This document shows, piece after piece, positions 1-64,000 of a stretch of DNA of 64,000 nt. Numbering within the stretch: position 1 is the stretch's first letter; each line of letters opens with the position of its first letter. Both the position numbers and the translations under genes were made by a program. The DNA is from Folioceros fuciformis (Eukaryota). The DNA is taken from assembly GCA_049999805.1 (NCBI GenBank), contig JBNGIO010006345.1:1-64000 (forward strand), written 5' to 3'. The notes beneath the pieces are model-generated. The model searched no databases, was not told the DNA's origin, and saw only the letters and a list, made by a program, of their open reading frames with translations.

Positions 1-197
1 CACAATGGCGAGGCTATGGGTACAGCACAATGGCGAGGCTATGGGTACAGCACAATGGCGAGGCTATGGGTACAGCACAATGGCGAGGCTATGGGTACAG
101 CACAATGGCGAGGCTATGGGTACAGCACAATGGCGAGGCTATGGGTACAGCACAATGGCGAGGCTATGGGTACAGCACAATGGCGAGGCTATGGGTA
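1..197. repeat. Perfect 25-bp tandem repeat (CACAATGGCGAGGCTATGGGTACAG), ~7.9 copies, runs off the window start
   Basis: Unit read directly; it explains the repetitive ORFs at 5, 16 and 30. Confidence 0.97.
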
Positions 198-460
198 TGG
201 TCAGCATTGCCCACAGCCTCGGGTTTAACACTTGCAGCAACTCTGACAGGCTTCACGTTGCCCCCGGTCCCTCCTGCTGCAATCTCTGTCATCCTCTGCT
301 TCAGGATTTTGCAGTCCCCTTTGCACCGCCGCATTTTGCGAGAGTTGGCGTCAATTCTATAGATCTCTCGACTTCATGTTTGTTCGACATTCCATCTTCA
401 CGAGTGCGTGATGTAGAGATGTGCGTCGATTTCGATTTTGTGGCGGATGCGTGTGTGACC

Positions 461-3400
461 TCATGCCAAGAATGCAGTTTCAGAATTTGTAGGCTGCCGG
501 CTGTTGCTGATGGTCTTGATCAAGACTCGAGAGGTGAACCCGACGGAACATCGCAGCTGCATTGTCGGTTTGGAGATTTGAATTCGGTAAATGGCTTCAT
601 CACCGGTATCTTTGTAGCTTGGAACGCTACTCGCCTCCTTTGAAGGAGGTGACACTCAAGAGCTGAGTCGCCGCTGCGCGTGAGTGATCGTTTTTTATTT
701 ATTCGGAAAGGCTGTGTGCGAGGTACGAAGTTTGAAGCTGCACGTTTCAACGGACTTCGGCTTTCTGGCAGAGAGATTACTTGTTGTGTCTTGCTCATCC
801 TCATCTTGAAACATCTCATTTGATCGCAAGTAATTTTGCGACATGACTAGTACATGAATGAACGATCTGTCTCTATTCTTGCAGCTGTGGATTACATATT
901 TGAAAACTGCGGTATATGGTCATGAATCGCGATGGGATATTGCTGTTGGTTTGCTGGTTTGAGGGTCTGGATTTTGGCAGATGGCTTCATCATCGGCATT
1001 TCCCCAGCCTAGAGCTAGCACTAGAGAAGTGAGTTCTCACTGCGTCTGTTATCGTTTCCCTTCCTGTTCAAAAAGCATGTGTAAATGAGGTTCAATACCT
1101 GGACATCTCAGTGGTCTTTCAACATAACTGAGAACGTAGTTGTGGTCTTCCTCGTCCTCGTCTCAAAGCTTATGACCTGACCTCATGTTTGCGATGACTA
1201 AAAGTTGAATTGAACGATCCATCTATTTTATCGAATTTGCGATTTTTGCGGTATGTCAAAATTGGGTCATATCCACTTGGGGGACTATTCGAACCCACTG
1301 GATTCGTCGAAGATTCTTGGGAGTCCTCTACTTTCTTTGATTTTGCATTGTTGAACGTTGCTGAGCGTTACAGCCCAACTGTTGTTGACAGCTTCACTCT
1401 CCGTCAACGCAGCACATCTAACCCGTATTGTCTAGCCACGCTTGACGAAATCAATTCTGTTTCTTGATCCGTGAGATTTGTGTTGGTAGGAATTTCACCA
1501 TGGCAATGAGCATCGAAATGTAGCACTCCTGATAACACAAGCCGGGAAGGTCTACTCCTGCGGTAGCCCTAACGTGGACTACATGGTGGATAAGCATTTA
1601 CGCTCGTTCCCGCCCGTCTCTGTGAGCCAANNNNNNNNNNNNNNNNNNNNNNNNNNNNNNNNNNNNNNNNNNNNNNNNNNNNNNNNNNNNNNNNNNNNNN
1701 NNNNNNNNNNNNNNNNNNNNNNNNNNNNNNCCGGGCGCCAAGCCCCTGGCCGTCCCACATGGGCACCTGCACCTTCGTGTAGGGCACGAGCACGGCCTAC
1801 TGTTGACATCTTCACTCTCCGTCAACGCAGCACATCTAACCCGTGTTGTCTAGCCTCGCTTGACGAAATCAATTCTGTTTCTTGATCCGTGAGATTTGTG
1901 TTAGCAGGGTTTCCACCACGGCAATGAGCATGGAAACGCAGCACTCCTGATAATACAAGCCGGGAAGGTCTATTCCTACGGTAGCCCTAACGTGGACTAC
2001 GTGGTGGAAAAGCACTTACGCCCCTCCCCCCCCGGGGGCAGGCCCTCGGCCGCCCGAGCGGCGGGAATGTGAGGCCCCCGGTTGCCCCGCATGGGGGTGC
2101 AGGCCGCCAAGTGGGAATGCTAGGCCCCCGGCCGCCGCGCACAGGGGCGCAGGCACCTGTGCGGGGGACGACACAGCACGCGCACGGCCTGGCGCCCCCA
2201 CGCGGCAAGGTGCCAGGCGTCGACGAAGCGCCGGAGCGCATGGCCACGTAGTTTTCAAATCTGTAATCCACAGCTGCAAGAATAGAGACAGATCGTTCAT
2301 TCACGTGCCAGTCATGTCGCAAAATTACTTGCGATCAAGAAAGATGTTCCAAGAAGAGGACGAGCAAGACACAACAAGTAATCTCTCTGCCAGAAAGCTG
2401 AAGTCCGCTGAAACGTGCAGGTTCGAAATTCGTACCCGCGCATAGCCTTTCTAAACAAATAAAAAACGATCACTCACGCGCAACGGTGACTCAGCTCTCG
2501 AGTGTCACCTCCTTCAAAGAAGGCAAGTAGCATTCCAAGCTACAAAGATGCCGGTGATGAAGCCATTTACCGAATCCAAATCTCCAAATCGACAATGCAG
2601 CTATGATGTCCCGTAGGCTTCACCTCTGGAGTCTCGATCAAGACCATCAACAGAAGCCGGCAGCCTACATATTCTGAAACTGCATTCATGGCAAGAGGTC
2701 ACAAAGGCCGCCCAGCTAACTTCGTGCAGGTCGGCTGGGGCCTAATGCCCCCGCGTCCCCCTGGCGGCCTACGCCCCCGTGCGGGGCGGCGGGGGGATGC
2801 ACTGCTTGAAGACGACGCGGATGCGGACGTAATCGACTTGGCAGGGCTTCACGCAACCCTAGCTGAGGAGGGCATGAGCACGCTCAAGTTGAAACGAGTG
2901 CGCTTGGACCCACCGGCATTGACAGGGCTCAGTGGGTTGATAGCAAAGTTCGAGGGCAGCACCGAGATGTCCGTCACAATCTTCCATTCGGGNNNNNNNN
3001 NNCGTGTGGTCGTGCTAGGACCAGCATCGCGCGAGCAGCAGAATGGTGCGTTAGGGGCCTGGCACCCTCGGTGCCTAGGCGATCCACGCCCTTGCGCCCT
3101 CTGGTGTGGATGAAGGTCAATATTCCAACGTGGACTATTTGACGAACGTGTTAGAAGAGTTGCAGGAAGATCATTAACTTATAGTTTAAACACTTGAAGG
3201 AATGCAATATCAAGAGCGGGAGCAAGAGGAGCAAGTTGCAGGAGTAGGAGCAAGAGCAAGAGGATTGCTCACGAATCGCGATGAGATATTGTTGTTGGTT
3301 TGCTGGTTTGAGGGTCTGGATTTCGGCAAATGGCGTCATCATCGGCATTTCCCCGACTTAGAGCTGACATGGAGAAGTGAGTTCTCGCTCCATTCGTTAT

Positions 3401-3845
3401 CGTTTCTCTTCCTATTCAGAAAGCATGTGTAAATGAGGTTCAATAGCCGGACATCTCAGCGTCCTTTCAACATACCTAAGAACGTAGTTGTAGTCTTCCT
3501 CATCCTCGTCTCAAAGCTTATGACCTGACCACATGTTTGCGATGACTGAAAGTTGAAAGAAACGATCCATCTGGTTTGTCGAATTTGTGATTTTTGTTGT
3601 GTGTCAAAATTGGGTCATATCCACTTGGGGGAGTGTTCAAACCGACTGGATCAATTGAAGATCTTTATGAGTCCTCTACTTTCTTTGATTTTGCGTTGTT
3701 AATCCTTGCTAAGTGTTATGGTCGAACTCTATAATAGCTTCACTCTCCGTCAACACAGCACATCTAACCCGTGTTGTCTGACCACGCTTGATGAAATCAA
3801 TTCTATTTCATGATCCGTGAGATTTGTGTTGGTAGGATTTTCCTC
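461..3845. repeat. Mosaic of diverged repeat copies around assembly gaps (probable degenerate mobile-element family)
   Basis: ~461-908 recurs inverted at ~2250-2695; ~922-1500 recurs directly at ~3270-3845; ~1380-1600 recurs at ~1797-2020. GC-rich inserts lie between copies, with N gaps at 1631-1730 and 2993-3002. No transposase or RT motif recognised. Confidence 0.75.
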
Positions 3846-5444
3846 AATGACCTATTCCAGGGAGTGTGATTTGAGGCCGAGCTTGTAAAAAGTCCAATCA
3901 TTGTCATCTGCATCGAAACGCAGTACCGCTAGTTGTGGTGTCAGTGGTCTGGTCTATGTGGTTTGGGATTCCAGCTATCATAGACTTTGGGATGAAGAAT
4001 CCTTACATTTAGATAGCTTTGCTAGTGTATGTTATACTAAGCCTACATCTACCATCTTCTTTGGTTGCAATTTTGATGAAACATGGGAGAGTCTTGTTCC
4101 TAGCTTTTTTGGCTGCCTTTTTTTCATCTAGTGTCCTTTATCTTGCATCATGCACTATGTGCATATATTCATGCCATGTTGCATCCTATTATTTGGATTC
4201 CATTACATCTAGTTTTAACCCTTTTTATAAGTGAGCTCAACAAACATAGCAAAATAATGACATTCTTTCTTATGATTATGCTATTCATTTTAGCAACTTT
4301 GTATTGTTCTTTGCTTATGATCATNNNNNNNNNNGCTTATGATCATGCTATTCATTTTAGCAACTTTGTATTGTTCTTTGCAGTACTAGGATCTATAGAG
4401 ATATAAACTCCCTGTCATAGGTATATGTTATTCTTTTATGTACTTTTAAATCATGAATAAAATATAAAGCTGCTTTAAATTGGAGCTCTTGACAGTTAAC
4501 CAGCTATAGTGTAAAGTACGCAGGGCTAGGTTTATGGAGGGCGGACCTCTCCATGATATACATAGGGGAATACAATTGGAAAGCAATGTGTCCATATTCC
4601 CCTACGTTTACCTGTCCCCTCACATTCAGACTTCATCGTTCCCAAAGAAAAGCAAAGAAAAGAGGGCAGTACAAGTGGTCAAGGCCAGAATGCTGGCTGA
4701 GTCAAGACAGTGGCAAAGGGTACAAATGTCTGCATCATGGACTGCAGAAAGGGTCTTGGTTGATGGCACTACATGTATTTCGGTACAGATGAGGCACGCA
4801 TGGTGTGGAGCCCCGACTCATAAATGCTCACCAAGTTTGACAGGTTGTCTCGCGGAGGCCTGGTGCTGTCTGCTGATTTCTGGTTGTACACTTCAGGCCA
4901 CGGATTCCCTGATCTCTGAAGGTCATGTAGCAGTTGTCTGCAAACGCCACACGCATTCCAGTGGGTTAAACCTGGGGCAGTTTATGGGTAGCATCAAGGA
5001 TTCATGAGAATGATTTGAAGGACGTCCCTCATTGCAAATCAGGGTCCCTGCATCCAACGAATATTGCACGTCTTCAGTTACATCTTCAAGGGCAAAGCGA
5101 GCAGGGAATGTACCTGTCCAGAATCCGGGTGCTCGGTGCGTATCCACCCATGAGTGAGAGGGGAACGTCACAAAGTGGAGACACTCCGGAGGGTGAAAAT
5201 CCATGGCTACATCACGAGGGTGCTGAAACGAGCTCCAGACTGCTACGCAAATTGTAGAAGGGTTTCTCACGATGGGCATGTGTCTGCCGATCGGCAATGT
5301 CTACGGGTATCAGGATCAGGGGCAAGAAGAAAAAGGAATCCCTGTTTCTGGTGACTCACGTCTGAAGATCATCGATAGGCTCAAAGGGAGAATCTGTTGC
5401 ACAGCTTTGCCAGCATTCCTCCTGCCTGCCTGCTGAATCTGCCG

Positions 5445-5722
5445 CTAACTCTTTCCAGCTACATCTGGAGCAAACGCTTCTGAGCTGAATTTCGAGCAAG
5501 CGCTTCCCAGCTGCATCCTGAACAAACACTTCCTGGCGAACGCTTCTCACCTGCATTCTGAGCAAACGCTTTCCCAGCTGGATCCTAAGCAAACGACTTC
5601 CCTGCTGAATCCTGAGCAAACGCTTTCCCAGCTGAGTCCTGAACACAGGCTTCCCCTTCTGAAGCTTCAGCAAACGCTTCCTCGCAAACGCTTCTCAATT
5701 GCATCCTGAGCAAACCCTTCCC
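5445..5722. repeat. Degenerate ~27-bp minisatellite (CTGAGCAAACGCTTTCCCAGCTG-like) just upstream of HCF164
   Basis: Recurrent GCAAACGCTT / CCAGCTG cores, about ten imperfect copies. Confidence 0.8.
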
Positions 5723-5853
5723 GGCTACGTATCGCATCGAACGACGGTAACTTGGATGACGCATAAGACCCTAACGGCAGCGCATTGCTGGAGGCAGGCC
5801 GTCGACATATGTGTACGTAGCTCATTCCGGAAGGTGAAGGGAGCGGAGATTCA

Positions 5854-7008
5854 ATGGCGTCTGTCATGGCCTCCGTCTTGCCGGCCGTGCAGCTGTGCTG
5901 CCACTCGCAATTCTCAGCGGCGAGATATCCAGGCGTGAGGAGACAACCAAGCGTGATGAAAGCGGGTGGAGGGAGCAGCAGTCTTCAGCTGGTAGGCACG
6001 GTTCAGCAGGCGCGAGCTCACCACGCTGCAAAATGGAGATTCGCAGCTCAGGCCGTCCCTTCAGGAGATGAAGTACGTCTCATCTTGGCTTTGGTTTACG
6101 CATGGCTTGGCTGGGATGCGATCGGATGGGTTCGACTGTGGGATATGTTTGTTGAGGCGCGTTTCTCGATACAGCAAGCGGCAGCAGGTGATGAAGCCGG
6201 CGAGAGTGCAAATGCAGCTGGAGCTGCATCGAAAGATGAAGCTGAAGCCGCAGAGCCTGTGGTTGAGTCTGCTTCTTCCTACCAGGAGGGGCCTAGCAAG
6301 AGGAGCAACCAGATCTTAGCCCTCGCTTCCTGTGCTGTTGCCGTGAGTCTGTTCCTGGCACCCCGGCTCATCAGTGCGGGCCCGGATTTGGGCCAGCTTG
6401 CTGCGGCAGCTGTTCCCTATGAGGAGGTGAGGTGAGTCTTGTGTGCCTGGTTGCACACATGGTGCCATAACAGTGGCCTCATTTTGGAAACCCTCTGGTG
6501 GTGTGGTGTGCAGGCTCTCAGCAATGGACGGCCAACGGTTCTAGAATTCTACGCCGACTGGTGCGAGGTGTGCCGAGAGATGGCCCGGGATGTGTATGGT
6601 GTGGAGCAGGAGTACAAGTGAGTCTCATGTTGTGAGAGCTCTACCCTGCTGTCCATGCAATGAAGGCTAAGACATACTCGTCTCTTCGCTCTTTCTCATG
6701 CCCGTTCTCATCCGTTTCCCAGGGACCAGGTGAACTTCGTCATGCTTAACGTGGACAACACCAAATGGGAGCAGGAACTGGACGAGTTTGGCGTGGAAGG
6801 CATTCCACACTTCACCTTTCTGGACGGCCAAGGGAACGAAGAGGGGAACATTGTGGGAAGGATGCCCAAAACCTTCCTCGTTGAAAACTTACGAGCGTTA
6901 CTCCAAGGTGATCCCAACCTGCCTCACACCAGACTTGTCGGTCGCTTCTCAGACGCAGCAACTTCCAAACCCAAGGGTAGTCCCCAGGACCCTCGTGCCC
7001 ATTCGTAG
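5854..7008 (+). CDS. HCF164: Thylakoid thioredoxin-like protein HCF164; exons ~5854-6072, 6175-6426, 6514-6617, 6723-7008
   Basis: Transit-peptide-like N-terminus and one TM segment, then [20 protein letters not shown] and [32 protein letters not shown] junctions keep frame. Confidence 0.93.
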
Positions 7009-7879
7009 ATCATCAGACAGGCCTACCTCCTTCCTTCTCTCCCTCTCTGTTCTTTCCACCGAAAATGCTTCACCCACAGCATCCAGGCGGCGTAGCAAGT
7101 CCACCAGCTGCCCTTGCAGGGTCTTATCAGACCTCAGACATTTTTTTTAGAGGAGACTCCCTGGCCTGGCGAATTGGGGCAAGTCTTGGCACCGAGCGTG
7201 CAGATCGATGTACATACTGTACTGTTAGACCAAACTGATTGAAATCCTCATCACTCCTGTTTCCACGGTAAAAAAAGTTCCCGTTTGCTTTCCTGTGGAA
7301 GACGGCAACAGGGAGCTTCAGCAGTGGTGGGCTGTCCAACTCCGTTGCGGCCTAAGAATGCCTTTCAAGCAATTTGAGAGGTGGTCCACACTGAACAGAA
7401 GCTGGTGTTGGATGAATCCGTCGAAGAGGACGAACGAAAGAACAAAACTCCGCAAGGAAAGGAGCAGAAAACAAGGGTGATCATCCACCATGGAGTGAGC
7501 TTAGAAATCCGCCCAAAACAATATGCCGCCCTGTTGTCGGCAATGCCAAATGCATGCAGCCAAGAGACTGGGTAAGAGACCTATGAAGGCGGTCGACCAC
7601 CATGGAAATCCGTCCAACGATGAACGGTAGCAAGATAAACATCGGCAGGAAGGATGGTCATGCTCGACAGGATCTGCCCCACTTGCTGTCCCGGCCTCTG
7701 TCTGGCCGACTCCAAGATACCTTTCCCAAAGGGGACGTCATACCTGAAGGCACCTCGGAAACAGTAGTCCAGTCTAAGGAATCTATACGTGATTGCCCCT
7801 ACAAAGAAGGTGGGAGTCACCCTAGTGTCTGCAGACAGACAGGACTTCAGGAGATCTGCCCATCACCATCCGCGAGGCA

Positions 7880-9865
7880 ATGGGGAATTCGAGTGAATGT
7901 GTTGAAGGCTCTCAAGGTGGAGCCTGGGTGGTATACGCGACGGGCATAGCCGCCGCTTTCGGGGTTTTGATTGTTCTCGCGGGAAAGCTGGGGTCGAGGA
8001 AGCTGCGGCTTCCTCCTAGTCCTCCCGGGCTCCCGCTGCTGGGCAATCTGTCCGTGCTGAGCTCACCGAGTCTCCATGTCACCTTCACCGAAATTGCCAA
8101 GAATCTTGGCCCGATCTTCATGCTCCGGATCGGACCGACCAAGGCCATCGTCGTCTCCACTTCCGAGCTGGCCAAAGAGGTGCTCAAGACTCAGGACCAG
8201 ACCTTCGCTAACCGACCTCACAGCACAGCCAGACACAACCTCTTCTACGGTAATGACACCGTTGTTATGGGAAACTACGACGCTACCTACATTCATTTGA
8301 GGTAGGAAGTGCGGCCGATCCGGTAGCCAACAATTTTGCAGATCCGTGGCCGTCTGTTGGAAAAGTTGTGCATTGGAATATTTCAAGCAAAGTTCCTTGA
8401 TCATAAGAACGTGCCTAGGTAATGCAGAAAGATCATGACCTCCCAGCTCCTCAACTCCCAGCGGGTGGAAGAGTTTGCCAGTGTGCGGGTGGAGGAGCTT
8501 TCCAGTATGCTCAGGTCTATCTGGAAGGGCTGCAAACGCCAGGATCCCGATGGCGTGGACCTGCATCACATGATTTTCGTCTTCTCCTCCAACACCATGA
8601 CTCGCCTGCTCATGGGGAGGAGATGCTACGAGTACGAGGGTGTCCATGGCGGTGCACACGAGTCCCAAGAGGTGACGATCATGCATCGTGACCGGTCCTA
8701 AATCCGCATCCATAATTCCTGACGGGTGCCATTCCAGGTTCCATCCTGCTAACCCGTTGCCACTAAATGGAACCATGGCTCTCTTGCTCACCAGGCCCTC
8801 ATGTTCCGCAAGACTGTGGAGGCCTACCATTCCCTGACGGGCGCTCCCATCATAGGCGACTGGATCCCGCAGCTGAGTTTCCTGGACAGGATCAGAAACG
8901 TGAAAGCCGCCATGCGCAAAACCCGTGGCACCATGAGCGCGTACTTGGACAGGCTGATCCAAGACCGCAGGCTCCACAACAGCAAGAAAACGCAATCCAG
9001 CAACAACGACTTCCTGGACGTCCTGCTGTCTCTCCCGGGGGCCAAGGGTGCCAAGAGCCTGAGCGACAACGAGATCAAGTCCCTCTTCGTGGTGAGCATA
9101 TGCATAACTGTCCATTTCCATCCCGCGAGACCTTGTTTCCGATTCCGTGACCTCACTCTCGCACACTTTTCTCTCATCAACCGTGCCTCCCCCCTGCCTC
9201 GCCCCACCTCACCTCACCTAACCTGACCTCGCCTCCAGGAGCTGCTGGTGGCGGGATCCGAGACGGTGGCCGTCACAGTCGAGTGGGCATTATCAGAGCT
9301 GATCCGCAACCCAGACGTGATGGCCAAACTCCAACAAGAGGTGGACTCAGTGGTGGACCAATCCCGCGTGGTGGAGGAATCCGACGTGCGCAAAATGCCC
9401 TTCCTGCTCAACGTGGTGAAGGAGAGCTACCGGCTGCACGCCTCGGGAGCGATCCTGGTCCCGCACCGCTCCAGCAAAGCGTGCAAGGTCGGAGGCTACG
9501 ACATCCCCAAGGACACCATTACCTTCGTGAACGCATACGCCATCCACAGGGACGCCACCACCTGGCCGAACCCGCAGCAATTCGACCCTCACAGATTCTC
9601 AGTCCGAGACGTCTCGCACACCGGGCAGGACTTCGAGCTGCTGCCATTCGGAGCCGGCCGGCGAAGCTGCCCGGGAATGCCCCTTGGAGATGTGCTGGTG
9701 CTGCTCACCGTGGCTCGCCTGGTGCACATGTTCCACTGGTCTCTCCCGTACGCCGTGAACCCGCACCATCTGGACATGTCGGAGAAAGGCATCCTCAGCA
9801 TCGCCAGGCTCCACCATCTCTCGGCCGTGCCGTCTCCTCGTCTCCCTGACTCGCTCTACGACTAA
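7880..9865 (+). CDS. Cytochrome P450 (A-type/CYP71-clan-like); exons 7880-8301, 8428-8671, 8795-9091, 9239-9865
   Basis: N-terminal membrane anchor, LPPSPPGLPLLGNL hinge, I-helix AGSET, ESYR (ExxR), PHRF and heme motif PFGAGRRSCPG. Splicing keeps frame. Confidence 0.95.
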
Positions 9866-11163
9866 GGTCGCACCCTCGCTTGTACAATATGAGCCTATCA
9901 TGGAATTCAATATTACTTTTTTCATATTTTAAATCACAAAATAAAAAATATATCTCAAATACTTATTTCACATCATGTAATTACCATCTATCTGACCTAC
10001 CTCTCTTTGTATGATATAAATATATAACCCTTTAATCTAGGGGTGAGAACTTTCTCAAACTAACTAACTATGTGACAATGGGAATTTTTGGATCTAATAC
10101 AAGGTAAGTTTAAAACGTGCCGATTCTTCACATGGAGCTTTTCATTGAATTTATGTGAAGATTTATATTGTATTTTTTTTGTAAGAAAATAAAAGTTAAA
10201 AAGAAAATAAAAAATAAACTTGTTATCATGTTGTGTGCAAAAGAGTCATATGATGCATCTTACATGATGTATAAAGTAGATAAAGATAGATTCAAGACAA
10301 ATAAATGAAGAAGATTTGATTAGGTTAATCTTTTCATAGCACAAGTCTTTGGAAGCATATAAAAGATTTTTCTCTCACACTAGTTTTTACGAACTTTTGC
10401 AATAATGCAATTCTGATTAATCTTTTTTGCTTGGAATTTGTGCAGCTTGATAGTCAAGCAGCTAAATTCCCTAGTTGTATTTCTTTCTTCCCATATGTTA
10501 TAACATAGATCTTTATTTTTATTTTTCTTCTTTTCTTGTCTTGTTTATGTTGTTATTTTTGCTCTAACATGAATGGAGGGCATTCTTGAAAATGTGAATG
10601 ATAACATGTAGTTTTAGTGATTGTATGTATGTGTCTATTACGTTCTTTCTTTCCTATAACTTTTCTTTTTCTCTATGTGTGTCAAGTGTTTGTGTCTTTT
10701 TCATTTCTTCATATCCCAGCCAATTCTTGTTCTTCATCAAACATCCCTTCTTTCTACATACCCAATTCTCAAACCCCAAATGCAAATGGACTTCCTCGAA
10801 AGGTTCTTACTCCAGTGCTAGCTATTTTCATGTTGTTAAGTTTAGGATATATCATCTATATCATTGTTTGTCAGCCTGTGTCTGAATTAGGCATCTTATA
10901 TTCTGGAGGTTTTGAAGATTTTGGAGACTAGCTAGTTCCTTATTGATTGGGTTGTGCTTTCAAATGTGTTTGTAAAATCATCTATGGCCTTGGCACACTT
11001 GCAAATCTCCGGGTTATATCATGTGCTTGAATTTGCTTTAAGCATTCAGAGTGTTGGGTTGGTCTTGAGATGTTTTGCTTATTGTAGCGACGTGAACCAT
11101 CAATCTAGATTTAGATCAAGAGATAGGATAATCAACCCATGTAGAGAAGCTCTAAGTCAGCTG

Positions 11164-11931
11164 ATGCAGCCCTTCTCCCAATCGCATCATTCACCAAGTA
11201 TTGGTGGTTCTCGCTTATGGCGTGCCATCATGCATTGTCTGAGTTTAACTAAAGCCTCTAGTGACGCGTTTTTTAACATGGATCATCATCCAAGGTTTGG
11301 TCACTACTCAGATGCAGCAGGGATGGAAGATGAACATTCAGAAGCAAATGAAAATTCTATCCGTGAATCCTGTACATTGCCCCCTCAATTGACCCAAGAC
11401 CATGGTAAGAAGACTCTCGTTTTAGATCTAGATGAGACCCTTGTTCATTCTTCATTTAAGCCAATCAGTAGCTATGATTTCATCTTCAATGTGGAGGTGG
11501 AAAACAAGATGACAGTGGTATATGTTTTGAAAAGACCATTTGTGGAGAAATTTCTCAAAACTGTTGCCCCAAAATTTGAGGTCGTGCTGTTTACGGCAAG
11601 CCTGAGAAAGTATGCCGATCCACTGGTTGATCAACTTGATGTTCACTCAAGCATTCGATACCGCTTGTATCGTGAATCTTGTCGTCATATTGACGGCGGC
11701 TATGTGAAGGATCTTTCCTTCCTTGGGAGAGACCTTAACAACACGATTATTGTGGACAACAGCCCACATTGCTATTCTCTACAACCTGAGAATGCTGTAC
11801 CTATTTCTACTTTTATGGATGATCCCAATGACCATGAATTGTTAGATTTGATCCCGTACTTAGATGTAATAGCAACATTCGATAATGTAAGAGAAGCTAT
11901 TATGGCCCACAAGTTTAAAGGCTCTAGATAA
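11164..11931 (+). CDS. SCP/CTDSP-like small CTD phosphatase (HAD, FCP1/NIF domain); start uncertain
   Basis: KKTLVLDLDETLVHSSF (DxDx[T/V]), VLKRP, FTAS, YVKDLSFLGRDL and IIVDNSP motifs in one uninterrupted ORF. Confidence 0.92.
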   Translation: MQPFSQSHHSPSIGGSRLWRAIMHCLSLTKASSDAFFNMDHHPRFGHYSDAAGMEDEHSEANENSIRESCTLPPQLTQDHGKKTLVLDLDETLVHSSFKPISSYDFIFNVEVENKMTVVYVLKRPFVEKFLKTVAPKFEVVLFTASLRKYADPLVDQLDVHSSIRYRLYRESCRHIDGGYVKDLSFLGRDLNNTIIVDNSPHCYSLQPENAVPISTFMDDPNDHELLDLIPYLDVIATFDNVREAIMAHKFKGSR

Positions 11932-13037
11932 TTGGAATTCATGGCTACTACTCAGACACCTATTTAGAGGATCCATCCCTTAGAGGATCCATCCCAGGTG
12001 ACTAACTTGACTGCCCAGGTGCTTGTTTTTTTATACACTTATGATTGTGGTTGCTTATCACCTAATGTACCTGAGAATTATGTGACTCTCATCAGTACAA
12101 GATGCAATCATCAATTAACTATCTACAATGTCTCAAGGATCGACACCTTGCCGATGGTAAGTCTGTGTCTAATTCTGTCTATCTTCAAGCAAGCAACCTC
12201 ATTAATATGCATCATTTTAAATTTTGTGATAAATTCATGTGTGTGAAACTGTCTCCCATGCTTCCTTGAGTCTTGTCATTCAATTCAAAGTTGTTTACTC
12301 ATTGGATCATTCAATTCAGACTGTTGTTCTTAAGCATCTTAACATATCAAGATGAAACTAGAAACCAAAGGAAAATGATCCACAAGTCTATGATAGTATC
12401 CTTCTTAGTGTAATGTGAGAGGGTTGATAACCACTATTTATATATCCTTCTACACCACAGACTATCTTGCAACTCACATTGTGTTGAATTTTGTCAAGTA
12501 ATTGAGACTTGATACTAATTGTATACATAAATAATTCGTAACAAAACTAGGAAATTTATCTCATATGATACACGAGCCATCATCTATAAATATTCACATT
12601 ATAATAAGATAATTTTCAACTGAAAAGGAAACACTAATCTTAATATCAGAAACCACATTTTAGTAACATATACATTAAGTGTGCCATATGCACATGATAA
12701 GCTTGAGAAATGTGAGACTTCAGCATAAGCAAAAGATGTAGAGGCTGGGACTCCAAGCACATGGAAGATAGGTGAACAGAACACTTTGACATAATATAAA
12801 AAAAGGAAAAAACATGATAAGGACATGGGTAAATGGAAGCCTCTAGAGTCGCAAGAAGTGAGTCCAATTTATATATATGGTGCTAATTTCTAGCAAAAGC
12901 ATTGAGGATTGGAAGGTTAATTAACATCCCTGTCATGAAGACTACTAAATTCCCACACAACAAGGTGCTTGGACTCAAAAACCTTATGCTTACCAAGACT
13001 ACATAAAAGAAGCACACTACTACAATCATATATAAGG

Positions 13038-13058
13038 TTTAGGGTTTAGGGTTTAGGG
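13038..13058. repeat. Interstitial plant telomere-type repeat (TTTAGGG)x3
   Basis: Three perfect units read directly, with degenerate flanks. Confidence 0.85.
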
Positions 13059-13399
13059 TCTAAAGTTTTCATATCCCATTGATACAAGGAACAAATATTG
13101 TGACCATGACAAGATTCATAATTACATCTGGCATGTATCTTTCTCTGGCACACACTCACCAAAAGATAGCATTGCTTGAAGCTCATGGTTTCAACAATGT
13201 TTTCTAACAACATCACTATTGAGGCTCTCACAAAGGATTAAAATGGTGAGTGAAAACTGTTCTCCTAACATTCATGTTGCATATGTGTACAAATTGAAAA
13301 GTGGGAACATGTTAGTTGGCTTACTTGTGCTCTTTCCTACTCATACAAAGTTTGAAAGCAACCCTCACACTCAAGGTGGAAGAAAACCAGCTCATCCCT

Positions 13400-14020
13400 A
13401 ATATGAAAAGACTCATAATCTCATACGAGGTCTTGTATGTTTGAAGTAGTAAGTGGGACAATCCTTGTCTTAGTCGGTGGTTGTTTGTAAAGTTGAAGAT
13501 GTTGAGTTGATTTCAAATCAAAGCACTAAACAAGACCCCACCCTACTTGGAAGGCTGTGGAGTACCATTCTATATGCTCATGTTTCCTAGCACTATATCC
13601 TCCACCCACAAAACATATCCATATTGTTGAACATCAAAAGAAACTCGCATGCCTCATATCTGGCTTGTAGGAGGATATCTTGGAGCAAGACAATGCCCAT
13701 CAGTAGGGCTTTCTTGTAAGCAAACAAGCAAGTGGGGTCATTAGCGTATTACTTACTGATCCTTAGAAATTGATGCTCTAAATTTTGAATTGAAACACCA
13801 AACATTAGCATAGCCCAATATCTATGTTGTGGTTGTAAAAGATAGCTGAGTATGTCCCCATGAGATGAGATAATAGCAGAGTATGTGCTCATGTTGTAAA
13901 GAGCCTTGTGATTAGTTATTTTATGGGATTTCCTTCTCAAACTGGGTATTTCTTTCCTTATATAACACCAATGAGATATTAGGAATGTGTGAATAATTTG
14001 ATGTTTAAGCATTTTCATCT
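13400..14020 (-). mobile_element. Possible highly degenerate Ty3/Gypsy pol (RNase H) remnant
   Basis: Minus-strand translation KITNHKAL...HRYWAMLM loosely resembles the Gypsy RNase H motif TDHKAL...RW. Lies in AT-rich intergenic DNA; weak, with vague boundaries. Confidence 0.25.
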
Positions 14021-14960
14021 ACGCAACCAGTGTATAAGAATTTTATAATTTTATTCGATAGTATTAATTATTTTATTTAATAAATCTTCTAGAAAAATTA
14101 GGTAATCATATTAATAATTTATTTTAATGATCATATAACCTAAAGAAAGATAAGGTGCTCACTAGGGATTGAATGTGAATAAACCCATAGCCCTCTAAAA
14201 ATTGACAGCCTCACACTTGTCCACCTTAAAGAATAATGTTTCTTTTTGTGCTAAATTTACAAAAAAAAAAAAATACTATAGTTTATCAATAGGTGGAAGA
14301 AGAAGATTAAAGCCCTTTAGACGTAATCGGTTCAGTGCGATGGCTTGGTGTGATGTTGTGGTGGAAGAAGACGATCGATGGCCTTTAGATGAGTTCACTG
14401 CTATATGGTGTGTTGTGTTGGCCAGGGTGTTGTACATTGTTAAGAGCAATAGGAACCCCATGCAACAATGGAGCGAAAGGCCGTGAGAGGCCACCCCATT
14501 CTTACGGCAGTGAATATAAGTAAATATCGTAACATAATTCCGAGTCATGGCACGTTCTGGCGGAGCTTCATCAGAACCAAAGCCCCGGTATGTAATTCCA
14601 CACGGCAGACTGGAAAACCCTACGGACCCGAGTGGATTGGGTCACGGTTGCTGCAGATGTTTGACCTCTTTCCACTCCGGATGGAGGTCTTGGGAGCTGG
14701 AGGTTGCCAACCTGCGCACTGCAGTCTGCTGCCCATCAAGGGCTGAGCTGTGGCTGACGGTTTGCATTGTGCTGCAATTAATTGTCGCCGATGTTGCCTT
14801 ACTGCAGGCGGCTCCTCCAGTTGTGGAAGGAAACTGAATAAGTTGGTGACATGCGGCCCTTGGCAGATTGTTGTCTTGCTTCAGCTGCTGTTGTATGCGC
14901 AGGAGAAGAAGTGCTGTCGAGCCTAATTCCTTGTTATGCTGCCTCGGGATTTTGCAGCTT

Positions 14961-16553
14961 ATGCAGAACCAGCTGTATCACATACAGCAACAGTTACAGC
15001 AGCAAAGGGTTGTGGTTGATGGATATCCTGGAAATGCTGGATCTGTCCCAGGCTCGTCGTCCAGCTACGCAGATAGTCCTGACGATTCCACCTATTCGCC
15101 ACGGAACTCTGCATCAAGGGTTTTGAACATATCTGTTCCTCCGGCAATCGCCTATAGGCCTATTCTCCCCTCGGATCTGGAAGTGTTAAAGGAAATTCAC
15201 GAGGATTTATTTCCTATCAAGTCAGTTCTTTGAATTATTCTATTTGGATCTCTTCTTTCCTTTTGAAATCTTGGCATTCCCACCTGACTCTGGTTGGCAC
15301 GTTCTAGCTGGATGCTGTGTGATACAGACGTGATTTGATGTGTATGTGGTTGGCAGATACGAGCCTGAGTTTTTTACAAACGTGGTACATAGATTAGGGA
15401 TCATTTCTTGGGCCGCAGTAGACGCCAACAGATCTGATGTCCATCGTGACGAACTCGTTGGTTTTGTGACATCCCGTGTGGTGACTGCAACTGAAGCTGG
15501 AGTATGATGTGATTTCCTGTTCATAGTGACTACGTTTTCTTGCACCGTCATCCTTTCAAATTCTCACGCCGCTGGATTTGTTGCAGGAGGCTGATTTGCT
15601 GGGATATGAGTATGGTAACACAGGACGTACTCTTATGTATATATTGACGTTGGGTGTGGTTAGACCGTACCGTAATTGTGGAATCGGTATGTGAGGGCAG
15701 TTTGTTCACTGCTTATTGGACCAGCACTATTTTTTTCAACTCGGGAGCTGGCCATCCAATGATTGCTTTGGTTTTTCTTTCCAAGAAACAATGCTAAGAC
15801 ACTACTTTCATGCTTTTCTACAGCTTCTGCCTTGATTGGGGAGGTTATAGGGTATGCTTCAAGCATGTCATCGTGCAGGGCAGTGTACCTGCACGTAATC
15901 TCATACAACAAGCCAGCCATTCTGTTCTACGAAAAGAATTCCTTTCAATGCTTGCGGAAGCTTCATAACTTCTATTACATCAACGGGCAGTATTACGATG
16001 CTTATGTTTATGTCTTTTACGTCAACGGCGGGCGTTCTCCGTGCACAGCAATGTATCCATCGTGGCATCAGTTTCTCTGTTGATCTTTTTTGCCAATACT
16101 TTAGCTTTGGTGTTAGTTGTCGTATCAGATTCTGAATGGAGCTCGCAGCCTGTCCTTCTCTGTGGGTGAATGTTGATGTTCGGTCGTGTCTCAGTCATTT
16201 GTTGCTGTACTGTACTGGTCGAGATTTTCCAAACCAGCTGCACCCTCTGTTATGTCCTTGACGCAGCGTTGCCTGGCGATGTTGCTGCTCGTTCTGTTGT
16301 TTTGCTGTGGTACACTGTTTCTGCCCTTATTTAGTCTGTGTCCTTGACTGTCCCCTTCAACAGCGATTTCCTGGCAGCTCTCGGGGCCCTGGTTAGTAAT
16401 TTCATCAGCTCTCTTTCAACAAAATTATTCCGACGCAATGTCTGGAACAGCGTGGGAAAGTGGGCTCAAAAGCACAAAGACCTCTCTGGTCCTATAAGTC
16501 CAACGCGCAGAATTCACGGCCCTGATAGTGCAAGTGCGAGCTTGTTTGTCTGA
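14961..16553 (+). CDS. MCC1: GNAT N-acetyltransferase, MCC1/NAA60-like; ~5 exons, start uncertain
   Basis: IAYRPILPSDLEVLKEIHEDLFPIK|YEPEFF, YILTLGVVRPYRNCGI|ASALI, CRAVYLHVISYNKPAILFYEKNSF and YVNGGRSPC, joined by GT-AG introns. Confidence 0.88.
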
Positions 16554-17323
16554 CCATTTTGGTTTCGAAGATCATCTTCGAATGCTGTAAGATGCGTCTT
16601 GCAACAGCGTGGCCCAATGAACTTAACAACATGACATGGCACAGCGGGGGAATAGTTAATACCAACATGGCTGAGGCTGAGGCTGTTCCCCTGCTATTGG
16701 ATACGAGCTGTGGTCGTCACTACGCAGGCCATGCGCACACTGTATTTCGTCATGTAGCTTGACCTCAATTTTCCGTAGGCTGCCCTGTGCTCAGACTTTC
16801 TCCTTAATCATGTTTCGAAAAGGTCCGGTCTGTTTTTGCCCTCGGTGACTGCTGCGCCAACACATTCATCACATCCTGGATACATGGCTTGGTTGTTCGT
16901 TCGGTTTTCAGCGTCAACGGCAACAGTTGGCGTAAGCCGAGAATGCCAACTGGCTGAAGTTTAGGGTTCTCATCACTATCGAGCGAGACCCGTAACTCTT
17001 GTCTGAATGACGATGGCCGTGGCCGGGCGGCAGTACCGGTCGCTGCTGTCGCTGCAGTCGCAGCCATGGTTTTGTGGAATGCCGACTTCGAAGTCAGTTC
17101 CGTTATCAATTTGTAGAGCTGCTGTGATGCAAAGTTGCAGCTAATTGTGCGCAATGGTGCAGATTCCTTGCGATCCCAAGGCTGGATGGTTCGAAGCACG
17201 TTAACCTGGTCCCTGTGCATACTTACTCGCAGGTGAGGTGCCTACTGCTACTTGTGCTGACTTCCACAACTTTCTGCGACTTGCTTTCACTGAGATTCTG
17301 ATCGTGGATGGTATCATGAACAG

Positions 17324-19496
17324 AGCCGCAGGTTTAGTCGAACTGCCTCAGATCAGGCTTCGATTTGGAGGAAAGCCAAATCCCGAGGGGTTCTAGTATC
17401 TGCTTGTGCTTTCCATGATGGCGGAGCGAGGCAGCAAACTGCAAGCTTGGGTGGATTGGTTGATCGGTTGCGTGACTGGTCACGTCGTGTGCTGAAGGTG
17501 GTTGGCGTTGCCATACTTGCCGTTGGGTTCGTTGTAGCAGGCACGCCAGCATTCTTGTCATGGCCAGTAGGTTTACACAGTGCTGTCTCTGTTGTCAACA
17601 AGTTCATCCCAGGTATGACTGGCCGTGGTTTGAAGTCATATCACGCGTAGGAATTCTTCCAGTTTATGGTGTGAAATTCGTAAGTTTCATGGCAGGAACT
17701 CTCACCATAAAATCCGCCTCCATCGGGTGGACAAAGCCAGTGCGTGTGGATGGCATCAACTTGAAGGGTGTGGATGAGAAGGACGTCCTAGAGGTGGCCA
17801 GACTGGAAACGGAGGCCCCTCTTTGGGCAATTGCTAGTGGGAGGGCTGGTCTAGGTGCGATGGAGAGTTGCTTTGCAGCAATTCCTTATGTCATGATTTG
17901 CAGATGTTGTGTGTGATGAGCGATGGGTGAAGCAAACGGGTCACGAACAGAAGAGTGATCTGGCCTGATACAGGGGAATGTACAATCATTTCACCTGTGA
18001 TTGACCTGCAGCAAGATGAGAGAAGCGGTCTACTTCGGCTAGCTTTGGCTCTGGCTCCTGAGGAGAAGCTACTTCCTCCACACACCAAAGTCAAAAAGAG
18101 GCCACCAGTCAAGGAACGTGCAGTTAAAGTGGACCTGAAGTCTAAAATCGCTGCTCCAGGAGGCGGTCTTGAGCTTGTCGATGGAACGCTTGTGCTCCCG
18201 GCAGATTTGGCAGCTGTTTTGGGCAAGCGGGTGTATGTGGACGTTTCAGCAGGGCATTATGCCTCCGATGCTGACCAGGATGTTGGAGAATTGGGTGCTG
18301 GAAGGCCTGGTATACCGCTGATGGCTGGAATGTGGGCAGACTGCGTTGAGGCAAAAGCTATTGGCCTGCTCAACATCAGGCAAGGCAAGATTGAGCTACT
18401 GAAGTCTGTCCTTGTTGAGGTATGCTTCGCTGGCCTTTTTTTCGTCCAAACTTGTATGAGCAATGGCTTGCGGTGGAATTGCTTATCTTGACTTCGCTGT
18501 GCAGGCAGATTTAACGCCCGAACTAGCCAAAATTTATCTCATGCGAGTCAATCCCTTGCTAGGTGACATTCTTGGGCCAGCTGTAAGGGATGAGGACATG
18601 CCTGATCTGACTGTTCGCATCACTCCCACCGCTATGATGCTTCCAGCTGATCAATACAAGGTTGAAATAGAGCCCATGCAAGCGGTAGGCGATATTTACG
18701 TAAAGCCTGCTATGATCTGTTAGTGCTTTCGTCCTACGAGCAGTTCTGTCAACAAAGATTCTGGGTTTCTGCAGATTCTTGGCAGAGGGCCAATTGTGAA
18801 TGGAGTTCTGTCTTTGCTTTCGAAGGAGAACAAGGTGGCTCCAGCAAACAGAGAACTTACGATGCAGACTTCTATGATTGAAGCCCAGCTCGACATGAAA
18901 GGAGATCTGGAATGTTCCCGCATGGACGTTCTCATTGCTGGTGACGTCAACGTTTCATGTATTGTTGTGGTCGCAGCAGATTGTTCTATGTTTCCCACTA
19001 TTTAGTTCTGTTTCTGTTCATTCATGGCTGTGTCTGTGGGCATGATCCTCACTGTTTGCGTGCTCCATTCCTCACGCAAATATGTTGCATCAGACCACGT
19101 CCATCTAGTTGTATGGGGCCACGTAAATTGGATAAAGGAGACAATGCAGATGACCATGGGCATACCAAGCGGCACGTTGGAGGGCCTCCTAGGCCTTCGA
19201 GATCTTCCAGACGATTATCACTTGAAGGTACAGAAGCCTGCATTTTACTGCAATCTAAAGGCCCATCTGTAACTGTTCGCCAAGCTGTTGTCATGTTTTG
19301 GATCTTTCCATGGCAGATTCCACTGAGGGGTACATTCGAGCGCCCTGCGGTGGATTGGAAAGCGGCTGGCGTTGGAATAGCACAACTCACCGTGAGGCAG
19401 AGAGGAGGTGCAGCGCTCATAAAGCTTTGGAACATGGTAGACGGGAGACAAGAAGAACCTGTTCCTCGGCCCCGGCGTCCCTTGCCCTGGGAGTAG
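17324..19496 (+). CDS. Uncharacterised multi-exon protein: N-terminal TM followed by a beta-rich AsmA-like body; 5' end unresolved (probable exon ending ~17232)
   Basis: In-frame exons ~17324-17612, 17696-17854, 17974-18419, 18505-18685, 18775-18940, 19094-19227, 19317-19496 with canonical splice sites. Ends IPLRGTFERPAVDW...RPLPWE*. Confidence 0.8.
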
Positions 19497-20231
19497 TCCA
19501 GGCATGCAGCATTAAAACATACCCTACTCGGACCAGCGGTTCGGCGCCAATTAATCATAATTGAGAAAGGCGACGACCAGGTTGAACGCGCGGGATCGTA
19601 GGGTCGGAAACGCCACACTCGCCGCAAGCGAGGCTTAGTTTTGTTTGTTAACACGGCTCCCGGTCTTAAAATGGTTTTACTGGTGAACTACAAGATCTAC
19701 TCTTAATAATTATAACTGGATATTAAGAATTTAGTTTTCATGTTATACACATATATGGGCTCTAGTTTCGAACGCTTCTCTTCTTCAAAGTTACTTCTTC
19801 CTCACAATGTTGTTTATGTTTATGATTGTTTTTAAGGAGCAATGCCTTTGATCAGGAGCTCACATACTTCATTCAAGTTTTTTTGTATGTCCTTTTTAAT
19901 TTGGCTTTTTTTCTATTATTTTTATTGTAATTTTTTTTTTTTAACTTATGACTTATATTTTAGGTTAAAAACTAGAAGAATCTGTACTTTTCCTCTTTGG
20001 TATATCATAATAAAAATTTTATTTATTAAAAATCTTTAAAATTTTAACTAGTAAGAAGGGATCTAGTAGTTGACCAAAGAAAATATGTATATTTATTTAA
20101 ATTATATAATTTAGATTACTATTTACCATACCTATGTACAACATATTTGTGGGCACTCACTATATATGAAGGTTTACTGATAATATCCAAGAGTTATATG
20201 TTTCTCCAATGTACAGTAAGTTTATAGAGCA

Positions 20232-20714
20232 ATGTATGTATTATGGCATATTATAGGATTACTTAGTATTGTGCATATAAATGTTGTAATATGTGAACAA
20301 CCTCCGGTTTGGTGGGCACTAGTGACAAAGAACTTCTGCTCTGAAACTAAATTTCTTCCCTTTGATCCCGGTTATTTGAACATTGTGATATGGCTAGATG
20401 ATTTGATTGTGGATGCAGTTACAAAGCACCCTCAAATGGAAGGCTCTATTCGATATGAAGATGGGTTCATAACATTCCACGGTGAAGCTCGATGTGTAGG
20501 ATATGGAAGAGATGTTTTTGTACAACCAGACATTTCAACTCCATTCCTTTACTTAGCCAAGGCAGATTGTAATGAGTGTCTTCATACCATGAAACAAAAC
20601 CTCTTGGATAGATGCTCGTTGAGTCCTTTTGGTGGAATCATGTCCCTCGGATGCGCTTTACAATATAGATATGCTCGTATTGATCATGATTCTTGCCCAG
20701 CACCACCTTCATAA
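20232..20714 (+). CDS. Secreted single-domain Gnk2/DUF26-like cysteine-rich protein
   Basis: Signal-peptide-like N-terminus; Cys pattern FC...ARC...DCNECL...RC...GCALQY matches the ginkbilobin-2-type order. Intact ORF in an AT-rich island. Confidence 0.7.
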   Translation: MYVLWHIIGLLSIVHINVVICEQPPVWWALVTKNFCSETKFLPFDPGYLNIVIWLDDLIVDAVTKHPQMEGSIRYEDGFITFHGEARCVGYGRDVFVQPDISTPFLYLAKADCNECLHTMKQNLLDRCSLSPFGGIMSLGCALQYRYARIDHDSCPAPPS

Positions 20715-22147
20715 GTCTAGTGTGGTCCTTTATTACCAGAAAGTCCAACCCGAGCCTCAAGTTCAACTATTTTGGTTGCTTTTTGTTTTTGAATTGAAGA
20801 GCAACAACTCAAAGATGACAAGGGAAGCGAACAAAAAACATCTGTATTTTTTACTCTTCTTTGGTTTCCTTAAACTATTGTTGTAGTTAATAGGTTTTGA
20901 AGGTTATGTTAGTGAGTGCACTCTACTCTTAATAAGACCAAGTAGCATCCATGGAGAAAGGATATTGCTCTTGGAAGAGTGCAGGCCTAATAACGTTGGT
21001 TTAATCAATTGGCCTACAATAGCATAGCTTGGATTAGACCTATTCTACTCTCCATTGATTTCAATCATGTGGTTCGCTGTGACTTTTGTAAGCTTTATGT
21101 CTGATATAGAATAGGTAAATGATCTCATCTCATCCATGACCTCCTTAGCTTTCAGGGTATCCTCCTTGTTCCTCTAGAATATTGCATGTGGTTATGCCTC
21201 CTATAGATAGACACTAATTAGATGCATTTCTCTCATCTTATCTCATCTCATCTCATTGTGTCTTATCTAGCCCTCACAACTTCCTCCCCCTTTCGTTAGA
21301 TTATTGAGCATGGATGTTGCAGCTGAACTTCATTCGCATTACAACCTTCAGCAAATGCTACGATGTCTCAATGAAGCTTAAGGATTATATAGCCTAGCTC
21401 CAACTCCTATATATTCTTAGCACTAAGAACTACTTTGGAACTAGTCTAGACTTGCATGATCTTGCCTTGGAAGAGTCTATTGGATCCCAAGATTAGTGTA
21501 CTACTAGTTCACTCAGCTTGAAGTCTCTTTGTTAAGAAAAATTTAAGACACTTCAAAGACTCCAACATGGAGCTTTTTTATGAGTTTGCTTAGCTTATAG
21601 TGTTTTTGTTGGAGTCTTTTGCTTGCAGGTCACCAGCATAGCAAGTCTTCCACGATCTAGTACTATCCGCTCATTGGCTCTATCAAATTGTGGGTGGGTG
21701 CTTAGCACTCCTTTATTTCGAGCTCATTGCAAAATTTTATCCACAACAGTTGTTGGTTATTCATCCACTTATTCACAAGTGGTCCTCTAAGAATTAAAGC
21801 TATTGCACATTCAAGGAAAACAAACACAAGAAAAGAAAAGAAAAGGAGGAGGAAGCCGTTGTAGTTGAGGAGGCATGGCAGCTAAACCCTACAAGGTGTA
21901 GGTATTTCATGAATATATAGCAGCTAGAATTGAGGAATAAATAAATATTTTTATATCAGAAAGAAAGAGATTAATTATATTAAATAATGTGAAAGAAGAA
22001 TCAAGATATTCCCTACCAAACTGTATTAAAACCAATAAAGCAAACATCTAGAACCTGAAACAAGGATGAAGTAATTAAAGCAAAGTAAGACAACACGAGG
22101 CTAATGTGGCCTTCTTAGTTTTCCACATCTACCTTATAATCTTGCTA

Positions 22148-22255
22148 CACACCAAGTTGTCCAGAAAAATCTCATCAATTCCAAAGACAAGGATGAGCAA
22201 CACACCAGGTTGTCCAAAAAAATCTCATCAACTCCAAAGCCAAGAATGAACAACC
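22148..22255. repeat. Two ~54-bp direct tandem copies
   Basis: CACCA(A/G)GTTGTCCA(G/A)AAAAATCTCATCAA(T/C)TCCAAAG..AAG.ATGA.CAAC occurs twice. Confidence 0.8.
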
Positions 22256-23755
22256 CGAACAGGGCCAGGGCCAAAAGGATACTTAGTGCTTTGGAACATC
22301 ATTCTCAAAACTACTTACTAGTTCCAAAATGTCGTGATGTGGAATAATAAAAAACCTACCTATCATGCGAAACTTAAAGGAGTGGAAGCCTCCATGTAGC
22401 TCGTAGATCACTATGGGGATTCTAGGGAATTATGCAAGGCCATTGATCTTAGTCTCCAGAGAATGGAGTTGGAGATGAGCCCTTGGGCCACACTACACTC
22501 TTGAGAATAGGACTGGATCTTGAGGATAGAACTAGATACCTTTATTCTTGTTGATCCATTGTGGCATAAAGAGCTGTCCAAAGGGTGTTGATTGTGAGTC
22601 CTCCCACAAAGAGAATACTTGGACCTAGTGGTGGTGATTGGTCCTCTTGCCCTTTCAAATTGCATTTCCTGCCTTGGGGAGCAAGTGTTGTTTGAAGAGA
22701 CAACTTCACTTTTGACACTAGTGCCCTTTGAGCGTAGGGCAGGTGGTCGGTTGGACCTCCCCGAATCTTCCTTTCAGTCTCTCGGGGAGCATGGAGGTTG
22801 GCCTTCCCTTTTTATTTCAGAACGTACGTATTGCCCCCAACGCCAAGCGCATTTGCTCTATGGTCCGTGATGGAGAAAATATCGGACCCCTCACGTTCGT
22901 CGGTGCGTCCTTTTAGGGATTAACCTGGAATGGGATCAGGACCAGAGTGAGCTGCATCATCAGTAACGAAATACCAGACCACCAGTAAAGACTGACGAGT
23001 GTGGTGCTTCCGCCCTGTTGCTTCGCAGATACGGGCAACCGATATGCACGGACAGTGCCATTTCCAACCAATCCATCAGCGACTTCGGGAACAAGGGCCA
23101 AGCCTCGGAAGCTATTCCTATCACGGGGTGTGGATCACATGAGTCGCCTCCTTGCAAAAAAAAATTCACCAGCTGTCGAGCAGCTGCCTGACATGTCGAA
23201 AGCAACAACAGGAGTGTCACGGGACTCTCCAGTACAGCATGCCTTCTCTCAGAACAAAGGAGATTCCAACCTCTTGTCCATGACAAGGCGTTCAGGGGTG
23301 AAGGCCAACGGGAAGAGGAAACCCTTGCTCACCATAAGGCTGTGACGGAGTAAGAGGACCTTGATGTCCAGGCGCACTCTGTTCCGAGGGTTTACAAGTG
23401 CTTTACGCTCGGGAAAATGTTAGAGCGCTTGCCAGGCCGGGATTAACACAGGAGAACACGCACTGTGTGTGTTTGTGACACGCTGCGGGAGTAGAGGAGT
23501 ACCTGAATGGAGGTAAACAGGATCTCCTTGCGCAGAGGTCAGGATTGCCTAGTGCAATCGTAAGACTGCAACGTGAGACGAGGAAGCAACGGTGGTGAGT
23601 CGTGAGACTGAAGGTGAAAGGTCAGAGGAGAGGTCCCGGCGAAGTCGTGAGACCGAAAGGTGACACGTGAAACGAGGAGAGGTTCTGGCGGTGTCGAGAG
23701 ACTGAGACGTGGAACTCAAAACGAGTAGAGTTCATGGAGGAGGGGTGAGACTGCT

Positions 23756-23835
23756 GAGACGGGAAACGAGGAGGAGAGCGAGACGGGAAACGAGGAGGAG
23801 ACCGAGACGGGAAACGAGGAGGAGACCGAGACGTG
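23756..23835. repeat. 24-bp tandem repeat (GAGACGGGAAACGAGGAGGAGACC) x3 within a larger GAGAC-rich degenerate array (~23570-23885)
   Basis: Read directly; produces the RSPPRFPS repeats in the minus-strand ORF. Confidence 0.85.
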
Positions 23836-24448
23836 GAACGAGAGATTGAGACCAAGACGTGAAACGAGAGATGGAGACGCGAACAAGAAGGCTACACCCG
23901 AAGCCGGACAACAAGGACGAAGGTGGAGGATAAGCGTGGGATTCACAGCAGGGTAAGTTTTGTGGGGTCAAATTTGCGAGACGGGGTGAACAGTGGTGAA
24001 AAGCAGTGTACGCGTGGTGAAGGTTAAAAAAAGGGTGCTGAGGACAGACAGGGCGCGCCCGAACGAAAGAGGGGAAGCGGCCTAGGCGCCGTGGCAAGGA
24101 AAGAGAGCGTCTGGCGATCCACTCTCGCACACGCCAGGCTCAAGCTGTGCTTGCGAGACGCAATTGCCCGTGGATTTCCAGGCAAAATGGGGGCCATGGC
24201 ATCGAGGCTTTCTGTTGGCCCGGCTGGCAAGTTTGCCTAGACCTGCTGATGCTGACTCTGCTGGTTTTCCTCCGTGCTGGCCTTGCTCCGTGCTGGTGCC
24301 GGTCCTGGTTCTAGGTGCTGCTGTTGCGGGCATGGGCCTGGGCTGCGTCGAGAGAGTGTGGAGATCTGCTCTCTACCGGTGCTTGCCCTAGGCTGCGAGA
24401 ATTGGGTTGGGACAGGAGGAGGAGGCGCGGTGTGCACAAGGAGAGGAT

Positions 24449-25914
24449 ATGGGGAACAACGCTAGCAGGAGGAATGGGCTGCGAGGGCCTCCGCCGCCCA
24501 TGCCAGGGTCTGGGCCGCGGCTGATTCGACCGCCCCCTGGATACCCGCCACACCTACACGGTCCACCTCGAGTTCCCCCTCCGCCTCCCGCGCTCCCACC
24601 GCCCTACGCTCCGCTCAATGGCTATGGGGTGTACCCGTCGTATCCCGTCGGGCCGCCGCAGATGTACCCGACACAGGCCTACTTGTCCAGCAACGGGCAG
24701 TATCACATGAACATGCCGCCCGGGTTGCCGGGCTACAGGCCGGCGCCAACCATGGCTCCGCCGCCCACTCCGCAGGGGATGGCGCTGCCGGAACCGCAAA
24801 AGGCCAACACCATCAGGAACGACATCAACCTGAAAAAGGCAACGTTGCGGCTGGAGAAGGATGAGGAGAATCCTGGGTTTCATCTCGTAGCCTTTTCCTT
24901 CGACGCGTCCGCGTCAGGCAGGTTAGTGGGTTTGTTTCATGTGTGATAACTTTGTTTCACAGCTGCGGGAGCTTTCTGAAGTGAGTTGGGCCCGGGTTTG
25001 TGACGGGGGAGTTTTGGCTCTTTGGCTTGTGTGCAGTATGTCCATCTTCTTTGTGGTGAAGGAAGATGCCAGTTGTGGTTTGATTTCTAAGTATCCGGAT
25101 GTATATAGACCGGTTCGTGTACAGTTTGACAAGGGTTTAGCACAGAAATTCAGGCAAGCACCGGGGACTGGTGTCAATCTTTCCTTATTTGATGACCGAG
25201 ATCTTGGAAGGGACGGTTCGAACGGAGTTTATCCCCTTGTTATTAGAGCAGAGACAGCTCCCAAAGACCCTCCTCCTGATTACAAACCTCTGGAGGATCA
25301 GCCTCTTGGTGCCCCCTTGCCGAAATGGGTGCACTCTCAGACCACACACGCGCAGATTGAACGGAAGGAGGACGGCGACTACAATGTCAAGGTTCTGAAG
25401 CAGATCATCTGGGTGGAGGGTATGCGGTATGAACTGCAGGAGATTTACGGGATAGAGAATAGTGGTGGGGGTAGCAGCTTTGATGGGAATGATGCAGGGA
25501 AGGAATGTGTTATTTGCATGTCAGAACCACGTGACACCACGGTGTTGCCGTGTCGACATATGGTGAGTGTTTGCTGGCTTGTTGTTGCCCAGTGGGTTTG
25601 CAGTTTTGCCGTGCTTCTTGTTTCTTGTTGCTCATGGTCAGGGTCATTTGTTTGGTTGGCAGTGCATGTGCAGTGAATGTGCGAAAGTGTTGAGGTTCCA
25701 GACAAACCGCTGCCCAATTTGTCGGTGTGTGGTGGAGAAGCTACTTGAGATCAAGGTACCTAAAGCGGATTTCGACGTTGGAAATGACTACTTGGACTTC
25801 ACGCATGATGCAAGCAACCAGAGCAGCAGAACAGGGCAGCATCTTCAGACGCAGCCACCTGTGAAATCTGCCTCCACGGAGTCGCGGCAAGAGACAGAGC
25901 AACAGATTGAATGA
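24449..25914 (+). CDS. LOG2: RING E3 ubiquitin ligase of the LOG2/LUL (MGRN1-like) family; exons 24449-24921, 25037-25562, 25663-25914
   Basis: MGN myristoylation-type start, Pro-rich region, DAR2 region ([20 protein letters not shown]...[10 protein letters not shown]) and [44 protein letters not shown]. Confidence 0.93.
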
Positions 25915-27290
25915 AATGGAAGTCAAATGTAAAGGCTGCGGGGAATGTGCAGTATTGGCCTGCATTGCCAATGTGATTCATTTTGGTGTTTGGTTGTCGG
26001 GCATAAGAGTTCTGACTTCGGCGTAACTACTCGGTGTGTCCTCTCCAGAGCACTAAGAGGTCACGTTATGCTTTGAGACCCATGACAGGTTGGACAACCT
26101 GATGTTTATCTGTGGAGCTTAGCTGGTCTCAGATATATATATAGGTTCTCATAGAATATGTGCATAAATCCATCCAGTAGTCAGCAATGGAAAGTGCCAT
26201 CAGAAATGATGGAAGGCCCACAGAAAAAATGTATGGTGCCTGTTAAGGCAACGGGTTTGTCCTGCCTGTCTTGTTGTAGGTTTGCTTTCGAGTAGGCCAT
26301 TGAATTTGTAGGGGTTGGATGTTGGATTTATGGAGCGGATGTACATGGGACATTGTGGACGGCCGCATTGTCAATCAGCAGACAGGCTCACTATGACACA
26401 GGATTACGGTGTGCTAAGTGCGGCTCGTTCCCTTATGGACAGAAACCTTCGTTCTCGGATGCTACGTGGAAACTGCTATTGGCTTACGCCAGTTGGCTAT
26501 GGAAGGAACAGCTGACCAAGTCAGACGCTTTCTTCTAACTTGGATGAGAGGTTGATCAGGTCATTCCAGGGCGCGTGTTGGCCGTCAAACAGCGGAGAAT
26601 CATTTTAACTAGTCCAGTCGTGGAGGCTCCATTCCATGCGAATCAAGTGGTAGGAACATGGTGAACAGATATTTTCAACGGCCATGAACGTGCAGTTTTG
26701 GGTGGTGGGTTTTTCTGGCTATTCTACCATCCCGGGACATTTTCTTTGTCAGTATTGTGCTTGTTCACGGGTGCTCTGTCTTTCTCATGCTTTATAGTTC
26801 TGGAGAAGTACGTTTCCCTTTTGTTGCAGTCACTCTGTATACTACGAGATTCCTGGAGACGCCTCCGGCCGCATAGTTTTCCTTTTGTAGGAATTGCGTT
26901 GTGCGTGATCTGGCGAAAATTGTTAGTGGCTAGGAACGTCCTTGCCCTGCCTTCACAGAGCAGAAGGTTGTCTAGGTGTTTTGGGCTTGGTTCAAGGAAA
27001 CGGCCAGCTGAGTGGATGATGCCTTGGTTCCCTGCAAACATCCATGTTATCAATAAATGTTGGTATGCTATTACGCCACAGAATGCCCTTTTTTGAAGTA
27101 AATCCACGAAACCTTCACGTTGTTATTCGGTTAACCTTCCCTTCACTGTAACAGGGACCAGCAAGCTCGCAAACGAAGATCCCCGCGACTTGTTTTGACG
27201 TCTGTCAACTTTAGCAGACACTCATGAAAATAGCGGGTACCTCTGGATTGGGGGAGAAGTTTTAGAGTCGCTGGATAACCGCCGGAGGAG

Positions 27291-27433
27291 GTGTGAGAGT
27301 GGCAGGAGAACTCCCAGTGATGTGTGAGAGTGGCAGGATAACTCTGAGAGAGGTGTGACAGTGGCAGGATAACTCTGAGAGATGTGTGACAATGGCAGGA
27401 TAACTTTGGGGTGGAGGGAGGTGTGAGAGTCAC
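27291..27433. repeat. 31-bp tandem repeat (GTGTGAGAGTGGCAGGATAACTCTGAGAGAT-like), ~4 copies
   Basis: Read directly. Confidence 0.88.
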
Positions 27434-29917
27434 AGCTATGCAAGGAATCAACCCAAAAGCATAGATCAGTGCTTCATAGATCAAGCTTCATTGCCGACAT
27501 CATTTGGTAGGCATGCTATACATCTGGAATCTGAGAAGCACATGGACTCCATATTCTTTGTCACATGGTTGACTATATTTCACATTGCCAATTTTTGTAC
27601 GTCTCCTGCTGTTGTAGGAAGTAGAGTTGTTGTCATCAAGGTTTTGAAATTATCTTCTCTTCTTCCTACAAAGATGGCTTTATGTCTTGAACATTGGGTG
27701 ACACTTGCTACTGCCTCCATAATTGAAGTATCATAACTTGATTATTTTGCTCAACTTGCTCCTCCTCTGGTTGTGATAGTTTCAAACCTCCACTTGTGAT
27801 AGTTTAAAATCCTAACAAGACTCATGTTCCTCACTCACGTGCGATAGACTCAAACCCTAATCTGAATTCTTGCTCCTCCTCTACTTGTAGTAGTTTCAAA
27901 CCCTTATAGGAATCTTGCTTCTGCTTTTGATAATTTGAGAAGTGAAGATAATACTACTATGCCCATGATAGTTTTAAAAGTGAAGAGAATCCTGCTCCAC
28001 TTTTTATAGTTTCAATCAATTATCACTCTCTTCAACGTTAATGATGTTTTTACTTTGATCAGTGTAGGTAAAAATAATCAAATCTAGCATAAGAGAATCT
28101 TGCCTCACATCTCTAATAGTCTAAGAAGAGAATTTTCAACTTGAATGTGCTTCCACCTCATCATGTTTAAGACTTATGGAGAGGAGAAAATGCCTTGGTG
28201 ATTGAGGACCCTTCACTCCTTGTGAAACTATGAGAACTCGAAAAGGATTTTCTTCATGTTGTAAAAGGCTCTCAAACTATAATATGTAGTGAAGTGAGAT
28301 TGCCATACAGTTGTGAAAGGTTTTAAACTATCAGAAGAAGAGCATAATTCTCTTTCAGTTATTTTGAAACTGTTAAAATTCAAGTAGGATTTTCTTTAGG
28401 TTGTGAGATTATCAAAAGCGGAGTAGGGTTAGGCTGTGAAACTATTAAAAGCAAATCAGGATTCTCTTGAGGTTCAGAAACTATCATGTTGTGAAATTAT
28501 CACAAGCAAAGCAAATTCTCTTCACGTTGTGAAACTGAAAAAAAGTAAGGCCTAACCATTTCTCGAATAGATTCCCAGCTTAAGATAAAAATAAATTTAC
28601 AACATATTTGATGGCATTTAATGAAATATAAATTACATATATTGAACACGGAGGAGTCCAGGTAGCAGCGTAGGAAACGTTGTCCCTCAAATGAGTGCAG
28701 CCAGCCGTGAGTACGGGTACCGCTGTTGCTGAATGCATTCAGACTGGTGGTCTGCCTCAAGTGAACGGTGGTATAGCAGCGTGTAATTCAAAGGAACCAG
28801 CCTGACTGACACCCTCACGACAAACATTCATGAATCAGTGTCACACATCCTGTCACAATGATTACAGGGAAGGCTTCCAACAAAACAATCAACAAGCTGC
28901 AGAGAAAATTTAGTGTTGAAATCAATGGTCCACACTTGAGAGAGATCATAATTTATGTTTCCATCCTCGCCTTGTCCACAAAAGATCACCCACCCCATCT
29001 GCCCATGCTTGCCGCAGCCTATGAACAACCAGGTGCAGATTCCTTAGATATCCTGCAAGAAAACGCTACAGCTACAGCTCTTAACACGATTAATGCGAAT
29101 GCCCTGATCGCGGGTGTGCACAGCGAGGGCTTGGACAAAGGCCCTTGTCATGGATGGAGAAATGGAGCAGGGGGCCTGGGGCTGATCTCAGGCAACTATG
29201 TGTCTGCTTGCCTTCTGCTCCTCGTCCTCCTCCACCTCACCCTACATCAGCCAAGGCGTTCGAAGGAGCCCGGGGAAGAGGGGGGTGGCACTGGCTGAGG
29301 ACGCTCTCGGCTCCTGAAGGTGTCGATGCGACAAAGCCCTGTGCCCTAGAGATGGGAAGGAAAGGGACATGGCGAAGATGCAGAGGCAGGGAGGGAAGGG
29401 CGGGCAGATGCGTAGGAGGTATCGACCGAGGAAGAGGGAGGAGATCTAAGTATATACACGTTCAGCCGTGCAGATTAAAAATATATAAAATACAACAAGA
29501 AAGGAAGTCAAAACAGAGTTTTCTTTCCAACCGTGCGCGTTGGTACACTCCGTAGACACACAGTACAATTAGGTCAGAAAGGCTCGCAACTCCAGAAGAC
29601 CGTGCGCTCGAATGGGAATCAAGCGATGTACACAACTTGCGCCCCCATTGATCGACCCGACACCAACGCACTACATTGGCTGAAGCTGGAACTGCAGACA
29701 TGTGGCAGACCATCAGCCTTTTCCTGCTTTTACTCCACCACATGACATCATCCGAGCATCACTTACATCACAGGCAGCCACACAGCTTAAATCACGGCGG
29801 ACAGCGCGAGGCATCGCCTTGTAACAATTAGCTGGATGAATACTCGGAGAAAAGAGTTGCGAGAGACGGTGGGTGAGGCAATACAATGGAGAGCCCTGTC
29901 TCCACAAAGCACCGGCA

Positions 29918-32900
29918 CTAAGCATGGTACATGTACAGGCTGTTCGAAGCAGCACAAGCTATCACATTGGCTGTTGGATGCCAGGCTAAATGGAGTAGTT
30001 TCGAGGTGAAATCGTACGTCGCTCCGTTCAAATCACTTCCCGGGCTGTCATTTCCTGCTTCCACGTACCACGCAAGACGGCGTTACAATTGATAATAAGC
30101 AACGACAGCATCCGCTCTCACACAAGTCCGAGCGAAAATCCCTCCAGAACACTCTCAGGCAACTCGGTGAAGGCTACTGAAACAAACGTACCTCTACGGG
30201 ATCTGCCACGAGCGAGGTTGGCAAGCCGACTTCCAGTCTTTGTTGAAGCTTGTATAAGCCTTCTTCTGCACATCAAGAAGCACAACGAGACATGAGACGA
30301 CAATGCGGGGGAGCCATCTTTCCACGCAACTAAAGCTGCCATGTTACCTCGTGGGACTTTTGCTCGCTTCAAGCGTCGTTGCCTCCTCACTCCCGGGAAC
30401 AGCACCAAAAACTCGAAACAGGTTGCTGCACGGAAAACTAAGGAGGTTACAAAAGCAGGTGAATGCGCATTCACTAAATATCCATGGGGGGGCCATAGCT
30501 ACTCAAACATGCTGTTAATGAATTCTCTAAACCCTAAACTACACAGAGACTGACCTGTATGAACCTGTTGCTACGCGTAGACCATCTCCACTCAGGCAAC
30601 ACTCAAACTTGTCGAATATAGAATCATTCTCATACAGATCACACAACTACCACGGAACAAATGAAATTCGAAGTAAGTTCCAACTGTGCAAAAAGATACA
30701 ACCTTGCAGAAAGATACTACTTGACAGTCGCTAACACGCTTACGGAATCTGAACAAAAACAATTAAGTTACAAAAAATCTCTTCCGCAGTTATTCACAAG
30801 AATACCTTAGGCCTCAAGTATTCATGAACTTTGAATGTTGCGACTGGAGCAGCTTCCATACTTACATCCCAAAGCTGCAAGCCACTGACAATCTTCAAGC
30901 CTCCAGAGCACAAAGCGACAACTACATGAACAGGAATAAACGCAGCTTACTGCTCATTGAGAGCCATAACTGCACCCATCTCTGGAGCGGCGAGACAAAC
31001 AAGATAGCCACACCCTCTTGGATACATGACCGCCTAAAGTTTCCTACTCCCCATTTACCACTGACACAGAATACCGGCAGATGCAGCTCCAACTACAAGA
31101 TGGCTTACAAACCTTTAGAGTCATGTAGTCCCGACTTAAGATGTATCTTCCTCCTCTGGCAAATTTTATATCTGATATGGAAGCTATGATCTCAGTGAAA
31201 AAGGATCTGGACCCTGGCGCCTCTGGCTCCTCAAACCTGAGGATACGACGAGGCTGGTAAGCAACAACCAAACGAACAAGACATCTGTACCATGAGGATG
31301 CCACACATTTCCAATCACAATCCATCACTGTGCATACACTTTTCAGAGGGGCAACTTACAGCTTACTATGCCTGTCACAAAGAGCAGACTGACGCATGTC
31401 AATCAGACGTATAGTTCCCTTGGAGCTGCTGTAGGCCAGGGTATTACAATGAGAAGGGTGGAACTCAGCAGAGGTTATGACTTCTGCAAAACAGAAAACG
31501 GATGTCAAATCGAGTCAACAGGAGGAACAAGTGGCCTAGCCAACCGCCTCCATTTCAGAAAAAGCAGGCCCATACACCAATGTTTGTGACCAGTCTTATA
31601 TACATCACCCACTCCATACCCAGCTTTATAAGAACGATATGCATGAACAGAACATTTGCATAACCTGCTTGTCATGCGTAGTTCATTGGCTCAATGCGTC
31701 TTACATACCACATAGGACGTGTCAAAACAAACATTGAATACTGCGCAGTCAGCCATCAAACACTGCCAAGCCTTGGTTTCGTTTCCCATCCTCGTCTGCT
31801 TATTAAACAGCTTGCATATCCCAGATTGCTACCTCTAACAGGGCAAAGCAATCCGCTGGACAATGTCCTGCCCCATGCCAGCTCCCAAGGGAATCTATCA
31901 AGCAGCAGTCCCTTGAAGCCTGGACTTAGCATGCAGGGACAGCTTGCAAAATGTTCAAATGCTTGTCAGCTTTGACGCGTGAAAAGCACCTAGAAACAAT
32001 CAGTGAGACCCCACATCATCGACTGCACACTTTTCACCTGCCATACAACATGAACACCGAACACTATCAAGTGTACACAATCCCTCTAACAACCTGTCCA
32101 GCATGTTAGTTATTCAGCAAAAAACAGTGTCGACAGCTGACTGCTCATGTGACGTACACTGGTTATTGGGCTTCTCAAGGAAAGTCTGAATAGCAGAATT
32201 CATGCTGACTCCAAATGATTCGAATCCAGCCATTAGTACCTGTCAAATCCTCCATATTTACGGGCTTGATATCCACAATATTGAAGCTCTGATCGCTGAC
32301 CTCCATGTTCCACAGATTGATCCTCAGATCATCAGCAGAGATATATGTTTCGCAGTCACTGTGTGACAGTGATAAAAATCAAAACGTTAGCACCTCTCAG
32401 CGCCACCTCTCATTATGAGGATGCACATTAACGCTACTTCATGACAGATTTCAGCCCTTCAATGGAGCATATTTAGGGCCAAGCTTGCCATACCTGTTGT
32501 TAGAAATCGAGTTAATGTGATATGCATGGGCATTGGCATAGACCTTCCTACATCTTGGGAAAAAAGCTGTCTCCTGACTCCAGACCTGCTTCATCATACA
32601 ATAAATGTCAAAAAAAGAGAAGCTTCCTCCTCCCCCTCATTGCAAATACTCAAAAGTCTTGGTTGCTGCCAAAACAACGCCGGCGATACTTTCTGCTCAA
32701 GATAACGTAGATGATGACTTGAATGACTCACTGTTGGCAGTCGCAATGAAGGAAAGCCACCAGCAGGGAATACCAAGTCATTACTCAATGGTAAGAGTGG
32801 TAGACGGCTGGGGCTATTACTCAGTGTCCGAGGCCCAAATCCTCGGGGACTTGAGCTACTCCCAATAGAGGCCCCATCACCTATTCTCAGTGAAGGATCT

Positions 32901-34269
32901 ACATTCAAATTGGTAACATTCTTCACCTTCTTCTCGGAGACCTGTAGATTTTGATGATCAGGCCGGCTGACAGGTGTACAGAATCACGTTCAAGCTTGAC
33001 AGAGATGACACAAATCGCTCAATACCTTCCACAACTTGATAGTCTTGTCATTTGTAGACAGGAGAAGCCTAGCACCATTAACTGTCTCACACCACCTGAT
33101 CTTATTAATCTTCTCTTCTATCTCCAAACTCTTGAGATAGTCAAACTGCAGGCAAAGATTACGAGACAACTTAAGAACGCAGCACATCCCAGCTGAAGGC
33201 GCCCCCTCAACATCAGAAAGGCAGCACCAGTGCAGTCAGAGAAGCAGGTCCAACCTGACAGGCACAGCATAATAGGACTTTACCTCGGGCTCGTGACTCT
33301 GAAATTCCGTTGAATACCGGTATTCTGGATGCCTCACAATTGGAACATCCGTTCGCTCTAAATCTCTTCTTGGGCGAACCTGCAAACCAACCACGAAGTG
33401 TTGGACGAGTCCAATCTACATCTCTTGCTCCACCAGACTAGCTTGCGATCCAAAGTTAAAGAGCTTACATCTCTTCCATCAATTCGTTCGAACAAAACTA
33501 CTCTGCCACCTCTGTCCCCGGTTGCCAAATGCTCGCCGCTTTTGTCAAACTCGATAGCAGAGATGATATCAACTGCACGGGAAAAAAAAGAAAGAGACGA
33601 CAATCAGGCAGCTTAGAGAAAGACCCTTACAACAGTCATTGTCGCCGCAGAGCTCTATTTGGTCCGGCATGCAAACAGCTGTAGTGCTCCAGACATGTAA
33701 GTCTGAGGGGAAAACGATGGCATCCCTGGTAAGACATCTGGTGAGCTCAAATCCACAATGCAGCTTACGTTCACCATCAACGTACAAGGACAAAACATAG
33801 CACTGCGACTGAGACAGCAAACACAGTCGTGACAACGCCACCGTGCCTAGACCGAAGCACAGATAACGACGTGTCGAATCAGTTGAGGCGACAGAGGTCC
33901 ATTTCAGGAGGAGTTGAGAAACGAGGAAAAGAGACACAACATTCATTGAGGGGATGCACACACAAGCATACCCAGCACCCCACCTCAGACGAGGGGAAGT
34001 GACGTGATCCGCAGGCAGATCCGCACTGGCCAGACTACTGATGACAAAGGTGACGGGCAGAAACAGGGGAGGAAGGGCTCAGTGCGAGGCCACATTGACG
34101 AGATCAGGCAAGGGAGTAACAGGGCAAGGCGTCCAGAATGCATACCCTCCTGCACCTCTTCATCGGCAGCGCGCTCACCGAAAACTTGAGAGAATTTCCA
34201 ATCCAGAATAGCTTGGCCTGGACCCCCCCCTCCTGCAGGCACCGCCCCTGCTGCACCCGCAGGGATCAT
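29918..34269 (-). CDS. Protein phosphatase 2A 55-kDa regulatory B subunit (B55); many exons
   Basis: [88 protein letters not shown] and C-terminal [27 protein letters not shown] (stop at 29918-29920). Confidence 0.96.
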
Positions 34270-35201
34270 CACTGGGCTGCCGTGGCTGCTCCAAGGGCCA
34301 GCTAATGTCGAAGGCGACGATGCGGGAGCTCACACACCTAACCCCACATTGAGACTCACAGGGCGCGCGCCCCGACAAGCTCATTTAGGTCAAGGCTGCG
34401 GGCACCGCAGATGCAGCAGCAGACGGGGGCGCAGCCGGACTGCGCTCCCCATTCAAGCTGCTGGGCGGCAGGAAAGGACGTCCCGCAGACTGCAGACATG
34501 CCACACTACCGCTTCGTCACTCCACTCAATCACGCAAGCAAGCAAACAAGGGTCAGGCAAGCTCGCTAACTTCACTCACTGCACCTTCTGCCTCCTTCTC
34601 TTCTCTTCTAGCACTTCCTGCTGCTGCAAACTGCCTCTCCCTAGTTGCCTGCTTGCGCCCTGGCCGGCCTTGCTTCCTTCCTTCCCTGGCTCGCTCCTTC
34701 TTCCCTGCGCCTCCTTCCTTCCTCCCTTGCTCACCCCTCCCAGGCTCGCCTTTCCTGCTTCCCCTTGCGACAGCTCCCTCCTCCACTCCCCTCCCCTCCC
34801 GTGCCTGCCTCTTCCTCCGTCTTCGCTGGCTCCACTTCTGGAGACCGTCTGGGCTTACCTATCGCAGGTCGACTCGCAAGCACCAGTTTCACACAGTAAG
34901 CTCGCTCAGTTATTTCCCTCGTTTCCAGTTCATTTCAATGCACTCCATTGCGCAGCCAAGGGAACGTGCGCCCGTTCCGTTGCGACAGTGGACGTCGTCT
35001 AAAATTCGGCGTTTAACTCGAAGCGATTCTCGAGTCAGTTAACCTTGCTGGGAGAACGTTTTACAACATGTCCGTTGGCAGTGCGTGTGCGAGACGGATG
35101 GCCCGTTATCCTGCGGGCGTGCGTCGGTGCGGTGCATTCAGTTCAAGCTCGGGCTGGGTGCAACCACTCACGGTGAGACGTCTCGTGAATCGTGTCACGA
35201 C

Positions 35202-36718
35202 TCACCGGCCGGACTTGGAACGAAGTGCCTCGTATGAATCCATCACCTCCCTGAATTTGTGTTCTGACTCGACTGTCATCAGCAGCAGCAGCAACGCACA
35301 CAATCCCGACTCATGAGAGACATAATGCATACAATTCTCTAACACTGCAACGACTGGACTGGGACGCAAAGATGACAAGGATTGAGTAAAATCACCTTTG
35401 CGGTTCAGGTTTCGGTCAGGATGATGTAACTTCGCTTTTTCTCTGAACGCGGCCTGTGCATGCAAGAGGTGGGCCAACATCATGCACCACAGACCTGCAG
35501 TCTGGAATTGAGCGACCCGTGTAAGGCATGCATACACACCTTGAGTTCTGCGTCAGAATATGGCTTCTCCCTCCTCCTGCAACACCAGCACGCTGTGGGC
35601 TTATCGTTGTGATGGACATTATTGCCAATACATGAGCGGGAAGCTCGGTGTGCATGCGGGAGAAGTTGGGTGTGGATGCTCATGAGTCAAGTCAAAAGAG
35701 GGGAGGAGAGTGGCACGTACGGATCAAGGCCCAACACCTCGAAATGGCGGAGCAAGCCAGTCCGTCTCAGAGCCTGGGACCTTGGAGTCCAAGCACTCCT
35801 GCTTCTATCATGTGAAGCATCCCGTTGCTGCCCGCTGCTCCAGTCTGACGTCGGATGTTCCTCCCACCTTTCGTATGTTCTCGCCTTCTGAGCCTTTCCC
35901 CGATGGAATGCCTGCTGCATCCGCCGGATTCGTTCCTGCAAGCAAGGCGCCAAAGCTCCGGACATGTCAGCATTGCATGCAACCATTTTCGTACAAGGAC
36001 TGAGGTTTGCGTCTACTCCTTCCAGCTTATCTATCTGCCACCTTTCTCAGTTCCTCCTCGATGTACGCATCCCAGTACTCTTGGGATTGTGTAGACCCTA
36101 CTCCTCCATCTCCTTGGCTACTGTGACCCTTCCATATCAAACGAATCAACTTCAGTAGGAGTCACCATCAACAGAACTGAACATCATCAATTCAAGCTAA
36201 GCTAAGCTGAGCAGGAGAAGCATTCCAAGTACCTGACGATACACCCGGCTCGCTAGCCGCCTACGGATCGATCCTAACTGCGTCAAAAGCTCCAGGAGCA
36301 GATTAATATCACTGACCGATGTTCCAGGAAGACGAAGAGAGCATGCTGAGGGTACTCACAGCCAAGGCTGCCACGATGAGAGCTGCCAAGCCCAATCCAG
36401 ATCGACGCACCCCGCCAGGACCTTCTTCGTCCTTTACTTCATCCTTCGTCATCTTTGTCCAGGCCCCTCCCACCCAAGTTGCTACAGCATCAATCACTGC
36501 AGGCTCAATTCCGGCATCGCCAAGATAGAATCCAGACTGAAAGGATAAGTGTACATAATTCGCACAGCCCGTCTAACCAGCGAGCACTTCGGGAGCCCAG
36601 AGGATGAGTCTCTGCACGCGGAATTCATTTCAACCTCCCTCGCCTCAACTTGTACCCTGCTTGGCACATGCGATGCGCTTGACGCGAAATGCTGGCGCCA
36701 TGGAAGGGAAGCAGGCAT
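35202..36718 (-). CDS. Type-III J-domain (DnaJ) protein with a predicted TM segment and C-terminal J domain; 5' end uncertain
   Basis: Spliced exons give HFEVLGLD|...KPYSDAELK|AAFREKAKLHHPDRN|...KFREVMDSYEAL with the HPD motif; upstream hydrophobic exon LGLAALIVAALAVSTLS. Confidence 0.82.
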
Positions 36719-36881
36719 CAGGAATTTAGGTCTGTCATCCAATCCCTAAACCCCCGGGAGGATGCAAGCCCCTTCCATCTCCTCTCCGGTGATTCCTGGA
36801 AGCCGGGACTGTTTCACACTCCTGCCAAAAGGAGCAAGATGATCAGCCCGTTTGTGGGTCGGTCAACTTTTTCTTCTCCAA

Positions 36882-39631
36882 ATGAGAAAAAGTGGCTCAG
36901 TTGTCTCGCGGAGTGTCCTGATTGACGGAGCCATAAACCTGTACACAAGAATATTGAGCTTGGAAGGCAGAGTGGAGTTTCCCGCATCTGGAAGGTGGTT
37001 TTGTTCCCTAGCACTAGTCACAAAGTTTCCGTTTGCATGCACAACTGGCTCGCGCGCTGGTGCGGACGTTTTTGGCAGGTAGGTACTGCATGATCTGTGA
37101 CCAAAAACCTTGCCATCTTTGTTGGAATCCCTTGGCTGGTGCTTGCCCAACACTACCCCTTTGGCTTAACCGTTGGCACATCTGTGACACGAGTGAGTCC
37201 ATGCAGGGTGAAGAGGAGTGATTGTGCTGCAAGGCCTCAAACACATGACGAACTTACGGTGGTGGTGGATCGCATGGGGAACGGAGGGTGGTATGTCCCA
37301 ACGGTCTTGCTTTATCTTCTTCTGAAGGAGTGCACTGTCAGGAAAGATGTACTCGTTGGGAGGCGAGTCCATGCCCTTGTCGTGGACAGTGGGTACGAGC
37401 TGAACAGAATTTTAGCCAACCACGTAGTGCGGATGTATGCTTTCAATGGGGATCTGTTGAAAGCAATGGAGGCTTTCAAGAAAGGTCCTGAACCCGACAC
37501 TTTTATGTGGGAGTCTATAATATCAGCCTACGGTGAACGTGGACAAGCAGAGTTGGCTGTATATCTGTATCAGCAGATGCGTCTGACCTCTGTCCAACCA
37601 AATGACTATATTTTTGTATCAGTACTTAAAGCTTGTGGTAGTGCCGCTGATTTGGCGGCTGGCAAACTTGTCCATGCTGATGTTGTGCGTTGCGGGCTTG
37701 AGTCCAACGTTTTTGTTGGAAACAGCGTGTTGGACATGTTTTTCAAATGTGGGAGTGTGGAGGATGCTCTGAGAGTGTTTCAGAGTATGCCGAGCAAAGA
37801 CGTTGTCACCTGGAATGTCATGATTGCAGGATACTCCCAACGTGGACACGTGGAGGAGGCCGTCCAGCTGTATGTGCACATGTTAGGCAGCTGTCTTGTA
37901 CCGGACAATGTTACATTCGTGTGCATCCTGAAAGCTTGTGTAAGCGCAGGAAGAATACAAGAGGGCAGGCTAATCCACACCCAAGTCCTACAGTATGGAC
38001 TTGAAGCTCATGTACGTGTTGGAAGCATGTTGGTGGACATGTATGTGAAATGCTCAAGCCTGGAGGATGCTTGCAAAGTTTTTCTCAGATTGCCGAACAG
38101 GAATGTAGTTACATGTAATGCCATGATTGCAGGATGTGCTCACCATGGCCTCGATTCAGAGGCCCTTCAATTGTACATCAGCATGGAAGAGGACGGAATG
38201 AAGCCAGACCAAACTACATTCATTAGCATGCTGAAAGTGTGTTCCGGCCTAGGAGCTTTGGAAGAAGGCAGGCGAATTCATACTCACATCTATCAACAAG
38301 GGCTGGAAGAAGGTATGCTCGTTGGAAGTGCTTTGGTGGACATGTATGCAAAATGTGGGAGTTTAGCGGATGCGGGTTGGGTGTTTGACCGATTGAAGAG
38401 TAGAAACGTGGTGACCTGGAGTGCCATGATTTCAGCATACGTTCAGCAGGGTTTTGGTCAGGAAGCCCTCAGGTTGTATGAAAGGATGCAGGAGGATAAT
38501 ATTCTGGGCAATAGCGTAACATTCGTGAGCCTCCTGACCGCTTGTGGTGCCACTGGTGCGTTGCAGGAGGGTAAAAGAATTCACGAACATATCCTGGAGA
38601 GAGGACTGGGAGCAGATGTGTGTGTTGGCACTGCACTGGTGGACATGTATGCTAAATGCGGAAGCCTGGAAGATGCCTGTAAAGTGTTCAAGGGACTGGC
38701 ATGCAGAAATGCAGTGACGTGGAATGCCCTCCTGAAAGCATATGGCCAGCACAACAATCATCACATGGTTGTGCGATGTTTTGAGGAGATGCAAAGCAAT
38801 GGAGCGAAGCCCGATTCGGCAACCTTCACCTGCCTCCTGACAGCATGCAGTCATGTTGGATCAGTAAATGAGGGCCGGCACTACTTCTCGTCCATGGAAC
38901 GTGAGCATGGCGTGGTGCCGACCCTTGAGCACTACAACTGCATGGTTGATATCTTGTGCAGGTTTGGGCACCTGGATGAAGGCAGAAAGTTGCTGGAAAC
39001 TATGCCGCATGAGGAAAACAGTGTTGGCTGGAATGCTTTCCTCGCTGGCTGCAAGATGCATGGCGACATGAAGTTAGCCGAGGTGGGCTACAATTGGCTC
39101 ATCCGAAATGCGCCACAACATGCCTCGGGGTATGTCCTCATGTCAAGCATGCATGCTGAGACTGGCGGGTGGGAGCACGTGGATTGCATTGACAAGCTTA
39201 GAGTACGTGCTGGCGCTGAGAAGAAGCCTGCAAATGCCCTGATTGAATTGAACAGCAAGGTGCAGGCGTTTACTGTTGGTGAAAGCATGGATGACGCAGG
39301 TGCCAAGCTAAGGAGTCTCAGCACACAGATGAAACAGGGTATGGGCCACGTTATCCAGCAGGCTGGCGACCAGAACGATAATTTGCCCTTCAAGGACGAG
39401 AAGGAAGATGCTCTGTGCGGACATGCTGAGAAGCTAGCTGTGGCCTCTGGCCTGCTAAATACCCAGGAAGGAACTACTTTGCGACTCATAAAGAATCTCC
39501 GGATGTGCAACGACTGCCACAAGGGGACGAAAGTACTTTCCCGAATCGAGAGGCGAGAAATCATCGTGCGAGATGCGCATCGTGTTCACCACTTCAAGGA
39601 TGGATTATGTTCCTGTGGTGATTACCATTGA
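36882..39631 (+). CDS. PLS-class PPR protein with E1/E2 and a DYW:KP-type deaminase-fold domain ending DYH; probable intron 37079-37206
   Basis: P-L-S triplets, KKPANALIE, HAEKLA, CNDCH, CSCGDYH. An upstream ATG at 36882 joins in frame through a GT-AG intron. Confidence 0.93.
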
Positions 39632-41336
39632 CAGTGGGCTCATTTTGCACACAAGTCTCACGAGCCCGCAAATGCCAGCCATGGATGGCAGTTTCTCCAT
39701 TACTTGATTTGTAAGTGTGAGGTCATGTGGTGGCAGTAGGCTTGAGTAGCGTAGATGCTCAGCTAAGTAACTAACCAAATCCTTCCTGGGTCTTTCAGGC
39801 CTTTCCAGTATCGGAGGAAACTCGTCAGAATAGCCGTCATCGTTGAGGTGAACAAACAAGTATGTGCTACCAACATGGTATCTACATTTGTGACAAGCAA
39901 GGTTTGCCCGCAAATGCCTTTCACTTTGTTACGATGCAACTGCTCCAGTGAAGAGCACGACTAGCAAGCTCATCACTATGCCAAGTGACAGCCCACGTCA
40001 TCGGTTTACTCTTCTGGACAACCGAGGAAGAGTCAGCACCTGCTCCAGCACTCGGACGAGGAGGGAACACATGAGACTGATGGCAAGGGGACTCCATCTC
40101 TGTAATCAGCCCTGGGTAATCCGACAAGACTTGATCAACCATTGCAATGTTACTGACACTGACAACCTTCTTGGTTTAGTTGTTGCGAATGTTCCACTCA
40201 GTCATGGGAAGTACATCTGTCCATCTTAAAAAGCGCGGAACCACCAGCTATCTCGAGGACCAAGAGAATCAATCCTTCTCTCATCAGTTGTTGTAGTCTC
40301 AGTGACTGCATTTCTTGCAGACTCCCACTGGGCTTGCTGATGACTTGTAGGGATATTCTCTTTGTGTTCTTTGAGCTCGCATCTTCCTGCCAAACATTAC
40401 AAGGCCTAGGTAGTTTCCAACGACCCTTTCTTTGACCTGGTCCAGTCGGCCATCCCGTCTAAACATGCAATCACAAACTGTCCGAAACAGGTCCGGGAAA
40501 CCAGAATGGTTCCTGGGTGAGAGTGTTGCCCATGCCCAATTATTCCATATTTTGTTCTAAAATTCCATTTCTGGATTCTTGGAGTAATACTCTGCAATGA
40601 CAGAGGAACCCAGACAAATAAATACTATCCATGGAATAGTTTACCTTTTTTGTTTTTCCAAAAAACTTTAATTAATATTTTAATTATCTAATTTCATAAA
40701 TACACTAAGTTTGACAATTACCTGATAGAAAACATGTTAAAGACATGTAGAAAATCTATTTAACACAAATAACTTAATAATACAATGGTGTATGCTTAAC
40801 ATAAAAATGATACAAGTTTATGAATTAAAAATAATATATTGTGGATCAATTTGTTATGAAGACTTATCCATCTTAGATCTCTTCTAAGTGGAGATCATAA
40901 TAGATGAAAATTTGAATATAGAAAATTTAATTTAAAATATATACTTTGATATTTTACTCTGCATGNNNNNNNNNNNNNNNNNNNNNNNNNNNNNNNNNNN
41001 NNNNNNNNNNNNNNNNNNNNNNNNNNNNNNNNNNNNNNNNNNNNNNNNNNNNNNNNNNNNNNNNNTTCAAATTCAAAAATATTATTAATTTGGAATATAT
41101 AAGTTTTTAAAATAAAATAATATTATAAATTTGGAAGCATTAAATTTTAAAAATATTATCCATTTGGATATATAAGTTCTCAACAAAGATTTGAACAACT
41201 GCAAGGGAAGCATTCAAGTTCAAGGTTATAAGAATTGTCTCGAATTTAGTTGAAAATCAAATTAAAAAATTTCACTTGAATTATTTTGCACAACAGAACT
41301 CTTCACCATAAACAAAAGTCTAGCCAGCTTGCAATC

Positions 41337-42603
41337 ATGAAAATCGTGACGACGTTTTTTATTTTCATTTTATTTGTAAGTTACACGAACATCGTGCTTG
41401 ATATAAGCCTTGTGTTTTGCATTGCATGAAATGTATAAACTCATGATCCTGAATTTGTAGGTTCAATTAGGAGTTGCAAGAAGAGATCTCTCCTTTTCGA
41501 AGAGCAATTCAAGTTCTCAAGAAGGAGGATTGAAATCGGGATCGGTACATCCAAGGATTCAAAATATGAAGGCCTTAGATTATTGGAACAAAGTGTTGGA
41601 AGACCTTATTATGCCGTCAGTCTTGAAGGATAAAATATCACCACTTTCCACTCGTGAGGTGGTTGAGTATTCCGACAAGATTAAAAAACACTTGCTGTTC
41701 TATGACCACAAACTTAGCAGCTCTTTCTGCGCGGCTGCAAATTTGTTGTGCCAAAGTTTGGATGATGGGCAAATGGAGATTATTGCCCTTGGTCTTTTCA
41801 ACGTATTTTATTATAGAGAATATATCGGCATAGCTTCTACTCCAGCAATGCCGAACTCTAGGTTCATGGATTTAGAAAAGTTTTCATGGTTTTATGAAAA
41901 AGACATGTTTTCGAATGTGAGGAAGAATATGAGGTACCCGAAAACGTTGTTCAACTTGGAAGGAAAGGGAATTGGAAGGTCGTTTCTTCCTCGAACTCTT
42001 GTGGGTGCATTGGGGAACTTGACTACAAGTAGTACTGCCTCGGTTATCGAAGCCTTTGGTATCTCAAGTACCTCGAGTTTGGCGAAGCTCATGTACCAAA
42101 CAAGTGTGGTTTGTGAGGAAGAGGGAGTCAGAGGAGAGATCAAATTTTGCGTTCAATCTATTGAAGATATGGCAGATCTTGTCAAACAAAGGTTGCATTT
42201 AGAGGGAAAGTATGAATATGTAGAAGTGTTGAATGGGATGTCGAGACCAAAACCTCTTCCGAAATCATACAACAATGAAGATTGGAAAATAATGAGAGTG
42301 GAAGCTAAGGGCGATGTTAAATCAAATTACATATCATGTCATTCTGCTACATTTTTATATCAAGTTTATGTATGTCATTACATTCCTAAAACGAAAATTT
42401 TCTCCGTTTCTCTAGAATCGATTCCATTAAGGCATAACAGATTGGATGTCGTGGTTTTGTGTCACACGGATACCCGGATGTGGGATCCGAATCATGTTGC
42501 TTTCAAAGTTTTGGGAGGTAAACCGGGAACCACCAGTGTTTGTCATTGGTCGAATTACGATGCTTTGGTGTTTGTTAAGCATAGTTATGTTAAAAAAGTG
42601 TAA
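41337..42603 (+). CDS. Secreted BURP-domain protein; exons 41337-41375, 41461-42603
   Basis: Signal peptide MKIVTTFFIFILF|VQLGVA; four CH dyads (SCHS, VCHY, LCHTDT, VCHW) and WDPNHVAFKVLGGKPG. Confidence 0.92.
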
Positions 42604-43011
42604 GAATATACTTTCAATGCAATCTGCGATTTTAAATATGCAAAATACTGCTTGCTTCGTGACAACTAAGATCGTGGGCAGATTACGTAGCTTACTAACC
42701 ACAGTACTAACCCACACTTGTGTTTGCTTGATGACGAGCGGAGCTGGGCCAGACAGAGCCAGCTCCTCCCAGTCCTTCCTGGGAAGACGAGGTGAGACAA
42801 CATGACGGACTGAAGCGGAGCCAGGAAATTGATACAGGACGACTCACAGCTGCCCCGGAGGAATGGTAGGCTCCGTTGACGCCTGAAGGCCAGGCCAATG
42901 GCAGTATCCTAATATTCCGGATTGGCAGGTGGTAATTTCAGAATGCATTGGCACAGGTTTTGAGAATTTGGCTGAAGGGGCCACGACCAACCAACCACTC
43001 ACTGCGTTGTG

Positions 43012-45549
43012 TCAGTGACGATCCCCGCATGAACAAGACCCGTCCAGAAAATGGTGTACTTGATGGGCATCTCGGACAATTATCTCCCGATTCTCCAGTC
43101 GTGACATGATCTTGGTGCTACTGTGGCAATCGTTGCACATGCGAAGATTCTTTGTAACCAGTAACGTTGTGCCATCTGGAGTGTTCATCAAACCGTATGC
43201 CAAGGCCAGTTTCTCTGCGTGCCCACACAAGGCGTCCTGCTTCTCCTGTTCAGACACTGCTTTTAGCACCAACTGAGTGTTGGGCACATGGCCTCCTTCA
43301 TCCTTCAACTTCGCACTCATGCTCTGCAGTTTCGACGATATGTCGGACCTCTCTTCTCCTACTCTGAACTCGTGCACCGTACTGTCGATTTCGATGCAAG
43401 CCTTTGCAGGTTTTTTCCAAGCACCTGAACTCTTTCTCAAGCTCTCGATGTCCTCCACGTCCTTCCATCTGCCAGCCTTGGCATATATGTGTGCCAGGAG
43501 GACATATGGGCTCGCATTCTCTGGTTCCCGAGCTGAAAGCTGGTCGAAGCATCGCCTTCCACGCTCAAGGTCACCATGGATCCTGCAGGCGCTCAGCAAG
43601 GCCTTCCAGCCCACGGTATCATTTTCGAAACGCATACTTTTCAGCATGTCTTCAGCTTCGTCCAGTAGGCCAGCCCGCCCAAGGAGATCAACCATGCAAG
43701 TATGGTGGTAGTCACTCGGCACAATGCCATGGACCTCCTGCATCATATTGAAGTACCGTTGACCTTCATCCACCAGACCTGCATGACTGCATGCCACAAG
43801 AAGGCAACTGTAAGAAGTCCCATCCGGCTTGACCCCCTGCTGGAGCATCTCGCTGAAACATTGCATGGCCATCCTAGAATCACCGTGCTCTGCATAGCCA
43901 TTGAGCAAAGCATTCCATGTCACCACGTCTTTCGTGTGCAGTCTTTCAAACAGCTGGCGAGCCACTTCCAAGCTCCCGCATTTCGCATACATATCCACAA
44001 GGCTGCTGCCAACGGACGCATTGGATTCTAGGCCCTTCTCACGAATCTGTGCGTGAAGCTGCTTCCCCTGATGTAGGGCTCCCACAATAGCACACGCTTT
44101 CAGGAGACACACCAACGTGACAGTATCAGCTGGGGACATGCCCTGACGTTGCATACTAGCATAGAGAGCAAGGGATTCTCGACCCTGCCCCTGTTGGGTA
44201 TAGCCTGTGATCATAGAGTTCCATGTGACAACATCTTTATTGGGCAGTGCGTCGAATACACTGCGAGCATCCTCTAAGCTCCCGCATTTTGCATACATAT
44301 CTACCAAGCAGTTGCCAACAAGTATATTGGCTTCCAATCCTCCTCGCCGGATCTGTGCATGCACATGCTTCCCCTGATCCAGATCTCCCACGCTACCACA
44401 TGCTTTCAGGAGGCACACAAAGGTAACAGGATCTGCTACATGGATGCCTTTCTGCTGCATGGCTGCATATAGAGCCAGAGCATCTCGCCCATGCCCTTGC
44501 TTCGTAAATCCTGCAATCATAGCATTCCACGTCACCACATCCTTTCTCGGCAAGCTGTTGAACACTCTGCGGGCGTCTTCTAAGCTCCCGCATTTGGCAT
44601 ACATGCTCACGAGGCTGTTGCCAACAAAAACATTGCCCCTGACAGAGCTTGTCAGAAGGTCAGCATGGACCTCCTTGCCCGCAACCAGGTCCTCTGCTGT
44701 GGCACATGCCTTGAGGACTGCCACAAATATATGGTTGTCTGGCTTCACACCTGAATCTCGCATCCGCCTGTACAGGCTTATAGCTTCCACGGCCTCCCCA
44801 TGTCGAGCATGCTCCAAGATCACCGTAGCCCACAGATGGGCGTCTGGTGCAGTTACCTTGCTGAACACCTGCACTGCGTCCTCCAACATCCCATGCCCGG
44901 CATACATGCGCACGACATGGGTGGCCAGGAATGCGTTCGACTCCAAGCCGCATACAACCGCAGCAGCATGCACGCGCTGGCCCAAAATGAGATTCTCTTC
45001 TGCCATGCATCTCTTCAAAACACGATACAGGAGAGACTCGCCAACATGACATCCTTCCTGCACTAGAAGTTCCAAGGCGTCGACAACCTCTCCCAGCTCG
45101 CCTTCGTCACAACGCCTTCTCAGGCTCTCAATCACCGAGTCCTCCTTTTCCCACCTGGCCAGCTGCGAACCCACCCAATCCGGCTTGTGTGGTGCACTGA
45201 GCCACAGGCCCTCCTTGGATGTCTTGTGCCTGAAGTCAGGATGGCGAGGGCTTTTCTTATCCCCCCGGTTGTCCCACCACTGCGTAGGATCCTGGAAGAA
45301 ATACCGCCACAACAGCTCCTGTCGCTCCTTCTTCTGCGTAATTCCTTCTGAGCTGTATGTCTCAAGGTATGTCCCTCTAGCAGAAGTGTTAATGCTACAC
45401 CCTAGCTTCACTGACAACGTGCCGAAGGCGTGAGAAAGCTCTGGCCTCGGTCTGCCACGCAAACGAGAGTCGGCAGGAGCTGCATTTGGCAGCCGGAGCA
45501 GCCATGGCATCGCCATATCCATGACACAAGCCTGTTCCAACCAAATCAT
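43012..45549 (-). CDS. PLS-PPR DYW:KP protein (DRH terminus) with an N-terminal OSB-type PDF motif; intronless
   Basis: WRYFFQDPTQWWDNRGDKKSPRHPDFRHKTSKEGLWL...PDWV, then PLS triplets, WKKPAKACIE, HAEKLA, CNDCH, CSCGDRH. Confidence 0.95.
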   Translation of the reverse strand: MIWLEQACVMDMAMPWLLRLPNAAPADSRLRGRPRPELSHAFGTLSVKLGCSINTSARGTYLETYSSEGITQKKERQELLWRYFFQDPTQWWDNRGDKKSPRHPDFRHKTSKEGLWLSAPHKPDWVGSQLARWEKEDSVIESLRRRCDEGELGEVVDALELLVQEGCHVGESLLYRVLKRCMAEENLILGQRVHAAAVVCGLESNAFLATHVVRMYAGHGMLEDAVQVFSKVTAPDAHLWATVILEHARHGEAVEAISLYRRMRDSGVKPDNHIFVAVLKACATAEDLVAGKEVHADLLTSSVRGNVFVGNSLVSMYAKCGSLEDARRVFNSLPRKDVVTWNAMIAGFTKQGHGRDALALYAAMQQKGIHVADPVTFVCLLKACGSVGDLDQGKHVHAQIRRGGLEANILVGNCLVDMYAKCGSLEDARSVFDALPNKDVVTWNSMITGYTQQGQGRESLALYASMQRQGMSPADTVTLVCLLKACAIVGALHQGKQLHAQIREKGLESNASVGSSLVDMYAKCGSLEVARQLFERLHTKDVVTWNALLNGYAEHGDSRMAMQCFSEMLQQGVKPDGTSYSCLLVACSHAGLVDEGQRYFNMMQEVHGIVPSDYHHTCMVDLLGRAGLLDEAEDMLKSMRFENDTVGWKALLSACRIHGDLERGRRCFDQLSAREPENASPYVLLAHIYAKAGRWKDVEDIESLRKSSGAWKKPAKACIEIDSTVHEFRVGEERSDISSKLQSMSAKLKDEGGHVPNTQLVLKAVSEQEKQDALCGHAEKLALAYGLMNTPDGTTLLVTKNLRMCNDCHSSTKIMSRLENREIIVRDAHQVHHFLDGSCSCGDRH

Positions 45550-46149
45550 CACATGGCATCATCGAACCTACCATTCCTGAATGTCATCCGCAATGTAGAT
45601 ACTCTCTTCCAACGACAAAGTCCTCCAAGATGGACCCGAGCCCTCCAGCGGAACCTTGCCAAAAGGAGCTCAGAGAGAAAGAAACACGACGCGCACAGCG
45701 AACCCACGCTGTGGAATTCTGATCTCGCAGATGCCAGGCGATCGGGGATCCAATATGGCCTCCTAACTTTCACCGTCTCAAAGAAAAATCATCTTCCGGA
45801 CTTCGATAGTACATATTGGATGAGGAACTCAAACGTGTACGCGGGAAGTGAGATCCTGTTTCACATGTTGTCGCGCACCACTGAAACCGCGGCAATGGGC
45901 AATGCTCCTCTAGTACACTTTGACTTCTCATGCACAAGAAGAAGCATCGTTGAGTGCCAGGGCCTGCTTCTAGCAACATCCACCGTGCACACAGGTGCAG
46001 AATTCATCGTCTTCCGCCGACCAGTCACTCTGTATGAATGCATGGCCTTGCATTCTGCGCAGACGGACAAGCCTTGTATACGGACAGGTTGCATTGCACT
46101 GCGGATGGATGAGGGAGCTGGAGCCAGAAGCAAAGGAGCAAGCTGGAGC

Positions 46150-46550
46150 TAGAGCCTCCTCGAAGAATGAGGAACAGAACCTCAAGCAAGACGAGGTCAC
46201 ATACCAAGCCAGGGGAGATACGACGGCGATACCACGTCTGGCCATGGCACTAAGGGACGATGGTTAGAGACAAAAGTGTACGAGAAACACACAAAGACGG
46301 TCCCTTCCTCAGATTTACTGCACTTGATAGAAGTCGGATGAACGACACAGCAGAGAGACTCCTGGAGGAGTCAGCAGCAAAACCTTAAAAGGGAGGCCAC
46401 ATACCAGGCCAAGGCAACTACGGTAACGACACCGACCTAGGCCGGCGATGGCAAGAGAGCTGGTGGAGAGCGGGCAAAATGTGAGGAAAACACAAAACCG
46501 GTCCTTCCCTCAAATTTTTGCACCTGATAGAAGTCCGATACAATCACATC
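46150..46550. repeat. Diverged two-copy tandem duplication with a 200-bp period
   Basis: GAGG(T/C)CACATACCA at 46193 and 46393; TGCAC(T/C)TGATAGAAGTC(G/C)GAT ending at 46339 and 46539. Confidence 0.75.
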
Positions 46551-46894
46551 AACAATCAGCAGCGAAAGAATACATGTGCAGACATCTTCCGTCCGGCTTA
46601 GTAAGCGCATAGCACTAAGTTTTGTTTCAGCCTGAGAGGAAACTGGACATGGAGGACGTTGTGGAATAGCGGTGTCCTGATGGTGCCGGTGCAGTCTATC
46701 CTACGAAGGGTAACAGTCGATGAAGAACAGCCAGCTGCGCGCAACAATCGCAACTCCGCCGGGCCTGCGCAGCATCCGCCTCCCCCCGAGACCGAGCAAC
46801 AACCGTGAACCCCGTCCGCCAGGCCAGTACACACGATGACGCCTCCCGTGCTGCCGCTCACCGCAGCGCACAGAATGCTTGGTTTGACTTGGCT

Positions 46895-47215
46895 TCACTT
46901 CTTGAGGCTGCCGCGCACACCGGGCTTGGGCTTGTTGGCTAGGTCGGAGCCGGAGACCGAGCCGTGCAGATTGAGCAGCTTGTCCTCCTCGAAGGGGAGT
47001 TTAGGGTGCCTGGCCTCGTGGTGGATGAGCATGCTCTTGGAGTCCGGCGCCGTGGCCTTGCAGATAGGGCAGGCGAGCTTGGCGTGCCCTCCCTTGTCCG
47101 CGCCCTTGCGATCCTCCACTCCCGCTTTCCCCCCGCCACGGTTGGTGGTGGCAGCGTCCACTTTCGCCGCAATTTCCTTTGCCGTGTGCTTCTTGGGCTT
47201 GGCCTTGCCTGTCAT
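46895..47215 (-). CDS. MBS1: METHYLENE BLUE SENSITIVITY small C2H2 zinc-finger protein
   Basis: MTGKAKPKKHTAKEI...NRGGGKAG...GGHAK.ACPICK...IHHEARHP...KPKPGVRGSLKK* matches the family end to end. Confidence 0.95.
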   Translation of the reverse strand: MTGKAKPKKHTAKEIAAKVDAATTNRGGGKAGVEDRKGADKGGHAKLACPICKATAPDSKSMLIHHEARHPKLPFEEDKLLNLHGSVSGSDLANKPKPGVRGSLKK

Positions 47216-48138
47216 GGTGCCGGCAGCAAGTGACACACGCTGGAATGGGGTTTGCAGCAAGGGCAGCGGGACCGATGACGATGGCGGCGCGTCTACAGCC
47301 TCGAGAGAGCTTGCCAAGCAATGTGCGCCCTCTCGACTCCACCACGGCGGCCGCGCCGGCCCAGTTATAGAGCGCCACCACCAAGCAGAGGCCCAGCCGG
47401 GGGACCAACGACTGATGAGACCCCACGCTCCAACAACTCCAAAATTTATAACAAAAACCCCTCCTACTTCGCCTACCTATCCAGCTGCTACTGTATGTCG
47501 GCACCGTCCCACATTTAGCAAACCTTTCTTGTTAAAGCCATCCCGGCCAATTTGTTTCGGGCCTTTGGCTCTCTTGGTTGTTCGTCCGTCCGGGGATTCT
47601 CTGTTGGAGTTAGATAAAAAAACTTTATCTCTTTTTTAACAATATATATATATATATATTTCATTTAATTTTATTTCCAATAAAGAATCATCATCCTTCC
47701 TTCCTTTCCGCCAGGCTCATTCCGTCCGTTCCGTTGCGACGGTTGGCCCCAGTTGTGCCATTTGGAGCGGCTCCACGGCGGTCGCTCCCGCGCTCACGCA
47801 GGGGCGGTTGAATCGTGAAGGGGGCATGCGTGCGTCGTCCCCGTGCCAGGCTTTGTGGGACACCAGTGTCGTTGCGATTTGTGCGCTTCGGTTAATTTTT
47901 TTTTCGTATGTTGGGCGTGCGCACGGATTTCTACCTTGGTTGTTGGACAGGTTCCTTCGACCGGCTGGCTCGCAATGTAGCACAAGCTTTGATCGTTGCA
48001 ACATGGCCTAAGCCTTCAATTTCACGAGCAAGGCACTCGCTCTCGAGAAGAGTGCCGTCTCCGGTGCATGGCCAACTGATAGCGAAAGAAATTGAGCCGC
48101 AAACTTATTAACTTGGCAGGCAGTGAGCGTGCTGTACA

Positions 48139-50531
48139 ATGGCTGCCGATCCGGCAGCTTGTGAGCCGTCTGGTCGTACAGTGAAACCTAGACTGCCTGA
48201 TCAGTTCTTTCATCTGCCGACTAAGGCACGCCTCAAGGCAGCGAGGCAGGTGATTCTAATCACTCGCTCAGGTGCTTGCGAGTTTTCTTGTTTGTCTTGC
48301 AACCAGGTCTGCATTTTCTTGTCCTACAATAGCACAAAAGGTTGGGCGAGGCAAGTGTACTGACGTTAGAAGGTGTTCTCGTTTGTTTCTCTAGTACCTT
48401 AAGTCATTTGAGTACAAGCAAACACCGGAGACGCACTTCAACAGCCACAAGCTGCGGCCATTGTCTCGCATTATGGACACAGCAAGAATGGTAAGCCAGT
48501 TTACATCCCTGTTGTCGTAACCGAGAGCTCTTGGTTTTTTTTTTTTGCTTAAGCTGTTACTTGAAAATGCTTCCTTTTTCTGCAGATTGTCTACAGCCCG
48601 CAGCCTATCAAGTGCGTCGAGGCCGTCTTTTTGGCGCTCTACCTCACAGTAAGTAGTGAATGTTCAGCCAAATTCAACTGTGAAAATCTTGTATTCAGAA
48701 AGAACGCCTCAAGTGTTGCTCCTGTCTCCCATAGTCTGCTGACTTCATCTTGCCAAAACCGAATGACTGACGTCTTTCTTTTGCTCTTCGAGATACAGAG
48801 ACATCACTGCACACATTGCAAGCTGGAACTTGCATCCACCTAATGAGCTTCCCCTGGGACGTTGCAGGCTGGGCTGACTGATGTTGACAGGATTCCTTTG
48901 TCGTTCAAGACGGAATGTGAAGGACAGGTATCTCACGCTTTTCCCTTCACCTTGGTAATTTTTCCTGTGTAGGGTGGACAAAACGTGGTCATTGACACGG
49001 TTTGAGGGCTCCTACTATTGAGCAGGTGCATCAGCACATTGTTCTCGTGTTGCGGCACGGTGGCAAGTATGGTGCTCTAGGGATCAGTCGCCGTCCTGAT
49101 CTGATGGACAAAGATTTGACTTTTGACAGGTGAGAATGGACGATAATTGATGGGATTATAGCTGGTGGTAAAGTCTTTACGACCCTTACTTGACACCCAG
49201 ATAGCCATTCAAGATCCTCATGTCGAGCACTACCATGTCAAGGTATTAGATGGAAAGGCATCATAGTGAGTGCCCACCCCATGAGCATTAAAGATGTTCA
49301 TCTGTTTCCTTGTGTGTGTTCAGTGCGGTGTGACACTTGCACACAGTTTCCGTTGCACTTTTGTGAATTGTCTCAAGTGCTACAAGGATGGTGCTCCCCT
49401 TCTGGTTGCAAGGAGGGTTGTACACTGTGTCCTGAGCTCGTTATTGGCGCGCGTGTGTGCAGCATGTCAAGCCTTATCAGGAACTATATCGAAGCCTATG
49501 CACAGTCTTCGCACAGTGTGCTGAAGGTTCGAGTTGGACTCCCAGTAAGTATCTACATTGAACAGTTAGCTGGTGGTCGTGCAGACTTCAGAGACGCAAA
49601 TAGTAAAGTTATCCTGGGCAGTTAAACATGTTTTGGAAGATGATGTCTGGATGGGCATTTTGTGGCAAGATTTGGACGACTCGTCTATGACTGACACCTT
49701 GCTTTGTTGTACCTAAAAGGTGGAGCATGACCTTCTATCACGAAACCATGTTTGTTGGCGCTCCATTTGCATTAACGTTGCTTGGATGTCTTGGGAGGAG
49801 GTGAGATCAGAAGTTGGCGATTAATTTTGCTGAAATGTGAGGATTCCAGTAGCTGACACGTTCTTGTGTCTTACTTTTGTGTGTGTTTAAAAGTGCTGTG
49901 AGGCATTGGTGAAGCATGAGCTGCAAGCGAAGCGTCTTTGGGACAAGTGAGACCTACTTTTTGATTCTGCATCAGTCCCACCTTATTGCATCATTCTGTT
50001 ACGTCAGATGGAAGTGACCATCGACTTACCTTTCTGCCCGCGTGACCTTGCTATAGGTGGTTGTTGGAAGGCAAAGGAGGCGATCCAAAAAGGATAATCA
50101 AAGCCAAAAAAGCACCTCTGGATACCAATGCGCAGATGCTGAAGAGAAAGACCACGGTGCCTGACTTCCTGGATACAGCATTGAGGCTGGCTTGTTCTGA
50201 GCATTCTCCCAGACTGAGACTTCAGAGCCCAGCTTTGGAGCCTTTCCAGGACAACACAGCAGAAAACTCGGATGGAGATATGAATGTGGTTGACAGTGAC
50301 CAGCCGCAGGTAACATTCACAGAAATCAGGTCAGCACCCACGTTAACGACATTCAGGTTTGGCGTGAAAAGCAGGAGAATAATTAGCTCAGGCTGCAGGA
50401 TGCCCCTCATCATGGCAGCAAAACCCATCAAATTCCATTTCAGGAAGCCTCCTTGCAGTATGGGATTGCTTGAGGGGAGGCCTATTCGAAGGGTTAGGCA
50501 ATTTGGCTACAGAGTCCCGTATCTTGGGTGA
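48139..50531 (+). CDS. Vasohibin-family tubulinyl-Tyr carboxypeptidase; 9 exons: 48139-48249, 48395-48490, 48586-48648, 48868-48927, 49026-49129, 49463-49544, 49720-49800, ~49894-49946, ~50057-50531
   Basis: Manual splicing gives RPLSRIMDTARM-IVYSPQPIKCVEAVFLALYLT-AGLTDVDRIPLSFKT...HQHIVL...KYGALGISRRPDLMDK...VLKVRVGLP-VEHD. All junctions are GT-AG and in frame. Confidence 0.88.
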
Positions 50532-51967
50532 CTCTGTTGCTGAGCACCTCACTTGAAGCATGGCCACTGTAGAGCAGCCTCTGATATTACTTCCGAGTTG
50601 TGACCAAAGTTGCTTTTGTTTCTCTCAAAGATTCAAGGGTTGTGGCTGGGTGACGCTTCTGATGGGGAAACCGGTTGAATCTCTGAGCAACTGACACAGA
50701 GGATGGGTAATCCTTCTCGTACAACGGTGAGGTTAGTATCCACTGCTTGCTGATAATGGGCAACCGACCGGTAAGGTTGCTCTAAAGTCTCCGATGAACT
50801 TTTCTGCATTAACCTCATCCTGCCAGTTCAATTCTAGCTCCTTCTGCTTGGCACAAAGCTTTCTCGAAATGCAGGGTCACAAGTCTCCCGAGATGGCCCC
50901 CTTTCTCGCCGTGACCTGTCAGTCCCGAGTGGTTAGTGTGTATGGATCTTGCGACGAATCAAAACCAGTGGTGTTCTTGAACTTCCCTCTCCAATCCATT
51001 TGACTCTGCCAATCTGAAAGTTGAACATAGCAGTAAAGATTACCGTGAGATGTTGTGTCGGCCTCGCTTGAGTTTCCAACTCAGTCGACTGGTGAGTCCT
51101 ATCCAACTTGTCCAGGTCCGTCCAATAGATGTGTGATGCGGCATCCTTCTTGTCCAGTTTTCACGGAGGTTGGTGCGTAGCGTAGGAAGGTATGCAGGAA
51201 GAGAATCATACGCCTCAAAAGAATTTCGGGAGTCCAGTCCACACTCCGTAAATGGAAAAACGGATGAGACCCCAGCCGGCATACTTTTTAACAAAACAAG
51301 ATCATGGTAACCAACAACATCATAGTGGTAAGCACTCGAAATCTCGAGTTTCGCTAGTATATCCCTTCTTGCCGAAAGTCATTTCTTTTGTTTCTTTTGT
51401 TTTTAGAATGTCATATCATTGACCCAAAATTGAATTCATCACTTATCGACTACAACTCATTACTCACCCATTACGCTATGCTCAAATGGCTTAATCTAAA
51501 TGGACACATCTTTATAAGACCCTGCTGCCACCTAGTACAATTTTTGTTCTCATGTACCTCCTTGGTGTATTGTTTTCCATGTTGTAAAGTTATAAATAAT
51601 ATTTTCTTATTTTACTCCACTGTGCTTTGTCAACTCCATAAGTGGGCAAGCAAGCTATTGCTTCAAGTTGTCCTTCTCATGTTTTGACATGTTCTACTTT
51701 TCCTCATGTGCTATTCTTAACACCACCAATTTTTGTACCTTGAAGACTTTGGTTACTTTTGTCATAAATTACTAATAAATATATTAATAAGAAATTTCAA
51801 AAAAGAAGACAGTTAGGGCTAAATACTTTATAGTCTAGAATTGCAAGCCATTGCTCCACCACTAAGGAATCCCTCCTTCTCTCTTTTACTATTTCATGAG
51901 ATGACATATGTTATAACTTGAAACAGACAAAAAAAAAAGAAAAAGAAGTCTTTCACTTATTTACGAT

Positions 51968-52080
51968 GTGATATATTCTACAACCTTTAAACAAAAAAAC
52001 TAAAGCGAAATAAAATTATCATGACGTGATATATTCTACAACCTTTAAAAAAAAAAAAAGCGGAATAAAATTATCATGGC
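51968..52080. repeat. Two ~58-bp direct copies (GTGATATATTCTACAACCTTTAAA...AATAAAATTATCATG)
   Basis: Read directly. Confidence 0.8.
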
Positions 52081-52155
52081 TCCCATCACGTAGGGTTATC
52101 CATTATGGTTTTGGAAGAGCAAAACCGAGTTTTATAATCCTAACATTGGATGTGA

Positions 52156-52227
52156 AGGAGGCAACCAGGATTGAACTGATGACCTATCGGACTGCAGCCG
52201 ATTGCTCTACCACTGAGCTATACCTCC
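52156..52227 (-). tRNA. trnC-GCA: tRNA-Cys (GCA)
   Basis: Reverse complement GGAGGTATAGCTCAGTGGTAGAGCAATCGGCTGCAGTCCGATAGGTCATCAGTTCAATCCTGGTTGCCTCCT folds into a full cloverleaf with anticodon GCA and a U discriminator. Confidence 0.93.
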
Positions 52228-52380
52228 ATGTGCTGCAAAACGTTGCGTACAAAATTAACTTTATACTAGTTTTCAAGGATATTATGGAACCGGCTCCACA
52301 GACAACGGGAACAGACATATAAGTGATGACGTGCAAGACACAATTCCGGTTTGTTATGTTCGATGCATTTCACAGCTGGA

Positions 52381-55053
52381 TCAATGCCGATCACCGCATG
52401 AACAAGAACCATCCAGGAAACGGTGAACTCGGTGAGCATCCCTAACCACGATCTCTCGCTTTTCAAGCCGTGATAAGATCTTGGTGCTACTATGGCAGTC
52501 AATACACATGCGCAGGTTCTTGGTGACCACCAAAGTGGTGCCATGTTGGATGTTGAGCAGCCCGTAAGCCAACGCCAGTTTCTCTGCATGCCCACACAAG
52601 GCATCTTCCTTCTGCTGCTCAGGCACTCGTTTCAGGACCAATTCTGTTCGTGGTACATGCCCACCTTCCTCCTGTAACCTCAGGCTCACACTCTTCACCT
52701 TTGATGAGATGTCAGATCTTTCTTCCCCTACGGTGAATTCATGCACTTTCTTCTGCACTTCTATGCACGCCTTTGCAGGCTTCTTCCAAGCACCTGCAGT
52801 CCGTCTCAGGCTTTCGATTTCATCTGCATCCTTCCACCTGCCTGCATTGGCGTAGATATTGCCCAGGAGAACGTATGCAGTTGCATTTTGAGGTTCCGAT
52901 CTCACCAGCATGTTGAAACATCGCCGTCCACGTTCTACATCACCGTAGCCTTTACACGCACTCAGCAAACAAGTCCAGCCAACCGTGTCCTTCTCGAATG
53001 GCATCCTCCGGAGGAAATCTTCTGCCTCGTCAAGATGGCCTGACCTCCCGAGAATATCGACAATGCAACTGTAGTGATAGTCGGTGGGCACGATGCCGTG
53101 CTCGTCCACCATTGCTTTGTAATACTTCAAGCCCTCATCCACCAGGCCTGCATGACTGCACGCCACGAGAAGGCAGGTGAAGGTTGTCTCATCTGGCTCA
53201 ATACCTTCCTCACACATGTCGTGGAAACACTGTATTGCCATCTCACCATCGCAGTGCTCAGCATAGCCTTTGATCATGGCGGTCCATGACACACGACTTC
53301 TGACTGGCAACCTGTCAAAAACTCCACGGGCATCCTCCAGGCTCCCACATTTTGCATACATGTCCACCAACGAGCTGCCAATAAACAAGTCGCCTTCCAG
53401 CCGTTGCTTCTTGATAAGGGAATGAAGCTCCCTTCCCTGATGGAGAGCTCCAACACTAGCACAAGCTTGGACAAGGCACGAGAGGGTCACAGAATCCAGT
53501 GGAGCCATGTCTTCCAGCTGCATACTGGCATAAAGAGCAAGAGCTTCCTTTCCACGTTCGTTGTGAGCATATCCTGACAGCATGCTTGTCCATGATACCA
53601 CATCCCTTACAACTAACCTGTCAAACACACTGCGAGCGTCGTCCACTCTTCCACATTTTGCATACATGTCCACCAGGCAGTTACATAGGACTAAATCACC
53701 CTCCCAACCTCGTTGCTTCATCTGCTCATGAAGCTGCTTCCCCTGCTCCAGATCTCTCACACTGGCACATACTTGAAGCAGGCACACGAATGTGCCATGG
53801 CTCGCTGCAATGCGACCCTCCTGCTGCATACGCGCGTACAGAGCCAGGGCTTCCCGACCTTGCCCTTGCTGTCCATATCCTCCCATCATAGCGTTCCATG
53901 TCACAACATCTCTCACAGGCTGCAATTTGTTGAACACACCCAGTGCATCCTTCAAGCTCCCACACTTTGCGTACATGCTCACCAGACAGTTGCCAACCTG
54001 CGGATCAGTTTCAAAGCCTCTTTCGCGAACGTGCGCATGAATGCGCCTCCCCTGCTGCAGGTCCCCCACACTAGCACACGCTTGAAGCAGGCAAACAAAT
54101 GTGACACGGTTGCCTGGAGTCATACCTTCCTCTTGCATGCGCTCATACAGAGCCAAGGCATGTTGGCCACGCCCCTGCTGCGTGTACCCTGCTATCATGG
54201 CAGTCCATGTCACCACATCCCTTGTTGGCAGATGATCAAACACTATGCGAGCCTCCTCTAAGCTCCCACACTTTGCATACATGCTGACCAGGCTGTTCCC
54301 AACGAACAAATTGTCCTTCATCGGACTCTCCAAAACGTCAGCATGGATTTCTTTGCCTCCAGCTACGTCCCCTGCACTGGCACAAGCCTTGAGGACAGCC
54401 ACAAATATGTGGCCATCCGGCTTCAAAGACGAGGACTCTCGCATCTGTCGGTACAGACCTAAGGCCTCCACGGCCTCTCCATGCCGAGCATGTGCCAGTA
54501 TAATGCTGGCCCAGAGATGGGCATCCGGCTCGGCCACTTTGGCAAACACGTGAACCGCATCCTGCACCTTCCCATGAGCGGCGTACATAGTGACGAAATG
54601 GGTGGCCAAGAATGCATTCGACTCAAACCCACTACTCAGAGCAGCAGCATGAACTCGCCTTCCCATAGCCAGATCCTTGCGTGCTATGCACTTCTTGAGA
54701 ACGCAGTACAAGATCTCCTTCCTTTTAGTATGACTGTAACGTCCTCCCTGCTGCAGTAAAAGGTCCAGGGCTTCCACTGCCTCACCCAGCTCTCCTTCAC
54801 AACAGCGTTTCTCCAACTCTTCAGCAACCATGTTCCTGGTATCCGCCCAACTACGCTTTTTCTTGAGTTGGATGTCAGCCCGCAGCCCCAGCCCCTCCAT
54901 GTATGCATTGTGCCTGAAGTCCGGATGCCCGAGTGCCTTCTTGTTCCCCCTGTTGCTCTCTCCAGAAAGAGCCCAAAGGCTTCCATCCACCAAATAACTT
55001 TTCTGCAGAGCCCAAGCCCTTCCATCCACCGAGAAACCTGGCCCGACGAGCAT
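52381..55053 (-). CDS. PLS-PPR DYW:KP protein (DRH terminus) with a degenerate N-terminal PDF motif; start uncertain
   Basis: NRGNKKALGHPDFRH...EGLGL, PLS triplets, WKKPAKACIE, HAEKLA, CIDCH, CSCGDRH. First in-frame ATG is at 55053. Confidence 0.94.
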   Translation of the reverse strand: MLVGPGFSVDGRAWALQKSYLVDGSLWALSGESNRGNKKALGHPDFRHNAYMEGLGLRADIQLKKKRSWADTRNMVAEELEKRCCEGELGEAVEALDLLLQQGGRYSHTKRKEILYCVLKKCIARKDLAMGRRVHAAALSSGFESNAFLATHFVTMYAAHGKVQDAVHVFAKVAEPDAHLWASIILAHARHGEAVEALGLYRQMRESSSLKPDGHIFVAVLKACASAGDVAGGKEIHADVLESPMKDNLFVGNSLVSMYAKCGSLEEARIVFDHLPTRDVVTWTAMIAGYTQQGRGQHALALYERMQEEGMTPGNRVTFVCLLQACASVGDLQQGRRIHAHVRERGFETDPQVGNCLVSMYAKCGSLKDALGVFNKLQPVRDVVTWNAMMGGYGQQGQGREALALYARMQQEGRIAASHGTFVCLLQVCASVRDLEQGKQLHEQMKQRGWEGDLVLCNCLVDMYAKCGRVDDARSVFDRLVVRDVVSWTSMLSGYAHNERGKEALALYASMQLEDMAPLDSVTLSCLVQACASVGALHQGRELHSLIKKQRLEGDLFIGSSLVDMYAKCGSLEDARGVFDRLPVRSRVSWTAMIKGYAEHCDGEMAIQCFHDMCEEGIEPDETTFTCLLVACSHAGLVDEGLKYYKAMVDEHGIVPTDYHYSCIVDILGRSGHLDEAEDFLRRMPFEKDTVGWTCLLSACKGYGDVERGRRCFNMLVRSEPQNATAYVLLGNIYANAGRWKDADEIESLRRTAGAWKKPAKACIEVQKKVHEFTVGEERSDISSKVKSVSLRLQEEGGHVPRTELVLKRVPEQQKEDALCGHAEKLALAYGLLNIQHGTTLVVTKNLRMCIDCHSSTKILSRLEKREIVVRDAHRVHRFLDGSCSCGDRH

Positions 55054-56368
55054 GGCTTCACAATAAGCACTGCTGCTGCTGGATGACAAGAATGCGTGAA
55101 GCCGGAATTCCTATGCGCCTAGGGGTAGCGGCTATTCCCATTTCCGTCGTACAGCATGCTCATTTTCCTTGACAGATCTCTCAGGTTGACAGACATCTTG
55201 GCAGTTGAGATACTCCCACTGGCTCGCTGCCCCTCCGACATCCAGAACCTGGGCGCAAGCTGTACTTCGTTGTGTGGAGATCTGCATTTGAGCCAGGCAA
55301 ACAGCTTAGCCGAAGCTGTCATGGTGGGTACCCAACAAAATGGTGGCTTGACAGGGATTGTAGTAAGATCTTAGACTTGCCCAACGTCATTGGAAAGTTG
55401 GACGCCATCGAGCCGCCAGCTCGCCAAAGGGAACGTCTGGCCCTGGACCACATCTCCAAGGCGGCTCCGGTGGATGTTCAGCTAGCTGCTTTAGATATGG
55501 ATATGAAATCCATATGGGTAGTTGTGTCTCCACATCCACTCTCGCCACTTTACTGACGATGTCTGCAAAATGCAACATCCTGACCGTCACCCGCATGGAG
55601 ACTGCGAAGAACATCCCTTTCACCCGCAGCATGAGGAAGGATAGCATCCAGGTACATTGACAAAAAAATTCTTGATGTATTGTTGTACATGCAGGCCTGG
55701 TTACTGAGTAAGGAAGGATCTTCAGTGTACGCAGACGTGTGTTTTAGTCCACCTGAATGAACTTTCCAACCTATGCTCCCTTCTACGTCTACACTCGACT
55801 GTGATCACAAATTGGAATTGCGGTCTAGTCACGGAGTTGCTGCATCTAGCGTCACGGTCCTTGCTGCTGTGCCCCTAGAAGTCTAGCTGCTTCAGAGTTT
55901 GATTGAATCTCAAGAGGGAGAATGCAGTGGAGTTGGGATTCCCTCTTGCACGACTCCAGGTCGTGCTTGACCTGCAAATCATCGCACTTGCCTTTGATTC
56001 ACCCAAAGCAACAGGGCCTCCGGAGAATGTTGTTCAGAACCTCTTCGAAAGGGTGGGAGCCAGGGAACCTTGTGGGGCCAGCACGTTTGACAGCAAACTC
56101 TTGCCACATGCAGCGGAGGAGGAGAGCCCGCTTCCCTGACGTCCGGCTGGTAAGCAGTCCGGATAGGTCAGACTGTTACGTTAGAGGCCGTTGAATGACA
56201 TCTTCTAACCAAAGCAGGCAGCTGCGGATGATTCTGGTGCTGACAGGCCTTGTCTTGTCCATGCACCTCCACACTACCTGCATGTCCGAATGGTGTCGTC
56301 ACACACAGTACCGGGGCATTCTCCCGCAGTGTGTTGCTGGACTCATCTTCCGACAGCGGTCCTGAAGG

Positions 56369-59300
56369 ATGGCTACGGTATCGCAACCGGAACCGTTCTC
56401 GACTCGACAAATTGAGGTATGTACACTGATTCCAGGAGCTCCCGCTCACCTGAGCTCCTTAGGGAGTCAACAGATGGCAAGCAAAGCCTCCAGATGCAGC
56501 AGTATAAGGAGATCAACACTTCCAGTTGGTCGTTTCCAGCGGCAGGAGCACTTGTGGGGGGACAACAGACGAGATCAGAAGAGCTCCCGTTCCCCTTTCA
56601 TCCGGCAAGGGGGGTCTGGCGAGGTCCTGTGCTTAAACAACATGTGTAGGCCAGCTTGGGTTGATGAGCAGGTCGTTTCCTTGGATATTCAGATGGGTAT
56701 TGGTGCCTCTCCTTCCGAGTCAAACTCTCCACATAAGCCTGAACCTGGCAGGCGTGCAGGTTCAGGAATGGGAGTCGCTCCGGCTGTAACTGTGAGCACG
56801 TTGTGTCAGCAGGGGAAGCTTGCTGAGGCAGTTGGAGCCCTGGAATCTCTGGCGCATGCAGGCCCTGCTATTTCTCAGTCTCTGGTTTGCACTTTGCTGA
56901 AATTGTGCACACATAAGAAGGATTTGGTTGTGGGGCGACGACTTCATGATCTCACTGTCAAACTTGGATACGAGTCGAATGCATACCTGGGGAACCATGT
57001 CTTGCGCATGTATGCATGTGGAGGTAGTCTGCAGGAGGCTATGGATGTGTTCAGCAGGATGGTCAAACCAAATGTCATTACGTGGGGTTCTATCATCTTT
57101 GCATGTGCTAAACATGGGAAACCTTACGAGGCCATACAACTATATCATGAGATGCGCAGGTCAGGAATCAGGGCGAATGGTCACGTCTTTGTAGCTGCCC
57201 TTCAGGCCTGTGCACTTGCGGCTGACTTAGAATGTGGCAGAAGGGTGCACCGCGACGTGGTGGGCAGTGGCATTCCTACTAACTTGTTTGTTGGCAACTG
57301 CCTGGTGGACATGTATGTAAAATGTGGCGACCTGAATGATGCACGCCAGGTTTTCGACAGCATGGCCACAAAGAATGTAGTGACATGGACTGCCCTGATA
57401 GCTGGGTATACCCAGCATGGGCTCGGGCTAGAGGCGCTTGCTCTGTATAATCGAATGGAGCAGGAGGGCCTGATTTTCGCTAACCATGTGACGTTTGCTT
57501 GCCTTCTGAAGGCCTGTGCAAGCACTGGTGCCTTACAAAAGGGTAGGCAGCTGCACTCACAGATTGTGGGAAGAGGACTTCTGGATAACGTAATCTTGGG
57601 CAACTGCCTGGTGGAAATGTATGCAAAATGTGGCAAACTGGAAGAGGCACGCCAGGTTTTTAACAGGATGAACACAAAGGATGTCGTTACTTGGACGGTG
57701 CTGATTGCTGCGTATTCAAAATGTGAACCTGCTAAGCACGGGAAACCTAACGAGGCCATACAACTCTACCGTGAGATGCGTAGGTCAGGAGTGAAAGCGA
57801 ATAGTCACGTCTTTGTGGCTGTCCTTCAGGCTTGCGCATTCGCCACAGACTTGGAATCTGGCAGAAAAGTGCACTGTGATTTGTTGAACAGTGACACTCC
57901 TGCTAACTTGTTTGTTGGTAACTGCCTGGTGGACATGTATGCAAAATGTGGGGAACTGAAAGATGCTCGCCAGGTGTTTGAAAGCATGGCTGAAAAGGAT
58001 GTGGTGACATGGAATGCCCTGATTTCTGGGTACGGGCAGCAAGGACTCTGCCAACAGGCGCTTGCTTTGTATGGACAAATGGAGGAGACGGGCCTCACTT
58101 TGGCCGACCGTTTCACTTTTGCCTGCCTTCTGAAGGCTTGTGCAAGCACTGGTGCCCTACAGAAGGGCAGGCAGCTGCACTCACAGATCATCGAGAGAGA
58201 ACTGCTGGATGATGTAGTGGTGGGTAACTGCCTGGTGGACATGTATACAAAATGCGGTGAACTGGAAGACGCACGTCAGGTGTTTGACAGCTTGGCCACA
58301 AAGGATGTGGTGACATGGACAGCGCTGATCGCCGGGTATGCACAGCAAGGACTCGGCCAAGAGGCGCTTGTTGTATATAGGCAAATGGAGGAGGCGGGCC
58401 TCGTTTTGGCTGATCATGTAACTTTTTCTTGCCTTTTGAAGGCCTGTGGAAGCACTGGTGCCTTACGAAAGGGCAAGCAGTTTCACGCACAGATTGTTAA
58501 AAGAGGACTTCGGGATGACGTTGTGCTGGGCAACTCCCTGGTGGACATGTATGCCAAATGTGGTGAACTGGAAGATGCACGCCAGGTTTTTGACAGCATG
58601 AACACAAGGAATGTGGTGACATGGAATACTCTGATCGCTGGGTATGCACAGCAAGGGCTCAGACATGAAGCGCTTGTCTTGTATGAACAGATGGAGCAGG
58701 AGGGGGTGATGTTAGCTGACCGTGTCACTTTTGCTTGCCTTCTAAAGGCGTGTGCAAGCACTGGTGCCTTACAGAAGGGCAGGCAGCTGCACTCTCAGAT
58801 TGTTGAAAGAGGTCTGCTGGATGACGTAGTGCTGGGCAACTGCCTCGTGGACATGTACGCAAAGTGTGGTGAAGTGGATGATGCACGCGGGATTTTTGAA
58901 AGCTTAGCCTCAAAGGATGTGGCGACATGGAATGCCCTGATATCTGGGTACGGTGCTAATGATGATGGTCATAGAGCACTCGCTTGTTTTGATGAGATGC
59001 TAGTTGCCGGTATTCGGCCTAATGGTGCTACGTTTACTTGCCTTCTAGTAGCATGCAGTCATGAGGGACTGGTCGACGAGGGTCGCGAACACTTCGATTC
59101 CATGGCTGCAGAGCATGGCGTCGAACCTACTACGGAGCATTACAATTGCATGATCGATCTTCTTGGGCGTGCCGGCCATTTACATGAGGCAGAGCAGGTG
59201 CTATTATCATGTGACTGGCAAAGTAATGTTGTGGGCTTGACGGCTTTGTTGAATGCCTGCAAGAATCACGGGGATATAGAGAGGGCTGTGTGGTGTTTTG

Positions 59301-59833
59301 AACGAATTGTCAGGCTGGAGCCTCAAGGAGCGTCTGCCTATATGCTCATGGCCAATGCCTACGCAGAGGCAGGTCAGTGGACCGACGTAGACAGGATTGA
59401 GACACACAGAGTGGTAGCCAGAGCTAACAAGAAACCTGCAGTGGCGACCATCGAGGTGAACAATCAGGTTCATCGGTTCCTGGTGGGAGAAAGGAGAGAG
59501 GACATTGCTCTCAAGGTAGAGAGCACGAATGCACGTGTGAAGCAGGAAGGAGGCCACGTACCTGACACAAAGCTGGTGTTGAAGCCAGTGTGTGAGAAGG
59601 AAAAGGAAGATGCGCTTTGCGGGCATGCTGAGAAGCTAGCTCTGGCGTTTGGTCTCTTGAACACTCCGAGTGGGACACCTCTGGTTGTCACGAAGAATCT
59701 ACGCATGTGCAGTGACTGCCACAGTTCCACGGAGATCATGTCAAGACTGGAGCAGAGACACATCGTTGTGAGGGACGGGTACCGTGTGCATCGATTCTCA
59801 GCTGGATGTTGCAGTTGTAAGGGTCGACCGTGA
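56369..59833 (+). CDS. Long PLS-PPR DYW:KP protein (GRP terminus) with a vestigial PDF motif; true start may be 56474
   Basis: LWGDNRRDQKSSRSPFIR...LCL...PAWV, about 23 PLS motifs, KKPAVATIE, HAEKLA, CSDCH, CSCKGRP. Confidence 0.95.
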   Translation: MATVSQPEPFSTRQIEVCTLIPGAPAHLSSLGSQQMASKASRCSSIRRSTLPVGRFQRQEHLWGDNRRDQKSSRSPFIRQGGSGEVLCLNNMCRPAWVDEQVVSLDIQMGIGASPSESNSPHKPEPGRRAGSGMGVAPAVTVSTLCQQGKLAEAVGALESLAHAGPAISQSLVCTLLKLCTHKKDLVVGRRLHDLTVKLGYESNAYLGNHVLRMYACGGSLQEAMDVFSRMVKPNVITWGSIIFACAKHGKPYEAIQLYHEMRRSGIRANGHVFVAALQACALAADLECGRRVHRDVVGSGIPTNLFVGNCLVDMYVKCGDLNDARQVFDSMATKNVVTWTALIAGYTQHGLGLEALALYNRMEQEGLIFANHVTFACLLKACASTGALQKGRQLHSQIVGRGLLDNVILGNCLVEMYAKCGKLEEARQVFNRMNTKDVVTWTVLIAAYSKCEPAKHGKPNEAIQLYREMRRSGVKANSHVFVAVLQACAFATDLESGRKVHCDLLNSDTPANLFVGNCLVDMYAKCGELKDARQVFESMAEKDVVTWNALISGYGQQGLCQQALALYGQMEETGLTLADRFTFACLLKACASTGALQKGRQLHSQIIERELLDDVVVGNCLVDMYTKCGELEDARQVFDSLATKDVVTWTALIAGYAQQGLGQEALVVYRQMEEAGLVLADHVTFSCLLKACGSTGALRKGKQFHAQIVKRGLRDDVVLGNSLVDMYAKCGELEDARQVFDSMNTRNVVTWNTLIAGYAQQGLRHEALVLYEQMEQEGVMLADRVTFACLLKACASTGALQKGRQLHSQIVERGLLDDVVLGNCLVDMYAKCGEVDDARGIFESLASKDVATWNALISGYGANDDGHRALACFDEMLVAGIRPNGATFTCLLVACSHEGLVDEGREHFDSMAAEHGVEPTTEHYNCMIDLLGRAGHLHEAEQVLLSCDWQSNVVGLTALLNACKNHGDIERAVWCFERIVRLEPQGASAYMLMANAYAEAGQWTDVDRIETHRVVARANKKPAVATIEVNNQVHRFLVGERREDIALKVESTNARVKQEGGHVPDTKLVLKPVCEKEKEDALCGHAEKLALAFGLLNTPSGTPLVVTKNLRMCSDCHSSTEIMSRLEQRHIVVRDGYRVHRFSAGCCSCKGRP

Positions 59834-62000
59834 GAAGAAGAAGCCGGAATGAAATCCGCTTTCAGTCAGCTTACAGCTTAGGGTTGAGTGTCTGCTGTTC
59901 TCAAAATAAATAATCATTCTTTCATAGTGTGTCGGTCAGGCTGTGTTCACGCCACCCACGTGCAGTGCAGAAAGGAAGAAGATACCAACATACAGTACAT
60001 ATTGATCATAACTTTTTGTGGTTGCGTGATTCTGGCATCACCAAGTGTATAAGAGCCGGGATGTGCACTGTACGAACCTCTTAAAGGAAGTTGGTATCGG
60101 TACAGTACCGCAATCCGACCTGGAGATGGTCACATCCAATAGTTTATTAAAAAGCGGCACGGGATTCCAAACTTTTTGAAAATCAAAGTGGCGGGCCCGA
60201 CAGGCCCTGTCGACGTACTGCCCATCAAACAAGGGTTAACCTACGTAACGGAATTCCTCTCTAAATGCCACCTTCGATTCTACTCCAAGGATTAAATGGA
60301 ATATTTTCCTGAATTGAATTATGTTTAACATCAATTTTATCTATTTAAAATATATTATTATTATAAAATAAACCCAAAGCTTTTAATTGTCTTGTAATTT
60401 TTTTCTGGAAATAATAACTTTGTCTCATTATAAAGACCGCAGCGTGACTAAAGGGCAAAAGAAAATTGCGTATCATGATATACTCTAGTGCCATGAAAGA
60501 TTAGAGGTACCAAATACTTAATAAATACCACATGATAAAATAAAAAAATTAGAATTTTTAAAGATCTTCAGGAATTACAGGATCAGTCATCTTATCAAAG
60601 TATCACTATTAAAAATTAATCATTATTAAAAATTAAATTATATTGTGGCACAATAAATTTATAAATGTGATTAATACTTTTTTTTCAATAAGGGGATACA
60701 TGTTTGTATTGCTGATGTGGTTGTTATGGGTCCCATTAAGGATTTGATCAGCGAGCACATCATCATAACCTCTGGTTAGACAGCGGAGGGTTATGCAAGC
60801 CCAAAAGTGCATAAGTATTTTCCCCTGACGGTATACTTGCATCCCCTTAGTCTTGAGACTCATGGGCTATAGCAAGGACTTTTCAACGTTTATTCGAGAG
60901 TGCACCAAGGTTTATCAGAGTCCTTATGCGCCAAGGTTTATCAGAGCCTAAGGAATGGTGTTCTTCCTCGTTTGTTTGTAGTGGCCTTGTTGCTCCAACA
61001 CGTATCCATTACTTTGCAAAGAACATTGGCTAATGTAGTTTTTACGCAGCAACAAGCATAGTCGAGCGGCTTCTTTGGGCACCTGTGGTGTGGTAGGTAG
61101 ATCTTTTGTTATTCGACATTATGACATTTTGGGAGCAATAGATAATTTTTGAGAATGATATTTGAAAGAGCTAATCCTTTTTTTGGCCTTTGGCCATGTT
61201 AGAGTTATTCCTTCAATCTTTCGAGTAAATGGGACTTCCCATCTCTTTTCTTCTCAAAAGAAAATATATACTTATGATTAGAACTCTTGTAAGATAAGTG
61301 CCTTCATAATTGTTACATGGATTCTTTAGAAAAATAACTTAAAAAATATATAAATATATAATATAATAAAAGTTTACAAAAAATCTTATAGTCCAGTATG
61401 ATGTAGACCCATATTCCATGCCATTGAAGCCCTTGCGAGTTCCGCAAGACTGCCGAGCGGCACAACTGACGCTTTGTTTATTCATAAACTACATCCCATT
61501 CATTGAGCCTTTATTTATCCCATTAACCCTCCAATCTTTGGAGTATTTGTTTTTGCCTTTGGTCCTAATGAAGTTTGTTCTCCAATCTTTGGAGTACTTT
61601 TTTTTTTTTTTTTTTTGCCTCTGGCCCTAATAGGTTGTTCCTCGAATCTTTGGAATAGATGGGGCTTTCCAATCTCTTTTTTAATCATAAAAAATACTCT
61701 TTCGTGGTAGATTCATTAAAGGTTGTATGATATAAATGTGTAAATATAAAACATAGCTCCTGAATGTCCGTGTCACCACCCGAATGGCTATCGTCGTCCC
61801 CGGAGTTGTTTCCCGTTCTCGGGGACTGACCGGACGGCATGGCAAGATGGGATAGGGCTGAATTAGGGTCCTGATTGTGAAGAGGCTCTGGAGTCCTCAG
61901 GGAATGCGCAGTTGATTTGCTGGGTACAATTGTCGTGGGGATGTCAACTTTTTCTCTGAGAACTGCATGGGCGCGCTACCAAAATCAAAATCTCTCTATC

Positions 62001-62321
62001 ATGCCTGCACTGCCTGATGCTGCCATCGTATGGCATACTCTGCTCGGTGCTTGTCAAAACTGGAGCAATGTGGAGATCGGACGGTTTGCTTTCGACCAAG
62101 CACTGAAGCTACAAGAGAAGGACGCTGCAGCACACGTGTTGATGTCCAATATCTACACAGGCGCTGAGATGTGGGAGGAGGCACAGGAGTTGCAGGCAAG
62201 GAGAATAAGCATCGGGGCATGGAAGCAGCCGGGCCAGAGCTGGTGGACAGACACGGACGGCGTGGTGCATAAGTTTCTGGTCGGGGACAAGATGATCCCC
62301 CGTGTCTTCAAGCAAGGGTGA
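62001..62321 (+). pseudogene. Isolated PPR E1-E2-PG-box fragment of DYW:WW type, with no PPR tract and no deaminase core
   Basis: MPALPDAAIVWHTLLGACQ...HVLMSNIY...WKQPGQSWWTD..GVVHKFLVGDK followed by an early stop. No PLS repeats upstream and no HxE/CxxC seen downstream. Confidence 0.75.
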
Positions 62322-64000
62322 AGCAGGTCGGGGCACTGGTCAGGGAAGAAATCAGACTCACTGATCTCCAGATGACGAACTGCAAGCAGGAACCCTGTGG
62401 AGCCTCGCCACATGCCTGAACACGGCTAGCCGTGCTCAGGCATGCAAGAGAGGAACAAGTTTGTAGCACCGTCTTCTGGTGCAGGAGAGCTAACTGCAGC
62501 CATATGTTTGCACCGAGCTTAAATGTTGCAGGCGGAGCTCCTGCCAAACATGTTCCACCAAAGCTAGTTATGCTGCAGAATGAAAAGCAATGAACTGTTT
62601 ATCTTCACAAGTAAGACAGGCATGCAAGACCTTAGTCAGCTTCGAGGACGATATTGATCAGTGTCATACTTACTGTTGGCGGGAATGAGTATCAAAGGGC
62701 AGTTAGGGACAGTTGTATGAATCGAGTAAGGAGGCTATTGTCCTTGTTTTGTAAATATGTAGATCGTGTCTTCTCGTCGAGTTCGGAACCTGAGAAATTT
62801 AGTTGGGCGCATGATTTGGAGAAGGGCTAGGGCTACATTTGCGATTGGATAGGAGCTCTGGAATGTTTGCGGAAGTTGCTTGATATGTGTTCTTGATTGC
62901 AGTTCGAGCTCCCCTGCGATCGCCATTTTCAACAAGATGAGATGACGAATGAAGATGCAGGGGATAGTATGGATATATGGGCCAGTGCCCATACAGTACT
63001 ACTCTGGGGAGTGATTGTAGTCAAGATGCATGAGCTGTTGTGGCGTGTAAGTATAGAATTACGTTCACTGCACGACGGAGGTAAGAAGTAATTCCAAGGC
63101 AAAGGCAAAGGCAAATGTGTGCGTGGCGAGCAACAGAGACAAAGAGATGAGAGGACAGGTCCGATGTCAGCTAGTGCTCAATTGATGTGCCCGATGAGGG
63201 ACGCGCGGCAAATGAGTCACGTGCTGAACAAGACAGTAATAAATGCCTTTATTGATTGTGTAGCTGGTCCTCAGCGTTTCAGGTGGGTATTCAGAAGAGT
63301 AATCTAGGAGCACTTTTTGTAGCAGTCCCGAGTATAAGACCTACAGCTGCCCCACTGTGTGTCACACTGAGACCCAGAATTAAGGCCTCCCCCACATATG
63401 CGCCAGCTCACTCTCCGTCGTCTACATCGTCCCCAGCAACTCAATGGCCTGCACATGTATGCATACACGACACAAATTTCAACGGAATTGCAGAAAGAAT
63501 GGAACTCATGGCAGCATACAGTTTGCCATTGTCGGCGAGAGCAGCAACAAAAGAACTCAGGCACGGGCGCCAGTATCCAAACCACCGCGTCACTAGCCCA
63601 AGACACGTCCTTCCTCTTCACTATTTGCACATCGACACTGACGTCCTGAGGAATGTGAAACAGAGTACGCACCAACTCCCACACCGACTCCCACATCGAC
63701 GCCCACATCGACGCTCGCATCGACGTTCACGAGCTCGTCGACGCCCCCTACATCAACATCAACCCCGGGGCCGGATAAGACGGCCGGTAAGCCAGCAGAA
63801 CAGACGTGGAGATCAAGCAAATGGAAGTCAATCACAAAGTATGGCAGATATTCGTGCTTCTCAAGCGACATAGAGACATGGCGGCAGGCACAGCACTGGA
63901 AGGCACAAGGGACTGACCGAGCTTACGGCCTGGTCCGAAAGTTTGGACGCTCGCTGGGATACCGCCACTCGCCACGGCAGGCTGTGTGAAGCAGGAAAAC

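Follow-up and report, generated by a model that had tools for sequence, protein, structure and literature searches.

An OSB-type PDF motif in front of the PPR tract of a predicted DYW:KP editing factor of Folioceros fuciformis and of other seed-free plant PLS-PPR proteins

Results

Layout of the gene and its product

The window analysed here is a stretch of 64,000 nucleotides of Folioceros fuciformis (GenBank assembly GCA_049999805.1, contig JBNGIO010006345.1, positions 1 to 64,000). PMC identifiers below denote excerpts of the respective papers. The gene under study and the parts of its product are the following:

43012..45549, minus strand: PPR-E-DYW gene, an intronless open reading frame of 845 aa in the standard code
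45328..45549, minus strand: N-terminal presequence, putative organelle targeting peptide (residues 1-74), basic and S/T-rich
45145..45327, minus strand: complete OSB-type PDF motif (residues 75-135), from profile scores and AF2
43579..45132, minus strand: PLS-type PPR tract (residues ~140-657), from Pfam PPR families
43393..43578, minus strand: E motif (residues 658-719), Pfam PF20431, E 7.2e-15
43015..43293, minus strand: KP-class DYW deaminase domain with a DRH tail (residues 753-845), Pfam PF14432, E 3e-37

The presequence has a pI of 9.23 and 12 Ser or Thr residues; it contains four candidate start methionines (residues 1, 10, 12 and 14), and an in-frame stop lies immediately upstream. Pfam finds nine PPR stretches in the 845-aa protein (PPR E 1.7e-66). 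PPR, E_motif and DYW_deaminase matches occur together with HAEKLA and CNDCH, which places the protein among the PLS-class PPR-DYW editing factors. The Pfam scan of residues 1-150 gave no family match; neither in that segment nor in the whole protein is there a Pfam match to SSB or an OB fold, and the protein does not qualify as a member of the OSB family. The core of the PDF motif, residues 79-130 (45160-45315), reads LLWRYFFQDPTQWWDNRGDKKSPRHPDFRHKTSKEGLWLSAPHKPDWVGSQL. The translation and the Pfam matches agree with the initial annotation in placing this segment between the basic presequence and the PPR tract, within a single uninterrupted ORF.

Concerning the C-terminal region, the DYW domain starts with a K-P pair (WKKPAKACIE), has the active-site triplet HAE in place of HSE (HAEKLA), retains CNDCH and ends in ...CSCGDRH, that is, DRH instead of DYW. 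What defines the DYW:KP class is that a K-P pair takes the place of Pro-Gly in the N-terminal DYW region (PMC11845758), and HAE with a C-terminal DRH marks its hornwort DRH subgroup (PMC9478123). K-P, HAE and DRH are all present here, and the domain is a DYW:KP domain of the DRH type, as had been annotated. Judged by its sequence, the gene is predicted to encode a PLS-PPR, DYW:KP (DRH) factor of organelle RNA editing.

The region is covered by contigs of four sequencing runs, which are collinear with the genome. None of the runs recorded as RNA holds the gene. The contigs of run X2 (guessed to be RNA) break off at 45747, a point past which the DNA run X1 extends; this is a weak hint at most.

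Identity of the PDF motif

Residues 75-135 score 72.0 bits (E 1.2e-24, Z=1) when compared with a profile derived solely from OSB proteins (183 motifs from 75 OB-fold-bearing OSB-type proteins), and the match spans positions 2-60 of the 61 in the profile. Of 1000 residue shuffles, 983 of which were scored, the highest reached 18.3 bits, and a chance match is thereby ruled out. The initial annotation had read the segment at 45160-45315 as the PDF motif of OSB proteins and proposed a profile comparison as the check; the match is significant, and the segment lies inside the motif. With a second profile, built from 150 external matches, the motif scores 79.9 bits.

Among 1.84 billion representative sequences, phmmer with residues 60-140 found 711 proteins at E<=1e-3, of which 236 reach <=1e-10 and 20 reach <=1e-30. 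P0005 (Chenopodium, 2.7e-51) and P0009 (Amborella, 1.5e-46) are among those that their source names OSB3. The OSB-type OB-fold or N-terminal region is present in 75 of the 150 matches listed, and Pfam SSB (PF00436) in 40 of the 136 non-PPR matches; the PDF motif itself has no Pfam model, and most of these 136 proteins hit no family. Many matched proteins carry 2-13 tandem PDF motifs. A word-index homologue search, which has low sensitivity, gave 3 candidates and no match for the single 66-aa motif, against 1094 with an alignment as the query.

All nearly invariant columns of the 136 non-PPR matches are present in the window motif, as are 11/11 invariant columns of the PPR-linked motif alignment; the PPR-linked motifs share their invariant residues with those of OSB proteins. 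The 61-residue motif holds six of the protein's 15 Trp, has 12 Lys and Arg and a pI of 9.6. Based on these comparisons, residues 75-135 are genuinely homologous, at the sequence level, to the PDF motif of OSB proteins.

Predicted structure

The motif modelled alone with AF2 has a pLDDT of 90.7 and a pTM of 0.75; for residues 60-400 the values are 93.4 and 0.81. In the longer model the pLDDT is at least 90 in each 10-residue block between model residues 21 and 310, with no low-confidence block, and a continuous helix at 66-89 (protein residues 125-148) is followed by a helix at 93-105. The motif is predicted to fold autonomously into a small alpha/beta structure, whose last helix would enter the first PPR hairpin without a flexible linker. 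A search of the PDB with the motif profile returned 0 chains at E<=1, the best Foldseek match in the PDB has E 2.8, and VIA-align across 48,161 chains reached Z 3.8 at best, with no chain at Z>=5. No solved analogue of the predicted fold was found in these searches, a result that does not prove the fold to be novel.

Other KP-type genes in the window

Three further KP-type genes lie in the window, and the features relevant to the PDF motif are:

37274..39631, plus strand: the cluster's fourth KP-type PPR-DYW ORF, with the tail DYH, from Pfam and translation
54883..54954, minus strand: decayed PDF remnant NRGNKKALGHPDFRHNAYMEGLGL, N-terminal in the KP/DRH paralogue 52381-55053
56540..56674, plus strand: decayed PDF remnant W.DNR..KS..SPFIRQ...LCL...PAWV, N-terminal in the KP/GRP gene 56369-59833

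Both remnants were found in a six-frame profile scan of the window. The one at 54883..54954 has lost the conserved Trp and scores 11.7 bits (E 0.012); its gene is 65.5% identical to the PDF-bearing gene across the PPR-DYW part. The one at 56540..56674 has lost the P-D-F triplet and scores 21.0 bits (E 1.4e-5). In the ORF at 37274..39631 and the 450 nt upstream of it, neither the scan nor the translations contain a PDF motif. With its copies decayed in two KP paralogues nearby, the motif is dispensable for some editors.

Distribution of the PDF-PPR layout

The PDF motif is found in 34 of the 120 best PLS relatives, from a liverwort, a moss, a lycophyte and hornwort-type sources, and in 33 of these 34 the motifs lie inside the first ~340 residues. 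The N-terminal layout of one to three PDF motifs followed by PPRs is also seen in canonical PG-type and in many E-type or DYW-less PLS proteins of a liverwort, Sphagnum, a lycophyte and ferns. The lycophyte accounts for 29 proteins with this layout among the best 120 matches; no seed plant has it among the matches listed.

The initial annotation had linked the fusion to candidate U-to-C (KP) editors. Among the 120 best PLS relatives, a motif of at least 40 bits is present in 11/32 PG-type vs 2/13 KP-type proteins (Fisher p=0.29), and E-type proteins have it as well; within the window, two KP genes have decayed copies and one has none. The PDF motif is accordingly rejected as a marker of the KP class. 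It is absent from 11/13 KP-type relatives, some of which are possibly N-terminally truncated ORFs, and P0347 and P0359 contain partly decayed copies.

When 29 PDF-PPR proteins of five plant lineages, a set chosen for having the motif, are aligned, all nine invariant columns fall inside the PDF motif. In the motif tree, 38/38 PPR-linked motifs belong to one set of 41 rows (SH-aLRT 98), and a tree in which the PPR-linked motifs are forced together beats the free tree (p-AU 0.793). A single origin of the PPR-linked PDF motifs is not rejected by these trees.

Discussion

Comparison with known systems

The window protein shares with OSB proteins the PDF motif of about 55 residues, W..L/F..P..WWDNR..K..P..PDF.HK....LWL....P.WV, at 72 bits. 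OSB proteins carry an SSB-like OB fold and, after it, one to three C-terminal PDF motifs, without PPR or DYW (PMC6963530, PMC4166229), whereas the window protein has no OB fold and its PDF motif is N-terminal, followed by the PLS-PPR tract and the deaminase domain.

With the hornwort PPR-DYW:KP editors of the DRH subgroup it has in common the PLS tract, the E motif, K-P, HAE, CxxCH and the DRH tail. Those proteins are candidate and engineered U-to-C editors (Gerke 2020, Gutmann 2020, via PMC9478123). The family is defined by its C-terminal domains, and the descriptions in the excerpts of PMC9478123 do not mention an N-terminal PDF motif; the synthetic KP editors active in E. coli and human cells are given there as Trx-His-PLS-DYW, also with no mention of it.

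A third group of similar proteins is made up of PLS-PPR proteins of other seed-free plants that are annotated only as hypothetical or PPR. These have an N-terminal PDF motif directly before the PLS tract and fall into the same tree group as the window motif; examples are P0169, P0196 and P0234 of Diphasiastrum complanatum, P0310 and P0289 of Calypogeia fissa, P0085 and P0256 of Sphagnum, P0030 of Adiantum and P0091 of Pteridium. Where they have a DYW domain, it is of the canonical PG class (HSE, PG box, DYW tail), unlike the KP domain of the window protein, and the lycophyte proteins have two to three tandem PDF motifs vs one here.

Our literature search returned no description of a PDF-PPR fusion, which Zaegel 2006, Gerke 2020, Gutmann 2020 and their supplements may mention. 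The combination is common in seed-free land plants and seems to be undescribed.

Possible functions of the PDF motif

On RNA, PPR tracts lie with their N-terminal repeat at the 5' end, and a PDF cap would therefore be located at the 5' edge of the footprint. The reading we tentatively favour, with a confidence slightly short of even, is that the motif acts as an accessory, non-specific cap which binds single-stranded nucleic acid at this 5' end. Such a cap would provide a non-sequence-specific grip on the single strand; with this grip the target transcript would be bound with higher affinity or on-rate, or the upstream RNA would be kept single-stranded. The cap would be an accessory outside catalysis and site recognition, which would explain its decay or loss in some paralogues. 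The ssDNA binding of OSB proteins is attributed to their PDF motifs, and AtOSB1 and AtOSB2 prefer ssDNA over RNA (PMC4166229); RNA binding by the window copy is for this reason an extrapolation. The decay in the paralogues and the 11/13 KP relatives with no motif also imply that editing factors work without it, and its contribution to editing may be small.

The preference for ssDNA leads to a different view, which the initial annotation had also raised, next to an opening of structured RNA and the recruitment of a cofactor, and which we consider unlikely: the cap would bind organellar ssDNA and hold the editor at nucleoids or transcription bubbles, thereby coupling editing to transcription. 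It has in its favour that the sole biochemistry of the PDF motif is ssDNA binding, for which the motif of AtOSB1 is sufficient (PMC6963530, PMC4166229), that OSB2 is pTAC9, a conserved nucleoid core protein (PMC10493611), and that the PPR-linked motifs retain the invariant residues of OSB. The predicted rigid join would however align the motif with the bound RNA and does not resemble a flexible tether, and the loss of the motif in the paralogues also speaks against it. That binding by the isolated motif, together with a composition rich in Trp, Lys and Arg as is typical of single-strand binders, weighs in turn against the cap being a protein-protein module for oligomerisation or for recruiting a partner such as an editosome component, for which moreover no partner is known. 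AtOSB2 is a tetramer (PMC6963530), the 2-13 tandem motifs of many proteins are of a kind often seen in scaffold repeats, and the searches found no solved nucleic-acid-binding analogue of the predicted fold; these points are consistent with such a module, and we still judge it quite improbable.

The state of the motif in the KP family bears on whether it functions there at all. It could be an inherited relic, fused once to an ancestral PLS protein, spread by duplication, with little or no function in the KP family and heading for loss. The three other KP genes of the window (two with decayed copies, one with none), the partly decayed P0347 and P0359, the 11/13 KP relatives and the absence of the motif from seed plants among the matches listed would all fit this course. 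The window copy, on the other hand, retains every invariant residue and has OSB-like scores under both profiles, and in the 29 PDF-PPR proteins of five lineages that were chosen for having it no other part is as conserved as the motif; we give the relic only a small chance. Its place within the first 135 residues, behind a basic presequence, also allows that the segment belongs to the targeting signal and that the mature protein lacks it, through cleavage with the transit peptide or through splicing. This is very improbable: the motif is conserved residue-for-residue across land plants, unlike transit peptides, it has a confidently predicted fold whose last helix would be continuous with the first PPR hairpin, OSB proteins keep the same motif in their mature C-terminal half, and the contigs of four runs are collinear with the genome across the region.

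Implications for PLS-type editing factors

MORF proteins occur in seed plants, and we know of no MORF-like helper in seed-free plants. Apparently, the distributions of PDF-PPR proteins (seed-free plants) and MORF proteins (seed plants) are complementary, the PDF-PPR side coming from a small sample. MORF/RIP proteins of seed plants are separate accessory proteins which raise the RNA affinity of PLS-PPR proteins; their sequences are unrelated to PDF, and it is on L motifs that they act, in trans (PMC11897456). The likeness would be at most a possible functional analogy, that of a non-specific helper of PLS-PPR RNA binding. A broader and more speculative proposal, to which we assign a low probability, is that the PDF cap is an ancestral general part of land-plant PLS editing factors, fused once before the bryophyte/vascular split and lost in seed plants. 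It would be a cis-acting affinity helper, either as an RNA grip 5' of the PPR footprint, a job later taken over by the trans-acting MORF in seed plants, or as a hold on the displaced DNA strand in co-transcriptional editing. Under this proposal, synthetic PPR editors to which the cap is added would change in efficiency.

PLS-PPR editors are usually described as a targeting peptide, a PPR tract and E/DYW domains, and 34 of the 120 relatives add a PDF module to this plan. As the module is common to proteins of the C-to-U type, it has no specific bearing on the U-to-C mechanism. The little-studied PDF motif gains a second protein context. If the favoured reading of the motif as an accessory single-strand-binding cap is true, the PDF module would be an extra part of the editosome of seed-free plants. 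It is also of relevance for designing programmable editors of the C-to-U and U-to-C types.

The PPR–E–DYW gene and its PDF motif

The gene under study and the other annotated features of the window are as follows.
43012–45549, minus strand: PPR–E–DYW ORF, 845 residues, uninterrupted
Residues 75–135 of its product, minus strand: PDF motif, pI 9.6, with 12 Lys+Arg and 6 of the protein's 15 Trp
41566–42603, plus strand: BURP-domain ORF (1.3e-44)
10984–11931, plus strand: NIF/CTD-like phosphatase ORF (1.7e-58)
1631–1730, 2993–3002, 4325–4334 and 40966–41065: assembly gaps (four N runs, 220 bases in total)

An in-frame stop lies immediately upstream of the first ATG of the PPR gene. In Pfam, the protein contains nine PPR stretches, an E motif (658–719) and a DYW deaminase domain (753–843, 3e-37), and residues 1–150 have no match. 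Residues 1–74, ahead of the motif, are basic and Ser/Thr-rich (pI 9.23). The BURP ORF and the PPR gene converge, about 400 nt separating their stop codons, and the last N run is located 500 nt upstream of the BURP ORF. ORFs 8063–9121 (minus) and 46836–47639 (plus) have no Pfam match.

The segment described in the initial annotation as an OSB-type PDF motif (45160–45315) is exact in the translation (residues 79–130). Residues 60–140 were used as a phmmer query against 1.84 billion representatives; it matched 711 proteins at E≤1e-3, of which 236 reached ≤1e-10 and 20 reached ≤1e-30. Some are named OSB3 by their source, for example P0005 of Chenopodium (2.7e-51) and P0009 of Amborella (1.5e-46). 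Among the best 150 of the 711, many contain 2–13 tandem copies of the motif, and 75 show a further match to the OB-fold region that was taken from two proteins named OSB3; Pfam SSB is found in 40 of the 136 that were scanned (the 150 minus 12 PPR matches and the two longest proteins). An OSB-only profile of 61 positions was built from 183 motifs of the 75 proteins with the OSB OB-fold region. The window motif scores 72.0 bits against positions 2–60 of this profile, compared with a top score of 18.3 bits among 1000 shuffles (983 scored), which supports the annotation of the segment as an OSB PDF motif; judged by these comparisons, the PDF module of the window protein is genuine.

According to the passages on this motif in PMC6963530 and PMC4166229, it comprises about 50 residues, is named after Pro-Asp-Phe, follows the OB fold in 1–3 copies, is sufficient (AtOSB1) or responsible for ssDNA binding, and prefers ssDNA over dsDNA or RNA. 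Far above this copy number are P0001 (Kingdonia uniflora, 1160 aa), with 13 tandem motifs, and P0004 (a JGI record, 908 aa), with 11. In P0029 (Striga) and P0035 (Coptis), which may be merged gene models, PDF motifs are joined to ROP-interactor or kinesin annotations. P0140 (186 aa) has a complete motif at its C-terminus, and its Ala/Gln/Pro-rich N-terminal 125 residues resemble neither an OSB nor a PPR protein. P0023 (eukprot PRCOL_00002760) contains an SSB domain and PDF motifs; to judge by the name of its record, it may come from Prasinoderma, an early-diverging green alga, and if this is true, the OSB/PDF combination is older than land plants. No algal PDF-PPR fusion was seen among the matches listed.

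The KP gene cluster and decay of the motif

The DYW domain opens with WKKPAKACIE, which has a K-P pair in place of P-G; it also contains HAEKLA and CNDCH, and GDRH forms its C-terminal end. These features agree with the K-P pair (PMC11845758) and the HAE and DRH tail (PMC9478123) given for DYW:KP in the relevant passages of those papers, so its earlier assignment to the DRH type of DYW:KP stands. Four intronless KP-type PPR–E–DYW genes are found within about 22 kb (37274–59833), with the tails DYH, DRH, DRH and GRP. DRH and GRP are described as two hornwort subgroups in a passage of PMC9478123; both KP subgroups therefore adjoin here, and the four genes make a hornwort the likely source of the DNA. 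The two DRH genes (43012–45549 and 52381–55053) share 65.5% identity over the PPR-DYW part, which suggests a local duplication.

The DRH paralogue retains only NRGNKKALGHPDFRH... of the PDF motif, its conserved Trp residues being gone (11.7 bits), and in the GRP-type gene (56369–59833; 21.0 bits) W.DNR...PAWV is kept and the P-D-F triplet is missing. Translation and a profile scan of the window revealed no trace of the motif in gene 37274–39631. Among the KP relatives, the motif is intact in P0322 (GRP), partly decayed in P0347 and P0359, and absent from the others.

In DNA run X1, summed contig depth reaches 298.7 in bin 45207–45315, against 67.4 and 17.4 in the flanking bins, and runs X2, X4 and X11 peak in the same bin; contigs diverge at 45266 and 45300. 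We attribute the peak to many extra contigs that match the PDF core at ≥80% and do not take it for a copy number. Collinear contigs, about 6–11% different across 44588–45759, are present in runs of two other organisms.

Distribution of the PDF-PPR layout

Among the best 150 phmmer matches, 12 resemble the window protein over its PPR-DYW part as well, and two further fragments break off within the first part of a PPR motif; named examples are from Diphasiastrum complanatum, Sphagnum compactum, Pteridium aquilinum and Adiantum capillus-veneris. When 17 PPR-linked motifs were made into a profile, 1094 proteins matched it at E≤1e-3, and many OSB1-, OSB2- and OSB3-named proteins, Arabidopsis entries included, are among the matches listed. 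PPR Pfam domains are found in 32 of the best 120 of these; 29 of the 32 are from Diphasiastrum, with 2–3 N-terminal PDF motifs each. A DYW Pfam domain is present in four of the 120, all with HSE and a DYW tail (PG class).

The best 120 full-length PLS relatives were also scored with the OSB-only profile, and the motif was present (≥40 bits) in 34.

Table. PDF motif (≥40 bits, OSB-only profile) in the best 120 PLS relatives, by DYW class
PG: 11/32
KP: 2/13
Unclear class: 2/6
No DYW found: 19/69

With classes assigned by our own pattern rules, PG and KP proteins do not differ significantly (Fisher p=0.29). As samples from the best 120 of each search and not a census, the 34 positives comprise 26 from Diphasiastrum, four from the liverwort Calypogeia fissa, one from Sphagnum jensenii and three JGI or Logan records, and none was found among the Cryptomeria (0/8), Gb_ (0/13; presumably Ginkgo) and Tetracentron (0/1) rows of the same 120. 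The proposed link of the architecture to KP editors is not supported by these counts or by the four PG-class DYW carriers; on this evidence the PDF-PPR layout is neither unique to the window gene nor KP-specific. P0175 (Diphasiastrum complanatum, 1362 aa; motifs at 141–197 and 679–735) is the sole protein of the 34 with a motif beyond the N-terminal region, and is probably a gene model in which two adjoining PDF-PPR genes were merged.

Predicted structure and possible role

The 66-residue PDF segment was predicted by AlphaFold2 with a 17-row alignment (pLDDT 90.7, pTM 0.75) as a helix, three short strands (WWD, FRH, LW) and a helix. No solved chain similar in sequence was found, and the best structural matches of the model had E 2.8 (Foldseek, solved structures) and Z 3.8 (VIA-align, 48,161 chains). 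When residues 60–400 were modelled with 29 PDF-PPR rows (pLDDT 93.4, pTM 0.81), the last PDF helix (residues 125–148) ran without a break as far as the first PPR hairpin, with no linker of low confidence between them; a rigid junction between the module and the N-terminal end of the PLS tract is thus predicted.

In PPR tracts it is the N-terminal repeats that contact the RNA site in its 5' part. The PDF cap would grip single strands non-specifically at the 5' edge of this footprint. A nucleoid or ssDNA tether is a rival role, favoured by the identity of OSB2 with pTAC9, and the cap could instead be a protein–protein module. The motif might also be removed together with the presequence, or be a decaying relic; in the 29-row alignment the nine invariant columns are all found inside the motif, which shows it as the most conserved part of PDF-PPR proteins within a set picked for motif presence. 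The synthetic KP editors active in E. coli and human cells are described as Trx-His-PLS-DYW, with no mention of a PDF motif in the passage concerned (PMC9478123). Since those editors are described without it and natural paralogues lose it, we infer that the motif is accessory, outside catalysis or site choice.

Origin and novelty

An IQ-TREE tree was computed from 126 motif instances. Of these, 38 are PPR-linked and come from 29 proteins, the window protein among them; the other 88 are OSB-linked and belong to 32 proteins drawn randomly from 134. A single 41-row set (SH-aLRT 98) takes in every PPR-linked motif together with three OSB rows, one of which belongs to P0235, an OSB protein of Adiantum. 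When PPR-linked motifs were kept together, the likelihood of the tree exceeded that of the free tree (p-AU 0.793), so a single origin is not rejected, which is not proof with an alignment of only 60 columns.

No description of a PDF-PPR fusion was found in the searchable literature. A term search of a 2024 PPR review turned up one passage about additional domains, in which bZIP, coiled-coil and WQQ are mentioned and a list of PPR-SMR proteins begins; ssDNA and single-stranded DNA are absent as terms. PDF-PPR proteins are present in public databases, labelled as hypothetical or PPR proteins. The PDF-PPR fusion is real, of moderate interest and readily testable, and is not the KP-specific feature first proposed.
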